Assembly: GCA_050251055.1 (NCBI GenBank)
Contig: JBFWNL010000001.1
Span: forward strand, 555,825-619,824
Length of the DNA: 64,000 nucleotides
Direction: 5' to 3'
Source of the DNA: Bacteriovoracia bacterium
GTDB taxonomy: Bacteria > Bdellovibrionota > UBA1018 > JBFWNL01
Of the stretch, positions 1 to 64,000 are shown one piece after another (positions within the stretch are counted from its first letter, which is position 1; the number at the start of each line of letters is the position of its first letter). The position numbers and the translations under genes were made by a program. The notes under the pieces are model-generated. The model made no database searches. It saw only the letters and a list, made by a program, of their open reading frames with translations, and was not told the origin of the DNA.

Positions 1-907
1 CCGCTTTTTTCAGGGCCGCATTCATCGCTCCCGCCGGAGCGGTCGTGAACCATTCGGGTTTCTGCGCATGCGTGCCATAAGAAGTCAGACGCGCGATCGG
101 GGCCAATCCCATTGTCTTGGCTTTGCTTTCGCTCATGAGTACCACGGCGCACGCGCCGTCATTTAAAGTCGACGCGTTCGCGGCGGTCACGGTGCCGTTT
201 TTATCGAAAACGGGTTTCAATCCCGGAATTTTATCGAAATTTACCTTCGCGGGCCCCTCGTCCTCCGAAACCGTCACGTCACCTTTCTTGCCCGCGATGG
301 TCACCGGCGTGATCTCGCCCGCGAACTTTCCCGCCTTCTGCGCGGCCTGCGCCCGCTTGAAACTTTCGATGGCAAAGGCATCCTGTTCCTCGCGCGAGAA
401 CTTCATCTCGCGCGCGCACAGCTCGCCACAATTGCCCATGTGTTGGTTGTTATAAGGATCCCAAAGGCCGTCGTGCACCATCGAGTCCAAGAAGGGCTGG
501 TTGCCCATGCGAAGACCCGCGCGGGCGCCTGGTAAAAGATACGGAGCCATCGTCATGTTTTCCATGCCGCCCGCGACGACAATTTCGGAATCGCCCGTTT
601 GGATGGACTGCATGCCCAGCATGATTGCCTTCATGCCGCTGCCACAAACTTTATTGATGGTGAGGCAAGGCACGGAAACCGGAAGCCCGGCGTGAATCGC
701 GGCCTGTCGCGCCGGGGCTTGGCCTTCACCGGCGGTGAGAACGTTGCCCATGATCACTTCCGAAACCTGATCGGGCTTTACCTGGGCGCGCGCGAGCGCC
801 ACGCGGATCGCCTCCGCGCCCAAGCGTGGAGCGGGCAGCCCGCTGAAAGCGCCTTGAAAGCTACCGAACGGTGTACGGGCCATGCCGACGATGACTACCT
901 TTTCCAT
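1..907 (-). CDS. atoB: Acetyl-CoA C-acetyltransferase (thiolase), 3' end runs off the window
   Basis: Not in the ORF track because it is truncated. Manual translation from ATG at 907 gives MEKVVIVGMARTPFGSFQG...TINKVCGSGMKA...AGGMENMT, with the thiolase active-site Cys motif. GGAGG SD lies upstream. Confidence 0.93.
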   Translation of the reverse strand, partial: MEKVVIVGMARTPFGSFQGAFSGLPAPRLGAEAIRVALARAQVKPDQVSEVIMGNVLTAGEGQAPARQAAIHAGLPVSVPCLTINKVCGSGMKAIMLGMQSIQTGDSEIVVAGGMENMTMAPYLLPGARAGLRMGNQPFLDSMVHDGLWDPYNNQHMGNCGELCAREMKFSREEQDAFAIESFKRAQAAQKAGKFAGEITPVTIAGKKGDVTVSEDEGPAKVNFDKIPGLKPVFDKNGTVTAANASTLNDGACAVVLMSESKAKTMGLAPIARLTSYGTHAQKPEWFTTAPAGAMNAALKKA

Positions 908-1071
908 AAATTATCCTCCCAACCATTGGCCAAGCCTTGGTCAAAAAACGGTGTCTGGCGGTTGTATCGTAAACCGCCGGAGCTGGGAAGGTCGGACTAG
1001 GGTTTGCGGGTGTGTCGCGAGTACCCTACCCGGCATTGCCAATTGGCGCGAACTTCTCTAAAATTGAAGAG

Positions 1072-1569
1072 GTGCACGCAAAAACCGACCCGGCGCGGCT
1101 CAAAGCCCTCGCGCTCTTCCTGATTGCCATCGTCGCCCCGGTCAGCTTTCTGAGCGGGCAACCCACCGTCCAGCATGAGCGTCTGCGTTTTCGAAACACC
1201 TTCAAAAGTCCGGAAGAAGTTGTCGGATATTACTGCGCGCGCGACGCTTCCGGTTTCGTCTGGTCGGGGCTCCTCGATATCGAGCGAAAGGCTTTTACGA
1301 CCTGGAAACAGGTTCCCCAGTTTGATTCCTTCTATATTGCTAAGACCTACACGGTAATGCCCGCGAAGCTCGAAGCGGGTTTCGCCAAAGTCCGAGTGAA
1401 GTATGACCTCGTCGGAATGGGAGATGCGCATGGCACCCGAAGCCCTGCCGCTCGCCCGAGCCACGAGGTGACCTTCAACCTTACCCGCACGGATGGCGCA
1501 TGGAAAATCGCCAAGCCAGAACCTTCGGACATCGCTCCGGTGGTCATGGAATCTAAGTTTAATCCTTAA
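1072..1569 (+). CDS. Hypothetical exported/membrane-anchored protein, possibly NTF2-like fold
   Basis: ORF 1012..1569. A GTG at 1072 precedes a hydrophobic segment (LKALALFLIAIVAPVSFL). The SPEEVV...VTFNLTRTDGAWKI pattern resembles NTF2/DUF4878-like proteins. Start uncertain. Confidence 0.6.
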   Translation: MHAKTDPARLKALALFLIAIVAPVSFLSGQPTVQHERLRFRNTFKSPEEVVGYYCARDASGFVWSGLLDIERKAFTTWKQVPQFDSFYIAKTYTVMPAKLEAGFAKVRVKYDLVGMGDAHGTRSPAARPSHEVTFNLTRTDGAWKIAKPEPSDIAPVVMESKFNP

Positions 1570-1674
1570 TTTTATTAGACAATCTCCTCCCTGTCTTATC
1601 TGTTGATCCCAGAGGTCAAATATGATTTATACACTGCGTCATTAGCTAGACTTACAGAGGAGTTCCGGAAATAA

Positions 1675-4665
1675 ATGCTGGTCTTCAAAGTGGGCCGTGC
1701 CGCGGTCTTAACTTCCCTGCTCTTTGCGTTCGCGCCCTCGGCTTGGAGCGCCTATCGATGTACACCGAATGACCCTCGCGATTGCCGCAAACTCAACGAA
1801 GACATGACCCAGTTCTGGAAGGATGACCCGAACAAACGGGATCAGCGCACTTCGCCCCAACTCAATGACGCCGTTGGAATTCTTCAACAACACGGGATCG
1901 AAATCTACTGGTCCTATACCGAGGCCGTGAGCCGGCAAAATCCCAACTCCATGCGAGAATTCGCTTTCCAGGAATGGATCCGAAACTTCCAAGGGGGCAT
2001 GCCCTGGCTGCCCCTATCCTGGGGTTACGGAAACTATCCACTCTACCACTATACCAGCTACATGCCGACCTTCGAGCAGGCGCTACGCAGCTTCCGGTTT
2101 CCCCTCAGCGACGAAAATCTCCTGATTACTTATCTTTTCACAACGAACACCGTGCACGCGACCAGCCACAATTATGCGATTCAGGTACGCGAGCTCGCCA
2201 AGACGATCTTGAATTACGACAGCGGATTCGGCGAACTGCGCCTGGAAGTACACGAGGCCCCTTCCGCGCTCACAATTCGTAAAATCGACGATTACCTCAA
2301 GAACGTCCGCAACGGGCAAGTACGCGACATGATCCTCGAGCTTCGTAAACAGCTCGAAACCCTCTTCGGCGGCGGCGACGTCGACGCATTCTTGGGCGTT
2401 TACAGTGTCACGAACGAGGTTTCCTCCCTGTTCTCGCGCTACCGCAAGGAAATCGAGGCGGTAAAGGCCGCCACCAGCGCCGATCGAGTGGCGAAGCTCC
2501 TCCAATCGGGAAGCTCGGTCGCGGTGCTGCGGGACCTCTCCGAAATGATCTTGAAAACGTCGGCGAAGCTCCGCGCGGGGATCACCGGGTGCCAGTTCTC
2601 CAATCAGATCGACTGCACCTTCGAATACGTCGACCTACTCAGCCAGCTGAACAACACCGTTTTCTCGCTCAGTAACCAACTCATTGGCCGCTTACGGGAA
2701 TTCCAGACGGAGATCTCCGTCCGCGATTTTCTCGAAATCTCTCTCTCCCTCGCGCGCGTCAGCCAAGGCTTAGGATTCAGCGGACCCGACTTCGCCAAGG
2801 ATATCGAAGCCCGTTTGCAGCAGAAGCAAACCTACCACCAGGCCACCCTGTTAACCCTCATGTCCGATATGGAAAAATCCATTCAAGGGATCATCGCCGA
2901 CTTCCGCGGGCAATTCATGCCGCTCATCGCGAAGTATAAGGCGTTCACCGGGGTCGCCGAAATGTACGTGGACGACTCCTTACGCAGCTCCTCCGTCCTG
3001 CCGCTGGCCAATCTCGTATCGGTGATGAAACGCGCCGCACTCGCCAAAAGCGGGCTGACCATCTTCATCGACGATCAACCTTCGCAAAAAACCTTCCAGG
3101 TTCTCAACCCCGGCATCGCGCACGGACCGCTCATCATACCCACTCCCGAAGCCATGAACGCGCCCGGCTTCGAATGGAATCCGGAAGGGATCTACATCCT
3201 GGCGAAAACCCCCGGATCCATCGAAAAAGTCGCAGGTATTCTTACCGGGGACGCGGGGAGCATGATCTCTCACGTCCAGCTCTTGGCCAGCAACGCGGGT
3301 CTCCCCAACGTGTTCATCGCGCCAACGATCATCGAGGGGCTACGGCGCTGGGAAGGCCAGGACGTCCTGCTCATCACCCTGCCGAATGGCGAAGCCCAGA
3401 TCAAACCCTGGAAGAAAGCCACCGCCGCCGAACTAGCCGCGTACAACGAATACTACAAGGTGAAGACCAATAAGCGCATGCGCATCCCCGTGCCGGAAAA
3501 TCTGCGCAATCACGCCTACCCCATCCGGCTCGAGGACCTTCGCATGGTCGACGCGGGCAAGATCGCGGGCGGTAAAGCGACTGGCCAAGCGGAAGTGTCC
3601 TCTATCTCCGGACTGAATGAAATCGTGCCCCGCGGGTTCGTGTTGCCGTTCGGCGTGTATTTCGAGCACATGCAAGACAGCGGAGTTTACGACTTCATCA
3701 AGCAAAAGCTCGCGGACCCGAAGCTCGCCGGCGAGGGCAAGGAAACCACGGAAGCCCGCAAGGCCGCGCTCGCGCAGATTCGCGAGCGAATCGCGATGAT
3801 CGAGCTAAAACCCGAAATCCTGGCCACCATTTTTGAGACCCTAATGAACGCGCCCTACTCGAACGAGGGCCAACAGCTGGGGGTCTTCGTCCGCAGTGAC
3901 ACGAACGCCGAGGACCTGCCCGGCTTCGTCGGCGCCGGCCTCAACCAAACCATCGGCAATGTCACCACCCCGGCGAACGTCGCACAAGCGATCAAAACCG
4001 TTTGGGCGTCGCCCTTCCGCGAGCGTGCTTTCACCTGGCGTCAGGACCTGCTCGAAAATCCGTGGGACGTGCTCCCGTCGGTCGTGGTTCAAATCGGCGT
4101 CGAAGCCGATAAGGCGGGGGTGATGATCGTCGGCAATCCCACCGTAACGGATGACATCGAAGACACCGTCTACATCGCGGCTAACGAAGGCCTGGGCTTC
4201 ACCACCGTGGGCGGCGAGTTTTCCGCCGAAGAGCTCACCATCTCGCGCAAGAAAGATTATGAATACCGCCGCCACAAGCGTGCTTACGCACTAACGAAGT
4301 ACATCTTCCGCAAGGACGGCGCCTTCGATCCAAACGACGTCGAAAAGCAATTCCTCTCCGCGGTGCCGGTCACTGGCTTAAGCCCGGTGGTTACTCCGGA
4401 AGAAGCTAAGGAACTGGCACGCATCGGCGACGCCATTCAAAAGCATATTCACCAGAACTACGGCATCCTGGGCAAATGGGACCTCGAGTGGTGCATCAAG
4501 GACGGCAAAGTGGTGATCGTCCAGCTACGCGCCTTCAACGGCAACAAGCTCATCCGAGACACCTCTTCCCTAGGCAAACTGCAGAAGAGCGTGGTGAAGC
4601 AGGATTTCGACGTCGGCCACGACGAACGCGCCTTCGCCGTCGGCGAAGCCGAAGCCGAAAAATAA
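1675..4665 (+). CDS. Signal-peptide-bearing PEP/pyruvate-binding (PPDK/PEP-synthase type ATP-grasp) dikinase-like protein with phosphohistidine domain
   Basis: 996 aa with an N-terminal Sec-type signal (AAVLTSLLFAFAPSAWSA). His-swivel motif GILTGDAGSMISHVQLLASNAGLPN. C-terminal ATP-grasp motifs GGKA, VPRGFVLPF, VRSDTNAEDLPGFVGAG, DLEW..VQLR. GAGGAG SD. Confidence 0.85.
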   Translation: MLVFKVGRAAVLTSLLFAFAPSAWSAYRCTPNDPRDCRKLNEDMTQFWKDDPNKRDQRTSPQLNDAVGILQQHGIEIYWSYTEAVSRQNPNSMREFAFQEWIRNFQGGMPWLPLSWGYGNYPLYHYTSYMPTFEQALRSFRFPLSDENLLITYLFTTNTVHATSHNYAIQVRELAKTILNYDSGFGELRLEVHEAPSALTIRKIDDYLKNVRNGQVRDMILELRKQLETLFGGGDVDAFLGVYSVTNEVSSLFSRYRKEIEAVKAATSADRVAKLLQSGSSVAVLRDLSEMILKTSAKLRAGITGCQFSNQIDCTFEYVDLLSQLNNTVFSLSNQLIGRLREFQTEISVRDFLEISLSLARVSQGLGFSGPDFAKDIEARLQQKQTYHQATLLTLMSDMEKSIQGIIADFRGQFMPLIAKYKAFTGVAEMYVDDSLRSSSVLPLANLVSVMKRAALAKSGLTIFIDDQPSQKTFQVLNPGIAHGPLIIPTPEAMNAPGFEWNPEGIYILAKTPGSIEKVAGILTGDAGSMISHVQLLASNAGLPNVFIAPTIIEGLRRWEGQDVLLITLPNGEAQIKPWKKATAAELAAYNEYYKVKTNKRMRIPVPENLRNHAYPIRLEDLRMVDAGKIAGGKATGQAEVSSISGLNEIVPRGFVLPFGVYFEHMQDSGVYDFIKQKLADPKLAGEGKETTEARKAALAQIRERIAMIELKPEILATIFETLMNAPYSNEGQQLGVFVRSDTNAEDLPGFVGAGLNQTIGNVTTPANVAQAIKTVWASPFRERAFTWRQDLLENPWDVLPSVVVQIGVEADKAGVMIVGNPTVTDDIEDTVYIAANEGLGFTTVGGEFSAEELTISRKKDYEYRRHKRAYALTKYIFRKDGAFDPNDVEKQFLSAVPVTGLSPVVTPEEAKELARIGDAIQKHIHQNYGILGKWDLEWCIKDGKVVIVQLRAFNGNKLIRDTSSLGKLQKSVVKQDFDVGHDERAFAVGEAEAEK

Positions 4666-4680
4666 CCCCGCCGCAGGACC

Positions 4681-5295
4681 TCAGTGAACCTTCTTCTTGC
4701 CGGCCGGCGTTCCCGTGACGAACTTCGCCTCGGTTTCCGCCTGCTCGTCGTTGAGCGTATCCTGATAGTCTGGGTCGTTTTTCGCCAACCAGTCGTCCGT
4801 CATCTGATCGAGCTTCAAGTTGGACTTATCCATGCGTAGATAGACCTTGCGCTTGCCGGCATCGACGGCCGTCCACTCGTACGGAACGTTACCCAGGGCC
4901 TCGAAGTCCGCCTCCGACACCCGCCCGAAGTGATCTTCGGGCTTCTGGGGATCCAGCAGGTCGGAGTAATAGGCCCCGAGCGCATCGACGTTCAGACCCA
5001 GCAACGTTTCCGCGGTGGGCGAGCTCGCCTGGGGATCGAAATCGGAGCTCGCGTGCAACGTAATCGCGGACATCCGGCCTTCGAATTTCAGGGAAAGCGC
5101 GAGCAGGATCTCGTCTTGGTAAATGCGCCCATCGGCGACAAACCCCACCTGTCCGGCGCCTCCTAAACGGCTCAATCCCTCCGCGAAATTGGCCCCAAAG
5201 ACCTCGACCACCATCTTCAAGTAATCCAAGGGCAGTTCCACGCCCTGGCGCTGAGTTAGGGTAGCGGACGGAGGCAACGGCTTGCGCTTTTCCAT
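4681..5295 (-). CDS. Hypothetical protein
   Basis: 204-aa ORF whose ATG overlaps the htrA stop (TAATG). Acidic C-terminal part, no recognised motif. Confidence 0.75.
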   Translation of the reverse strand: MEKRKPLPPSATLTQRQGVELPLDYLKMVVEVFGANFAEGLSRLGGAGQVGFVADGRIYQDEILLALSLKFEGRMSAITLHASSDFDPQASSPTAETLLGLNVDALGAYYSDLLDPQKPEDHFGRVSEADFEALGNVPYEWTAVDAGKRKVYLRMDKSNLKLDQMTDDWLAKNDPDYQDTLNDEQAETEAKFVTGTPAGKKKVH

Positions 5296-6398
5296 TAAAT
5301 AATTCCTTCCTTCAAGTGATCGAGATCAGGTGGGAGTTCCTCGAGTGAAATCTTCAGCGTGATTTGCTTCGAGCCCCGTTGCAACTTTACGGAAACCGAT
5401 TCCTTCGGCTTAAGCTTCAAGAGGGCGCGCTCGACTTCAAGCGGCTCGGTCGTCGCCACCCCACCCACGTCGATCAAAATATCTCCCTGCTTAATGCCTG
5501 CCCGCTGCGCGGGGGCCCCCCGCACCAGGTTATAAATCAAAACTCCTTCGCCGCGCGCGAGCCCGTAATAGTCCCGGAGCTGCGGCGTCACGCGCTCCGA
5601 GAGGATACCTAGCCACGGACGCGGCACGCGCCCGTATTTCTTCAAATCCCCCATGACCGCGGTCGCTTCATTCACCGGAATGGCAAATCCCAAGCCGCCG
5701 CTCTGTCCCGTCCGCGAAAAAATCAGGGTGTTGATTCCGATCACTTCGCCCTTCAGATTAAAAAGGGGCCCACCGGAATTACCGGGATTGATCGAGGCGT
5801 CCGTCTGCAAGAAATTATCGAGGGGCCCCAAGCCGATCGTACGGTTCTTCGCGCTGATGATCCCCATAGTGACGGTGTTCTGGAGTCCAAAGGGATTTCC
5901 GATCGCGACCACGGGCTGGGCAATGCGGACTTTTTCGGAATCACCGATTTTGACCGGAGTAATGGTGAGCGGCGACAGCACCTGCAAAAGCGCGAGATCT
6001 AGCTTCGGATCGCGACCGACGATGCGCGCGCGAAGCTGCTTCTTATCCTTGAAGCTGACGAAGACTTCCGAGGCGTTTTCAACCACATGATTGTTAGTGA
6101 GGATGTAGCCTGCGGTATCCACGAGAAAACCCGAACCGAGCGAGGTGTTCTTGCGCTCTCGCGGCATGCCCCAACCACGCAGAAACTCATCCCAGCCAAA
6201 TACGGTGATATTTTGCACGGTGACCGCGCTGACGTTCGCGACGGCGGGCTCGATCTTCTCCACCAGGTCCGGCAGGTCTTCGGATTGCGCTGGCGTCAGG
6301 GCGGGAAACGCGGCGTGCGCACGCGGCAGAACGACGGCAAATAAGCCTGCCCAGAGTACCGCGCGGCGAAAACCGGATTTAGTAAATATCCCCGTCAT
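5295..6398 (-). CDS. htrA: HtrA/DegS-type trypsin-like serine protease with one PDZ domain
   Basis: LGSGF, TNNHV, DLALL, QTDASINPGNSGGPL motifs plus a single PDZ. Start moved to ATG 6398 (MTGIFTKSGFRRAVLWAG..AHA signal peptide). Confidence 0.93.
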   Translation of the reverse strand: MTGIFTKSGFRRAVLWAGLFAVVLPRAHAAFPALTPAQSEDLPDLVEKIEPAVANVSAVTVQNITVFGWDEFLRGWGMPRERKNTSLGSGFLVDTAGYILTNNHVVENASEVFVSFKDKKQLRARIVGRDPKLDLALLQVLSPLTITPVKIGDSEKVRIAQPVVAIGNPFGLQNTVTMGIISAKNRTIGLGPLDNFLQTDASINPGNSGGPLFNLKGEVIGINTLIFSRTGQSGGLGFAIPVNEATAVMGDLKKYGRVPRPWLGILSERVTPQLRDYYGLARGEGVLIYNLVRGAPAQRAGIKQGDILIDVGGVATTEPLEVERALLKLKPKESVSVKLQRGSKQITLKISLEELPPDLDHLKEGII

Positions 6399-6981
6399 CG
6401 TCGACGTCGCGGCGAATGCTATCGATGAGGTTATCGACGTTCTCCATATCCCGCTCAAAATCCTCGATGCTCTCATCCAGCTCGAGATCGGAGACGACCT
6501 TGCTGAACTCGCGGTCACCGGCCAAATCCTGGCGGATGGCTTCGATGTATTTATCCGGATACTTCGCGACCAGCTCTTCGATGTAACGATTCAGCTTACC
6601 CTCTTTGAGGATGAGTTCTTTGCGTTTGATCTTCTTCCAGTTTTTCACGTAGTGCAGACGGCAATAGCCACCGGAGGTAGCTAGGCCCTCGCACGCGACT
6701 TCGCGACAGATATCCGTGTCGACCTTCGACTTGCCCGCCATCATCGGCGTACCCTTTGCGGCCTTTTCTTTCACGGCGATGAAATCGGATTGAAGCGCGG
6801 TGACGGGAAGACCAGTTCCCTTCTTGGTCTTCTTGGGGGCTTCCGCTTTCGCTTCGGGTTTGGAAGCGGGTTTCTTCTTCGCGGCAAGAGATGCGGCCAG
6901 GGCCTTCACCTTGCCCGAGAGCGTCTTGGGTTTCCCTTTGGGGGCTTTGTGCTTGGACTTTTTCGCTTTATTATCAGCCAT
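6379..6981 (-). CDS. Hypothetical protein with Lys/Ala-rich N-terminus, Cys/His putative Zn site and acidic tail
   Basis: 200 aa: KAKKSKHKAPKGKPK... N-terminus, CREVAC-x8-CRLH motif, and D/E-rich C-terminus. Confidence 0.8.
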   Translation of the reverse strand: MADNKAKKSKHKAPKGKPKTLSGKVKALAASLAAKKKPASKPEAKAEAPKKTKKGTGLPVTALQSDFIAVKEKAAKGTPMMAGKSKVDTDICREVACEGLATSGGYCRLHYVKNWKKIKRKELILKEGKLNRYIEELVAKYPDKYIEAIRQDLAGDREFSKVVSDLELDESIEDFERDMENVDNLIDSIRRDVDDDGDIY

Positions 6982-7031
6982 CTATAAACTCGAGTTGCCA
7001 CGCGCAGCTACTGGCGTCAAGCGCTTTAGTG

Positions 7032-7058
7032 TTGACGTGGCTTATAAACCCCTATAAT
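7032..7058 (+). promoter_or_regulatory. Putative sigma70 promoter of the yceD-rpmF-fab operon
   Basis: TTGACG (7032-7037) and perfect TATAAT (7053-7058). The spacer is only 15 nt, shorter than canonical. Confidence 0.5.
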
Positions 7059-7080
7059 GTCCGACCACTCAGGTGCAACA

Positions 7081-7668
7081 ATGAAGGTTTTTCTACGTGA
7101 AATTAGAGATGTAGACACCGAGCTCGCCTTCACACAAGACGTAGCATGGGTTTTAGAAGCCGTCGCGCGCGCGGACGAGTCTTCCGAGTTGCCAGGAGTG
7201 GGCGACGCTGCCGACTTACGTCCGGCCGACCGTTCTGGAGCTCCATACAAGCTCCGCCCGATCGACAGCCACTTCACCCTCCGAAAAATCGAGGACATCT
7301 ACCAGGTCGAAGGCCGCGCGACCACCAGCTTGAACCTGCTTTGCTCCCGCTGCGCCAAGGGCTACACCCACCCCTGCCAGACCGACTTTTCCGCTTATTA
7401 TTCCCGCAACCCCAAGGTCGCGGACGCCGAGTTAGGCAAAGATGACTTGGAAATCAACTTCTTATCCGAAGATTTCATTGACTTGAAAGAGGTTCTGGCG
7501 GAACAAATCCAGCTCCAGGTCCCCTTCCAACCGCTGTGTAAGGAAAGCTGCAAGGGCATGTGCCATCACTGCGGAACGGACCTGAACGCCGGACGGTGCG
7601 CTTGCGAGAAGCTGGTGCAGAACAATCCGTTTTCGGTTTTGAAAGATTTAGTGAAGAGAGTGAATTAA
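7081..7668 (+). CDS. yceD: YceD/DUF177 family protein
   Basis: CSRC and PLCKESCKGMCHHCG-DLN...C-C...NPFSVLK motifs, directly upstream of rpmF. ATG 7081 preferred. Confidence 0.92.
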   Translation: MKVFLREIRDVDTELAFTQDVAWVLEAVARADESSELPGVGDAADLRPADRSGAPYKLRPIDSHFTLRKIEDIYQVEGRATTSLNLLCSRCAKGYTHPCQTDFSAYYSRNPKVADAELGKDDLEINFLSEDFIDLKEVLAEQIQLQVPFQPLCKESCKGMCHHCGTDLNAGRCACEKLVQNNPFSVLKDLVKRVN

Positions 7669-7677
7669 GGAGAAGCA

Positions 7678-7869
7678 ATGGCAACCCCTAAGAAAAAAGT
7701 ATCCCGTGGACGCCGTGACCGCCGCCGTTACGCCAGCGGAAATCGTTTGGCCAAGCCGACCGTCGTCGTATGCCCGAACTGCAGCGACCAAAAGCGTCCG
7801 CATACGATCTGCGGCTGCGGCTGGTACGCTGGGAAAGCCGTCATCAACGTACAGACGGCCCGCGCCTAG
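7678..7869 (+). CDS. rpmF: 50S ribosomal protein L32
   Basis: MATPKKKVSRGRRDRRR...CPNC...RPHTICGCGWY, with AAGGAG SD. Confidence 0.96.
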   Translation: MATPKKKVSRGRRDRRRYASGNRLAKPTVVVCPNCSDQKRPHTICGCGWYAGKAVINVQTARA

Positions 7870-7911
7870 TCCACAACCCCTGATATTACTGGCTCGATCG
7901 GCTCCATCGTA

Positions 7912-8949
7912 ATGACAGGCTCCTCGTCTTTCGCCAGCCCTTACGCCGCCCGCATCACGGGCATGGGCTCCTATTTTCCGAAACGGGTGATGACCAACGA
8001 TGATCTCGCGCGCGATCTTGCCAAGCGCAACCTCGAAACCAGCGACGAATGGATCCGCGAGCGCACCGGCATTGCTAGCCGCCGCGTTTCCGAACCGGGC
8101 AATCCCGCCGAGCACAATTCAACCCTGGGAAAATTCGCGGCGCTGAACGCGCTCGAAATGGCCGGAAAAAAAGTCGAGGACATCGACCAGATCATTTATG
8201 CCACCTGCACGCCCGACACCATCATCCCGTCGACCGCATGCTGGGTCCAGCACAAGCTCGGCGCCAAACGCGCATTTGCTTACGACGTGAATGCGGCTTG
8301 CTCCGGCTTCGTCTACGGGCTGACGCTCGCCGACCAGGCGATCCGCGCGGGCAACGCCAAGACCGTGCTCGTCATTGGCGGTGAAGTACTCACCTCGTTC
8401 TTGAATTGGGATGACCGCACCTCCTGCGTGCTGTTCGGCGATGGCGCCGGCGCAGCCGTGGTCGAACGTGTCGAGGCGTCGAGTCCGAACCGCATCCTGT
8501 CCACGCACCTGGGTTCCGACGGTAGCTTGTGGGAGCTGTTTTACGTAATCTCCGGTGGCTCCAACCAGGAAGTGACGCCGGCCGAGATCGAAAAACGCTC
8601 CAACAAGATGTTCATGAAGGGCAAGGAGATCTTCAAAGTCGCGACCAAGACGTTAGCCGACTATGCGGTCACGGCGCTCGAGGCCCAAGGCATGACCACG
8701 TCGGACCTGACGTGGCTCGTTCCCCACCAGGCGAATCTGCGCATCATTGAAGCGGTGGCGAAACGCCTCGATTTTCCCATGAGCAAAGTGCTCGTGAATA
8801 TAGACCGCTATGGCAACACCTCCGCCGCGACCGTTCCGACGGCGATGGACGAAGCCATCCGTACCGGCAAGATCAAACGCGGCGACACCGTCTTGATGGA
8901 CGTATTCGGGGCGGGCCTCACTTACGGCTCCCTCCTCATGAGATGGTAG
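7912..8949 (+). CDS. fabH: Beta-ketoacyl-ACP synthase III
   Basis: TSDEWIRERTGI, AACSGF (Cys), PHQAN (His), GNTSAA (Asn), FGAG. Confidence 0.97.
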   Translation: MTGSSSFASPYAARITGMGSYFPKRVMTNDDLARDLAKRNLETSDEWIRERTGIASRRVSEPGNPAEHNSTLGKFAALNALEMAGKKVEDIDQIIYATCTPDTIIPSTACWVQHKLGAKRAFAYDVNAACSGFVYGLTLADQAIRAGNAKTVLVIGGEVLTSFLNWDDRTSCVLFGDGAGAAVVERVEASSPNRILSTHLGSDGSLWELFYVISGGSNQEVTPAEIEKRSNKMFMKGKEIFKVATKTLADYAVTALEAQGMTTSDLTWLVPHQANLRIIEAVAKRLDFPMSKVLVNIDRYGNTSAATVPTAMDEAIRTGKIKRGDTVLMDVFGAGLTYGSLLMRW

Positions 8950-8956
8950 CGACGAG

Positions 8957-9982
8957 GTGATGAGGATGATCGCACTCTTTCCCGGACAAGGCTCGCAGCA
9001 CGTCGGCATGGCCAAGGATCTCTTCGACAACTTTCGATTGGCGCAGGAACTCTTCGAGGAAGCGTCCGACGCCGCGAAGGTAAATCTCAAGAAACTCTGT
9101 TTTGACGGCCCCGAAGCCGACCTCACCGCCACGGAGAACGCGCAGCCCGCGCTCCTACTCGCATCTACCTGCGCTCTGCGCATCGCGGAAAAAGAAACGG
9201 GTTTCCAAGCCACCCTCACGGCCGGCCATTCGCTCGGCGAATACTCGGCGTTGGTCGCCACCGGGGCGATTCCCTTCGCCACCGCCATCCGATGGGTACG
9301 CGAGCGCGGCTTAGCCATGCAAAAGGCCGTCCCGCGCGGCGAAGGTTCGATGACCGCCGTGCTGAATATGGAAGACGCGCTCGTGGAGAAGATGTGCGCG
9401 GAAGCAACCCGGCTTGCCGCCGCCAAACGGCCCTCCAGCGACTACCAGCACTTAAGCGTCGCGCCGCTCGTCGCGCCCGCGAATTTCAATGCTCCCGGGC
9501 AAATCGTGATCTCGGGCTCGGTGGATGCCCTGGCGGAAGCCACCGCGTTGATGAAAACCCCGGAGTTCTCCGGCAAGGCGATCCCGTTGCAAGTGAGCGC
9601 TCCCTTCCACTGCGCGCTCATGAAGCCTTCGCGCGACCGCATGGCGGATGTTTTCGCGAAGACCCCCGATGCTGAGAAACCACACGCGTTGAAGTGCCCA
9701 TACATCCCGAATCGGACGGCGCGCATCACCACCGAGGCGTCCCTCGTGTTGGACTTCTTGGTCGAGCAGATTGACCATCCGGTCCTCTGGAAGCAGTCCA
9801 TGGAGAACCTACTGCAGGCGCACGAAGGCCCGGAATTGAAAGCCGTCGAGTTCGGTCCCGGCAAGGTGCTACAAGGCTTGGCTAAACGCATCGCAAAAAA
9901 CGCGGGTAAGACATTCCAAGTCGAGAGCGTCGGCGACACGGCGGGGATCAAAAACTTGATGGCCCTGGGAGCAAATGCATGA
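8957..9982 (+). CDS. fabD: Malonyl-CoA:ACP transacylase
   Basis: FPGQGSQ, GHSLGEY and SAPFHC motifs. The true start may be one of the next in-frame ATGs. Confidence 0.96.
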   Translation: MMRMIALFPGQGSQHVGMAKDLFDNFRLAQELFEEASDAAKVNLKKLCFDGPEADLTATENAQPALLLASTCALRIAEKETGFQATLTAGHSLGEYSALVATGAIPFATAIRWVRERGLAMQKAVPRGEGSMTAVLNMEDALVEKMCAEATRLAAAKRPSSDYQHLSVAPLVAPANFNAPGQIVISGSVDALAEATALMKTPEFSGKAIPLQVSAPFHCALMKPSRDRMADVFAKTPDAEKPHALKCPYIPNRTARITTEASLVLDFLVEQIDHPVLWKQSMENLLQAHEGPELKAVEFGPGKVLQGLAKRIAKNAGKTFQVESVGDTAGIKNLMALGANA

Positions 9983-10731
9983 ACGCGACATCCGAATCTA
10001 AACCCGTAGCCCTCATTACTGGCGCATCGCGTGGTATCGGTGCCGCCATTGCGGAGCGCCTCGCGCTGGACGGTTTTTTTGTGGTGCTCAACTACTCTTC
10101 CAATGAAGGCCGTGCGCGGGAAGTTCTCGATCGTATCACCGACCAAGGTGGGGCCGGACAGCTTTGCCGCTTCGACGTGGCCGACCCCGTCCAAGTCGAC
10201 GAAGCGATCGCGAAAATCGGCAAGGATATCGGCCCATTGGCCGTTCTCGTAAATAATGCCGGGATCACCGTCGACTCGCTCCTGATGCGTCTAAAGAATG
10301 AAGACCTGGATCGCACGTTAGGAATCGACCTAAAGGGAGCTATCTACTGCACTCGCGAAGCGTCCAAACAGATGATGAAGGCGCGGGCGGGTTCCATCAT
10401 TCAAATCAGCTCGGTCGTAGGCGAAATGGGCAACGCCGGCCAGGCCGCCTACGCGGCCGCGAAATCGGGCCTCATTGGATTCACCAAATCTGTGGCCAAG
10501 GAGCTTGCCAGCCGCGGTGTGCGAGCCAATGTGATTACGCCGGGTTATATCGCCACCGAGATGACAGAAGCCTTGACGGAAGCCCAAAAAGAAGCGATTC
10601 TGCGCAGCGTTCCGTCAGGCGCCATGGGTACCCCCGACGATATCGCTTCGGCGGTATCGTTTCTGGCCTCCTCCGAAAGCCGTTATATCACCGGCCAAGT
10701 CCTCGGAGTGAACGGCGGAATGTACATGTAG
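9979..10731 (+). CDS. fabG: 3-oxoacyl-ACP reductase
   Basis: TGASRGIG, NNAGIT, YAAAK motifs. ATGA overlap with fabD. Confidence 0.96.
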   Translation: MNATSESKPVALITGASRGIGAAIAERLALDGFFVVLNYSSNEGRAREVLDRITDQGGAGQLCRFDVADPVQVDEAIAKIGKDIGPLAVLVNNAGITVDSLLMRLKNEDLDRTLGIDLKGAIYCTREASKQMMKARAGSIIQISSVVGEMGNAGQAAYAAAKSGLIGFTKSVAKELASRGVRANVITPGYIATEMTEALTEAQKEAILRSVPSGAMGTPDDIASAVSFLASSESRYITGQVLGVNGGMYM

Positions 10732-10749
10732 TTTTTTTAGGAGAAGAAA

Positions 10750-10998
10750 ATGGCAACCACCACTTTAGAAGATCGTGTCCGTAGCATCATTTGTGACCAG
10801 CTCGCCGTGGAAGCGGAAAAGGTAAAGGACGCCGCGTCCTTCATCGAAGATCTGGGCGCGGACAGCCTCGACATCGTCGAACTCGTCATGACCATGGAAG
10901 AAGAATTCGATCTCGATATCCCGGACGAAGACGCCGAGAAGATCAAGACCGTGGGCGATGTCGTGAAGTACATCTCCCAAAAGGCCAACGCTAGCTAA
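10750..10998 (+). CDS. acpP: Acyl carrier protein
   Basis: [14 protein letters not shown] phosphopantetheine motif, with AGGAG SD. Confidence 0.98.
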
Positions 10999-11015
10999 GG
11001 CCAGCTCGTCGGCAC

Positions 11016-12347
11016 ATGCCCCCAGTCCAATACAACCGAAGGGTGGTCGTTACCGGAATCGGGGCGGTCTCTCCCTTAGGTAATAGTGCGCCCGAAACCT
11101 GGAAAAACGCGCTTGAAGGGCGCTCCGGGATCGGCTCGATCACTCTCTTTGACACCAAAGACTGCCCGGTGACGTTTGCCGGGGAAGTCAAAGGTTTCGA
11201 AGTCACGCGCGCGATCACGCCCATCCGGCCCCGTCCGCTCGATCCCGAGGCCGCGGAAATCACGCAAGCCGTGAACGCGAAGGACGCCAAAAAAATGGGG
11301 CGCTTCATTCATTTCGCGATGGGCGCCGGCGTGGAGGCTTACATCGATTCCGGGCTGGATAAGATCCGGGCGAAACTCGATCCTACCCGCCTAGGAATCA
11401 ACATCGGCGTAGGTATGGGCGGCCTGGGCGAAATCGCTGGCGTGCATGACGATCTCCGCGAAAAGGGTTACCGCCGCATCACCCCGTTCTTCATCCCGCA
11501 AGTCATCCCCAACCTGGCTTCCGGCAATCTCAGCATCCTACTCGACTTCCAAGGCCCCAACCTTTGCAACGTGACCGCTTGCTCGTCGAGCGCGCATAGC
11601 ATCGGGGAGAGCTACTATCAGATCCAACGCGGCGACGCCGACATCATGCTCGCGGGGGGCGCCGAAGCCGTCATCACCCAATTGGGCGTGGGCGGGTTCG
11701 CGGCCATGCGCGCGCTCTCGACCCGCAACGAAGATCCACAAAAAGCCTCGCGCCCCTTCGACACGGGCCGCGATGGTTTCGTCATGGGCGAAGGCGCGGC
11801 GGCGCTGATGCTCGAGGAATACGAACACGCGCGCGCCCGCGGCGCCAAGATCTACGGCGAAGTCGTGGGCTACGGGCTCTCGGGCGACGCCTATCACATG
11901 ACGTTACCCGCGCCCGAAGGAGCCGGAGGATACCGCGCGATGAAGATGGCGCTGGAACGCTCGGGCGTTCCGGCCGACCGCGTGGGCTACGTCAACGCGC
12001 ACGGCACCTCCACCCCGGCCGGAGATACCGAAGAGGCCGCCGCGATCAAAAAGCTTTTCCCCAACGGCGCGAAACATCTGCACGTGAGTTCCACCAAGTC
12101 CATGACGGGACATCTCTTGGGCGCCGCCGGCGCACTCGAAGCTCTGTTCAGCGTACTCGCCCTGCACGAAGGAAAAATCCCGCCGACCATCAACCTCGAA
12201 AACCTCGACCCGAAATGCGCGGCCACGGGACTGGATTTCACGGCAAATCGCGCGGTCACGAAAACCTTTGATTACGCCATCTCCAATAGCTTCGGCTTCG
12301 GCGGCACCAACGCCAGCGTCATGCTGGGACGCGTGGGGGCAAAGTGA
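11016..12347 (+). CDS. fabF: Beta-ketoacyl-ACP synthase II
   Basis: TACSS, NAHGTST, KSMTGHLLGAAG, NSFGFGGTN motifs. Confidence 0.97.
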   Translation: MPPVQYNRRVVVTGIGAVSPLGNSAPETWKNALEGRSGIGSITLFDTKDCPVTFAGEVKGFEVTRAITPIRPRPLDPEAAEITQAVNAKDAKKMGRFIHFAMGAGVEAYIDSGLDKIRAKLDPTRLGINIGVGMGGLGEIAGVHDDLREKGYRRITPFFIPQVIPNLASGNLSILLDFQGPNLCNVTACSSSAHSIGESYYQIQRGDADIMLAGGAEAVITQLGVGGFAAMRALSTRNEDPQKASRPFDTGRDGFVMGEGAAALMLEEYEHARARGAKIYGEVVGYGLSGDAYHMTLPAPEGAGGYRAMKMALERSGVPADRVGYVNAHGTSTPAGDTEEAAAIKKLFPNGAKHLHVSSTKSMTGHLLGAAGALEALFSVLALHEGKIPPTINLENLDPKCAATGLDFTANRAVTKTFDYAISNSFGFGGTNASVMLGRVGAK

Positions 12348-12787
12348 GTCAACGCGTTCTCATCGCCTCCGATCACGCCGGATTCCCGCTCAAGACCGCG
12401 CTTCAGGAGATCCTCAAGGACATCGAGTGGGACGATCTAGGTCCTTCCAACACTTCGCGCGTCGACTATCCTGATTACGCCGCCGTGCTCGCGCGCAAGA
12501 TCTCCGAAGGCGCCGCCGATCTGGGCATCCTCATTTGCGGCACCGGCATCGGCATGTCGATCGCCGCCAACAAGTTCAAGGGCGTGCGCGCCGCCGTGGT
12601 GGAGAACCCGACCTCGGCGCGCCTAGCCCGCGACCACAACCACGCCAACATCCTGTGTCTTGGCGCACGCATGCTCGGAAACGAGTACGCCGCGGAAATC
12701 ACCCGCAAGTTCCTGGATACCTCTCCGTCCGCGGATCCGAGACATCGGGGCCGCGTCCAGAAAATCGGCAACCTAGAGAACCAGTAG
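12344..12787 (+). CDS. rpiB: Ribose-5-phosphate isomerase B
   Basis: ASDHAG, VDYPD, CGTGIGMSIAANK, HNHAN motifs. GTGA overlap with fabF. Confidence 0.97.
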   Translation: MSQRVLIASDHAGFPLKTALQEILKDIEWDDLGPSNTSRVDYPDYAAVLARKISEGAADLGILICGTGIGMSIAANKFKGVRAAVVENPTSARLARDHNHANILCLGARMLGNEYAAEITRKFLDTSPSADPRHRGRVQKIGNLENQ

Positions 12788-13044
12788 GGCCGCGCCCGCG
12801 CCGGTAACTTCCGCCTCCGCTTCCAGTATTGCTCGGATAGGCACCTACCCAGCCCCTACCGCCTGACGGTAGTGAGCCACCCTCACGTATCCGTCAAAGT
12901 GGTCTTCCACAAAACGGTTTTCTCCGAGCTTCAGTAAACGATATTTGCCTGTTTTTATTGAATTTTTATCGATATAACGCGATGCGATGTTTATTTGACT
13001 AATAGCGTCATAGGTGATTTATCGCTCTCACGGAGAGAGAGCCG

Positions 13045-15171
13045 ATGAAAAACACGCCCCGTTACGCAGTATCCCCTGGAATCCCATTTTTTCTGAGTAT
13101 CTTGCTAGCAGGGTCGACCGGCGCTTCCGCGCACGCGCAAGAAGTGACGCAAATGGTCCTCGTGGACCAGCCGGGTAAACCCTTCCTCATCGATATTTTT
13201 GAAACCACGGAGGAAGAATTCGCGGCCGTGTTGCCCGCCCATAGCAAAGGCGGCTCCGGCGGTGGAAAACCGGCTCGCATCACGAACGGTCAAACCGCAA
13301 AAGATTACTGTGAAGCCAAAGGAAAGCGCCTCCCCACCGAAGCCGAATGGATGCTTGCCGCTTCGAACTTAGGCCAGAACAAGAAATACTCGCTGCGCGG
13401 CGATGCTCTCTATGACGAAAAAGGCAAGCTATTGGCGAATCTGACCGATAGCCGTGTCTACAAAAACAGCGAAGCGGTTTGGAATTTTCAAACCGTCGGA
13501 ATCGACGCGATCGGAACCGTCGGCATGACGGGCAATCGTCCCGAGTGGGTGATCGGAGAAAAGGGAACTTCGCGTTGCGGACTCTCTTACTATGCGAGTC
13601 CAAACAACGCGGAGCTGGAGAAACTTTGCAAACCGTCATCCGACACTGAACGCGACGGCACCGCCCGCTGCGTCTTGGATTATACCGATGGCATCCTCGT
13701 GCAAATGGGCGAACGCGTGACGGGGGAACTCAGGACCTACGTGGAAAGCCTATTTGATCCCGCCCATGGCTGGTCCGTGAGACCTAACCTGGTTTTTGCT
13801 CCGCTACCTCCAATTAAACCGGCGTCCTCGGGCGGTTCCGGCTATTCGAGTGGCTCCACCTATTCCGGTGGCACCAACTATTCCGGCGGTTCTAGCTATT
13901 CTTCCAACGCCGACGTGCCGGACGTGCAGATCCTCACCCCGCGGCAGCGCAAGCTTGAATTTGAGCTCGCCTCCACTCCCTCCGACGGCATGGTGAAGCT
14001 TTCTCTGGTATTCACGGAAAGCAAAGGACGGATGGGCCACGAAATAGACCTTGGCGAAATGAAAGTCAGCCGAGGTAAGCAGGTTTTCCGGGTGGACCTA
14101 GAGCTCATCCAAAAAATCGAAGTAGACCATCCCCGTCAGCGTGCCTGGCTGAAGGCGGAGAGCGGAGGCCGGGAGCTGAAGTTTTCGGGGAGCGGCGTTC
14201 CCGTGTTCACCAGTGGCGAAAAATTCGATTATGGATGTGACAATCCGGTGCTGATCTCGGACATGCATAACACCCTCGATAAGGGCGACGCCTGTACGAA
14301 GCAATATTTCGATGAGTTTATCGGTCTCAACAACCTCACGGTGTTCTTGGTCTCCACGACCGGCTTCTCGGCTTACCGCGATCTGCGCGCCGTGGGCTTC
14401 AAGCACGAAAAGAATATTCTTCCCCTCGACAACGTCGGCGGGACGGGAGGGAGCGAAAAGGCCCGCCGCGTGAAAGACGCGCTGTTCTCCACCGGCGCTT
14501 GCATCATCGGATTCGCCGGAGAAACCCCGGAAAAGGAAGGCCTAGCTGCGCAAACCCTCGACATCCCCTATCTGGGCGTGAACCAAAGCCTACGCCAGGG
14601 ACGGAAGATTCGCGACGAGCGCGTGGAAACCTACCTCTGTGAACGCAATCGCCCCCAGGAAGACGACTATGTGCAGCGCGGGCCCACCTGCGAAGAACCG
14701 TTCGAATCGCAGGAGTGGCGCCTGATCGAGTGCGAAGCCGACTTTTACAGTAGCGGCATTCTCGGGATTGGCGGCGGTACGAAAGTGCGTACCGAGACCC
14801 TGCAGATCCGTCCCGAAATCAAGGGCTCGGAAAACAAGATTTGCGAAACTTACGCGTTTCGCCGCAACGGGGTCACCGACTCGGAGGCAAAAAAAATCCG
14901 GCGCTCTGCTAAACCGGTCGAAAAAGCCCGTTACTGTTCCACGAAGGCGCCCCGCAGCTATGTTCGCAAAGATAAAGATGAGGCCTGTAAGGTCGGCTAT
15001 AACATCCGCGACAAGGTGGACTGGGTGCCCGTTTACGGCGAACCAGAGCCCGCCTACGACGTGAACAAATATCCCGCCGGCAGCGTGTCGACGAAAAACT
15101 GGTGTGAGCTAGTCGACATCTTGGTTGAGCGTCACAAGCTCAAGGGGCCCTCAAGCCGTCCGCGCCCTTAA
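13045..15171 (+). CDS. Secreted multidomain protein: FGE-sulfatase (SUMF1/EgtB-like) domain, Ser/Gly/Tyr linker, HAD-like segment, Cys-rich tail
   Basis: Signal peptide ending ASAHA. FLIDIFET, YCEAKGKRLPTEAEW and GMTGNRPEWV are FGE-family motifs. ISDMHNTLD resembles HAD motif I. Confidence 0.75.
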   Translation: MKNTPRYAVSPGIPFFLSILLAGSTGASAHAQEVTQMVLVDQPGKPFLIDIFETTEEEFAAVLPAHSKGGSGGGKPARITNGQTAKDYCEAKGKRLPTEAEWMLAASNLGQNKKYSLRGDALYDEKGKLLANLTDSRVYKNSEAVWNFQTVGIDAIGTVGMTGNRPEWVIGEKGTSRCGLSYYASPNNAELEKLCKPSSDTERDGTARCVLDYTDGILVQMGERVTGELRTYVESLFDPAHGWSVRPNLVFAPLPPIKPASSGGSGYSSGSTYSGGTNYSGGSSYSSNADVPDVQILTPRQRKLEFELASTPSDGMVKLSLVFTESKGRMGHEIDLGEMKVSRGKQVFRVDLELIQKIEVDHPRQRAWLKAESGGRELKFSGSGVPVFTSGEKFDYGCDNPVLISDMHNTLDKGDACTKQYFDEFIGLNNLTVFLVSTTGFSAYRDLRAVGFKHEKNILPLDNVGGTGGSEKARRVKDALFSTGACIIGFAGETPEKEGLAAQTLDIPYLGVNQSLRQGRKIRDERVETYLCERNRPQEDDYVQRGPTCEEPFESQEWRLIECEADFYSSGILGIGGGTKVRTETLQIRPEIKGSENKICETYAFRRNGVTDSEAKKIRRSAKPVEKARYCSTKAPRSYVRKDKDEACKVGYNIRDKVDWVPVYGEPEPAYDVNKYPAGSVSTKNWCELVDILVERHKLKGPSSRPRP
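13831..13905 (+). repeat. Degenerate 18-bp coding tandem repeat (about 4 units, YSxGxx)
   Basis: tattcgagtggctccacc / tattccggtggcaccaac / tattccggcggttctagc / tattcttcc encodes GYSSGSTYSGGTNYSGGSSYSS. Confidence 0.7.
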
Positions 15172-15231
15172 AGACCTTCCCTGAAGGTTCAGGGTCGCGT
15201 ATGTTGGGACCTTATAAGGAGAACCCCGCAT

Positions 15232-16491
15232 ATGCGCAGCTTCCTGAACCCTTTGGCCAAGGCCGATCCTGCCGTCCACGCCAGCGTGACCCGCGAACTG
15301 ACGCGCCAGGAGGACGGCCTGGAGATGATCGCTTCGGAAAACTACGTCTCCACGGCCGTCATGGAAGCCCAGGGTAGCTGCCTCACGAACAAGTACGCTG
15401 AAGGATATCCGAATAAACGGTACTACGGTGGCTGTGAATACGTGGACGAGGTGGAGAAACTTGCGATCGAGCGCGTATGCAAGCTATTTGGCGCCGTCGC
15501 CGCCAACGTACAACCCCACTCTGGATCCCAGGCCAACATGGCCGCATACTTGGCGCTCATCAACCCGGGCGATAAGATCCTCGGCATGAGCCTTTCCCAC
15601 GGGGGACACCTCACCCATGGCAGCCCCGTGAACTTCAGCGGCAAGCTGTTTAATGTCGTGAGCTACGGACTGAACCCCGCGACCGATCGCCTGGACTACG
15701 ATCTGATCCGTGATCTGGCGAAAAAAGAACGCCCGAAGGTCGTCGTGGCCGGCGCGAGCGCGTACGCGCGCGTGATTGACTTTGAAACTATGGGCGCGAT
15801 CGCCCGTGAAGTCGAAGCGGCGCTCGTCGTCGACATGGCTCACATCGCGGGACTGGTCGCGGCGGGATTGCACCCGTCCCCCATCCCCCACGCCGTCTAT
15901 ACGACGAGCACCACGCACAAGACACTGCGCGGCCCGCGCGGGGGGTTGATCCTCTCGGATGCCGAGAATATCAAGAAGGTAAACTCACTCATTTTCCCGG
16001 GCATCCAGGGCGGCCCGCTCATGCACGTGATTGCGGCCAAGGCCGTTTCGTTCGGAGAAGCGCTCGCGCCGGGATTTGTCGAATATCAAAAATCGGTCGT
16101 GGAAAATGCCCGCACCCTGGCCGAAGCGCTCCTGGCCAGGGGCTTTAAGCTCGTCACGGGGGGTACCGACAATCATCTGATGCTGGTGGACCTGACGACC
16201 TTCGGTGATGGTTCCATTTCCGGCAAAGACGCCGAGAACTGGCTCGATCAGGCCCATATCACCGTGAATAAGAACACCGTCCCCAATGAAAAGCGCAGCC
16301 CGTTCGTAACGAGCGGGATTCGCATCGGTACGCCGGCGCTTTCCACGCGCGGTATGCGCACCGCTGAAATGAAAATCATCGGGGGTTGGATCGCGGAAGT
16401 CATCGCCGCCAAGGGGAACGAAGCCACGATCACGAAAGTCCGCGGCGCGGTGAAAGAGCTGTGCGGGAAATTCCCGCTCTACGCGAAGTAA
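15232..16491 (+). CDS. glyA: Serine hydroxymethyltransferase
   Basis: [36 protein letters not shown] (PLP Lys), with AAGGAG SD. Confidence 0.98.
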
Positions 16492-16518
16492 AAACGCGCC
16501 ACCGCCGCGGCGGCTTGC

Positions 16519-18144
16519 TCAGCGGCTATTACTCAGCTTATTGAAAGGCGTGACCCACGCCTGTTCGGAGAACTCCGCGCGCGTGATCTTTTCATACTTG
16601 CGCGAAACGATTTGGAACAAGTTGGCCTGGGGAGAATCGACGATCCCGTCCGCGTTCGCCGCCAGGTTATCGAGGGCGAAGGAAGCCGGCGCTCGCGCGC
16701 CCATCGTGGCCGCGACGCCGTTTGGGCTGGAAGCCACCCTTTCCGCGGCGGCAGCGGACGATACATTTCCGACGGTGGGCTGCCCAGCGGAAGCGAGCAG
16801 AGTCCCGGAGCCCAGCGCCTGAAAAACGTCACTGATAGCGGTATCGATGATGGATCGAATGCTGCCTTCGAGCTGTGGTTGAGTTTTTGCGATCATCGCC
16901 GCGATCTGCCCGGGCTCGAGCGGACGATCGGGGTTCATGAAAACATCGGCATCGGCGCCGAACTCCTGCTGGACGGCGCTAAAGATCGTATTCGCCCGGC
17001 CATTCCCAAAAACATTCCGCATCGCGGGATCATGCGCCATCGCGCAATCCATTCGCTCAAACGAAGTCTTGAGCGAACCTACGCAAGGATCAACCGAGGC
17101 CGCCGCTTGTGCTTCACTCACGAATAAGTTCCATCCGAAGACCGCGAACCATTGCCCCAGCTCCGCCGGATCGATCTCTAGAAGCGCCGTATTCAATGCG
17201 TCGGCCTTGCGCTGGTTTTCCTTCTGATTCTTGTCCGCGTTGTTTCGGCCCACGACCTTCAGGGCGACCAGCCCCACGGAAACCGCGGCCGTCACGCAAG
17301 AACCGATCCCTTTGGCGTTCGCCGCCTCGACGGCGTTAGAGGCCGCGTTTTTCTCCATCATTCCCTTTAAGATGAAAAATCCGCCCGGCGCCGCGCCCGC
17401 CAACGAATACAGGCTGTTGCCGACCTTACCGGTGATCATGGTACTAAGGCCAATGTCGGCCGCCGCCGCGGCCACGCCGCCATATACGCAAACATTCCCG
17501 AGGGTCGTGACCCGCTTCGCGGTGGCTTGTAGCTTCGTTGCCGCCGCGTAGGCAGCTGCGGCGGATTGCTTCACCTTGGCGGCGATTCCGGCGCAGGCTT
17601 GAAATCCGGGCTTGGCGGCATGCGCGGCCGTTTCGGCGGCCACCGCTTCACCTTTGCTGCCCATCAGGTGCAAGTCGACGGCGGCCCCTTCATCCGGACC
17701 GGCGTCCTTCGATACCCCAGACGCCATCGCGGCCTCGGGCGCCGCCGCTTGCGTGGCCGAGGCGACGCCGGCTTCTTTTTCGGCACGTAGGAGGTTACTC
17801 AAGAATTTCGGATAAATGGCTTCCACCAAGGGAGCGGCTGCGACCGCGCCACAGCCTAACGCGGCTTTCGTATCGGTCACCAGCTGCGTCCCCGCCGCTT
17901 TCGCCGCCGCGCGATCCGCTCGGAGATCCATCAAGTACTGCATGCAATTCACGCCACAGATTCCCGCCATCGCGCCCCAGATCCCAATGCCGATAGTCTC
18001 GGCGGTCTTGGCCTTTTTGGCGGCATCCGCGCCATCCTGATAGCTCTGCCTTTGGGAATCCGCGCGCCCCGGGATTGGACACAGCAGCAAAATCGCTGCG
18101 AGCGCACCCATCGTAAAGCCTGATTTTTTGGGACAATTCTGCAT
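16519..18144 (-). CDS. Secreted Ala-rich hypothetical protein with several hydrophobic segments
   Basis: ORF 16519..18210. ATG 18144 has an AGAGGGG SD and is followed by a signal peptide (MGALAAILLLCPIPGRA). Confidence 0.8.
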   Translation of the reverse strand: MQNCPKKSGFTMGALAAILLLCPIPGRADSQRQSYQDGADAAKKAKTAETIGIGIWGAMAGICGVNCMQYLMDLRADRAAAKAAGTQLVTDTKAALGCGAVAAAPLVEAIYPKFLSNLLRAEKEAGVASATQAAAPEAAMASGVSKDAGPDEGAAVDLHLMGSKGEAVAAETAAHAAKPGFQACAGIAAKVKQSAAAAYAAATKLQATAKRVTTLGNVCVYGGVAAAAADIGLSTMITGKVGNSLYSLAGAAPGGFFILKGMMEKNAASNAVEAANAKGIGSCVTAAVSVGLVALKVVGRNNADKNQKENQRKADALNTALLEIDPAELGQWFAVFGWNLFVSEAQAAASVDPCVGSLKTSFERMDCAMAHDPAMRNVFGNGRANTIFSAVQQEFGADADVFMNPDRPLEPGQIAAMIAKTQPQLEGSIRSIIDTAISDVFQALGSGTLLASAGQPTVGNVSSAAAAERVASSPNGVAATMGARAPASFALDNLAANADGIVDSPQANLFQIVSRKYEKITRAEFSEQAWVTPFNKLSNSR

Positions 18145-18266
18145 GGCGGATCCCCTCTGTCCTAAATAATTATACCCTAGTCCCCCGGAAATCTGACGCA
18201 AGAGTCGCATTTATGTATTCTCTGTGTTCTCAAACGATCTCAGGAGTGTCCGGCATGCCCCAGGAT

Positions 18267-18391
18267 GGATCGGTGGGGCAAAACAGGGCTATTGGGGGCA
18301 AGAGCAGTACCCCACCGATCCTCACGTGGCTGTCCCTTTCCTCCGAGATGGTTTCCGAAAAATCCGGAGGGGGAAGCAGTTCCCTCTCCGG
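18267..18391. other. Two strong intergenic stem-loops
   Basis: GGATCGGTGGGG (18267-18278) pairs perfectly with CCCCACCGATCC (18310-18321). CCGGAGGGGGAA (18364-18375) pairs with TTCCCTCTCCGG (18380-18391) and is followed by ATTTTT on the minus strand. Confidence 0.65.
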
Positions 18392-18444
18392 CAAATCTCT
18401 GTAATATCAATCACTAAAACACTTGAGCCCCACCTGTAGTAGGC

Positions 18445-18473
18445 TTGCCAAGCGGGTGCCCATCCGGTAGAAG
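18445..18473 (+). promoter_or_regulatory. Putative sigma70 promoter of nrdR-nusB
   Basis: TTGCCA-N17-TAGAAG, about 30 nt upstream of the nrdR GTG. Confidence 0.45.
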
Positions 18474-18505
18474 CCCGTAACCTACATCGTGGGAGGAGTG
18501 CGGAA

Positions 18506-19027
18506 GTGAAGTGCCCTTTTTGCTCGGCAGTTGAAACCAAGGTCATCGATTCCCGGCTGAATCAGACCAACGACATCACGCGCCGACGCCGTGAATGCAT
18601 CCACTGCGAAGGCCGCTTCACCACTTACGAACGCGTCGAAGAAGTCATGCCCGTCATCATCAAAAAAGACGGACGCCGTGAAGTCTACAACCGCGACAAG
18701 ATCCATGGCGGCGTCTACAAGGCCTGCCAGAAACGTCCCGTCGGCGCGCAGCAGATCGACGGCATCGTCCAAAGCATCGAGAAAAAGCTACAGAGCTTCG
18801 GCGCCAAGGAAATCCCCAGTAAGACTATCGGCCAAATGGTGATGGCGGCACTTCACTCCCTCGACAAGGTGGCGTACGTGCGCTTTGCTTCCGTTTACCG
18901 TGAATTCCAAGACGTCGAGGAATTCGTCGCCGAACTCCAAGAACTTCCCAACGAGCCGGTCGATCCGGCAAGCTTGGCCTTCCCTTTCGTGGGCCAAGGA
19001 GAAAACAACCCGACTGCAACATCATGA
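18506..19027 (+). CDS. nrdR: Transcriptional repressor NrdR
   Basis: MKCPFC...VIDSR...RRRRECIHC..RFTTYE, ATP-cone, VAYVRFASVY. Confidence 0.98.
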   Translation: MKCPFCSAVETKVIDSRLNQTNDITRRRRECIHCEGRFTTYERVEEVMPVIIKKDGRREVYNRDKIHGGVYKACQKRPVGAQQIDGIVQSIEKKLQSFGAKEIPSKTIGQMVMAALHSLDKVAYVRFASVYREFQDVEEFVAELQELPNEPVDPASLAFPFVGQGENNPTATS

Positions 19028-19479
19028 GCACACCCTACTCTCCCCGTCACCGCGGCCGCGAGGTCGCTTTTCAGTTTTTGTATCGCCTGGACCTGCTGAA
19101 CGGAAAACGCGGCGGCGCGGACGCCATCCCGCCGGGCTGGTCGGCGGAGCGCGCGCAGGAGCTGCGTACGCACATTGCGCACTTCGAAGTCCCCGCCGAC
19201 GTGGCCGAGTTCTCAAACCAGCTCGTGCAAGCCACGCTGACTCGGCTACCAGAGCTCGACGCTGCCATCGAAGGTGCCGGTTCGAGTTGGAAAGTCGCCC
19301 GCATGGCACTCGTGGACCGCAATCTCTTGCGCCTGGCTCTCGCCGAGACCTCCCTGGACACACCGGTAGCGGTCGTGATCAACGAGGCGGTGGAGCTCGC
19401 TAAGCAGTTCGGTACCGAAGAAACCCCTGGGTTCGTCAACGGGGTGCTCGATAAGCTCGTTAAGAGCAAGAGCGCGTAA
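19024..19479 (+). CDS. nusB: Transcription antitermination factor NusB
   Basis: RHRGREVAFQFLY, RMALVDRNLLRLA, VVINEAVELAKQFG, FVNGVLD. ATGA overlap with nrdR. Confidence 0.97.
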   Translation: MSTPYSPRHRGREVAFQFLYRLDLLNGKRGGADAIPPGWSAERAQELRTHIAHFEVPADVAEFSNQLVQATLTRLPELDAAIEGAGSSWKVARMALVDRNLLRLALAETSLDTPVAVVINEAVELAKQFGTEETPGFVNGVLDKLVKSKSA

Positions 19480-19632
19480 ACCCGCTCCCAACCGTCATTT
19501 TCCCGACGGATACACTCGCGAGCCGTAGCTGGGGCTCGGCAGTTTCGACGCAGGCTGGCACACGCTAGACTCTTTCGCCCGGGAAAGCTAGAATTTGAAA
19601 AGGGCAACTACGGGAAACGGGGAAAAGCCGCC

Positions 19633-20052
19633 TTGAATCAAGATCAGTATCAGCCGCTGGATTTGGACCACTCGATCAAGAGCATCGTCGCGCTCTGTTA
19701 CATGAACGAACGTCCGCTCCAAGGATTGGCGGGCCACCTCGACTGGCGCTTCCACGGCGCCATTTCCTACTTCCTCCGACAAGGCGCCCTCACCGGCCGG
19801 GAAGGCGAATGCGTCTACATCCCCGTACGCAAGCACGAGCGCGTTTTTCACCTGCTCATGGTCGGAGCAGGCATGGCGGTTCACCCCGGCGCGCGCGACG
19901 AAGCGCCCGAAGAAGTTTTCGAATCCTTGCGCAAGAATTTGCCGGCCCTCAAGCTTCCCCAAGTCGGCGTCTCTGCCGCCGATTTCGGCGGCCTTTCCGC
20001 CGCGGAACTCGAAAAGAAACTCAAAGGAGCGGAACTTTGTCTGCTCCCCTAA
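19633..20052 (+). CDS. Stand-alone M17 (leucyl aminopeptidase) N-terminal-like domain protein
   Basis: NERPLQGLAGHLDWRFHGAISYFL..G.LTGREGE...LLMVGAG resembles the M17 N-terminal domain family. TTG start. Confidence 0.65.
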   Translation: MNQDQYQPLDLDHSIKSIVALCYMNERPLQGLAGHLDWRFHGAISYFLRQGALTGREGECVYIPVRKHERVFHLLMVGAGMAVHPGARDEAPEEVFESLRKNLPALKLPQVGVSAADFGGLSAAELEKKLKGAELCLLP

Positions 20053-20423
20053 AACCTTCTTTCCTGAAGCAACTTGTCGCCCGCCTCTTGAGCCCGTCGG
20101 ACAAGTACGAGCTCACGAATGGCCGCGGTACTCCTTCGCCCATCGAATCGCTTCCCCTCCTCGATCGCCTCGAAACGCTGGTGAGTGGCAGCATCGAGAC
20201 CAAGGCCCGCACGCAAGACCTGGCGCGCCAGCTCCAGGCGAAATTCGCCGCGCAGGCGCAAAACCAGGCCGAAACCTTGGCCAGGGCACGCGCTGAGGCG
20301 CAGGCACGGGCCGAAGAAGCCGCCCTTCCCCCGCGGGTTACCACCCGCCAAAAGGAGTACGAACCCGCCCTCCGCGACGAAAGCGTCGTGCAGGCGCTGC
20401 TCCATTTACGTGAAAGGCTATGA
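20037..20423 (+). CDS. Hypothetical helical protein
   Basis: 3' part of ORF 19809..20423. TTG at 20037 has an AAAGGAG SD, and its stop overlaps the next ATG (ATGA). Confidence 0.6.
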   Translation: MSAPLKPSFLKQLVARLLSPSDKYELTNGRGTPSPIESLPLLDRLETLVSGSIETKARTQDLARQLQAKFAAQAQNQAETLARARAEAQARAEEAALPPRVTTRQKEYEPALRDESVVQALLHLRERL

Positions 20424-21097
20424 CCCGCGAGGCCCTGAAGTTTTCCAACGTCGCCGAGCGGTTCACCCTCGAAAATACGAGTCGATGGGACGACAGCGCC
20501 GCGCTCGCCGAGTGCTCCCTCTTGCGACTGGTGATCCTGCGCGACCTGTATCGCTATCTCCATGCTGAGCGCTCCAAGGTATTGGTGGAAGGATCCAAGA
20601 AAAGCGTGGACGATATCCGTGCGCTGCAGACCAGCTTGGAGGAGCTGCGCGGGCAAGACTTGCGCGGGCTCTCGCTTTCCGACGTCATCTCCCGGGCCAA
20701 AGCCGGCAAACCTTTGGACACCCCTCGCCGCCCCGCCGCCGAGTTGCTGCAGAAGATCGAGCGCGAGAAGCTGGAGCGCTACGACCGCAAGTGGGAATCC
20801 GCCTTGGCCGCCGAAGCCTTTCATTGCGGCTGGGGATTTTGGCACCTCGACGCCTGGGTGAAGGTCTCCACCGCCGAGGCGTTCCACGGCCACCTCAGCC
20901 GCTCGCTATGGCCGAAGGGCATCGTGCTCTTCGTGGAGGCTTCGCCGGGCAACAGCCTGGACAAGACGGATGAGCCGATCTGGAAAGGGCGCTGGGTGTG
21001 TACCCTCTCCCCTCAGAAAGACCCCAAGGCGACTCCTCTGCTGAGCATTCCCGGAATCTCTTCCCGACCCGACGAACCCCGGTGGAATCTACTATGA
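20420..21097 (+). CDS. Hypothetical protein (Trp-rich C-terminal half)
   Basis: 225-aa ORF with ATGA overlaps at both ends. Confidence 0.75.
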   Translation: MTREALKFSNVAERFTLENTSRWDDSAALAECSLLRLVILRDLYRYLHAERSKVLVEGSKKSVDDIRALQTSLEELRGQDLRGLSLSDVISRAKAGKPLDTPRRPAAELLQKIEREKLERYDRKWESALAAEAFHCGWGFWHLDAWVKVSTAEAFHGHLSRSLWPKGIVLFVEASPGNSLDKTDEPIWKGRWVCTLSPQKDPKATPLLSIPGISSRPDEPRWNLL

Positions 21098-21606
21098 AGC
21101 TTTGCGAGTTCCTCACCTTGCTTTTGCGGACGCAAGGTCGAGTCCTGCAAGAACTGCTAGCCACATGCGGGGAGGGGCGCCTAGCGCAACTGTTGCGGGA
21201 CAACGAAGTCACGGCGCGGATATCGGTGCAAGGACTTCAGCTCGTGCACGGCCCCATGTCTTACCAGGGACATGGCGAAGGCTTCGCGATGATCGAGCAG
21301 ACGGTGACCGACCTGGCGTTGCCGGAGGAAATCGAGTTTCACCTCTGGTCCTACCCGTTTTACCGGGCGTTTATCGAAAGCGAGCTGGGACTGGATTCCA
21401 CGATCCGCAATGACAAGGCGAACGAACTGTCGGCGCTCTTGGACGAGGCCATCGCCTCGGCCCATCATTGGGGTGAATGCCTGGTCCCGAAAGATGGGGA
21501 CGCGGCGCTTGCGCGAAAAGTCCAAGCCGTGGTCAGCCAAAACTACCTGCGCTTTCGGACGGATTTCCTGCGTAAAACCGGCGGTCGCGCGCTTAGCTCT
21601 CTTTAG
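21094..21606 (+). CDS. Hypothetical protein
   Basis: ORF 20998..21606. ATG 21094 (MKLCEFL) overlaps the upstream TGA. Confidence 0.7.
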   Translation: MKLCEFLTLLLRTQGRVLQELLATCGEGRLAQLLRDNEVTARISVQGLQLVHGPMSYQGHGEGFAMIEQTVTDLALPEEIEFHLWSYPFYRAFIESELGLDSTIRNDKANELSALLDEAIASAHHWGECLVPKDGDAALARKVQAVVSQNYLRFRTDFLRKTGGRALSSL

Positions 21607-23155
21607 CCAGCTTATGTTTTTCCAGAACTTTCCGTAACCCCTCGCGGCTCAAGCCAAGCAGCTTCGCCGCATGACTCTTATTGCCCTGGGTTTTCGCAAG
21701 CGCGATGCGCACCGCCTTTTTTTCCGCTTCATCTTTCGCCGCCTTCAGGGTCGTCACCTCACCCATCGACTCCTCGCTCGCTTCCCCTTCACTACCCGAG
21801 GCACCGATGGAGACCATCGACGCCGGGGTTGTCGGTTCGAGCTGAAAGTCCTGGGGAGAAAGCACATCGCGATCCCCGCTCAGAATGATCGCGCTTTCCA
21901 GCTTGTTCTGCAGCTGCCGGATATTTCCCGGCCACGGATAGGCCATGAGCTTGGCCAAGGCATCGGGGCTCAGCTTCTTCAAGCGCCGCGCGCGGCCCGC
22001 GAGCATTTTATTCAGGAGTGACTGGGAAAGGTCGCCAATATCGCCCGTGCGCTCGCGCAGAGCCGGAAGTCGGAAGCGGACGACGTTAATCCGGTAGTAA
22101 AGATCCTCGCGAAAACGCTGAGCGCGGACCATGCTCTCCAACTCACGGTTGGTCGCGGCCACGATCCGAAAGTCCACGGGCTTGGGCTTTTCGTCGGAAC
22201 CGACCGGAGTGACCGTCTTGTCCTGCAAAACGCGCAGGAGCTTGGCCTGCATGGAAAGCGGGAGCTCGCCGATTTCATCCAGAAAGAGCGTCCCCCCGTG
22301 GGCCATCTCGATCTTGCCCTTACGCGCGAACGTTCCCGTCGCCGCGCCCTTCGTCACCCCGAAGAGCTCGGCTTCGAACAGGCTCTCAGGGATGGCGGCG
22401 CAGTTCAGCGCGACGAAAGGGCTATTGCGGCGGGCGCTGCGCGAGTGCACCACCTTCGCCACGACTTCCTTGCCGGTACCGCTCTCCCCTTCGATTAAGA
22501 TGGAAGAATCGCTCTGCGCGAAGGCGGGTAGCTGATTGTAGAGTTCCTGCAAGAGACCGTTGGAAGAGCGCAGAACGAAGCTCTCGGTTTCCTGACCCCA
22601 GGTGCGCCGCTCCTGCTGGAGCGTGTTACTCACCTCGGTGAGATTCTCGATCGTGCGCCGATGCTCGAGCGCCACCGCCGCAAAGAGCGCAAGCACTTGC
22701 AGGATCTGCAGATCGTCTTCCTCGAACCGTCCGCGCTTGGAGTTCAAAATTTGTATCGCGCCCAAGTTGCGACCGGAAGGCGCCCGCATCGGCACGCAGA
22801 GAATCGTCTCGGTTCGGTACTGGGTGACGGCATCCACCTTTGGAAAAAACCGCGGATCCGAATGAGCGTCGTTGATGATGATCGGCAACGCCGTCTTGAA
22901 GACGTGCCCCACAATGCCCTGGTCAGCGGCGATCCTGATCTCTTTTCCGCCCATGCCGGTGGCTACCAGGGATGTGAGCTGCATGTCCGCCAGGGGGGCT
23001 TCCTTCTCGGGGGCTAGAAACACCGACCCGCGATCCCCATGGGTGAGCTCAATAGCCGCATCTAAGATGCGGGAAACCAGCGCCGTCCGCTCCAGACGGT
23101 CGAAGAAGGCCGTACAGACCTGCAGAAGCATGGGGAGGATCTGAGACGGTTCCAT
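21593..23155 (-). CDS. GAF-domain sigma54-type enhancer-binding protein (GAF-AAA+-Fis HTH)
   Basis: N-terminal GAF domain, GESGTGKE Walker A, LFLDEIGEL Walker B, FREDLYYR, WPGNIRQL, and GNKSHAAKLLGLSR HTH. The GAFTGA loop reads GAATGT. Confidence 0.95.
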   Translation of the reverse strand: MEPSQILPMLLQVCTAFFDRLERTALVSRILDAAIELTHGDRGSVFLAPEKEAPLADMQLTSLVATGMGGKEIRIAADQGIVGHVFKTALPIIINDAHSDPRFFPKVDAVTQYRTETILCVPMRAPSGRNLGAIQILNSKRGRFEEDDLQILQVLALFAAVALEHRRTIENLTEVSNTLQQERRTWGQETESFVLRSSNGLLQELYNQLPAFAQSDSSILIEGESGTGKEVVAKVVHSRSARRNSPFVALNCAAIPESLFEAELFGVTKGAATGTFARKGKIEMAHGGTLFLDEIGELPLSMQAKLLRVLQDKTVTPVGSDEKPKPVDFRIVAATNRELESMVRAQRFREDLYYRINVVRFRLPALRERTGDIGDLSQSLLNKMLAGRARRLKKLSPDALAKLMAYPWPGNIRQLQNKLESAIILSGDRDVLSPQDFQLEPTTPASMVSIGASGSEGEASEESMGEVTTLKAAKDEAEKKAVRIALAKTQGNKSHAAKLLGLSREGLRKVLEKHKLAKES

Positions 23156-23185
23156 AGCGTTTTAATCGGTCTAAAGGGGCAAAAC

Positions 23186-23284
23186 TATAACTTTTGTTGG
23201 CAGTTTGAGTTAATTTCAGAAGGTAGTGCCAAAAAAAGTGCCATTCTGCACTAAAAGTTGGCAGTTTGACGCAACTGAAGTTGC
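23186..23284. promoter_or_regulatory. Putative upstream activator (UAS) boxes
   Basis: Exact 13-mer GTTGGCAGTTTGA at 23196-23208 and 23257-23269. Palindrome GCAACT-ga-AGTTGC at 23271-23284. AGTGCCA occurs twice at 23225-23243. Confidence 0.65.
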
Positions 23285-23323
23285 CCTCTCGAGCTTTTCC
23301 CCTATCTTTTCAACCACCCAAAG

Positions 23324-23340
23324 TTGGCACCGCGCTTGCT
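23324..23340 (+). promoter_or_regulatory. Sigma54 -24/-12 promoter
   Basis: TTGGCAC-cgcgc-TTGCT is a perfect match to TGGCAC-N5-TTGCW (GG 23326-27, GC 23338-39), divergent from an enhancer-binding protein gene. Confidence 0.88.
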
Positions 23341-23350
23341 CTATCTAGTC

Positions 23351-23475
23351 AGTGTGGGGAATGCAACGGGGACCTCAGAGTGGTGGGAGCTGAGGCCCTA
23401 AGCAACCCAAAAAGTTTGTCCTCCAAAACCCTAAAAACCCTCTCATGGGAGCCGGGCCATTTGGCCCGGCTCCAA
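23351..23475 (+). ncRNA. Candidate sigma54-dependent small RNA (no known family recognised)
   Basis: Begins at the expected +1 of the sigma54 promoter. Long interrupted 5' stem-loop (23355-23409), unpaired A/C-rich linker with TCCTCC and 2x AAAACCCT, and a 3' GC-rich hairpin GGAGCCGGGCC-attt-GGCCCGGCTCC (23448-23473). No credible ORF. Confidence 0.6.
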
Positions 23476-23542
23476 TAAGATTACGGGCCAAATTCGGGGT
23501 TAACCCTGTCCAAATCCAGGCAATCCAAGTAAAAATCAAAGC

Positions 23543-24544
23543 ATGAACGCTGCGGCAAAACCGATGGCGCCTCCGTCATCCATTCTAGTTACCGGCGCGG
23601 CCGGCTTTATCGGCACACGCCTCGTCGCACGCCTGCAATCCCTGCCCAAGCCCGCGCCCTTGATCAGCGTGGATCGTCGTGCGCACTTTGCCACGCGCAC
23701 CGAGCACGGGGGCACGGACTACGGACAAATCGTCGACCGTGACGAGCTCGAAGCCTGGCTCGCGAAAGAAAAGCCCGCGCTCAAGGCCGTGATTCACCTG
23801 GGCGCCTGCACCGACACCACGAATTTAGACGAAGCCTACCAGAAACGCATGAACCTGCAGTATTCGCAGATGCTTTGGAATCATTGCACGCGCGCGAAAA
23901 CCCCCTTCATTTACGCCAGCAGCGCCGCTACCTACGGCGAAGGAAATTTAGGCTATAGCGACGACGAAGGCCTGATCCCCATGTTGAAGCCCCTAAATCC
24001 CTACGGCGAATCCAAGCGCCTCTTTGATCTTTGGGCGATTGAACAAGAAAAAGCCGGCAAAACACCCCCCAGCTGGAGCGGGTTCAAGTTCTTCAACGTC
24101 TACGGGTTCGGTGAGCGCCACAAAGGCAAGATGGCCAGCGTCGTGCTCCATGCTTTCGATCAAATCCAGGCGAGCGGTCGCGTGAAGCTCTTCAAGAGCC
24201 ACCGCGAAGGCATCGCGCACGGCCAACAAAAGCGGGACTTCATTTACGTGGAAGACGTCGTCGACGTTTTACTCTACGCGATGAACCGCCCGATCCCACG
24301 CGGGATCTACAACTTAGGCAGCGGGCAAGCCCGCTCGTTTTTAGATCTCGTCCGCGCGACCTTCCGGGCAATGGGACGCTCGGAGCAAATCGAATTCATC
24401 GATACGCCATTGGAACTGCGCGAACGCTACCAGTACTTCACCGAAGCGAAGATGTTCAAGCTGGAGAGCCTGGGCTACGACAAGCCCTTTACCCCACTCG
24501 AAGAAGGCGTGGCTGCCACGGTGGCGCGCCTCGGCGCTCGCTAG
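23543..24544 (+). CDS. hldD: ADP-L-glycero-D-manno-heptose 6-epimerase
   Basis: VTGAAGFIG, HLGACTDT, YASSAATYG, PLNPYGESK, FFNVYG..E.HKGKMAS, RDFIYVED, YQYFTEA. Confidence 0.95.
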   Translation: MNAAAKPMAPPSSILVTGAAGFIGTRLVARLQSLPKPAPLISVDRRAHFATRTEHGGTDYGQIVDRDELEAWLAKEKPALKAVIHLGACTDTTNLDEAYQKRMNLQYSQMLWNHCTRAKTPFIYASSAATYGEGNLGYSDDEGLIPMLKPLNPYGESKRLFDLWAIEQEKAGKTPPSWSGFKFFNVYGFGERHKGKMASVVLHAFDQIQASGRVKLFKSHREGIAHGQQKRDFIYVEDVVDVLLYAMNRPIPRGIYNLGSGQARSFLDLVRATFRAMGRSEQIEFIDTPLELRERYQYFTEAKMFKLESLGYDKPFTPLEEGVAATVARLGAR

Positions 24545-24778
24545 TCCATCCGGGCCAATCGACGCAACACCCCATAGCTGACTCCTGAACGCGGTTTTTC
24601 GGCAATTTCATTGTCCGTTTCCCGGTCTTTCGATATACCCAATCCTCATTTCATTTCGGCATCTGAGTTCGGCAGTGGGGCCCTCGACGCAGTTCTTTTC
24701 GCCTTTGAAACCCCTGTCCCGCGCGCGTTTTAAATAAATCGGAACTCGCCTACCCGCGAGTCCGCAAGGAGACCGGTC

Positions 24779-26239
24779 ATGCAAAAAAATTATATCAATA
24801 GTGAGTGGATTGATTCGCTCGGTAAAGAGAAGGTCGAAATCATCAACCCCGCCACCGGCAAGGTGATCGATCACTGCCCCCTCGGCACTAAAGAAGATGT
24901 CAACCGCGCGGTCGAAGCCGCCGCGAAAGCTTTCCCGATGTGGCGGCAGACCCCGCCCACGGATCGCGTACAGCCCCTCTTCCGTCTGAAGATGCTGCTC
25001 GAAGAGAATCAAGAAGCGCTCGCCCGCTGCCTCACGCAAGAGCACGGCAAGACGCTCGTTGAAGCCCGCGGCAGCATCCGTCGCGGCATTCAAATGGTCG
25101 AAACTGCGTGCGGCATCCCCACCCTGATGATGGGGCAGGTACTCGAAGACATCGCGCCCGGCATCGACAGCCAAGCCGTACGCCGTCCGATGGGCGTTTT
25201 CACTGCGATCACGCCTTCGAACTTTCCCGCCATGGTTCCGTTCTGGTTCTGGCCCTTCGCGGTCGCCTCGGGCAACACATTCGTGCTGAAGCCCAGCGAG
25301 CGCGTACCCATGACCCAGACGATGATCATGGACCTGATCACGAAGGCGAAGTTTCCACCGGGCGTGATCAACGTCGTGCAAGGCGGACGCGAAGTCGTCG
25401 ACGCGCTCTGCACCCACCCAAAAATCCAAGGCGTATCGTTCGTGGGCTCCACGCCGGTCGCCAAGCACGTCTACGTCACCGCTTCGGCCGCGGGTAAGCG
25501 CGTGCAATCGCTCGGCGGCGCGAAAAACTTCATGGTCGTCATGCCGGATGCCGTCATGGACAAAGCCGTTTCGACCGCGCTCGAATCCATTATCGGTTGC
25601 GCGGGCCAACGTTGCCTCGCCGGTTCCGTGATCCTGGCCGTGGGTGACTGCTACGACAAGGTCGCCGACCAGATCGTGCGCTTCGCGCGCGACGTGAACG
25701 TGGGCGACGGGCTCGACCCCCGCACGCAGATGGGTCCAGTGATCTCGGCCGCCTCGAAAGAGCGCGTGAAAGGATTGATCGCGGGCGCCGTGAAAGAAGG
25801 CGGCAAGCTCTTGCTCGACGGACGTGAAAACGTCGATCAAATGCCGGGCTACTTCCTGCGCCCCTCCGTCATTGGCGAAGTAAAACCCGAAATGACGATC
25901 GCCAAGGAAGAAGTTTTCGGACCCGTGGTTTGCCTGGCCCGAGTGAAGACACTCGACGAAGCGATCACCTGGCTCAATAGCTCGAACTACGCGAACACGA
26001 CCACGCTCTTTACGACGAACGGAGCGGCCGCCCGCAAGTTCACCTACGAGGTGGAGCCGAGCATGATCGGAATCAACATTGGCGTTCCCGCGCCCATGTC
26101 GTTTTTCTCATTCGGCGGCGCCAAGGACTCGTTCTTCGGCGACGTGAAGGCCCACGGGCGCGCGTCGATGGATTTTTACACCGACACCAAAACCACGATC
26201 TTCCGCTGGCTGAGCGATTCCAGCATTTGGAGCAAGTAA
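24779..26239 (+). CDS. mmsA: CoA-acylating (methyl)malonate-semialdehyde dehydrogenase
   Basis: ITPSNFPAMVP, KPSERVP, SFVGST, GKRVQSLGGAKN, GQRCLA, EEVFGPV, MIGINIGVPAP. Confidence 0.94.
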   Translation: MQKNYINSEWIDSLGKEKVEIINPATGKVIDHCPLGTKEDVNRAVEAAAKAFPMWRQTPPTDRVQPLFRLKMLLEENQEALARCLTQEHGKTLVEARGSIRRGIQMVETACGIPTLMMGQVLEDIAPGIDSQAVRRPMGVFTAITPSNFPAMVPFWFWPFAVASGNTFVLKPSERVPMTQTMIMDLITKAKFPPGVINVVQGGREVVDALCTHPKIQGVSFVGSTPVAKHVYVTASAAGKRVQSLGGAKNFMVVMPDAVMDKAVSTALESIIGCAGQRCLAGSVILAVGDCYDKVADQIVRFARDVNVGDGLDPRTQMGPVISAASKERVKGLIAGAVKEGGKLLLDGRENVDQMPGYFLRPSVIGEVKPEMTIAKEEVFGPVVCLARVKTLDEAITWLNSSNYANTTTLFTTNGAAARKFTYEVEPSMIGINIGVPAPMSFFSFGGAKDSFFGDVKAHGRASMDFYTDTKTTIFRWLSDSSIWSK

Positions 26240-27646
26240 ATGAAAACCCTACTCGTCAAAAACGGCCTGGTCGTTACCGCCACCGATCAATACGAAGCCG
26301 ACATTTACGTCGTGGGCGAAAAGATCCAGACGATCGGTAAGGGGCTGGAAGCCCAGTTAATAAAAGCCGATCAAGTGCCAGATCAAGTTATTGACGCCAA
26401 GGGCCGCTACGTGTTCCCGGGCGGGATCGACGCCCACACGCACATGGATCTGCCCTTCATGGGGACATCTTCGAGCGACGACTTCGAGAGCGGTACGATG
26501 GCGGGCCTGCACGGCGGTACCACGACCATCATCGACTTCGCGATTCAGACCCAAGGCGATAGCTTGGCCGCCGCTTTGAACACCTGGCACGAAAAGGCCG
26601 ACGGCAAGGCCGTGGGTGACTACGCCTTCCACCTCGCGATTACGGATCTGAACGAAAAGACGAAGGCCGAGATTAAGACTTGCGTGGAAAAAGGCGTGAC
26701 GTCCTTTAAGACCTTCATGGCCTATAAAGGCGCCTTGATGATCGACGACCGCCAGATGGTCGCGCTCATGGCCGAAGTTTCCAAGCAAGGCGGCATGGTC
26801 ACAACCCACGCCGAAAACGGCGATATGATCGATAACCTTATCGCCCAGAATCGCCTGAACGGGAATCTGACCCCGAAATACCACGCGCTCTCGCGCCCCG
26901 AAATCGCCGAAGCCGAAGCAACCGGCCGCATTTCCGATATCGCGTTCCAAGGCGGGCATCCGCTCTACATCGTGCACATGACCTGTGAAGGCGCGCTGAA
27001 CCGCATCCGCGAGAACACGAAACGGGGCCAGAAGGTCTTCGTCGAGACCTGCGTGCAATACCTGCTCCTGGATGACACTTTGTATTCGCGCGAGAACTTC
27101 GAAGGCTCCAAGTGGGTAATGAGCCCACCGCTCCGCAAGCCCAAAGACCAAGCCGCGCTCTGGGCCGCGCTCAACCAAGGCCTCGTGCAGGTCGTGGCCA
27201 CCGATCATTGCCCGTTCTGCATGGACCAGAAGCGCATGGGTGAAAAAGACTTCTCGAAGATCCCGAACGGCGCGCCCGGCGTCGAAAACCGTCTGGAGCT
27301 CATGTTCTCGGAAGGCGTGGGCAAGGGCCGCATTTCGCTCAATAAGTTCGTCGACGTGAATTGCACGGCGCCGGCCAAGATCTTCGGTCTCTTCCCGCGC
27401 AAGGGAACGATCGCCGTGGGTTCGGACGCGGATCTTGTGATCTTCGACCCGAACGAGACTCATACGTTATCGGTAAAGAACCAGCACATGAAGTGTGACT
27501 ACTCGGCTTATGAGGGCTGGAACGTGCGCGGAAAGGTGAAGACCACCATCCTGCGCGGTACCGTGGCCGTGGACAACGGTAAAGCACATGTCGGCAAGGG
27601 TTTCGGGAAATACCTCCCACGTGCCAAGCTGAGCGCCAACATTTAG
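26240..27646 (+). CDS. hydA: Dihydropyrimidinase / D-hydantoinase
   Basis: PGGIDAHTH, GGTTTIIDF, SFKTFMAY, HAENG, MSPPLR, ATDHCPF. Confidence 0.96.
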   Translation: MKTLLVKNGLVVTATDQYEADIYVVGEKIQTIGKGLEAQLIKADQVPDQVIDAKGRYVFPGGIDAHTHMDLPFMGTSSSDDFESGTMAGLHGGTTTIIDFAIQTQGDSLAAALNTWHEKADGKAVGDYAFHLAITDLNEKTKAEIKTCVEKGVTSFKTFMAYKGALMIDDRQMVALMAEVSKQGGMVTTHAENGDMIDNLIAQNRLNGNLTPKYHALSRPEIAEAEATGRISDIAFQGGHPLYIVHMTCEGALNRIRENTKRGQKVFVETCVQYLLLDDTLYSRENFEGSKWVMSPPLRKPKDQAALWAALNQGLVQVVATDHCPFCMDQKRMGEKDFSKIPNGAPGVENRLELMFSEGVGKGRISLNKFVDVNCTAPAKIFGLFPRKGTIAVGSDADLVIFDPNETHTLSVKNQHMKCDYSAYEGWNVRGKVKTTILRGTVAVDNGKAHVGKGFGKYLPRAKLSANI

Positions 27647-27670
27647 CCCTAACATTCAAAGGAAATCAAA

Positions 27671-28537
27671 ATGTCGAATATCGTAAAAGCCGGCTTGATT
27701 CAGATCGCGAACAAAATCGATACGAAAGAACCTTGCGAAAAACATCGCAATGCCATGATCGAAGCCCACATTCCCTATATCGAGAAAGCGGGCAAACAGG
27801 GCGTGAAGATGCTTTGCTTCCAGGAAATTTTCACCGGCCCCTACTTCTGCCCGTCGCAAGACGTAAAGTGGTATGGCCTAGCCGAGGAAATCCCGAACGG
27901 CCCAACGACCAAGCTCATGCAAGAGTACGCGAAGAAGTACAATATGGTCATCGTCGTGCCGATCTACGAACAAGAGATGACGGGCGTGTACTATAATACC
28001 GCGGCCGTGATCGACGCCGACGGCAAGTACTTGGGTAAGTACCGCAAGAACCACATCCCGCAGGTGGCCGGATTTTGGGAAAAGTTCTTCTTCAAGCCGG
28101 GCAACATGGGCTACCCCGTGTTCAAGACCCAGTACGGCAACGTCGGCGTCTACATCTGCTACGACCGCCACTTCCCGGACGGAGCCCGCTGCCTGGGCCT
28201 CAGCGGCGCCGAGATCGTATTCAACCCGTCGGCAACCGTCGCTGGCCTCTCGCAGTATCTCTGGGAGATCGAGCAACCCGCCCACGCCGTGGCCAACGGC
28301 TACTTCGTCGGCGCGATCAACCGCATCGGCCGCGAGCAGCCTTGGAACATCGGTGAGTTCTACGGGTCTTCCTATTTCGTCAGCCCGCGCGGCAAGATCG
28401 TCGCGCAGGCCTCGAAAGACAAAGACGAACTGCTGGTATCCGATCTCAACTTCGACGAGATCAAGGAAGTGCGCGACCTCTGGCAGTTTTATCGGGATCG
28501 GCGGCCGGAAACTTACGGGCAGTTGACGGCGTTGTGA
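27671..28537 (+). CDS. Beta-ureidopropionase (nitrilase superfamily)
   Basis: E-K-C triad (CFQEIF, KYRKNHIP, YICYDRHFP), FWEKFFFKPGN, FYRDRRPETY, located in a hydA operon. Confidence 0.92.
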   Translation: MSNIVKAGLIQIANKIDTKEPCEKHRNAMIEAHIPYIEKAGKQGVKMLCFQEIFTGPYFCPSQDVKWYGLAEEIPNGPTTKLMQEYAKKYNMVIVVPIYEQEMTGVYYNTAAVIDADGKYLGKYRKNHIPQVAGFWEKFFFKPGNMGYPVFKTQYGNVGVYICYDRHFPDGARCLGLSGAEIVFNPSATVAGLSQYLWEIEQPAHAVANGYFVGAINRIGREQPWNIGEFYGSSYFVSPRGKIVAQASKDKDELLVSDLNFDEIKEVRDLWQFYRDRRPETYGQLTAL

Positions 28538-28547
28538 CGAGTCAGAT

Positions 28548-28590
28548 TTCAGTTTCGGTTCGAGTTCCAGTTTCAGTTTAGTTTTCAGGT
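28548..28590. repeat. Degenerate hexanucleotide tandem repeat in an intergenic spacer
   Basis: ttcagt ttcggt tcgagt tccagt ttcagt tt(t)agt tttcag, about 7 units of TTCAGT-like sequence. Confidence 0.6.
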
Positions 28591-28606
28591 AGAGAAAGGT
28601 TTGCCT

Positions 28607-29911
28607 ATGCGTAAAAACGAAGAGATCTTGGCTATCCGTAAGAAATACATGCTGCCCACCGCCCTTCACTACCACAAAGAGCCGTTGCAGCTGGTGCGGG
28701 CGCAAGGCGAATACGTTTGGGACGAAAACGGGCGCCAGTACCTGGATGCGATCGGCGGCATTGTTTGCATCTCGGCCGGGCATAATCACCCCAAGATTAA
28801 AGCCCAGATGCGCAAGATGCTCGATAGCGATACGCCCCAACACACGAGCTTACTCTATTTGAACGAAGAGCCGGCCCTACTCGCGGAGAAAATGGCGGAA
28901 GTCGCGCCTCCAGAAGTGAAGCGCCTCGCGATGACGAACTCGGGCTCGGAAGCCAACGAACTCGCGTTCATGGCTGCTCGCCACGCCACCGGTGAAACCA
29001 TGGTCGTGAACCTGCGACATAGCTACCACGGCGGAACTTCCGGGACGTTAGCTAGCTGCGGACACCACACTTGGCGCTTCCGCGCCCAGCCCGTAACCGC
29101 GACCACCTCGGTCGTGGCCCCATACTGCTACCGCTGCCCGTTCGGAAAAACCCCGGATGGTTGTACCTTTGAGTGCGCCCGCCAGGTCGAATCCACGATC
29201 CAAACCAGCACCCACGGAAAGATCGCGGCCTTCATCGCCGAACCCGTCATGGGCGTCGGCGGCTTCATCGATCCCCCCAAGGAATACTTCCAGGAAGTGG
29301 TGAAGATCGTCCATAACTACGGCGGCAAGTACATCAGCGACGAAGTGCAAACCGGCGCGGGACGTTGCGGCGCCGAATTCTTCGCCACGAACGAACTGGG
29401 CATCGACGCCGACATGGTCACTATGGCCAAGGGCCTAGGCAACGGGGCCGCCATCGGCGCCGTGCTCATGAAATCCGACATCGCCGACACGATGGCGGGC
29501 AAACTCTACTTCAACACGTTCGGCGGCGACCCATACCAAACCATGCAGGCGCGGATGACCATTGAGATCATCCAGGAAGAGAAACTCATCGAGAACGCCA
29601 AGGCGATGGGCGCGCTCCTCAAGGACGGCTTCAAGGAGATGATGAAGACGCACGAGCTCATCGGCGACGTCCGCGGACGGGGGCTGATGATGGGTATCGA
29701 GCTCGTCAGGGATCGCAAGACCAAGGAATACGCCACCGCCGAGACGGCGGCGATCATGGACATTTGCCGCGAAAAGGGCTTACTCCTGGGTAAAGGCGGG
29801 CTTTTCGGGAACGTACTGCGGATCGCACCGCCGCTGACGATTAACCGCGACCAGGTGAAGGTCATGCTGACTATCCTGGATCAGGCGTTTCACTCCATGA
29901 AGAAACTTTAG
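28607..29911 (+). CDS. Class III PLP aminotransferase (beta-alanine/AGXT2-like)
   Basis: NSGSEANE, SYHG, FIAEP, SDEVQTG, TMAKGLGNG, NTFGG. Context indicates beta-alanine/3-aminoisobutyrate transamination. Confidence 0.9.
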   Translation: MRKNEEILAIRKKYMLPTALHYHKEPLQLVRAQGEYVWDENGRQYLDAIGGIVCISAGHNHPKIKAQMRKMLDSDTPQHTSLLYLNEEPALLAEKMAEVAPPEVKRLAMTNSGSEANELAFMAARHATGETMVVNLRHSYHGGTSGTLASCGHHTWRFRAQPVTATTSVVAPYCYRCPFGKTPDGCTFECARQVESTIQTSTHGKIAAFIAEPVMGVGGFIDPPKEYFQEVVKIVHNYGGKYISDEVQTGAGRCGAEFFATNELGIDADMVTMAKGLGNGAAIGAVLMKSDIADTMAGKLYFNTFGGDPYQTMQARMTIEIIQEEKLIENAKAMGALLKDGFKEMMKTHELIGDVRGRGLMMGIELVRDRKTKEYATAETAAIMDICREKGLLLGKGGLFGNVLRIAPPLTINRDQVKVMLTILDQAFHSMKKL

Positions 29912-30026
29912 CCGACCCTAGGCCGACTGTATCCGCTGGGACACACCCTTCGGTATTTTTCGTCAGATTACTGCACCCCGCGGGTTATGCCTGTATCGAA
30001 TCGACAGCAAACCAGGGGGCACTTTC

Positions 30027-30560
30027 ATGCGGATTCTCACTCTCACGTTACTTTTTACTTTAAGCTTTTCGGCCAACGCGCAGAACCCAACTTCGGTGTC
30101 CAATCGGACTGCACTTGATGACGGATGTCGATCATTGCGGTTCGACGCGGAGTCCGCCTGCCAGAGTGCAGCTAGGAAGTGCGGCGATTTTCAACGGGCA
30201 AAGCAGCGCGCCGAAACTTGCGGAGGCAATCCGCCAGGACGGCCTACGACGGAAGCGGCCTGTGGCAGTTACAATCAGTGCTTCATCGATCACGCCTGGG
30301 ATTGCCAATACGCTTGGTCTTCCGGGCCTCCCGCAGGGTGTAAAATCACGCACAGTGGAGATAACTCCTGCCCGGGAGATTGGTTTATTGGTCCCGACAA
30401 CGATGACGAAGGCTGGAACGGCGAAGGCCATCGCGCCCGCTTCCTAAATACGCTCCGCCGCTGTCAGGAAAAAACCCAGGAATTAGGTCGTCGTTGCCCG
30501 CTCGAAATCGTGCCGGTCGTGCCCACCTGTCCGGGCGCCGACCCTGCGATCGAACTATAA
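30027..30560 (+). CDS. Secreted Cys-rich hypothetical protein
   Basis: Signal peptide MRILTLTLLFTLSFSANA and 12 Cys in the mature part. Confidence 0.75.
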   Translation: MRILTLTLLFTLSFSANAQNPTSVSNRTALDDGCRSLRFDAESACQSAARKCGDFQRAKQRAETCGGNPPGRPTTEAACGSYNQCFIDHAWDCQYAWSSGPPAGCKITHSGDNSCPGDWFIGPDNDDEGWNGEGHRARFLNTLRRCQEKTQELGRRCPLEIVPVVPTCPGADPAIEL

Positions 30561-30596
30561 AAAGAGAGCGCGGGCCTAGACCCAGCACTGGCCGGA

Positions 30597-31589
30597 TTAG
30601 CTATACCGCCGAATCCAGCCCGCCAAGTCGTCGAAAGCCCGCGCCTTGTCCACGCCTTCGGGAACCTTCGCGCCCGTAACGCCCGCACCTTCATTGAAAG
30701 GCTCGTGACGGAATCCAGGATAGGTTTTGAGTTCCTTGGTCTTCGCCTTGAGTTTTTGGAAGAAATCGATCGTCGCGTTCGGATCGACGATCTCGTCATC
30801 CATGGAAACCAGGAACTGGATCGGCACGCGGATTTCTTTTTCGCCCGCGAACATGTCCCGCAATGCCGCCTGCATCTGCATGAAGAAACGCGGAGTGGCC
30901 TTGTCGTGCACCAGGCGATCCTTTGCGTAAGCCTCCTGCACGCACGGATCATGGCCAATCTTGGTAACGTCGAGCCCGGTCGGCATCTGAATGGAACCCC
31001 AGACCTTCGCGAGCACCTTCGCCGCCACCAACTTCGGTAGCGGCACCTTCACCTTCAAGCCCAAAAGCGGCGACGAGATCGTGGCTGACTTGATGGGAAG
31101 ATCCGGATTGAACATAAGGAGTCGAAGCGCGGTCAAACCGCCCATGCTATGCCCTAAGAGATGCAGCCTCACCTGACCGAACTTTTTCTCCAGACGCTCC
31201 ACCAGGAGGCGCGCGACGATCGCCGCATCCGCGACATAATGATCGAAGTCCTCCACGTGCCCGCGACCCCCTCCTGAACGTCCGTGGCCCCGCAAATCAA
31301 ATCCATGGATTGAGCCTAAGGTTTCACCGAGCCGGGCATCCAAAAAATGCGGGAAGTGCAGATAGCGGCCGAAATGCTCCCCTTGACCGTGAATGACCAA
31401 GAGCGCCTCGGACCCGTTCCAAGCCTGGCGATGATGATGAGCCAGAAAAAGCTTCACCCCGCCGCCCCCGGCGTCGAACCCGGAGATCGTCTCGACCTCC
31501 GTCGTCCAATCCGGAGGGAGCCCCGGAAAACCCTTCGGCTGCAGATTGCCCATCGTGTTCACGGCGTTTTCGGTTTGCATAGGCCCCAC
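30597..31589 (-). CDS. Alpha/beta hydrolase, lysophospholipase/monoacylglycerol lipase family
   Basis: HGQGEHFGRY, FDLRGHGRS, GHSMGG nucleophile elbow, HEPFNE. Confidence 0.92.
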   Translation of the reverse strand: MGPMQTENAVNTMGNLQPKGFPGLPPDWTTEVETISGFDAGGGGVKLFLAHHHRQAWNGSEALLVIHGQGEHFGRYLHFPHFLDARLGETLGSIHGFDLRGHGRSGGGRGHVEDFDHYVADAAIVARLLVERLEKKFGQVRLHLLGHSMGGLTALRLLMFNPDLPIKSATISSPLLGLKVKVPLPKLVAAKVLAKVWGSIQMPTGLDVTKIGHDPCVQEAYAKDRLVHDKATPRFFMQMQAALRDMFAGEKEIRVPIQFLVSMDDEIVDPNATIDFFQKLKAKTKELKTYPGFRHEPFNEGAGVTGAKVPEGVDKARAFDDLAGWIRRYS

Positions 31590-31595
31590 CTTACC

Positions 31596-32558
31596 TCAAT
31601 TCGCCTGGGCGCGCACGCCTTCGCATTCGGGCGGAAGCTTGGGCATCTTGAAGGCTTCCGCCTTACGTTCTGGGCTCGCGGTCTTTTGGCGGGCCTCATC
31701 CGAGAACCACCAATCTAACTCGGAACCGCAGCCGTCTCCCGGCGGGATCGCCTCCTGTTTTTTGCAAAGGGGGCTACCTTCCGGGCAGCGCAAGCGGACA
31801 TGAAAGTGATCATGATGCTCGAACCAGGGGCGGACCTTGGCCATCCATTTGCGTTCGGATTTTTTTCCCCGCGTCGCCTGGCAGAGCGCGCGCTTGACGG
31901 CGGCATGGACGAAGATTCGCTCCACTTCCGGAGCCTGGGCCGCGTACTTGAGAATCTTCACATGCTTGGGGGTCCAAAGCTTCTTGAGCACTTTGTAGGT
32001 TTTGAGATTCACCACGCTCTTGGCGCCCCAATCCTCACGCTCCTGCGCCGTCAGCTGGGGACGATTCGCCTCGGGCGTAAGCCAAAACCAGATATCGATA
32101 TCGAGCCCGCTCTGATGGCTCATGTGCCCCACCAGCGTGGGACCACCGCGCACGAGGTTCAGGTTACCCAGGAGCAGCGTTCCCAACTTGTCGCGATGGA
32201 CTTGCTTGCCCAGGTTTTTCACATAGTGGATCAACGTCGGATGCCCGAAGCGCTTTCCCGTCGTCGGGTGCATGACGTGGTAACCTGGCCCCGAGAGCGG
32301 TAGCTCTTCGGAACCTACGATGCAGCCGGCGGTGTAGTTTCCGATGGCTTGGGCCGCGCCTTTCGCGGGCGTCGTGAACTTGGGCCAGGGATTGTCGATC
32401 AGCGGCGGAGGGGAAGGCTCAGGCACGGGGCCGGTCGCCGAGTCGGGACCGGTTGGGCTAGCCGCACCGGGCTCCGTCGTAGCGCTCGCGCCGATCGAAG
32501 CGGCCAGGAGAAGAACACTTAAAATCGAGATATCTACCGCTCGACTTCGAGGTTTCAG
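31596..32558 (-). CDS. mepA: Penicillin-insensitive murein endopeptidase (probable CTG start)
   Basis: AIGNYTAGC, HMSHQSGLDIDIWF, ERIFV, KVRPWFEHHDHFHVRLRCP, GDGC. The frame stays open upstream of the track start (32426) and encodes a signal peptide from CTG 32558. Confidence 0.9.
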   Translation of the reverse strand: MKPRSRAVDISILSVLLLAASIGASATTEPGAASPTGPDSATGPVPEPSPPPLIDNPWPKFTTPAKGAAQAIGNYTAGCIVGSEELPLSGPGYHVMHPTTGKRFGHPTLIHYVKNLGKQVHRDKLGTLLLGNLNLVRGGPTLVGHMSHQSGLDIDIWFWLTPEANRPQLTAQEREDWGAKSVVNLKTYKVLKKLWTPKHVKILKYAAQAPEVERIFVHAAVKRALCQATRGKKSERKWMAKVRPWFEHHDHFHVRLRCPEGSPLCKKQEAIPPGDGCGSELDWWFSDEARQKTASPERKAEAFKMPKLPPECEGVRAQAN

Positions 32559-33835
32559 CGCGTGCTCCGCATGGGATTATTCGGATGCTGGGTCCAATTC
32601 AAATAGGGCTTGCCGGTTTCCTGCGGGACCATCGTGATGCAATCGGGAACCGGGCAAACCATGTGGCAAAGATTACAACCCACGCACTCGGACTCGATGA
32701 TCTCGTACTTACGGCCCAGCTTCGCGGCGCCCGTACGCTGAGCGCTGATCGCCTGGTGGGAGGTGTCTTCGCAGGCGATGTAGCAAAGCCCGCACCCAAT
32801 GCACTTATCTTCGTCGATGTGGGCGATCGTCTTGTAATTCAGATCCAGATACTGCCAATCGGTGACGTTCGGAATGGCGCGGCCAATGAAGTCCTCGAGC
32901 TTGCGGTACCCCTTCTGGTCCATCCAGTTGCCCAGGCCATCGATCATGTCATCGACGATCTTAAAACCATAGTGCATGGCCGCCGTGCAGACCTGCACGC
33001 TGTAGGAGCCTAAAGCCATGAACTCGGCGGCGTCCCGCCAGGTGGAAATTCCGCCGATCCCCGAGATCGGCAAGCCCTTGGTCTCGGGATCGCGCGCGAT
33101 CTCCGACACCATATTGAGCGCGATGGGCTTAACGGCCGGGCCGCAATATCCGCCGTGCGTCCCCTTCCCGCCCACGGTGGGCTGGGGGGCCATGACATCG
33201 AGATCGACGGCGGTAATCGAATTAATGGTATTAATCAGCGAAACGCCGTCCGCCCCGCCGGCCTTCGCCGCGCGGGCGGGCTTGCGCACGTCGGAAATAT
33301 TGGGAGTGAGCTTCACGAGCACCGGCATGCGCGTGTGGGCCTTGCACCAGCGCGTGACCATTTCCACGTATTCCGGGACCTGACCCACGGCGGATCCCAT
33401 ACCCCGCTCGCTCATGCCGTGCGGACAGCCGAAGTTGAGCTCGATGCCGTCGGCGTTCGTGTCTTCTAGCTTCTTGAGGATCGTTTTCCAGCTCTCCTCG
33501 TTGCAAGGAACCATCAGCGAAATCACGAGCGCCCGGTCCGGCCACTCGCGCTTGGTTTCCTTGATTTCCTGCAAGTTCACGTCGAACGGACGGTCGGTAA
33601 TGAGCTCGATGTTATTGAGCCCCATCACCCGCTGGCCATTGAGGTCGACCGACCCGTAGCGGGAGCTGACGTTCACCACCGGCGGATCTTCACCCAACGT
33701 CTTCCAAACCACGCCGCCCCACCCGGCCTGGAAGGCGCGCACGACATTATACTTCTTGTCCGTCGGTGGCGCGGAAGCCAGCCAAAACGGGTTCGGCGAT
33801 TTGATGCCCGCCATATTGCAGCGTAGATCAGCCAT
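32555..33835 (-). CDS. preA: NAD-dependent dihydropyrimidine dehydrogenase subunit PreA
   Basis: NPFWLASAPPT, LNNIELITDR, ELNFGCPHGMSERGMG, KLTPN, two C-terminal 4Fe-4S motifs. Start reassigned to ATG 33835. Confidence 0.96.
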   Translation of the reverse strand: MADLRCNMAGIKSPNPFWLASAPPTDKKYNVVRAFQAGWGGVVWKTLGEDPPVVNVSSRYGSVDLNGQRVMGLNNIELITDRPFDVNLQEIKETKREWPDRALVISLMVPCNEESWKTILKKLEDTNADGIELNFGCPHGMSERGMGSAVGQVPEYVEMVTRWCKAHTRMPVLVKLTPNISDVRKPARAAKAGGADGVSLINTINSITAVDLDVMAPQPTVGGKGTHGGYCGPAVKPIALNMVSEIARDPETKGLPISGIGGISTWRDAAEFMALGSYSVQVCTAAMHYGFKIVDDMIDGLGNWMDQKGYRKLEDFIGRAIPNVTDWQYLDLNYKTIAHIDEDKCIGCGLCYIACEDTSHQAISAQRTGAAKLGRKYEIIESECVGCNLCHMVCPVPDCITMVPQETGKPYLNWTQHPNNPMRSTR

Positions 33836-35231
33836 GGATTTCCTCGCCATCGATCGCGTTGTGGCCCCGGCGCATCTCCAGCGGCACCTCCTGGCCAGTG
33901 AGGTCCAGGTGAATCGCGTGCGCGGCAAGCTTACCGTCTTGCACGGCGTTCACTGTCAGCGCGCCGGCATTGATGCAGTCGCCGCCCGCGTAAACCCCGG
34001 GTAGCGACGTCTGTCGCCGATTATTCACAACGATTCGGCCCTTCCCGATCTGTAGCTCTTCGGTCCCTTCGCCGAGCTTAGCGGGCACCAACACCTGGCC
34101 GATCGCCTTGAAGACCTGATCCACCGGGATTTCGAACGTGTCGCCGGTACCCACGAGCTTCGCGCCGTCCAGCCGTGTCTGCTCGAAGCGGATCACGGAG
34201 ACGCCCTGAGCATCGCCCACCAAGGCTTCGGGCTTAGCCCAGTAACGGATCAAGACGCCGTTGTTCTTTGCCAACTCTTGCTCGTACCAGGTAGCGCCCA
34301 TGGCGTCGGGACCGCGGCGGTAAACCAGGGTCACGGCTTCGGCTCCCAGACGTTTCATCTGCACGGCAATATCGATCGCCGTGTTGCCGCCGCCGATCAC
34401 GACCACGCGTTTACCTACTTTGATCTTGGCTAAATCTTCCACTTGGCGAAGTTCCGCGATCGCGTCGACCGCATCCACCACGCCGTCCATGAGCTCGCCC
34501 TCGAGCGAGAGCGCGTTCGTGCCGGCCAAGCCGACGCCTAAAAACACGGCGTCGAAATCCTTGCGCAGCCGCTTGAGGCTCAAATCCCGTCCGAGCGCCT
34601 TGCCGGTCTCGAGCTCGATGCCGCCCACGCTCAGGATGAACTGAAGTTCGCGCTGGGCGAAATCATCGACCATCTTGTAGGCAGCCAAGCCGTATTCATT
34701 CAAGCCGCCGGCCTTCGGCTGGGCTTCGAAAACCTTTACTTGATGTCCTAAGAGCGCCAGGCGATGCGCGCACGCCATGCCAGCAGGGCCGGCGCCCACG
34801 ACCGCCACGCGCTTGCCCGTCGTGGCGTGGCGGGTAAACGGCTGCACGCGCGCATCAAAAAGCCAATCCGTCGCGTGCCGCTGCAACAAGCCGATGGTCA
34901 CGGGTTTTTCTTCGGAATGATTGCGTACACAGGCGCTCTCGCAAAGCGTTTCCACCGGACAGACGCGCGCGCAGGTGCCGCCCATGATATTTTCGGAAAG
35001 GATGTCCACGGCGGCGCCCTTTAAGTTGCCGGTCGAGATCTTACGGATGAAACTCGGGATATTGATCCCCGTCGGGCAGGCCTGGATGCAGGGTGCATCG
35101 TGGCAGAAGAAACACCGGCTCGCTTCAATGGCCGCAGTCTTACCTTCCAGCGGCGCATGGAGATCTTCGAAGTTTTTACGATAGTCCTCGCGGGTCAAAC
35201 GTCCCGCGGCGATGTCATGCTGGTGTTTCAT
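33828..35231 (-). CDS. preT: Dihydropyrimidine dehydrogenase subunit PreT (GltD-like flavoprotein)
   Basis: RCFFCHDAPCIQACPT, CARVCP, GAGPAG, GGGNTAID. Start reassigned to ATG 35231, and it overlaps preA. Confidence 0.94.
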   Translation of the reverse strand: MKHQHDIAAGRLTREDYRKNFEDLHAPLEGKTAAIEASRCFFCHDAPCIQACPTGINIPSFIRKISTGNLKGAAVDILSENIMGGTCARVCPVETLCESACVRNHSEEKPVTIGLLQRHATDWLFDARVQPFTRHATTGKRVAVVGAGPAGMACAHRLALLGHQVKVFEAQPKAGGLNEYGLAAYKMVDDFAQRELQFILSVGGIELETGKALGRDLSLKRLRKDFDAVFLGVGLAGTNALSLEGELMDGVVDAVDAIAELRQVEDLAKIKVGKRVVVIGGGNTAIDIAVQMKRLGAEAVTLVYRRGPDAMGATWYEQELAKNNGVLIRYWAKPEALVGDAQGVSVIRFEQTRLDGAKLVGTGDTFEIPVDQVFKAIGQVLVPAKLGEGTEELQIGKGRIVVNNRRQTSLPGVYAGGDCINAGALTVNAVQDGKLAAHAIHLDLTGQEVPLEMRRGHNAIDGEEIHG

Positions 35232-35333
35232 AAGGGAAAGAGACACTTTTCCCTGTCTGAAAGCGTTGGTCAAGCGCCAAAAGCCTGAATTGGAGCCCCA
35301 AAACGGGGACTCAATCACGCCGCCTGATTCAGC

Positions 35334-35849
35334 TTAGAACGGACAGAAGTTAATGCCGCCGTTATTGAAATAGAGCGTCTGACGCGCAGCGCTAGAGAAG
35401 TAAGAATACGGGCAAACCGGCTGGCCATCGAGCAAAACCCGCATATAGAACTGGGTGAAGCCGTTCGGCAGGATCCCGAGCTGCTGATTGTCCACGACCA
35501 CATCCCCCACCCGCAGCGAGCTGATGGTCAGACCGTCCATCTGAGTCGAGATATGGCTCGTGTGGTAGATCGTGATTGAGTACCCGCCGTTGGAACCGGT
35601 CGTGACAGACGACACCACGCCCGGAGCCGGCACAATGATCGGCGTCGTATAGGCCGAAACCGTGAGCGTGATGGAGTTCGTCGAAGTCGAGTACGCGGTA
35701 AAGCCCACCAGCGCCCCCGTGGCGAAGGGCAAGCTCAGACTCGGCGTCGAGTTCGGGTTAGTGAAAACATTGAGAGGATGAGTGCCTCCGCATCCCCCAA
35801 CCAAGGTCGATATCGTCAAAGCTAGACCCAATCGTGAAAATTTATTCAT
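35334..35849 (-). CDS. Lipoprotein with degenerate M23/LytM-like domain
   Basis: Lipobox LVGGC after ATG 35849. PIIVPAPGVV...YSITIYH...LRVGDVV..NQQLG follows the M23 pattern, but the Zn ligands are absent. Confidence 0.6.
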   Translation of the reverse strand: MNKFSRLGLALTISTLVGGCGGTHPLNVFTNPNSTPSLSLPFATGALVGFTAYSTSTNSITLTVSAYTTPIIVPAPGVVSSVTTGSNGGYSITIYHTSHISTQMDGLTISSLRVGDVVVDNQQLGILPNGFTQFYMRVLLDGQPVCPYSYFSSAARQTLYFNNGGINFCPF

Positions 35850-36436
35850 ATCGGCATCCTCAACGAAAGCGACGCGGCCCAAGTGAGCAAGGAATTGCGG
35901 TTAAATACGACGGTAAAAGGGGTTTCAAGCTCGAGACTGATCGGATCAAACAGCTTCATGGAGGCACCGACACGGATCTGCATCGCGAACGAGCCGCCGG
36001 AGTTGCCCACCACGCCACCAATCATCCCGTCCTGCGGGAAAGACAGCCAGCTATACATGAAGCCAGGGCCGACGGACATGAAAGGCGAGAGGACGAAGCC
36101 TTCCGATTTCTCGCGCCACTCGATGTTGGTAAAAAGACCCAGCTGACGGAGCACCGTGGTTTCCATGCCGCGAATCGCGAAAGGCTGGTACACGCCCGTG
36201 AGCACCATCTCGAAGTGATTTCCCAAAAGTTTTTCGTTGGACCACCAGATCTGCGCGCTCACACCCGCCAAGCGCGCATAAGTGAGATAATTATCGCCCA
36301 AAGTGGTCGGTAACGAAGTCCCCACGGCAATCGCGCCGAATTCCGCGCGGGCCGGGGGCGCCGTCAGCGCCAATCCCAGGCAAATCGCAACTGTCGTTAA
36401 TAAAGAGGTACTGCCCACTACTCGCCTACGCGCCAT
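35846..36436 (-). CDS. Putative outer-membrane beta-barrel protein
   Basis: Signal peptide ending PARA, alternating amphipathic strands (LSPFMSVGPGFMYS, MQIRVGASMKL), and its stop overlaps the lipoprotein ATG. Confidence 0.6.
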   Translation of the reverse strand: MARRRVVGSTSLLTTVAICLGLALTAPPARAEFGAIAVGTSLPTTLGDNYLTYARLAGVSAQIWWSNEKLLGNHFEMVLTGVYQPFAIRGMETTVLRQLGLFTNIEWREKSEGFVLSPFMSVGPGFMYSWLSFPQDGMIGGVVGNSGGSFAMQIRVGASMKLFDPISLELETPFTVVFNRNSLLTWAASLSLRMPI

Positions 36437-36568
36437 AAAAAGAGTTCCCCTTAGATATTAGGATATGTCTTTTCGGGAAAACTACAATGATTTACTCCGC
36501 ATCGCTCCGAACGCGGCGCATAACACTCATGCAGCATTCCCTTCAGCGTAGATTCTCTGACACTATCA

Positions 36569-36605
36569 TTGCCAGCCAACCCCTCGCCCCTTTATAAAAA
36601 GGGGG
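36569..36605 (+). promoter_or_regulatory. Putative promoter with overlapping palindrome upstream of the DUF692 gene
   Basis: TTGCCA (36569-74)-N18-TATAAA (36593-98). Inverted repeat CCCCTTT-ataa-AAAGGGG at 36587-36604. Confidence 0.4.
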
Positions 36606-37460
36606 ATGCTGCAAGTTGGCGTGGGTCTGCGCAAAGACCACTACGAACACATTTTCGAACACCGACCCCAAGTGGGGTGGTTTGAAGCCATCAGCGAAAA
36701 CTTCATGGGTATTCATTCCGCACCCACGGGCGGTCGCCCGTTATGGACGCTCGAACGCATCCGGCGGGATTACCCCGTCGTGCTGCACGGGGTTTCACTT
36801 TCGATCGGTTCGGCCGATCCGGTGGACGCGGCTTATCTCAAACGCCTGGCCGATCTCTACGAGCGCGTGCAACCCGCCTGGGTCTCCGATCATCTTTGCT
36901 GGACCGGCGTGGATGGCGAAAATCTCCACGACCTGCTTCCGCTTCCTTTCACCCGGGAGGCGCTCGATCACGTAGTCACGAAGGTGAGCCAGGTCCAGAC
37001 CGCGCTCAAACGACGAATCCTACTAGAAAACGTTTCTAGCTACGTCACGTTTCCAGATTCCGAGATGACCGAGTGGGAGTTCCTGGCCGAAATCGCGCGC
37101 CGCTCAGGCTGCGGGATCCTGCTCGATCTGAACAATGTTTTCGTCAGCGCGAAGAACCACGGATTCTCCGCAAAGGAATTCATCCAGGGTATCCCCACCG
37201 GGTCCGTGGGCCAGTTTCATTTGGCCGGACATTCGGATCGCGGCTCGTTCCTGTTCGATACCCACGATCATCCGGTCTGCGACGAAGTTTGGGCCCTTTA
37301 TCGAGAGGCATTAAAGAAGTTCGGCCCCGTACCCACGCTCATCGAATGGGATGACCGCATCCCTCCCTTCCCGGAGCTCATGCGGGAAGCCTCCAAGGCC
37401 GAGACCATCTGGCGAACGCAATTCCCCATGCAGGAGGCTCCCCATGTCTCGCCTCATTGA
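36606..37460 (+). CDS. DUF692 family multinuclear non-heme iron oxidative enzyme (MNIO, BufB-like)
   Basis: GVGLR, FEAISENF, LHGVSLSIGS, SDHLCW, DLLPLP, LLENVSSY, LLDLNN, HLAGH, DTHD, LIEWD. Confidence 0.96.
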   Translation: MLQVGVGLRKDHYEHIFEHRPQVGWFEAISENFMGIHSAPTGGRPLWTLERIRRDYPVVLHGVSLSIGSADPVDAAYLKRLADLYERVQPAWVSDHLCWTGVDGENLHDLLPLPFTREALDHVVTKVSQVQTALKRRILLENVSSYVTFPDSEMTEWEFLAEIARRSGCGILLDLNNVFVSAKNHGFSAKEFIQGIPTGSVGQFHLAGHSDRGSFLFDTHDHPVCDEVWALYREALKKFGPVPTLIEWDDRIPPFPELMREASKAETIWRTQFPMQEAPHVSPH

Positions 37461-38277
37461 AACCCAGCGCTGGGTGAAATGGGCGATGACCTACCAGGCA
37501 CCACTTACAAAGCTACCCGCCCGAGGCCCCGGAAATCAAAGTGCGACGGATGTCGTACGCGCCTTTCGGGGAGGAATTCCTATCGACGGCCTCGCCGTTT
37601 ATCAAGACGGCTACTTCGCTCGACTCGGAGATGCGCTCAAGGACGATTTCGAATGCGTTCACAAGCTCCTGGGCGAGCAAAACTTCGCGCTCCTAGGCAT
37701 GGCGTACCTCGATCAACATCCGTCCCATAGCTTCACCCTGGGTGATATCGGGGCGGATTTCATCGCCTTCGTCACACGGCATCCGCTCGCCGAAGCGCGT
37801 CCCGTGCTCCTGGACGCAGCCCGGCTCTGCACCGCCGTCAACCGTACTTTCTACACCCCTTACCTGCCGCGGTTTAACCCAGCCCGGCTCGGGGAAGTTC
37901 CCGCCGAAGCCTGGGCATCGGCCACGCTTTCGCTGGATCCTTCGGTGTGTGTGCTCGAATCTCGGTGGATGCTCGATCGACTTTGGGAAGCCCGACGCGA
38001 AGCCGAACCCTATTCCGACGCGTGGCTCGCCCCCGCGGAGACTCCCGGCCACTATCTCATTTTCCGCCACGACTCCACTGGCCAAGACCACGGCGGTTTC
38101 CCAGTGGTAACTCGATTACTTCTCGCTCAGGCTCGTTTCCTGGAGGAAATCGCCCGGGGCGCTTCCTTGGGCGACGCGTGCGAAGCGATCGATGCCGCGG
38201 GTGAAACCGAGATCATGGAGTGGTTCACCGCCTGGGTGCAAACCGGCGTCATCCGCAGCGTGCACTTTTCGCATTAA
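37444..38277 (+). CDS. DUF2063-type MNIO partner protein (BufC/HvfC-like)
   Basis: GLAVYQDGYFARLGDALKDDF...LLGEQNF...YLDQHPS..FTLGDIGADF pattern. ATG 37444 overlaps the end of DUF692. Confidence 0.85.
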   Translation: MSRLIETQRWVKWAMTYQAPLTKLPARGPGNQSATDVVRAFRGGIPIDGLAVYQDGYFARLGDALKDDFECVHKLLGEQNFALLGMAYLDQHPSHSFTLGDIGADFIAFVTRHPLAEARPVLLDAARLCTAVNRTFYTPYLPRFNPARLGEVPAEAWASATLSLDPSVCVLESRWMLDRLWEARREAEPYSDAWLAPAETPGHYLIFRHDSTGQDHGGFPVVTRLLLAQARFLEEIARGASLGDACEAIDAAGETEIMEWFTAWVQTGVIRSVHFSH

Positions 38278-38343
38278 TCCGTTGTCTTTGAGGGTTAACT
38301 GCTAAATAATTTTGGAACTATCAAAACTCAAAGGAGTCTCTTC

Positions 38344-38952
38344 ATGTATCAGCATGCACTTACGGTTTTTTGCGCTTTCTTAATCGCCGGCCTCGCTAAC
38401 GCCCAGGCCGCTACTTACAACATCGATCCGGCTCACTCGAGCGTGAACTTCAAGATCCGCCACCTCGTCTCCAAGACGCGCGGCAAATTCGACAAGTTCA
38501 CCGGTACGTTCGAGTACCACAAAGACAAGCTCGCCGATTCCAAGCTCATGGGCACGGTCGAAACCGCGAGCATCAATACCGATAACCAGAAGCGTGATGA
38601 ACATCTGCGCTCGGACGACTTCTTTGCCGCGAAGAAGTTTCCGAAAATCGAATTCGTCAGCACCAAGTTCACCGACCAGAAAGACGGCAAGGCGACGATC
38701 GAGGGAAACATCACGATCAAGGGCGTGACTAAGCCCATCACGCTCGCGGCGGAAATCGGCGGCGAAGCGAAGGACCCCTGGGGCAATCAAGTCGTCGGAT
38801 TTTCCGCGACCGGGAAGCTGAATCGGAAGGACTTCGGCATCGTTTGGAACAAAACCCTCGACGCCGGCGGCTTGATGCTCGGCGAAGACGTCGAAATCGC
38901 CCTCGAATTCGAAGGCGGCGCGGCGAAAACCGACGCCCCTAAGAAAAAGTAG
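38344..38952 (+). CDS. yceI: YceI family periplasmic polyisoprenoid/lipid-binding protein
   Basis: Signal peptide, YNIDPAHSSVNFKIRH, RDEHLRSDDFF, TIKGVTK, DPWG, RKDFG. Confidence 0.95.
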   Translation: MYQHALTVFCAFLIAGLANAQAATYNIDPAHSSVNFKIRHLVSKTRGKFDKFTGTFEYHKDKLADSKLMGTVETASINTDNQKRDEHLRSDDFFAAKKFPKIEFVSTKFTDQKDGKATIEGNITIKGVTKPITLAAEIGGEAKDPWGNQVVGFSATGKLNRKDFGIVWNKTLDAGGLMLGEDVEIALEFEGGAAKTDAPKKK

Positions 38953-38993
38953 TGAACCCGTAGTAAAACCCTCATTCTAAGAAAGGAATGATC

Positions 38994-39260
38994 ATGAATA
39001 AGAAGCAAATGTTGGTTTTGGCGGCCGTAGCGGCCGGTTTGGCTGCCAGCCCCGCGATGGCGAAGGACGCCAAGGCGAAAGGCAAAAAAGCCGCCGCCGA
39101 GATGAAGTGCGAAGGTGGCAACGCGTGCAAAGGCCATAGCGATTGCAAGGGCGCGTCCCACGAATGCAAAGGCCACAACGAGTGCAAGGGCCAGGGCTGG
39201 GTACACACGAAGGACCAAGCCGCTTGCGACGAAGCTAAGGCTAAAGCCCACGGCGCCTAA
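38994..39260 (+). CDS. Exported Cys-rich RiPP precursor 1 (bufferin BufA2-like)
   Basis: Signal peptide ending AMA, core KCEGGNACKGHSDCKGASHECKGHNECKGQGW...AC (6 Cys). ATG 38994 is better spaced from the AAAGGA SD than 38988. Confidence 0.88.
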   Translation: MNKKQMLVLAAVAAGLAASPAMAKDAKAKGKKAAAEMKCEGGNACKGHSDCKGASHECKGHNECKGQGWVHTKDQAACDEAKAKAHGA

Positions 39261-39278
39261 GCCCTCCAGGAGAACACC

Positions 39279-39596
39279 ATGAACTTCAAACTTGAGAAAG
39301 CAGTGTTAATCGCCGCCGTAGCGGGCTTGATGGGCCACGGCGCGAGCTTGCGGGCCGACGACGCCGCGGCCCCCGCCGCCGGGGCGGCGGACGCCAAGGT
39401 GGAATGCCACGGCGTGAATGCCTGCAAGGGCAAGGGCGAATGCGGAAGCAAGGAAGAAGGCCATGGTTGCGCAGGCCTCAACTCCTGCAAAGGCAAGGGC
39501 TGGATTAGCCTGACCCAGAAGGAATGCGATGCCCGCAAAGCCGGTGCGGCCAAGGGCGGCAAGTCCAAGGGTAAGGGCAAAACCAAGACCTCTTGA
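39279..39596 (+). CDS. Exported Cys-rich RiPP precursor 2 (bufferin BufA2-like)
   Basis: AGGAG SD, signal peptide, core ECHGVNACKGKGECG...HGCAGLNSCKGKGW...EC (6 Cys), and a Lys/Gly tail. Confidence 0.88.
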   Translation: MNFKLEKAVLIAAVAGLMGHGASLRADDAAAPAAGAADAKVECHGVNACKGKGECGSKEEGHGCAGLNSCKGKGWISLTQKECDARKAGAAKGGKSKGKGKTKTS

Positions 39597-39605
39597 CGGT
39601 ATTTT

Positions 39606-39666
39606 GACGCCCCCGCGAAGGACAAACGCCGACGGGTGATTGTCTTTTGCGGGGGCGTTTGTTTTT
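39606..39666 (+). terminator. Intrinsic terminator after the precursor genes
   Basis: GACGCCCCCGCGAAGGACAA ... TTGTCTTTTGCGGGGGCGTT long stem followed by TGTTTTT. Confidence 0.8.
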
Positions 39667-39687
39667 GTGCTAGCATTGAACTCGGGT

Positions 39688-40473
39688 ATGCAGCAGGAAG
39701 ACTTTCGAGATATCGCCCTCATCGCCAACGGACTCTGGGGAGAGTCGCACCGCTCGGTCGCAGCCTCTCAGGAAACTGCGGCGGCCGTCTGCTTGCTCGA
39801 CCTTCCCGAAGACCGCACGCTCGAGCGAGTGTCGCTCGCGATGCTGGATCGAGCCCGGCGGGAAGGTGCCTCGGCGAATCCCACCCTACTGAACAATCCC
39901 TTCTACCGGTTGCACGCCGAAGAGCGTCTCATCCTCACGGCCCTGCATTTTTCCCGCTGGTCTTACGCCCGTCTCGCCCGGATACTGGGGGACACGCCGG
40001 AAGCCATCGAGATGACCGCTTGGCAGGCCCGCCTGCTGCTCGCCTCAACGAATCCACAGCGAAGCGGCAAGCCCCTCTTTTTTCCAGCGGGCTTGAATCG
40101 AGGGCCGCATTGTCCGGACTACAACCTGCGCGCCCCGTGGACCCAACGGTTCTTGGATGAAGAACTCGATCCGCAGCGGCGAATCTTTCTCCAAAGCCAT
40201 CTGGCCAACTGTCCGGGTTGCCGCCAATCCTTGAATCTAGGCCGAGAAGTGTATTACACGGCCGAGTCCATGCTCCCCCATCTGCGGGGTTCCGCCTCGG
40301 TGGAAGAAACGCTCGCGGCGACGCGCCGAGGTTTCCGCCGGATACGGGCCCGCCGCGTGGGCGATGATTTCACGCTTTGGCAAAGCCTAGTGATCTTCTT
40401 CGGGCGTGAAGACATCCGTCGCACCGCCGTGATCGCCGGGGCCGCGCTGATCCTGCTGAAGCTGTTTACTTAG
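39688..40473 (+). CDS. Sigma70 region-4-like / zinc-finger (zf-HC2) anti-sigma-like fusion with C-terminal TM helix
   Basis: LHAEERLILTALHFSRWSYARLARILG..AR (sigma4-like), FLDEEL...HLANCPGC (HxxxCxxC ZAS), hydrophobic C-terminus. ATG 39688. Confidence 0.7.
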   Translation: MQQEDFRDIALIANGLWGESHRSVAASQETAAAVCLLDLPEDRTLERVSLAMLDRARREGASANPTLLNNPFYRLHAEERLILTALHFSRWSYARLARILGDTPEAIEMTAWQARLLLASTNPQRSGKPLFFPAGLNRGPHCPDYNLRAPWTQRFLDEELDPQRRIFLQSHLANCPGCRQSLNLGREVYYTAESMLPHLRGSASVEETLAATRRGFRRIRARRVGDDFTLWQSLVIFFGREDIRRTAVIAGAALILLKLFT

Positions 40474-40480
40474 ACCACGG

Positions 40481-41083
40481 TTAGGGCCACAGGTCGTCGG
40501 CCGGCTTCTCTAACTTCGCCAGACTCTCTTCGAACTTCGTCAACTTCGCTCGATGCCGGTCTTCAATCGCCTTTCGCTTGACCTGAATTTCCCGGGTCCG
40601 CGATAGTCGATCCTTAGCCACTAAGTCGACGTGAGCGCGGCGAGCCTGTTCTTGCTCAAGCAAGAACTGCCGGCGCTCGGAAGGACCTCGATTCGCCTCG
40701 AAAAACTCCTGCTTTCGGCGGGCCTGCTCGGCCTCCCAAGCACGAAGCACGGCCGCTTCGTCGGCTTTCATTTCTGCCAGCTCTAGCTCGTTTTGGTGAT
40801 CAAAGGCTTTCAGCCGCGATGCGATCGCCCGCTGGAATTCGGCGCGCAGTTGGCGGGCGTCCTCCGCGGTAATTTTCACCGGCGCGGGCTTCGGCGGTTC
40901 GGCCGCTAGGCGCGCGGCCTTTTCTTTCTCGGAAGGTTCGGGCGGACCGAAGATCTCGCGGGTGCCTTCGCCCCACGCGACTTCGGCCGGGAACAAACCC
41001 AGCCGAAGCCCGTAGGCGATGGAAGAAAAAAACCAAAAAATCCGGGTGGCGCTACTTAATGATCTGAACCTTAGCAATGGCAT
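40481..41083 (-). CDS. Hypothetical coiled-coil protein with N-terminal signal-like segment
   Basis: 200-aa ORF with an E/R/K/A-rich helical body. Start uncertain. Confidence 0.65.
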   Translation of the reverse strand: MPLLRFRSLSSATRIFWFFSSIAYGLRLGLFPAEVAWGEGTREIFGPPEPSEKEKAARLAAEPPKPAPVKITAEDARQLRAEFQRAIASRLKAFDHQNELELAEMKADEAAVLRAWEAEQARRKQEFFEANRGPSERRQFLLEQEQARRAHVDLVAKDRLSRTREIQVKRKAIEDRHRAKLTKFEESLAKLEKPADDLWP

Positions 41084-42761
41084 AGCCCCAGCCGACCACG
41101 CTGTAATCGCTCGTCAGGCGAATTCTTAAGTTTTCGCCCGCCACATGCTCGCTGACGTAATCGGTATGGGATCCCGAGATCGTTTCGACGATTTGGCCTT
41201 CGGCCGTCTCGATCGTCACCGGGTCATATTCGGCTTCCGTATCGATCTTTGAAAATATCACGCGGACATACTTCGCGCCCGGCTGCGTGATCACATACTC
41301 CAACGTTTGATTGAGTTCGTACGGATGCGCGGTTTCGTAGTTGAGCTCCACGTCCTGCCATTCATCCGGCTTCGGCCCGTCTTTCGGCGGATAGAACCCC
41401 TTCATAGCGTTGTCGGTGCTGATCCGGCCTTCGGCCACGAGCTTGTTTTTCAATCCCGCGATCGGCTCGCTCGACTTAATCAAACGGGTCTTGAGCTCGC
41501 CGTAGGTCCACTCGGGATGCACGGAAAGCATCAACGCCGCCGCGCCCGCCACGTGGGGGGTCGCCATCGAGGTACCGCTGAAAGAGGCGTATTTGCCACC
41601 CTTCGTCGTGCTGTACACGTTCACGCCCGGAGCTGCCACGTGAACCGTGGTCTTGCCGTAGTTCGAGAACTTGGCCAGCACGTCGAGGTTGTCCAATGCC
41701 GCCACGGAAAGCACGTTGTCGACCTTGTAATTCGATGGATAGTGCGGTCGCGCGTCGTTATCGCCAGCGTTGTTGCCGGCGGCCGCGACGAAGAGGATGC
41801 CGGCTTTCTCGGCCGCTTTGATCGCGTCCTCAAGCGCCTTGGAAGCGCCGCCCCCACCCCAGCTATTGCTCATCACGTTCACCTTCATCAGGGTCGCGTA
41901 GTTAATCGAGTCGACGGCGTCTTCCGTGGTGCCACTGCCGTTCGCCGCCAGGAACTTGATTGGCATGAGCGATACATTCCAGTTCACGCCCGCCACGCCG
42001 ATCTTGTTGTCGCCAACGGCGCCGATCGTGCCCGCGCAGTGCGAGCCGTGATCGTGATCATCCGACGAGTTGGCGTTGTCGCCCGCGAAGTTCCAGCCGT
42101 GGACGTCGTCGATGAAACCGTTGCCGTCATCGTCCTTACCGTTATCCGGGATTTCGTTCGGGTTCGTGTAGAGGTTGGCCTCCAGATCCGGATGCGTCCA
42201 GTCGATGCCCGTGTCGATCACCGCCACCACGACTTTCTTGCTACCCGTCACGCCCGCGTCCCAAAGCTTGGCGACTTGGATATCAGATCCCGCTTTACCC
42301 TTCTGGCCCTTGGGATCTTCTTGGCCCGTATTGTTCAAACCCCAGCATTTTCCGAAATCGGCGTCATTCGGCATCGCCTGCGCCGAGAGGTCGGTCGTGC
42401 GGTAGATGTAGTTTGGCTCCGCATACGCCACCGCGGAATCCGCTTGCAGCGCCGCGATGGCTTTCGCGAGCTGGCCATCGGACGCGATCTTTACGGTGTG
42501 CATACTCGCGTCGGTGCGGGAAGCGCGCACGTCCAGTACCGCTTGCTCTCCTAGCGTCCGCGCCAAGCTTGCCGTCACCACCGAGCGCGCGGCCATTAAA
42601 CCCTGTCCATCGTGCAACTTAACGATGATTTCGCCCGGTACGTGCTCCGCGTACAAATCCGTCGTCGCGGCGGCTTCGTGAAACGAGCCCGCGCCCACGC
42701 CAGCAAGTAACGCCGCCGAAGCAAAGAGTCCTAGTAGTTTTTTTGAAATTCCTTTTGCCAT
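41052..42761 (-). CDS. Secreted S8 subtilisin-like serine protease with C-terminal CUB-like domain (paralog 1)
   Basis: VIDTG (Asp), HGSHCAGT (His), GTSMATPH (Ser), propeptide, tail ETAHPY..DTEAEYD..LTSDYSV.GWG. ATG 42761 with GGAGGG SD. Confidence 0.95.
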   Translation of the reverse strand: MAKGISKKLLGLFASAALLAGVGAGSFHEAAATTDLYAEHVPGEIIVKLHDGQGLMAARSVVTASLARTLGEQAVLDVRASRTDASMHTVKIASDGQLAKAIAALQADSAVAYAEPNYIYRTTDLSAQAMPNDADFGKCWGLNNTGQEDPKGQKGKAGSDIQVAKLWDAGVTGSKKVVVAVIDTGIDWTHPDLEANLYTNPNEIPDNGKDDDGNGFIDDVHGWNFAGDNANSSDDHDHGSHCAGTIGAVGDNKIGVAGVNWNVSLMPIKFLAANGSGTTEDAVDSINYATLMKVNVMSNSWGGGGASKALEDAIKAAEKAGILFVAAAGNNAGDNDARPHYPSNYKVDNVLSVAALDNLDVLAKFSNYGKTTVHVAAPGVNVYSTTKGGKYASFSGTSMATPHVAGAAALMLSVHPEWTYGELKTRLIKSSEPIAGLKNKLVAEGRISTDNAMKGFYPPKDGPKPDEWQDVELNYETAHPYELNQTLEYVITQPGAKYVRVIFSKIDTEAEYDPVTIETAEGQIVETISGSHTDYVSEHVAGENLRIRLTSDYSVVGWGYAIAKVQIIK

Positions 42762-43059
42762 CTTTCCCTCCGTTGGAAATCGCGCTTGCGCCTGCTTGGG
42801 CAAGCAAATCAAAGCTCGGTGGCACCCGACGACAACAGCACAACCAAGCCCTGAATTGCTTGGACACCGGGACCTCGCCTAGAGAACCCGCTGTCCAGCA
42901 GCTTTCGGCGCGCGTCCATGCATCACCAAAAATAAGAAACAGTGAAATCTTAACGAAGCGGGAAGCAGAGTCAATGGGCCGACGCTCGCGCGAGTGAATA
43001 AACCGTTAACGACACCGGATCGTCGGTTTTTTGACGCTCAGACGGCGCGGGGACGGACT

Positions 43060-44727
43060 TCATGGAATGAAGTCGACGCGATCAATCTTGAATCCATACC
43101 CGGGAGAATCGCCAGAGGGGCTTTTCAGCCGGACCACGACCGTGTCCCCGTCTAGGTAGTCACTGGTAACCACCGCGTGCTCGCCCGACCAGGACTGATA
43201 CGCGTCGCCTTCGGGGGTCTCCAACGTGACTACGTCCCGCGGATTCCGCGTTTCGATACGCTCAAAATGCACCCGAATCTTGCGGGCTCCCGCGCGACGA
43301 ACGACAAACGAATAGTTCTTATAGATTTTGTACGGATGCGGGCTCTCGAAAACCTCCAGCTCGCGTTTCCAATCACCCTCGGCAGGATCCGTCCGGTCGG
43401 GAAATACTCCGTCCAACGCGTGCTCCGCATTCACGCGGCCCCGGGCGGCGACTTCGCGCCGGAGCTGAGGGACCGGGTCGCTCGCACGGATCAAACGGTC
43501 CTTAATCTCGGCAAACGTCCATTCTGGACGGGCGGCCCAAAGCAACGCGGCCACCCCCGCCACGTGCGGCGTTGCCATCGAGGTTCCGCTCATGTTCGCG
43601 TACGTCTTTTGGTTGGTCGTACTGAGCACGTAGAGTCCTGGCGCCGCCACGTGCACGGAGCGCGCGCCCCGATTGGAAAACGACGCCAGCTGATCGCGGT
43701 TGTCCGTCGCCGCTACCGTCACCACGTTCGTCAGCGAATAACTCGCCGGATAGCGCGGGGTCTCGTCGATATTGTCCGCCTCGTTACCCGCGGCCACGAC
43801 GAAGAGAATGCCCGCGTCGCGAGCAGCGGCGATCTCCTCCTCCAATGCCTTTGAGTAAGTATCCCCTCCCCAACTGTTGCTCATGATGTGAACGCCGAGC
43901 TTTCGTGCGTAATACACGGACTCGATCGCATCCTCGGTCGAGCCATAGCCGCTGGAATTCAGGAACTTCACCGGTACGAGGGCAACCCGCCAATTCACCC
44001 CCACCACGCCAATCTGATTGTCGCCGACCGCGCCGATCGTGCCGGCGCAGTGGCTCCCGTGCCCATGGTCGTCGTCGGAGGCGCCTGAGTTCTTAATCGC
44101 GTTCCAACCATGGACGTCGTCCACGTAGCCGTTGCCGTCGTCGTCCTTACCGTTACCGGGGATCTCCCCCGGATTCCGGTAGAGGTTCGCTGCCAGATCG
44201 GGATGGTCGTGATCGATGCCCGTGTCGATCACGGCAACCTTCACCTCGCGGCTGCCCACGAGCCCCCGCTCCCAAAGCCGGGTGACCCGGACATCGGAAC
44301 CGGGTTTTCCGACTTGCCGACCCGGATCTTTTTGGCCGGTATTCTGGAGCCCCCAAAGCAGGGGCAGTCCTTTGTCGTTCGGCAGGCCACCCACCGTTTG
44401 GATTCGATAGAACGCCTGCGGCTCGGCGTACCGGACTTCGGGCATTTCACGTATCGCGCGTAGAGCAGGAGCGAAATTTGAGGCGCGCTCAACGCGGACG
44501 ACCGCAAGCGGGCGATCCGTGCGAACGCGACGAATCTCGGTAAAGCCCCGGTAGCCCAAGGCGGCATCCAAACGACGAGCCAACTCCCCTTCCACAAGTC
44601 CCGGTTGATCTTGATGAAAGCGCACGAGGATCTCGCGCGACACTGGCAGTTCCGCCACCGGAAAGGGCACGACCGCTTCGGCCGTGGCCGCACTCACGAG
44701 CCCCAGCAGGAACAAGCCACGCCTCAC
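43060..44727 (-). CDS. Secreted S8 subtilisin-like serine protease with C-terminal CUB-like domain (paralog 2)
   Basis: Same triad motifs and ESPHPY tail. GTG 44727 overlaps the recJ stop (GTGA) and begins signal peptide MRRGLFLLGLVSAATAEA. Confidence 0.93.
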   Translation of the reverse strand: MRRGLFLLGLVSAATAEAVVPFPVAELPVSREILVRFHQDQPGLVEGELARRLDAALGYRGFTEIRRVRTDRPLAVVRVERASNFAPALRAIREMPEVRYAEPQAFYRIQTVGGLPNDKGLPLLWGLQNTGQKDPGRQVGKPGSDVRVTRLWERGLVGSREVKVAVIDTGIDHDHPDLAANLYRNPGEIPGNGKDDDGNGYVDDVHGWNAIKNSGASDDDHGHGSHCAGTIGAVGDNQIGVVGVNWRVALVPVKFLNSSGYGSTEDAIESVYYARKLGVHIMSNSWGGDTYSKALEEEIAAARDAGILFVVAAGNEADNIDETPRYPASYSLTNVVTVAATDNRDQLASFSNRGARSVHVAAPGLYVLSTTNQKTYANMSGTSMATPHVAGVAALLWAARPEWTFAEIKDRLIRASDPVPQLRREVAARGRVNAEHALDGVFPDRTDPAEGDWKRELEVFESPHPYKIYKNYSFVVRRAGARKIRVHFERIETRNPRDVVTLETPEGDAYQSWSGEHAVVTSDYLDGDTVVVRLKSPSGDSPGYGFKIDRVDFIP

Positions 44728-46529
44728 GCGTTTCCCTCCGGCCCCCGGGGCCGCCAGGCCTTCACGCGAAAGGTGGGCGTCACCCGTCCCATGAATCGAT
44801 TCAGCTCGGGCACCCCCGCCCACTCGGAAATACCCGCTTCGCGTTCAACTCGTTCAATCTGCTCCGCCGAATGAAACCAAATGGCTTCCATTGTTTTTCC
44901 CGAAGTGCCGGTGGAGTCCGCATTTAGCCGCATCTTCACGTGCCGCCCCTTCAAGAGCTGCTTGCTCTGCACGCTCGCGCGCACCCGGAAGACCGGTTCC
45001 GGATTACCGGGACCGAAGGGCGCGAGGGATTCGAGCTCCTCTAGAGTACGTGAATCGAAGTCGGAAAGCCCGCAATCGCCCTCCAACATAAGATCGGTGA
45101 GATTGCGCTCGGCTGGGAGCGCCCCGACAACCTCGTCGAAATGAAGGGCAAACTCCTCGAGTTTTTCGGGCGTCACGGTGAGTCCCGCGGCGAACTTGTG
45201 GCCACCGAAGCCCCGCAGGTCCGCGGCGCAGGCCTGTAAGGCCTGAAGCACGTTCTTACCGCCGAAGGAGCGCACGCTTCCCTTGCCGAAATCCTCCCGG
45301 ATGGCAATCACGATCGCAGGCTTGTGGTAAGCATCTACGACCCGAGAAGCCACGATACCCACCACGCCTTCGTGCCAGCCGGGATCCCCGACTACGACGG
45401 CATGCTGAAATCTTCCCTCGGCAAGGCCTCGATCCACGCGCGCCTTCACCTCGTCCCAAATGCGGTTTTGAATCTCCATACGCTCGGCGTTCACCCGCTC
45501 CAGGGTTTGCGCAAGCTCGATCCCCCGGGCGGAATCCCGCGTGGTCAGAGTCTCCAGGGCGATGCTCGCCGAACCAATGCGACCGGAAGCATTGATGCGC
45601 GGACCGAGCACGAAGCCTAAGTGTCCCGGGCTTAGAGTACGATTGGAAATGCCGGCCGCCTCCATCAAGGCACGGAAACCGGGTTTCTTGGAGTTTTGCA
45701 ATACCTTCAAGCCGTGATGCACGAGCGTGCGGTTGTCACCCGTCAGCGGAACCTGATCGGCCGCGGTGGCGAGCACCACCAAATCCAGATGTTGCTTTAG
45801 GTTTGGGGTCTGACCATCACCAAACCAACCCTGGTCGCGCCCGTGCGCGCGAATCGCCATGCAGAAATAGAAAGCCAGTCCGCACCCACAGAGCTGCCGC
45901 AAGCCGCTGGGGCAGTCGGCGCGCTGCGGATTGAGGACCGCGTGCGCGGCGGGCAGACCCCGAAGCGCGTCCACCTGATGGTGATCGACGACGATGAGAT
46001 CCACGCCCAGCTCGTTCGCCCGCGCGATGGCGTCAAAGCTCGTTATGCCGCAATCCACCGTCACCATCAAACGCACGCCATCCGCCGCCGCGGCTTCCAC
46101 CGCCCCGACGTTCAAGCCGTAGCCGTCCTTGAAGCGATCGGGCTGGGTGGCCGAGAAATTCAAACCCAGATCCCGAAAAAACCAGGTCAGCAGGGCCGCT
46201 GCCGTCGTGCCGTCTACGTCATAGTCCCCGTAAACCAGGATTTTTTCACCCGCCGCGCGCGCGCCGGCGATCCGGGCAACGGCCTTCTCCATGTCTTGGA
46301 TGCGAAACGGGTCGGTGAGGGTTTCGAGCGACGGATGTAGGTGGCTGCGAATGGCCACGGCGTCGGTCAGGCCACGCTGCAAACAAACCCGCAACGTGAT
46401 GGGGGAAAGGCCGGTTTCCCGCTCGAGCTCGGCGATGCGCGCGGAAAGGGCCGATTCGTCGCCCGGCCACTCCGAGCGAACCCGCCACGTCCGTTCCGCT
46501 CGAGGCGTTTCCCGAACAACGTCTGACAC
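44724..46529 (-). CDS. recJ: Single-stranded-DNA exonuclease RecJ
   Basis: YGDYDVDG, TVDCG, VDHH, GPRINASGR, HEGVVGIVA, GGHKFAAG, PFGPGNPEP. Confidence 0.97.
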   Translation of the reverse strand: MSDVVRETPRAERTWRVRSEWPGDESALSARIAELERETGLSPITLRVCLQRGLTDAVAIRSHLHPSLETLTDPFRIQDMEKAVARIAGARAAGEKILVYGDYDVDGTTAAALLTWFFRDLGLNFSATQPDRFKDGYGLNVGAVEAAAADGVRLMVTVDCGITSFDAIARANELGVDLIVVDHHQVDALRGLPAAHAVLNPQRADCPSGLRQLCGCGLAFYFCMAIRAHGRDQGWFGDGQTPNLKQHLDLVVLATAADQVPLTGDNRTLVHHGLKVLQNSKKPGFRALMEAAGISNRTLSPGHLGFVLGPRINASGRIGSASIALETLTTRDSARGIELAQTLERVNAERMEIQNRIWDEVKARVDRGLAEGRFQHAVVVGDPGWHEGVVGIVASRVVDAYHKPAIVIAIREDFGKGSVRSFGGKNVLQALQACAADLRGFGGHKFAAGLTVTPEKLEEFALHFDEVVGALPAERNLTDLMLEGDCGLSDFDSRTLEELESLAPFGPGNPEPVFRVRASVQSKQLLKGRHVKMRLNADSTGTSGKTMEAIWFHSAEQIERVEREAGISEWAGVPELNRFMGRVTPTFRVKAWRPRGPEGNA

Positions 46530-46561
46530 TGCTACCGCCCTTTTTTCCGGCTCACGCCGGC

Positions 46562-47557
46562 TTAGTTCTGGAACTTCGGCTCGCCGCGTACTTCGTAACG
46601 CTTGCGCTTGCCGCCGCTCATCTTCATCTTCTGGTCCCGCTTCTGCTGATACTTAGTCAGGGTGATCACCAACGCGCTGGCGATGAAAACTGATGAGTAA
46701 GCGCCCACCACAATCCCGACCATCAGACAGAAGGCGAAGTTCTCAAGCACGGATCCGCCAAACCACCAGAGCGCGGAAACCGTCAAGAACGTCGTGAGCG
46801 AAGTAACGATCGTGCGGCCTAGGGTTTCGTTGATGGCGCGATTGACGACTTGTTCGATCGTCATGTTCGGATGCTGATGCGTAGTCTCCCGCACGCGATC
46901 GAACACGATGATCGTGTCGTTGTTGGAATAACCGATCAACGCCAAGATCGCGGCCAAGATCGTCAGGTCGAACTGCTTACCCGTGAGGATGAAAACCAAG
47001 AGCGTGATCACGCTATCGTGAAAGAGCGCAATGACGGCGCCTGGCGCGTAACGCGTGTCAAAGCGGATCGCGACGTAAACCAGGATGGCCAGGAGCGCGT
47101 AGAACATGGCCAAGAAGCCTTTTTTGCGCAGCAGTCCCCCCGCTTGTGGCCCAACGACATCCACGCGCAATACCGAGCCATCGCCGAAGGTCTGCGTGAA
47201 GAGTCCCGTCAGTTGCTTGGAAACGGCGTCGAGCGCCTTTTCCTCGGCGGCCGCGTCGCCCGTTTCGGCGCCTTTGGCCTTCACGATGAATTCGTGCGCC
47301 GAAGGATCACCGACTTGTTGCACCTTTGGATCCACGATCCCGCTTTTCTCCAACAAGCCGCGCACCTTGCCGATGTCCCAATCCGCGTTCGTCTTCACCT
47401 GAACCTCCGCACCGCCCGTGAAGTCGATGCCGTAGTTCAAGCCCTTCGTGAAGAGCATGGCGAAGGCCGCGATCATGCCCACGGCCGAGATGCCGACCCA
47501 GATGTGTCGTTTGCCGACGAAGTCGAAGTTAGTACCCGGTTTAACGATATTAAACAT
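46562..47557 (-). CDS. secF: Protein translocase subunit SecF
   Basis: GIDFTGG, IGYSNNDTIIVFDRVRE, TLGRT. Confidence 0.97.
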   Translation of the reverse strand: MFNIVKPGTNFDFVGKRHIWVGISAVGMIAAFAMLFTKGLNYGIDFTGGAEVQVKTNADWDIGKVRGLLEKSGIVDPKVQQVGDPSAHEFIVKAKGAETGDAAAEEKALDAVSKQLTGLFTQTFGDGSVLRVDVVGPQAGGLLRKKGFLAMFYALLAILVYVAIRFDTRYAPGAVIALFHDSVITLLVFILTGKQFDLTILAAILALIGYSNNDTIIVFDRVRETTHQHPNMTIEQVVNRAINETLGRTIVTSLTTFLTVSALWWFGGSVLENFAFCLMVGIVVGAYSSVFIASALVITLTKYQQKRDQKMKMSGGKRKRYEVRGEPKFQN

Positions 47558-47565
47558 GCGTCCGC

Positions 47566-49299
47566 CTATATGCTCAATTGGGCCGAAGGCCGGCCTTCCA
47601 AACGTTTCAGATAAAGGTCGAAAAACACCTTACATACGAAGACCGCCGTGAACATCGTGGTCACGATACCGATGAGCATCGTGATGGCGAAGCCCTTGAT
47701 CGGGCCGGTGCCGAAGTTCAGCAGTACGAGCGCCGCGGCGGCGTTCGTCACGTTGGCGTCCAAGATGGTACGCAACGCTTTCTGGAAGCCCGCTTCCACG
47801 GCGCCGGCAATGGCCTTGCCGGCTCGCAGTTCCTCTCGAATACGCTCGTAGATGACGACGTTTGAATCCACGGCGATCCCCACCGTGAGCGCGATCCCCG
47901 CGATGCCCGGCAGGGTCAATGTCGCCTCCAGTCCCACCAACACGGCAAGGACGAAGATGATGTTCATGATCAGCGAAACCACCGCGATCACTCCGCTCAT
48001 CCGGTAATAAAAGATCGTGAAGAGAAACACCGCCAACACGCCGATAAGGCTCGCCATGCCGCCCAGACGGATGGAGTCCTGACCGAGCGACGGGCCGATT
48101 ACACGCTGCTCTAGAAACTCGAGCTGCGCCGGTAGCGCGCCCGCGCGCAGGACGATCGACAGGTCCTTGGCTTCCTTCATCAAGTCATTGCGATTCCCCC
48201 TGCCGAGGGTGATCTGGCCGCGACCTCCACCGATCTCCGTTTGGATGACCGGCGCGGAATGGATGATGTTATCGAGCACGATCGCCAGGCGTTCCTGGAT
48301 GTGCGCTTTCGTGAGCGCGCCGAAGAGCACGGCTCCGCGCGGATTGAGCGTGAAGCCCACCGACGGGGTGTTGTCATTCGGATCAAACTGCACCTGCGCG
48401 TCCTGAAGGTGCTCGCCGGTAACTTCCGCCTTATCGATCACGAGGTACGGCACCACGCTCAAGGTTTCGCCCGTCGGGGTCGTCTCGCGGGAAAACGCCA
48501 GCGAATCTCCCGCCGGAAGCTTGCCCTTGGCATACTCGTTCATTTTACGCGTGTAATCCGCGAAGCTCGCGGCCCCCTTGAAAGAGATCTTATGCTCGGT
48601 CTCGATTTGATTGATCAGCGCCATCAGCTGCGGCGGCGGCATGCGCTTATCGTCGACGATCTTGAACTCGAGCTTCGCCGTGCGGCCGATCAGGCCCTTG
48701 GCGCGCTCGACGTCCTTAACGCCCGGTAACTCGATGACGACGCGGTCGGTGCCCTGGCTCGCGATCGTGGGCTCGGAAACGCCGAATTCGTCAATACGGT
48801 TGCGGATCACTTCGATACTTTGATCGATCGTCTTTTCGCGCACGTCCGCGCGGTACTGGTGGCTTAAACCCAGCTCGAACTTGCCCTTCTCGTCCGCGGT
48901 AATCCGGAGGGTCCAAAATTCGTCTTTGAGAATCTGGTAAACGGCGTCGTGCTTGGCGCCGTCGTATTCGAAGGAAACGCGTGGGTCTTCCTTCTGTTCG
49001 GTGTCGCCTTCCTTCTTCAAGAAGGTTTGGAAATTTTTCGCGTCGACGTGTTTTTCGCGCAGACGGGTTTCGATGCCGTGGGCCTGGCGATCAACGACGT
49101 CTTTATAGACCTTGTTGAAGTCGACGCCCATCACCATGTAAAGGCCGCCCTGCAGATCGAGCCCCAAATTAATCTTCTGCTTGAAGAAGAATTTAGACTT
49201 CTCCACGTCCATGCTACTGAGCGTGGGATACACATAGAGCCCGGCCAAAGCCGTGCAAAGCACGAGGAAGAATGTCTTCCACCACCACGTCCGTTCCAT
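47566..49299 (-). CDS. secD: Protein translocase subunit SecD
   Basis: LGLDLQGG, RIDEFGVSEP, LRAGALP, GPSLG, VDSNVVIYERIRE, DANVT. Confidence 0.98.
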   Translation of the reverse strand: MERTWWWKTFFLVLCTALAGLYVYPTLSSMDVEKSKFFFKQKINLGLDLQGGLYMVMGVDFNKVYKDVVDRQAHGIETRLREKHVDAKNFQTFLKKEGDTEQKEDPRVSFEYDGAKHDAVYQILKDEFWTLRITADEKGKFELGLSHQYRADVREKTIDQSIEVIRNRIDEFGVSEPTIASQGTDRVVIELPGVKDVERAKGLIGRTAKLEFKIVDDKRMPPPQLMALINQIETEHKISFKGAASFADYTRKMNEYAKGKLPAGDSLAFSRETTPTGETLSVVPYLVIDKAEVTGEHLQDAQVQFDPNDNTPSVGFTLNPRGAVLFGALTKAHIQERLAIVLDNIIHSAPVIQTEIGGGRGQITLGRGNRNDLMKEAKDLSIVLRAGALPAQLEFLEQRVIGPSLGQDSIRLGGMASLIGVLAVFLFTIFYYRMSGVIAVVSLIMNIIFVLAVLVGLEATLTLPGIAGIALTVGIAVDSNVVIYERIREELRAGKAIAGAVEAGFQKALRTILDANVTNAAAALVLLNFGTGPIKGFAITMLIGIVTTMFTAVFVCKVFFDLYLKRLEGRPSAQLSI

Positions 49300-49325
49300 C
49301 GAAGAGTCCCCCTAGACCGTAAAGA

Positions 49326-50916
<1,591 letters not shown>

Positions 50917-50938
50917 CTATATGCCACGTTTCCCGGGC

Positions 50939-52048
50939 TTAAGGAAGGTAGTCGTAACCGATGGTTAAATGATGCCCCCGAACCGCCTGCAAAGCCGCCC
51001 CATTGAGCTGAATGCGATTCACGGGCGGAAGATAGGTATACCCATCGAGCGCGTCGTGGGCGACCGGCTGGCCGTCGATCTCGACCGTCAGCGTATCGTC
51101 GAGCGGAACGAAGCTCAGGGCGTACTGCTGATCCACGTGCGTAGAAAGGTCATCCCCCAGGGCCACGAGCGCGTCGGAGAAATCGCTAGCTACGTTGAAC
51201 GGCGTGCTCATCAGCTGGGCCGCCGCCAGTAGATAAATCTGTGGGTAAAGCAGGTTCACGCTCGGGTAAGTTTGGCCAGTGGGCGGTTGATTGAGGTTTA
51301 GCGCGAAATCGAAACGGTACGCCCCCGCACTCGCGCCCTTCACGCCTTGCACGCGCGCAAGCATGCGGTCGATACGCATTTGGGCGCTGTCGGCCGATGA
51401 ACCGGAATGAGTGGGCGCCCCGATGCACTCATCTTCGTCGGAGATCACCACGAGCGAAAGCATGGCGTCGTCGCGGATAAAACCCGCGTTCGCGCCGCCC
51501 GACCCCAATCGTTCGGGAGCCAGCGTTTCGTAAATGGATTGCAAACCTTGTTCGTAAGAAGATCCACTCGTACCCACCGCCACGTCGGCCGCAAATCGGC
51601 TCACCAGATTCGGCGTCGTGGGCGTGAGATAGCGGCTGTTAGACCGGGAGAGAAGCTTGCCGGGACCGGGATCCTGGTACCCCTGAAATGCGCCGCTCGT
51701 CGCGCTCCAGTAGCCGGCTTGGGACGTGGGCGTGACATCGGTCGTGACGATCCCGACGTGGAAGTCGAGGTCTTTCATTAGAAATCCGGAGATAAAATCC
51801 GCGAAGGTCGCCTGGAGCTGCGCCTGCTCATCGGCCATGGATCCCGAGTTATCCACGACGAAAAGGATATCGATCTTAGGTTGGGCAAGCGGAACGTCGT
51901 AGTGGTCCTCGCCCCGCAGCGCGCCGGTTTGATTCTGATTAGGCGTGGGGGTTCCGTTCGTTTGCGAACGGAAGGCCGAAAGCGGCTGGGTACAGCCTAG
52001 CCCGAAAAACAGAAGCAAGATTATGCTAAATCGATGGTGACCAACCAT
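50939..52048 (-). CDS. vWA-domain lipoprotein
   Basis: Lipobox GLGC, KIDILFVVDNSGSM MIDAS motif, VISDEDE. Confidence 0.85.
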   Translation of the reverse strand: MVGHHRFSIILLLFFGLGCTQPLSAFRSQTNGTPTPNQNQTGALRGEDHYDVPLAQPKIDILFVVDNSGSMADEQAQLQATFADFISGFLMKDLDFHVGIVTTDVTPTSQAGYWSATSGAFQGYQDPGPGKLLSRSNSRYLTPTTPNLVSRFAADVAVGTSGSSYEQGLQSIYETLAPERLGSGGANAGFIRDDAMLSLVVISDEDECIGAPTHSGSSADSAQMRIDRMLARVQGVKGASAGAYRFDFALNLNQPPTGQTYPSVNLLYPQIYLLAAAQLMSTPFNVASDFSDALVALGDDLSTHVDQQYALSFVPLDDTLTVEIDGQPVAHDALDGYTYLPPVNRIQLNGAALQAVRGHHLTIGYDYLP

Positions 52049-52207
52049 TTACTCGCCCTCACACTTCCCCTCTCTAGTGCAAGACGGAGGCCGCCGCGAA
52101 CCCGGCCAGAAAACGCCTAGAACACGACTCTCGGGGGCAGATCGAACAACCCGCCCCCAGGGTGTCAAATCTTTAGACGGTGTTTTCCGCGCAAAAACGC
52201 CGAAAAT

Positions 52208-52933
52208 TCAGCGGAAAAACGGATTTTGCCGCTTTTCGAAGCCGACCTTGCTCTCCGGCCCGTGACCGGGACAGACTCGCGTATCGTCATCGAGGGTGAA
52301 GATTCGGTCGCGGATTGAACTCAAAAGCTGCTCGTGATCACTGCCCCAGAAATCGGTGCGTCCGATGCTCCCACGAAAGAGCGAATCGCCGGAAAAAACC
52401 GATTCAATGGCACCCGCATGGGAATCTTCGTGCAAACGGATCGACACGCCCCCCGGGCTGTGTCCGGGCGTGTGCAGGACGGTAAGCTTAAGCTCCCCCA
52501 CGCGGAGCTCCTGGTTGTCTTCGAAGAACTCATCGATGGGGAGTGGTTCGCGAAAACCAAACGGCTGCGAGCTAAAGAGGGAATCAAGCCCCAGGAACTC
52601 CAGCTGGCGTTTTAAATTCGCGTAAAGAGGCTCGTCCCCACGGTGGAGCAGGATGCGCGCACCGACGGAGGCAGCCCCTCCCGGACCCGAATTAGGCGCC
52701 CAGCCTTCGCGCACACCGCGTGTGCCGTTGATGTGGTCGAAATGCGCGTGAGTGTGGAGCAGGTACTTGAGCTGGATCGGACGCCCAAGCTTCTGCTGCT
52801 CGGACTCCAAGAGTTGTAGGATTTTTTTGGGTTCGTCCCCGGGATCAACCAACGCCGCCTCGCCCGTCTTTTCACAGACGAGGAGGCGGCAGTTGCATTG
52901 AAATGAACCCACGACGACCGTACGATCAATCAT
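52208..52933 (-). CDS. MBL-fold metallo-hydrolase (glyoxalase II/YcbL-like)
   Basis: THAHFDH, HTPGHSPG, GDSLF..SIGRTD, PGHG, EKRQNPF. Confidence 0.93.
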   Translation of the reverse strand: MIDRTVVVGSFQCNCRLLVCEKTGEAALVDPGDEPKKILQLLESEQQKLGRPIQLKYLLHTHAHFDHINGTRGVREGWAPNSGPGGAASVGARILLHRGDEPLYANLKRQLEFLGLDSLFSSQPFGFREPLPIDEFFEDNQELRVGELKLTVLHTPGHSPGGVSIRLHEDSHAGAIESVFSGDSLFRGSIGRTDFWGSDHEQLLSSIRDRIFTLDDDTRVCPGHGPESKVGFEKRQNPFFR

Positions 52934-52945
52934 GGGAATGAATGA

Positions 52946-53428
52946 TTAAAGCGCGATGTTCGAGATCTTGCACGTGGTGTGCGCGGTCCACCGGCGAATC
53001 GGCGGCGTGCGGTGCGGGCCACCGTGGCCTGGGATCGTGTCATACGTCCACACCGTGGTGCAGAACGTAGTGAGCGTCGCGAGCTTGTCCAACTTGGTCT
53101 TTTCCTTATCGGAGCCAAAAACGTCCATCGTGTACGTGTTCTCTACGTCACCGTGTGGACCCTGCTTACGGTCGATCACGGCGGCTTTGCTCCACGTGAG
53201 CTTTTCGTAACCGGCCACGACTTGGCCGATCTGTCCCATGCCTTCGGGCGAGCCGTAATCTTCCGCCGCGCGCTCAATCAGCGTGCTCTTCCAAAGCTTG
53301 AGGTCTTGCTTTTTCAAGGCTTGGGCAGCGGTCATCGCCACGCCCTTCGGCGAGCTGTAATTCTTGCAGCCCGTCATGCCCATGCCTACGGTCAAGGCGA
53401 CGAGCGCCATCAAAACGTTACGTTTCAT
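52946..53428 (-). CDS. Hypothetical lipoprotein
   Basis: MKRNVLMALVALTVGMGMTGC lipobox with GGGGAG SD. Confidence 0.8.
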   Translation of the reverse strand: MKRNVLMALVALTVGMGMTGCKNYSSPKGVAMTAAQALKKQDLKLWKSTLIERAAEDYGSPEGMGQIGQVVAGYEKLTWSKAAVIDRKQGPHGDVENTYTMDVFGSDKEKTKLDKLATLTTFCTTVWTYDTIPGHGGPHRTPPIRRWTAHTTCKISNIAL

Positions 53429-53626
53429 TTTCTATCTCCCCTGATTCAGGTTTTGCCCTTATTCGAGCGCAACTTAGCAGAGGGACTCCCCGTTTGCACG
53501 GGGAATGTACTTCAGGTAATTCTTTTAACCAATTGAATTAATTGAGTTTTAAGTCAAACCTCAAGTGATTAATGAGCCCAGGCCGGCTCAGATAAAAGAC
53601 CGCGGCGAAAACGCCGATAAGGAGGC

Positions 53627-54472
53627 GTGAAGAAGCGACTCCTTTCTCGCCGCTCTCGTGCCCACGCCCTGGCTGGATTCTGCCTCGGGCTGCTTTTGCT
53701 TTCGGCGTCGCTCCAAGCCGCGCCTCCCCGTCCAGAGGGACTGGTGGCCTGCCTGCTCCAGGGTTTGAAAAAAGTTCGCGTCCTCGCCACCGACTTGGAA
53801 AGGAGCATGAAAGCCGTATTACAGGTTGCATGGGGAGAACCCGTGGCAACCGCCGACCTCGAGCGAATCTTGGCGGAAATTCCGGAGAGGGCCATTTCCC
53901 CCGATCTGCACATGGCTCACGCCCGAATCCAGACGGATATAAAGACGCCGACCCTCACGGTCCATTGGCACCGCGAACCCTACCTCGAAGGGCAAATCAA
54001 CTCTTGGACCCATGAAATCGAAATCCACACCCACGATACGAGCAGCATCGTGGAAAAATACGCCCACGAACGTTTCCACACGACCCAAAATGCACTCTCC
54101 CTCCAATTGGAGAAAAACCGGACGCCCGCGCAAAAACTAGAAGCCAAAATCCAGTTTGAGCGTGAAGCCTGTCAGTACCAAATCGACGTCATTCGCTATC
54201 TCCGAGCCCAAGGCCATGCCGTGACCGGAGAACTTGCCGATGCGGCGGATGCCCTGAAGGCGGGCAGACTGCTGGAAGATCCAGGGAATTTAAAAGCGGT
54301 CTCTTCGCTCGACGCCACCGTGCTCGGGTCTCAGCTCAGAGCGACGTCGATCCCATCCGAAGCCGGCCTGATCGAGGCCCTTCTCCAGGGCCGCGTATTC
54401 TACGAAAAGACTCCGGGCGGGTACCGCGCTTTCCATTTAGCCGATTACTACGCGCTTTACGCGAAGCCTTGA
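53627..54472 (+). CDS. Secreted hypothetical protein with HExxH zincin motif
   Basis: AAGGAGG SD before GTG, signal peptide, YAHERFH with downstream FEREA. Confidence 0.7.
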   Translation: MKKRLLSRRSRAHALAGFCLGLLLLSASLQAAPPRPEGLVACLLQGLKKVRVLATDLERSMKAVLQVAWGEPVATADLERILAEIPERAISPDLHMAHARIQTDIKTPTLTVHWHREPYLEGQINSWTHEIEIHTHDTSSIVEKYAHERFHTTQNALSLQLEKNRTPAQKLEAKIQFEREACQYQIDVIRYLRAQGHAVTGELADAADALKAGRLLEDPGNLKAVSSLDATVLGSQLRATSIPSEAGLIEALLQGRVFYEKTPGGYRAFHLADYYALYAKP

Positions 54473-54485
54473 TACCATCCGTCTC

Positions 54486-56453
54486 TTATTCGGGATTTTT
54501 GTCCATCAGGAGCGCGAGATACCGGTCCTTATTGGAGCAGTTGTCGGTCATCGGCGCCTTCAAGGAGCCGAGCTCGTCTTCCCAGATCTCGCTCGAGCCA
54601 TCGGCCAAGGTCGGCGCGTTACCCCAGTTGTAGACTTCGCTGGAACGGGCACTTTCGGCCTCTTTCTTCAGCTTCGTCACGTATTCCTTGTACTCGGGGT
54701 GGGCGTCGATCCACACGATGTCCTGGCTCGCGCCATTGTAAATGTCGATCTGGATCAGGTAGGCCTTCTCCGCCATCTCGCCCAGGCGCTTGAGCATGAC
54801 TAGGTTACGATATTGGAACTCGGCATTCATGCGCGCGATCAGCCGCGTTTCGGTCTTGCCGCTGTTCGTGTCATACCAAAACTGCATCTTGCCGAGCATG
54901 CGGCCGGCCATGCGGGTCATCTCCAAGCGGACCTTCTTCTTCTTCAGATTCGAGGTCATGAGCTGCATTTCCTGGAGCGTCGACTGCGGAATGATCTTCT
55001 TCGCCGCCTTGATCGCCTTGGCGTCCTTAATCTTATCGTTGAGATCGGCGGTCATCTGCTTGATCTCCGCCTGGATCTGATCCATTTCCTCGGCGTGCAT
55101 CTTGAAGACCTTTTCCATGCCGGCCTTTTCATCATGCAACAGGTTCACTTCCTGCTGGTGCGAGAGGAAAACCGACGACTGCAGCCACTCGCTCGCCACC
55201 GCCGTCGGCGTGCTGGACTTCCCCTTCTCGATATGCTCGAGAAGCAGCGCATGTAGGTTCTGGTTCGCGCCGGACTTTTTGCGGTCCAGCCACTTCTTCA
55301 GCCAAACGTAGGCGGGCTTATAGGAGCGGTGGAAGTATTTCAAGGCGCGCAACGACGAAGGATATTGGCAAAGCTCGTTGAAGGCCATGGCCAGGATGAT
55401 CGCGCCTTCGGGCGTGAACGTATTGCGAAATCCCCCGCTCTGCAGGTTCATCCCCACACCGATCGATTCCTCGATCTTATTGGCCATGAGATCCACCCAG
55501 GCGAGCTCGGGGAGCACGCGGGCCATATGATTGGAATCCTTATTCACCTGGTTGAGCACGTCGCCGGCCTTCACGTATTCGTGGCGATGATAGAGTGCCC
55601 GCGCGAGCGTTAAGCGAGCCGGGTCGCGATAGCGCTCGAGATCGAAGGGCAACTTCTTCTCGGCGACGAACTTATCGAGCGGCGCGACTGCTTCGTCAAA
55701 GCGTCCGTCCATGGCGGCCGTGAGTCCTTGGCTCAAGTGCAGGTACGGGCCGCCGTCTTTCAAATGAGCCAGCACGGACTGGATCTCGTTTGTCGAGGCG
55801 CGCTCGGCAATCTGCGTTTGGGCCACGATGGCGGCTGCCTCTAGCACGATCGAGCGTTGCGAATCGCTCCAAGACTTCCTCTGGTACTTAGCGATGAAAT
55901 CCTTGAGCTTCTCGCGCACGATCGGGGCCGGATAAAGGGTCGTGAACTTGAAAAAAATGCGGTTTAGGCAACCCAGGGCCGCGACCTGGATGCCGATATT
56001 TTCCTTCGTCGTGGGCTGCGCGACGATTCGCGAGAACCCGTCGTTGGCGAAGTGGAACATCGAAACATCATAGAGCGAACGGAATTTCCAATAGAGCGCA
56101 AGGGCGAGCGTCTCCTCCGTCTTCGCGGCCTCCCGCACGCCGGAGCTTTCGGCGATGGCCTGGATCTTCGTCGCCTTGCCGGCCAGGAAATCCTCGAAGC
56201 GGGTACGAATCGCCGAGGGAATCTTCGCGGTGAAAACCCATTTTTCCTGGGGCGTGCAGGCGCCTTCCGCGTAGGTCAGCGGCCCTACGGGGCGCTTGTC
56301 TTTAGCCGTGGCCGATGGAACCGCGGGCGTCACCGACGCCGGGCCTTTCGCCCCACGTTTCGGCGCGGCCACCGCTCCCGCGGTGGACCAAGCGAGGGCG
56401 ACGATGATCGCCCCGATGATGCTCTTCTGTTTGATGTCCCTACGCCAAAACAT
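54486..56453 (-). CDS. Exported TPR-like protein, gliding-complex GltC-like
   Basis: Signal peptide, helical repeats (LTLARALY, LPELAW, PEGAIILA..ELCQY), C-terminal EIWEDELG motif, last gene of a glt-like operon. Confidence 0.7.
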   Translation of the reverse strand: MFWRRDIKQKSIIGAIIVALAWSTAGAVAAPKRGAKGPASVTPAVPSATAKDKRPVGPLTYAEGACTPQEKWVFTAKIPSAIRTRFEDFLAGKATKIQAIAESSGVREAAKTEETLALALYWKFRSLYDVSMFHFANDGFSRIVAQPTTKENIGIQVAALGCLNRIFFKFTTLYPAPIVREKLKDFIAKYQRKSWSDSQRSIVLEAAAIVAQTQIAERASTNEIQSVLAHLKDGGPYLHLSQGLTAAMDGRFDEAVAPLDKFVAEKKLPFDLERYRDPARLTLARALYHRHEYVKAGDVLNQVNKDSNHMARVLPELAWVDLMANKIEESIGVGMNLQSGGFRNTFTPEGAIILAMAFNELCQYPSSLRALKYFHRSYKPAYVWLKKWLDRKKSGANQNLHALLLEHIEKGKSSTPTAVASEWLQSSVFLSHQQEVNLLHDEKAGMEKVFKMHAEEMDQIQAEIKQMTADLNDKIKDAKAIKAAKKIIPQSTLQEMQLMTSNLKKKKVRLEMTRMAGRMLGKMQFWYDTNSGKTETRLIARMNAEFQYRNLVMLKRLGEMAEKAYLIQIDIYNGASQDIVWIDAHPEYKEYVTKLKKEAESARSSEVYNWGNAPTLADGSSEIWEDELGSLKAPMTDNCSNKDRYLALLMDKNPE

Positions 56454-56465
56454 TGTCGGTCTCCG

Positions 56466-57260
56466 CTAGAACAAGAACAAACTCAAGCCCATGGTAAAGA
56501 CGTTACTCCAGTTCGTTCTCCGGGTCACGAAAGCATTCGTACCGTTGAAGCGGTCGACGATGTTTTCGTTATACCGAGTGAACCGGTAATCTAACCGGAA
56601 GGCGAGGTTCTGACTCAAATAGATCTGCTGGCCAAGGCCAAACAGCAAGGTGCCTTCCTTGCCGCTTTCGGTGCCCGTGGCGCCGCCACCGGCGTTGATA
56701 TGAAAATCATAATAAAGGATCTGCTTACCGATGAAGCTGAGCTTTCCGTAAATCACGCTGGCGCTGACTTCAGCGCCGGCGAACCACTGGGGAAGATTGT
56801 AGTTAGCGTCCGCTCCGGCAACCGATTGACGGAAGTTCTCTAGCGCGCTCGAAGGTCCGGCATAGGACTTCCAGCCGATCATATGCACGGACAGGTATTC
56901 GGAGAAGTGGAAGCCGACGGAACCCCCGACGTTCTTCACGCTTAAGAACGGATCGGTGCTGACAAAGCCGCCGAAGAGGGAAACTTCCAAGCGCTTTTCC
57001 TTGGAGTAAATGCGGTTCTGGACGACGTCGAAATCTTTGCCTTGTCCCCAGTACTGCTTTTTGAACTTCTCGACGTCAACGCGCTTGGCGGGATCGGTTT
57101 CCTCGGCTTCCGCCGCGTTGGCCGCAATCGACTTCACGGCTGCGAAACTCACGCCTAGACAGATACCTATGACGAAGGCCCAGCCGGAGAGCTTGATATC
57201 TCGATATACCTTGGGGTGACGACGTTTAATGCGCTTCTTGATGCTTTTCAGTGTTGCCAT
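56466..57260 (-). CDS. Outer-membrane beta-barrel protein of the myxobacterial/Bdellovibrio gliding type (GltA/B/H-like)
   Basis: VVQNRIYSKEKRLE...DPF...GFHFSE...YGKLSF...YDF pattern with terminal aromatic residue. ATG 57260 with GAGGTG SD. Confidence 0.78.
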   Translation of the reverse strand: MATLKSIKKRIKRRHPKVYRDIKLSGWAFVIGICLGVSFAAVKSIAANAAEAEETDPAKRVDVEKFKKQYWGQGKDFDVVQNRIYSKEKRLEVSLFGGFVSTDPFLSVKNVGGSVGFHFSEYLSVHMIGWKSYAGPSSALENFRQSVAGADANYNLPQWFAGAEVSASVIYGKLSFIGKQILYYDFHINAGGGATGTESGKEGTLLFGLGQQIYLSQNLAFRLDYRFTRYNENIVDRFNGTNAFVTRRTNWSNVFTMGLSLFLF

Positions 57261-57287
57261 GAATACCACCTCAACCCATACCCCGGC

Positions 57288-58937
57288 TTAAAGCCGGCGG
57301 AAAACGAACGGATAAGTCACCGCCACATCCACGTTTCCTTTGGGGCGCGGGAACTGCCAAGACGACAACCGTTTCGTCACGCATTGATCCAACTCTTTGT
57401 CGCTCACCGAGGAGGCCTTGATCAAAGTGCTCTCCACGCTGCCACGTTTGCCGATCGTGAAGCCAACCAGCACCTTGCCTTCGATGCTGGGCTTCTTGAG
57501 GATCGACGTTTCGTAACAGTAGCGAATCTCATGCATGTGCTTGTTGATCACGTCCCACACTTCTTTTTTACTCAAACCTTCGGCCACGGTCGGCAACACG
57601 CCGTCGTCGGTGCCGACGGAAACGAACGAGCTGCCGCGGGCGCCCTTGCCTTCACCCTGGGTCGTGCCCATGCGGTAGTTGGCGCCGTTGGTGCCGTTTT
57701 CGCTGCCGCCGGTGGTGTACGCCACCTGGAGGTTCTGCTTGCCGAAGGAGGTCACGCCGGAAGATCCGGGCGCCACCGCCGCGCGCTCGCCTTGGAACAC
57801 GCTGCCGCCCTGCTTTGGGCTGTCGGCCAATAGATTATTCTTGAGGGCCATGAGACCCGCCATGGACTTCTGCAGCTGCTTCACCTTCGAAATCGCCGCG
57901 GACTCCTTCGGCTCGGCATTCGCCACGGTCTGCACCGAGATCGGGCCGGGTTTCTTCATTTTGGATGGCGACTCCGCCTTGGCGGGCTTGCCGGACTTGC
58001 TGCGGTCACGCGACGGCGTGTCGAGCGGAGCCGGCGCCGGGTTCTTCACCTGGGGCGCGTTGACGGCCACGTCGGTCTTCTGCTCGGTCATCGGCTGGAC
58101 TTCCCGCGGAGCCTCGGCCGGGCTCACCGGCAGGCGATCGCGCGAGATCTCGATCCGGGCGAACTGAAGCTTTTCTTCCTCTTTCTCCTCCGTCGGTGCG
58201 ATGAACGTAGTGAGGAAAGCGAGCATGAAGGCCACGGCGACGCCCACGTTGGTATTACGGTAAGCCTTCTTGAACCAGAGCGATTCTGGATCGATCTCGA
58301 GCTTGCCGGCGATCGGCGCGGCTTCTTTGCGGATGCGCTTGAAGGTCCAGCTACGCAAGCCGTACTCAATGGTCAGCAACCCGAGCTCACTATCGACGAG
58401 TTCGAAGCTCGAGTCCCGGCGAATATTCTCGCTAGCCAGGCGAGCCACGCCCTTGAGCTTGACGGCTTCGTTTTGAATCTCCAGCGTGAAACCCGTCTTG
58501 CCGGGCTTAAGGGTGAACAAACGGCGGCGCTCCTGGCGTACGGTAATCATCTCGGAGATCGCCTGCGTGTCGTAAACCGTGCTGCCCGTCGACTCGACCA
58601 TGCACCAGACCGCGTCCACCGAAGCCGACTCGCCCTCGGGCAGGACGTTTTGGGCCGAAAGCATCGACGGCAATAGCTGCGCCGGTAGAATTTGGATCGT
58701 GAGCGGTTCAGACTTGTCTTCTTCGAAGGTCGGCAGGCGCACTTCGCGACGCTCGTTAATGACGCTTTCCTTGAACTTCAAGGTGTGGCCGCTGGTATGC
58801 TTTAGGAAATACCCTTCCTGGTTTTTTGAAAGCGTCCATGGCATCTGGTAGCCCAAGCGGATCGGCCGGGAGCCGTCCCAGAGCTCGGTGCGGACCAGGT
58901 CATTGACTTTTACGGCGACGATGTGTGTAGTTCTCAT
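57288..58937 (-). CDS. TonB-like protein with AgmX/PglI C-terminal domain (GltG/GltJ-like)
   Basis: Single TM helix, Pro/Lys/Gly-rich linker, C-terminal GLSKKEV..VI..H..EIRYCYE...GKV...LDQCV...WQFPRP.G...VTYPFVF. Confidence 0.85.
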   Translation of the reverse strand: MRTTHIVAVKVNDLVRTELWDGSRPIRLGYQMPWTLSKNQEGYFLKHTSGHTLKFKESVINERREVRLPTFEEDKSEPLTIQILPAQLLPSMLSAQNVLPEGESASVDAVWCMVESTGSTVYDTQAISEMITVRQERRRLFTLKPGKTGFTLEIQNEAVKLKGVARLASENIRRDSSFELVDSELGLLTIEYGLRSWTFKRIRKEAAPIAGKLEIDPESLWFKKAYRNTNVGVAVAFMLAFLTTFIAPTEEKEEEKLQFARIEISRDRLPVSPAEAPREVQPMTEQKTDVAVNAPQVKNPAPAPLDTPSRDRSKSGKPAKAESPSKMKKPGPISVQTVANAEPKESAAISKVKQLQKSMAGLMALKNNLLADSPKQGGSVFQGERAAVAPGSSGVTSFGKQNLQVAYTTGGSENGTNGANYRMGTTQGEGKGARGSSFVSVGTDDGVLPTVAEGLSKKEVWDVINKHMHEIRYCYETSILKKPSIEGKVLVGFTIGKRGSVESTLIKASSVSDKELDQCVTKRLSSWQFPRPKGNVDVAVTYPFVFRRL

Positions 58938-61900
58938 GGCTCGTACCTAATCCCGCGCAGGGTGTTCTCCAGTTCCCTGTCGAACGAGATCTCCTTTGAA
59001 TAAATGTGTTCGCGTTTCTTTTGTTTCCACTTGGCGGCGACCGATCCGTCCGGTCCCTGGGCCTTGTTCACGCCCTCCACCACGCCATCTTCGAAATCCA
59101 GTTTCTTGCCGCGCGTGTTCTTTTCCGCTTCGACCACTTCATTGCTGGCGGCTTGGGCGGCGTCCACGCCCCAGAAAGTCCGAACGACGGTGACCGCAAT
59201 CAGGCCCACGCCGGTGAAAGTCGGCCGGCTGACCGTAATCCACTTGCGCGCGTCGCTATCGAAGCGATCTTGCGACTCCTTCAACTCGTGGAGGGCTTCC
59301 GCCTTGGCTCCGGCCACGGCGAGCGAGATGGCGCGCATCACGCCAAGCACTCCCTTGGAAATGGAGTCCGTCTGCTCCGCGCGCTCGAGCACGTAGCCGA
59401 TTTGCGGCCAGTGGCGAGCCTTGAGCGCCGAAACCCACTTCGCCTTCAGGGCGCGGATGAAATTACCGTCGCGGTTATCGAGCTCGCTCCAAAAGCCGGA
59501 AGGATCGATCTTGCTCAAGATGCCCAGGGCGGCGCTGAGGTCGGAGAAATCGCGCAGCCGATTGCCGTAAACGTCTTCGTGCTTATCCGCATCCTTACCC
59601 GCCGGGGCGGCGCCCGGGATCGTCTGGGAGACCCGAACGAAGTCTGGGTCATCGGAACCGAAGGCCTTGACGATGTCGAGGGCCTTTTTATGAAGCTTCA
59701 GGGCCGACATCTGGAACGGCTTCACCACGTCGATGAGGGTCGAAGCATAGATTTTCTGTTCTTCGAGGTTCAGGCCTTCCGGAACCGGCACGGCTTGGAC
59801 ATCGGCGGCGAGATCCAAGTACATGCCGGCGATCTCATTCACCACCTTCGCGTGGACGCGGGCGAATGGGATCTTGAGCATGCCTTCGGATTGTTCCTCG
59901 ATCGACTTGATCTGCCTCACGCGGGCGCCGATGCTCTTGGCTTCGGCTTCCACTTGAATCTTACGGATGCTTTCCCGGGCGTTCTGCACGGCCGCCTGAA
60001 CCATATCCGGCACGTCATGTACGAGGCTAAAACGGGTGAGGCTGTCGAACTTCGTCCAGTAGCTGGCGAACTCGGAAACGACGGTCACGCGGCGCTTATA
60101 CGAAGCATTTTTGGCGTTCTTCAGGTCGACCAAGGCCCAAAGCGCCTTGCCTTTTTCCGACATGATCCGGCGCTTAACGCCCCGGAAGGGCTCATCTTTG
60201 CGCAAGGCATGCAGCGCCACGTAGCGGTCACACTCCTCGACGATGTCTTCGAGGCAAACCTTCTTGTTCTTCATCACGCCAATGAAGAGAGGCTCGTCCT
60301 CGGAAAGCCAAGCGAGCTGGGCAATCTTCCGACGCATGGTGCGGGAAGCTTCGGCGTCACCCGAGGTGTGGATCTTGAGATAGTCGCGGGCAGCGTGCCC
60401 GAAGTCGAAATTGTCCTCGAAAGTGCTCGCGCGCAGCTTCATGGAATCCGCGAAGTAGCGGGAGTCCGGCATCTCCTCCACCGTACGGGTCAGGGTCTGC
60501 AGCGCAACTTCGGTGCGTCCCAGCGCGATCGCCGAGCGGGCGACTAGGTTCAGCCAGTCCGCCTTGTGGCGCGGGTTCGCCAGAAAGTCCACCTCGTCAT
60601 CGGACTTATCGATGACTTCCTTATACTGTTTCGCGTTGAAAAGGCCTTCCGCGATCTTATAAGCCGAGTCGGAGCGCGACTTCTTGAGCGACTCGGAGAA
60701 CTTGGTGCGGTTTAGATCCGGCATGCGCAAGAAACGGCTCGAAAGGTCGAAAACCAGGTCCCAACGCTCGCTGGCGATCATCGTATCCACCACCAGGGCC
60801 GCCGACGGTTGCGCGTATTGCGATGTCGGGTAACGCTCGACGAAGGCCAGGAAACGCTTGGAAGCGTCTTCCACGTGACCGCGGGCGTACTGCGTGCGCA
60901 TGGACTGGTATACGAAGAAATTCATCTTTTCGCGGAGCGGATTCTTCTCGTCGATCATGCCATCCACCTGGGCCACGAGCTTGTTCCATTCCGTATAGGC
61001 GGCCGGAAGTTCCGACGGCTTGGACCGCGCCACGGCTACGGGATCGACGCTTTCGGCGATCTTGCCGTCTCGATTGAGCGCATCATATAAGATCGAAACC
61101 GACTTCAAACCCGCTTCGGAAATATTGATGCCCGCCTTGTTAGCCAGGCTCGAACCGTGGCGGATGTTGTTGATGAGCCAACGATAGTGCGCCACCGCCT
61201 GCTGCGGCTGCTGCAATCCTGCGAAGGACTCGCCCAAATTATAATGAGCCTGCACGATGCGATGATCGCGCCGTTCCGCGACGGTTAGGAAAGTCTTATA
61301 GAGCCCAATGAGAATGGCGTAATAAGCGCGATTCGGCGAATTGGGCTGTTTTTTGATCTGCGCCTGGATCTTGTTGACCGAGGTCAAGAGAAAGTCTTCG
61401 GCGATATCGAACGGATACTTGCCGGCCTTGTCCTGCTTGAGCTTCGCCAGATCGTTCAACGTTTCTTGCGCGGCCTTGAAGTTGTACTTATTGAGTTCGT
61501 CTTCCAGCACGGTCACGAGAACCGTGAGGCAGATCGGGTCATCCGGACGCTTCTGGATGACGCTTTTCTTCCAGACCGCGAGCTCGCCTTGCTTATTTTC
61601 GGAACGCAGCAGCTTGGTGAAGCGGATGAGCATCTGCCCCAAGACGTTGTCGCCTTGGGCGCCGCCGGAATTCAACTTACCGAAGAAGTCGACCGCGTCT
61701 TCGATCGCGTATTCGCCCGCCTTTAGGTTATAGGCACGCATGTAGAACATCGTCGAATCCAGCAGCATCTCGTCGCGGTGCAGGGTCGTGGCGACCTTCT
61801 TTTTCGCGTGCGCTTCGTCGATCTGGACGTTTTGGTACTTCACATAAAGCTTCACATAACGGAAAGATTCATCGAGCTTGTCGAGTTGGTAGTGCGCCCA

Positions 61901-62563
61901 GGCCGTCTTTTGGAGGGCGTAAGGATAATATTCGCGATCCGACTTGTCGCGCTCGAGGTAGTGCAAATACGGCAGCGCTTCTTCCGGCTTGTTACGCTCG
62001 AAAGCGAACTCCGAGAGCGACCAGTAGACGGCCTTGATGCCCGAGTACTCAGGAAAGCGCTGGATGACGATGAGATAATCCGCGATGGCTTCATTGCGTT
62101 TGCCGACTTCGTTATAGGCGCGGCCACGCATCGCGTAGGCGAGCGGAATCTCGTAGTGATTTGGATAGCGCGTGATGACATCGCTCAGCGTCTTCACCGA
62201 CTGATTGAGTTGCTTCTGTGACGGCGCGAGATTGATGCGTTTTTTGGCGAAGTAGGCCTCGGCGTGGGCGATGCGGAATAAGGATTCGGCTTTTTCCTGC
62301 TCCAAGGTGGCCATGCGCATGAGCAGGCCCGCTTCCTCTTTGGTGCCGACGCGCTTCTTGATCAGGATCTTGAGCTTCGAAATGGCCGCCTGCTGGTAGG
62401 TAGTGGCGGCGGTATCGGCCGCCGCCTTCGGCGCCGCGCGCGGGACGCCGCGCGAGTCAAGCTCCAGATTCTCCTGGTCGAATGGTCCGGCCACGGAAGA
62501 CAGGGACGCTCCCCACGCCGCGAAGAAGATCAAAGTAGTGATGGCGACGCGAATGAAGCTCAT
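58934..62563 (-). CDS. Large exported TPR protein (GltD/AgmU-like) with C-terminal GltF/CglF-like extension
   Basis: 1209 aa with signal peptide and multiple TPRs. PVPEGLNLEEQKIY motif. C-terminal KKLDFEDGVVEG segment. Confidence 0.75.
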   Translation of the reverse strand: MSFIRVAITTLIFFAAWGASLSSVAGPFDQENLELDSRGVPRAAPKAAADTAATTYQQAAISKLKILIKKRVGTKEEAGLLMRMATLEQEKAESLFRIAHAEAYFAKKRINLAPSQKQLNQSVKTLSDVITRYPNHYEIPLAYAMRGRAYNEVGKRNEAIADYLIVIQRFPEYSGIKAVYWSLSEFAFERNKPEEALPYLHYLERDKSDREYYPYALQKTAWAHYQLDKLDESFRYVKLYVKYQNVQIDEAHAKKKVATTLHRDEMLLDSTMFYMRAYNLKAGEYAIEDAVDFFGKLNSGGAQGDNVLGQMLIRFTKLLRSENKQGELAVWKKSVIQKRPDDPICLTVLVTVLEDELNKYNFKAAQETLNDLAKLKQDKAGKYPFDIAEDFLLTSVNKIQAQIKKQPNSPNRAYYAILIGLYKTFLTVAERRDHRIVQAHYNLGESFAGLQQPQQAVAHYRWLINNIRHGSSLANKAGINISEAGLKSVSILYDALNRDGKIAESVDPVAVARSKPSELPAAYTEWNKLVAQVDGMIDEKNPLREKMNFFVYQSMRTQYARGHVEDASKRFLAFVERYPTSQYAQPSAALVVDTMIASERWDLVFDLSSRFLRMPDLNRTKFSESLKKSRSDSAYKIAEGLFNAKQYKEVIDKSDDEVDFLANPRHKADWLNLVARSAIALGRTEVALQTLTRTVEEMPDSRYFADSMKLRASTFEDNFDFGHAARDYLKIHTSGDAEASRTMRRKIAQLAWLSEDEPLFIGVMKNKKVCLEDIVEECDRYVALHALRKDEPFRGVKRRIMSEKGKALWALVDLKNAKNASYKRRVTVVSEFASYWTKFDSLTRFSLVHDVPDMVQAAVQNARESIRKIQVEAEAKSIGARVRQIKSIEEQSEGMLKIPFARVHAKVVNEIAGMYLDLAADVQAVPVPEGLNLEEQKIYASTLIDVVKPFQMSALKLHKKALDIVKAFGSDDPDFVRVSQTIPGAAPAGKDADKHEDVYGNRLRDFSDLSAALGILSKIDPSGFWSELDNRDGNFIRALKAKWVSALKARHWPQIGYVLERAEQTDSISKGVLGVMRAISLAVAGAKAEALHELKESQDRFDSDARKWITVSRPTFTGVGLIAVTVVRTFWGVDAAQAASNEVVEAEKNTRGKKLDFEDGVVEGVNKAQGPDGSVAAKWKQKKREHIYSKEISFDRELENTLRGIRYEP

Positions 62564-62572
62564 TTTACCGCC

Positions 62573-63082
62573 CTACTCCTCTTTCACCACGGCGAGTTTA
62601 AAATCCGAATAGCCTTGCACCGCCGCCGAGGCGAGCACGGTTTGGATCGTGCGGTACGGCGAACGACGGTCCGCCACCACCCATACGCTTTTGCCGACCT
62701 TCGCTTCGTCTTTCTTCAGTTCCGAAAAACTCTTGATGAGAACTTTAGAAGTCGTGGTCTCGTCCGAGCTGCCGTTGAGATCGGCGGCCGGGAATCGGAA
62801 GTCTTGCAGGTCGGCCAGCTTCTGCCCATCGATCGAGACGCCGCCCGCACCGATTTCCACGCGGATGCCGTCCTTGCCGTTCGTGCTGGCTTGAATCTCG
62901 GGCAGGTGAATCCCTTTCGGAACCGAGATATTCTCGACCGTCGAGATTCCGCTCGAAAAGCTCTTAAGCAGGAACACTAGGACAACCATCAGGATGTCCG
63001 CCAGTGACGTGATCTGCAGGCTGACTTCGGCGCCGTGATCTTGGGCCTTACCTTTGCTTTTTCGAATGCGTCTGAGAAACAT
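62573..63082 (-). CDS. ExbD/TolR family protein (AglS/AglV-like)
   Basis: LQITSLADILMVVLVFLLKSF with conserved TM Asp, and ADRRSPY. Confidence 0.88.
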   Translation of the reverse strand: MFLRRIRKSKGKAQDHGAEVSLQITSLADILMVVLVFLLKSFSSGISTVENISVPKGIHLPEIQASTNGKDGIRVEIGAGGVSIDGQKLADLQDFRFPAADLNGSSDETTTSKVLIKSFSELKKDEAKVGKSVWVVADRRSPYRTIQTVLASAAVQGYSDFKLAVVKEE

Positions 63083-63142
63083 GCAAAACCCCCATCTCCC
63101 TCGAAACCTGGTTAGCGGCGAAACCGCCGCGGCGTTTTCCGC

Positions 63143-63601
63143 TTAGAAGCCGCCGAGCACCACGTCCGGGTGAGTGTTACGCGTGGCTTCCATAGTCTTG
63201 ACGACATCCTGGTAAGCCACGTCACGCGCGCTTACCAAGGTGGCGGTCTTCACCTTAGGCCAAGCAGACTGTACCTTCTTAAGCTCGCTTTTGAGCCGAT
63301 CGAAATTCCACTGGTTGTTCACCGATCCCACGCGAATCTCATTCTGGGCGCCCGATCCGGTCAGCTTGATGCTGAGGTCGTGGTTCATCGACATCTGCAC
63401 GCTGATCTTCACCGGGTCTTCCGATTCGGAAGACGTCGCGCCCACGGCACTAGATACGTTGACGTTCAAGATGCCGATCGAGATATAGAGTCCCGAAGCT
63501 AGGATGAACGTCACCAGGATCGTCAAGCAGTCCACGATCGGAACGATGTTGATTTCGAAGTCGAGCTTGCTGCCGCTCTGACCGAATTTCTTGAATTTCA
63601 T
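63143..63601 (-). CDS. ExbD/TolR family protein (AglQ/AglS-like)
   Basis: INIVPIVDCLTILVTFIL, and DVAYQDVVKTME. Confidence 0.9.
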   Translation of the reverse strand: MKFKKFGQSGSKLDFEINIVPIVDCLTILVTFILASGLYISIGILNVNVSSAVGATSSESEDPVKISVQMSMNHDLSIKLTGSGAQNEIRVGSVNNQWNFDRLKSELKKVQSAWPKVKTATLVSARDVAYQDVVKTMEATRNTHPDVVLGGF

Positions 63602-64000
63602 TAGGCGACTCCCCGGCCCTTGCCCGATTGTTCGCGATAATTCTTATTCAAGGCGGCGGCTTCCGTTTCGAAGTAACGCTGCTTGATGATATCGAGCACG
63701 CGAACGGCCGACGATTCGACCTCGGACACTAGACGGGTAGTTTTATTGATCAGGAAGCTGAAAGCGATCATGCACGGAATCGCCACGCCGAGACCGAGCA
63801 TGGTGGCGTGCATGGCTTGCGAAATACCTTCGGCCAAGGCCGTCGTCTTCGCGCCGCCTTCCTCCAAGCCGATGGCCCGAAAGGACTCGACGAGGCCGGC
63901 GATCGTGCCTAAGAGACCTAACAACGTCGCGACGTTCGCGATCATCGCCAAGAAGCCCGTACGCTTCTGGATCTTCTGCGATTCCTCTTCTACGGCCAGC
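63601..64000 (-). CDS. MotA/TolQ/ExbB proton channel protein (AglR-like), 5' part outside window
   Basis: KRTGFLAMIANVATLLGLLGTIAGL...LAEGISQAMHATMLGLGVAIP. Stop overlaps the next ATG (TAATG). Confidence 0.92.
   Translation of the reverse strand, partial: LAVEEESQKIQKRTGFLAMIANVATLLGLLGTIAGLVESFRAIGLEEGGAKTTALAEGISQAMHATMLGLGVAIPCMIAFSFLINKTTRLVSEVESSAVRVLDIIKQRYFETEAAALNKNYREQSGKGRGVA

Follow-up and report, generated by a model that had tools for sequence, protein, structure and literature searches.

The locus lies in a 64-kb stretch of DNA with a G+C content of about 59%, which was analysed at its full length and is called the window below. A minus-strand regulator gene (21593-23155) and the plus-strand gene hldD (23543-24544) are separated by a gap of 387 nt (23156-23542). 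The start of the regulator gene is 170 bp from a predicted sigma-54 promoter, with an enhancer-like repeat array in between. As judged from codon-position G+C, the regulator gene stands alone and is convergent with plus-strand ORFs at 20420-21606. Elsewhere in the window, two tandem S8 subtilase genes (41052-44823, minus strand) encode proteins of 586 and 587 aa, both with Peptidase_S8 at residues 192-448. The features of the locus are as follows.

21593-23155, minus strand: regulator gene, 520 aa (Pfam: GAF, Sigma54_activat, AAA_lid_14, HTH_8)
23184-23213, minus strand: sigma-70-like promoter TTAACT-18-TATAGT facing the regulator gene (9/12 consensus match)
23190-23269, no strand assigned: enhancer-like repeat array of clustered GTTGGCA/TGCCA repeats (putative protein binding)
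23325-23339, plus strand: sigma-54 -24/-12 element TGGCAC-N5-TTGC (exact consensus match)
23351-23409, plus strand: predicted transcript start (about 23351, from promoter geometry) and nested 5' stem-loop (fold)
23410-23446, plus strand: open stretch rich in C and poor in G, containing TCCTCC and AAAACCCT twice (sequence, fold)
23448-23473, plus strand: 11-bp GC hairpin without U tract (fold, hairpin scan)
23445-23546, plus strand: 33-codon upstream ORF, probably not translated, its stop overlapping the hldD ATG as ATGA
23543-24544, plus strand: hldD, ADP-glyceromanno-heptose 6-epimerase (TIGR02197)
24779-29911, plus strand: catabolic genes after hldD, possibly co-transcribed (TIGR01722 and TIGR02033 for the first two)

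First, we assessed the promoter. The element TGGCACCGCGCTTGC at 23325-23339 is the sole exact match to TGGCAC-N5-TTGC on both strands of the 64 kb, and the GG-N10-GC core of the sigma-54 promoter class is present within it. One exact match was observed against 0.09 expected, with at least one match in 9 of 100 shuffles. When one mismatch was allowed, 4 sigma-54-type matches were found in the window against 3.8 expected; since this count is at chance level, only the exact match carries weight. The original prediction of a perfect -24/-12 promoter thus holds for an element that is both exact and unique in the window, and in sequence a sigma-54-type promoter could hardly match better than 23325-23339 does. 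A spacing of 12 nt, measured from the C of the -12 GC, places the predicted transcript start (+1) near 23351. The sigma factor gene rpoN was not found in a Pfam scan of 53 ORFs of the window; B. bacteriovorus HD100 has sigma-54 and nine regular activators according to the supplement of PMC3162934. Two near-consensus sites were also observed. On the minus strand, TGGCAC-N5-TTGG at 23229-23243 faces the regulator gene, its -12 GC reading GG; it may be no more than a component of the array of TGCCA repeats. In 36558-38277, a site with one mismatch, TGACAC-N5-TTGC (36558-36572), precedes a gene pair in which an MbnB/TglH/ChrH-family (DUF692) gene is paired with a DUF2063 gene, as is typical of peptide-modification clusters.

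Upstream of the promoter, three of the four GTTGGCA copies of the window are found at 23196, 23257 and 23323, spaced by 61 and 66 bp, and the third copy is the -24 element itself. The array also contains a 13-nt dyad centred near -136, ACTTTTGTTGGCA (23190-23202) / TGCCAAAAAAAGT (23227-23239), a TGCCA-N15-TGGCA arrangement at 23239-23263 (centre about -100), and a direct repeat, GTTGGCAGTTTGA, at 23196-23208 and 23257-23269. With five TGGCA/TGCCA in about 130 bp, this is the densest 150-nt stretch of the window. The sigma-70-like promoter that faces the regulator gene (minus strand, 23213 to 23184) shares positions with the first GTTGGCA repeat; it is the sole promoter-like match in 23100-24850, and is a consensus match only. 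Judged by its sequence, the GTTGGCA/TGCCA array 70-160 bp upstream of the promoter looks like an enhancer, and by analogy the layout is the classic one in which an enhancer-dependent promoter is paired with a divergent activator gene under autoregulation.

In order to assess the predicted transcript, we folded 23351-23475 and obtained an MFE of -51.8 kcal/mol. Shuffles gave -43.2 +/- 3.8 (z -2.26), and 4 of 200 were as low. The stems UGGG/CCCA, UGC/GCA, GGGG/CCCU and CCUCAG/CUGAGG are present in the predicted fold, so that all stems of the nested 5' structure named earlier recur there. The C-rich open stretch that had been described is likewise present in the sequence, with TCCTCC at 23419-23424 and AAAACCCT at 23425-23432 and 23434-23441; the 40 nt of 23401-23440 contain 14 C and 3 G. 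It is followed by the hairpin GGAGCCGGGCC-ATTT-GGCCCGGCTCC at 23448-23473, in which 10 of the 11 pairs are G-C, the most among window hairpins with a stem of at least 8. Folded alone, this hairpin has -27.5 kcal/mol and its centroid is the hairpin by itself. A T/U run is absent from its tail AATAAGATTACG and the terminator scan leaves it uncalled, which bears out the description of an 11-bp GC hairpin lacking a U tract. The 3' half of the hairpin (23459-23468) also pairs with 23484-23493 in 10 of 10 positions; this pairing is much weaker than the main hairpin and hints, at the level of sequence, at a switchable leader.

The stretch of about 125 nt had been called non-coding, and we found no coding signature in the small ORFs overlapping 23351-23475. 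A 70-aa ORF has G+C of 0.56/0.51/0.54 at codon positions 1/2/3, compared to about 0.60/0.42/0.75 in six reference genes. The 33-codon ORF (23445-23546) starts at the foot of the hairpin; because no Shine-Dalgarno precedes it and its GC3 is 0.44, against about 0.75 in real genes, it is probably untranslated. Both third-position values (0.54 and 0.44) are below those of real genes, in agreement with the earlier claim. Rfam 15 gave zero matches at gathering score over the whole window, and in 23150-23600 the 7 matches with E up to 10 owed their scores to the hairpins, each of them falling far short of gathering, so that the Rfam check returned no described family. Scans for tRNA, tmRNA and tandem repeats were also negative. 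The sequence elements of the locus are real and not due to chance, an assessment made for the elements apart from the TCCTCC and AAAACCCT motifs.

We then compared the hairpin with others in the window. Hairpins followed by T5, of the canonical terminator type, are found at the gene ends 16514-16498, 19052-19067, 52213-52198 and 4680-4664. Terminator-like sites numbered 34, 27 and 29 compared to 25.3, 24.1 and 23.4 in shuffles, a slight excess (60 of the 64 kb were scanned). By its sequence, the hairpin at 23448-23473 is non-canonical as a terminator. Three further strong GC hairpins of 10-12 bp without a U tract are intergenic (954-981, 18364-18391 and 52159-52132) and located 30-115 nt upstream of gene starts. 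As three more such hairpins stand before genes, they look like a common feature of 5' regions here. The three are dissimilar in sequence, and one of them lies 115 nt before nrdR (18506).

The identity of the next gene as hldD, as originally given, is upheld by TIGR02197 (336.2 bits, cut-off 274.6). Among the matches listed, its homologues are 60-68% identical, and the named ones are ADP-glyceromanno-heptose 6-epimerase. The gene is on the same strand as the predicted transcript, and its start is 192 nt from the predicted +1 and 70 nt past the hairpin. Neither candidate hldD ATG (23543, 23564) is preceded by a Shine-Dalgarno, and the promoter scan found no plus-strand sigma-70-type promoter in 23352-23542. 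By eye, a TAAAAAT not called by that scan can be seen 7-8 nt before the hldD ATG, and it could be the -10 box of a leaderless hldD transcript. On the plus strand after hldD are genes for a malonate/methylmalonate-semialdehyde dehydrogenase (MMSDH; TIGR01722, 546 bits compared to a cut-off of 448.5) and a dihydropyrimidinase (TIGR02033, 597 bits compared to 393.25), together with carbamoyl-amidase-like and aminotransferase genes that are below every cut-off. Genes for PreT/PreA-like dihydropyrimidine dehydrogenase subunits were observed at 32555-35318 on the minus strand. Together, the genes of 24779-29911 (plus) and 32555-35318 (minus) resemble a nearly complete set for reductive pyrimidine/beta-alanine catabolism, and a nitrogen-related sigma-54 target is plausible for this cluster; hldD is placed between the sigma-54 promoter and the set. 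The original prediction had considered hldD an unlikely sigma-54 target. This conflicts with a comparative study in which sigma-54 is linked to the biosynthesis of LPS and the cell exterior (PMC3162934).

The arrangement of these genes was compared with that in related organisms. Bdellovibrionales bacterium GWB1_55_8 has a regulator homologue (OFZ20416.1, 59% identical) and an HldD (OFZ22033.1) on different contigs and 1617 accession numbers apart, so the regulator-hldD pairing is not conserved in this one related genome checked. Contig sizes were also used as an indirect measure of synteny, one too weak to carry a conclusion. Of 28 regulator-homologue contigs of at least 7 kb, none is equal in size to any of the 119 HldD or 119 MMSDH homologue contigs among the matches listed, which is a weak negative. 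Two sizes shared by the regulator and HldD lists were rejected: contigs of 1948 nt are too short for both genes, and those of 3680 nt come from different sources (JGI and NCBI). Regulator and MMSDH homologue contigs have no common size among the matches listed, and HldD and MMSDH contigs of 5256 nt were again of different sources. An HldD homologue (P0185) and a semialdehyde-dehydrogenase homologue (P0314) are each on a contig of 4946 nt, both from JGI/IMG; they may be on one contig, in which case the hldD-mmsA adjacency would recur elsewhere.

The regulator itself was next examined for the features of an enhancer-binding protein (EBP). Pfam assigns Sigma54_activat (PF00158, 218 bits), GAF at residues 24-163, AAA_lid_14, and HTH_8 at 476-513. 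Walker A (GESGTGKE, from residue 223) and Walker B (LFLDEIGE, from 290) are both intact. The protein therefore has the AAA+ domain with Walker A/B, the N-terminal sensor and the C-terminal Fis-type HTH by which EBPs are recognised, and its description as a GAF-bearing protein of EBP type is correct by domains. No NCBIfam equivalog cut-off was reached, the best being nifA with 334 bits compared to 528.85. The sigma-54 contact loop at residues 270-275 reads GAATGT and not GAFTGA, and aligns without gaps to the GAFTGA of NifA and ZraR structure chains. Ala thus occupies the position of Phe, where an EBP is expected to have Phe or Tyr (position 3 of GAFTGA).

This substitution is shared. Ala is present in all 55 of the best 55 homologues (P0001-P0055, at least 43% identity), with GAATG[TV] in 52 and GAATD[TV] in 3, and in homologues beyond these the loop is back to GAFTGA, GAYTGA or GSFTGA. 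The named homologues are from Bdellovibrionales, Pseudobdellovibrionaceae, Bdellovibrionota and Bdellovibrio svalbardensis (44-59% identity). Otherwise the AAA+ domain is intact and conserved across the GAATGT clade. A search for related loci with the regulator retrieved 80 loci, all of them paralogous activators with at most 48% identity and mostly matching the AAA+ part only. Of the 69 contact-loop motifs in these loci, one has Ala at position 3 (GIATGV, in locus L001), and a sigma-54-like site with fewer than two mismatches is absent at that locus. According to Francke et al. 2011 (PMC3162934), the Phe of GAFTGA is replaceable only by Tyr, and the supplement of that study places a B. bacteriovorus HD100 protein (GI 42523371, GAATG_T) under 'inactivated EBPs by small change'; there is no other GAATG entry in the accessible part of the supplementary files. 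A survey of 2025 left out proteins without GAFTGA, as far as its accessible text describes (PMC12316311). Our search of the literature on Bdellovibrio sRNAs, sigma-54 and the regulator returned nothing on the locus or the clade beyond the 2011 supplement (PMC3162934).

The original prediction had paired the RNA with its own activator. The part of this claim that stands is the adjoining gene of EBP type with its domains intact; that it is an activator is doubtful, given the GAATGT loop and the B. bacteriovorus relative filed as inactivated. With Ala in place of the sigma-54-contacting Phe, this regulator may or may not switch on the sigma-54 promoter; the intact, clade-conserved Walker A/B and AAA+ domain argue for a working ATPase. 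A whole clade has Ala in place of a supposedly essential Phe and was set aside by surveys as inactive, and here one of its members is found beside a perfect promoter. The regulator and the promoter are a natural test case for an exception to the GAFTGA rule.

Considering the above, our preferred reading, held tentatively and at somewhat less than even confidence, is that the transcribed region forms the 5' leader of hldD, from which a stable fragment may arise. On sequence grounds, a leader is somewhat more likely than a free-standing small RNA. The enhancer-dependent sigma-54 promoter at 23325-23339 would fire rightwards at about 23351. The first 125 nt or so would be non-coding and would form the nested 5' stem, the C-rich open stretch and the very stable GC hairpin. 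The transcript would presumably read through into hldD, for which it would be a 192-nt leader, and perhaps on into the beta-alanine/pyrimidine genes behind it. The hairpin would serve as a stabilising, pausing or processing structure and not as a canonical terminator, and a stable short RNA could be cut from the leader or prematurely ended within it. The divergent GAF/AAA+/HTH protein would probably bind the repeats, and its own sigma-70-like promoter, overlapping a repeat, would give autoregulation. In this scheme we infer from the sequence the transcript start, the 3' end, the read-through into hldD, the binding to the repeats and the role of the regulator.

We favour a leader because hldD shares the strand of the transcript and starts 192 nt after +1, the DNA in between having yielded no plus-strand sigma-70-type promoter, and because the promoter is exact where 0.09 matches would be expected and has a repeat array at enhancer distance. 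The tail of the hairpin lacks a T run while T5 terminators exist at other gene ends, three other U-less hairpins precede genes, and the region has no coding signature; these also favour a leader, as does the reported link of sigma-54 to LPS and cell-exterior biosynthesis (PMC3162934). Against a leader, the hairpin is the most GC-rich of the window, and its position would suit the 3' end of an sRNA of usual size. The pairing of regulator and hldD is not conserved in GWB1_55_8, and the absence of size-sharing regulator, HldD and MMSDH contigs among the matches listed adds a weak negative. The lack of a Shine-Dalgarno before hldD, together with the TAAAAAT as its possible leaderless -10 box, also counts against a leader. 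Finally, for eight other sigma-54-type sites in the 80 loci, a small sample with crude gene calls, the distance to the next ORF of at least 100 aa is 26-104 nt in six cases and 510 and 701 nt in the remaining two, so that 192 nt exceeds six of the eight. If the region is only a leader, the locus would be a sigma-54 unit of the ordinary kind whose 5' UTR is long and structured, and the interest would be in hldD and pyrimidine/beta-alanine genes under sigma-54 in a Bdellovibrio-like organism.

The strongest alternative, which we nevertheless regard as unlikely, is a free-standing, sigma-54-dependent, trans-acting sRNA of about 125 nt, from 23351 to about 23475, with hldD having a promoter of its own. 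Its open stretch (CCUCC, and AAAACCCU twice) would pair with ribosome-binding sites of target mRNAs, and its 3' end at the GC hairpin would arise from non-canonical termination, or from Rho-dependent termination downstream followed by trimming back. The size, the 5' stem, the open C-rich stretch and the strong 3' hairpin match the usual layout of an sRNA, and the C-rich 40 nt (14 C, 3 G) may resemble a Rho loading site. Many genes of the window have a GGAG-type Shine-Dalgarno, which could pair with CCUCC. The unconserved regulator-hldD pairing in GWB1_55_8 and an hldD that lacks a Shine-Dalgarno and may be leaderless would also fit an independent RNA. However, the hairpin has no U tract, though the genome has canonical terminators, and hldD begins only 70 nt past it with no sigma-70-type promoter found between. 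There is no Rfam match, and a second copy of the 387-nt intergenic region was found neither in the window nor in the 80 fetched loci. The proposed check of the C-rich seed against targets was run on local sequences, the open stretch being compared with 49 translation-start regions of the window, and gave no support: the best pairing was -27.1 kcal/mol, a value reached by 25% of 200 shuffles (-25.5 +/- 2.6). Moreover, most sigma-54 promoters adjoining activator genes drive mRNAs. Of the small RNA originally proposed, then, the promoter and the structured, non-coding character stand; a discrete RNA is not established, as there is no canonical terminator and hldD follows after 70 nt. The lifestyle switch that had also been suggested is a speculative role for such an RNA. 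The precedent on which the proposal drew is real: Pxr, an RNA of 108 nt with its own sigma-54 promoter, is encoded beside the activator gene nla19 (PMC5568312). A discrete sRNA here would add a Bdellovibrionota case to the few sigma-54 sRNAs adjoining activator genes.

A further reading, which we consider improbable, is that TGGCAC...TTGC is one more operator-like copy of GTTGGCA and no working sigma-54 promoter under this regulator, which would act as its sigma-70-dependent relatives TyrR, DhaR, HupR and VpsR do. In a variant of this reading, the regulator is a repressor or modulator on the -24 element, and any sigma-54 firing is through another activator. The GAATGT loop in place of GAFTGA, with Ala in all of the best 55 homologues, points in this direction, as do the filing of GI 42523371 as an inactivated EBP and the rule that only Tyr can replace the Phe (PMC3162934). 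In addition, the repeat CAC..AAAGTTGGCA contains the -24 element within its third copy. On the other hand, a TTGC at exactly N5 is unlikely for a mere operator, and a -12 element is missing from both other GTTGGCA copies. The AAA+ domain, with its two Walker motifs, is intact and clade-conserved, the repeat array upstream of a -24/-12 element is the classic enhancer-dependent layout, and B. bacteriovorus has sigma-54 with nine regular activators (PMC3162934). What probability remains is left to a genuine promoter whose product or conditions are other than those considered here. Cutting across these readings is a bolder combination, to which we give very little credence: a free-standing sRNA of the Pxr type as the cargo of a Bdellovibrionota-specific GAATGT clade, whose members would either activate without the Phe or be repressors or modulators of ATPase type. 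If true, either mode would mean that an enhancer-dependent promoter can be operated in a novel manner.

Several known systems can be compared to this locus. Qrr1 beside luxO in Vibrio, GlmY with GlrR in E. coli and CrcZ after cbrB in Pseudomonas are sigma-54-dependent sRNAs, the Qrr sRNAs being dependent on both LuxO and sigma-54. These three have canonical terminators, belong to conserved families, and are associated with activators having a regular GAFTGA. The predicted RNA here is likewise encoded next to an activator-type gene, but it matched no Rfam family, even at E up to 10. The likeness to Pxr, PxrR and Nla19 of Myxococcus consists in a short structured non-coding RNA in intergenic DNA next to an activator gene. 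Pxr has three stem-loops and apparently its own sigma-54 promoter, and its inferred ancestor has -57.5 kcal/mol (PMC5568312). However, Pxr is downstream of nla19, whereas the predicted RNA here is divergent from the regulator, and Pxr was detected by Northern blot and is conserved across myxobacteria (PMC5568312), whereas the present RNA is a prediction from sequence. The negative Rfam result does not bear on a relation to Pxr. For strain HD100, PMC3627812 gives eight attack-phase sRNAs by coordinate in its accessible part.

For the promoter layout, the closest comparison was with PexR and ahpC/katB, in which a GAF activator has dyads upstream of a -24/-12 element and its own sigma-70-type promoter overlaps the sites (PMC12754779). 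Repeated dyads, a GAF sensor and a regulator's sigma-70-type promoter over the repeats are common to both. The differences are the length (192 nt) and high degree of structure of the leader at this locus, and a regulator that lacks the Phe of GAFTGA. As PexR has a regular GAFTGA and different repeats (CACCG-n6-CGGTG, compared to GTTGGCA/TGCCA here), it was rejected as a relative and serves as an architectural comparison only (PMC12754779). Finally, TyrR, DhaR, HupR and VpsR are EBP-like proteins without a working GAFTGA that act at sigma-70 promoters (PMC3162934). The regulator resembles them in keeping the AAA+ sigma-54-interaction fold with an altered contact loop, and it has the GAATG-T loop in common with B. 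bacteriovorus GI 42523371 (PMC3162934). It differs from TyrR, DhaR, HupR and VpsR in that it adjoins a perfect sigma-54 promoter.
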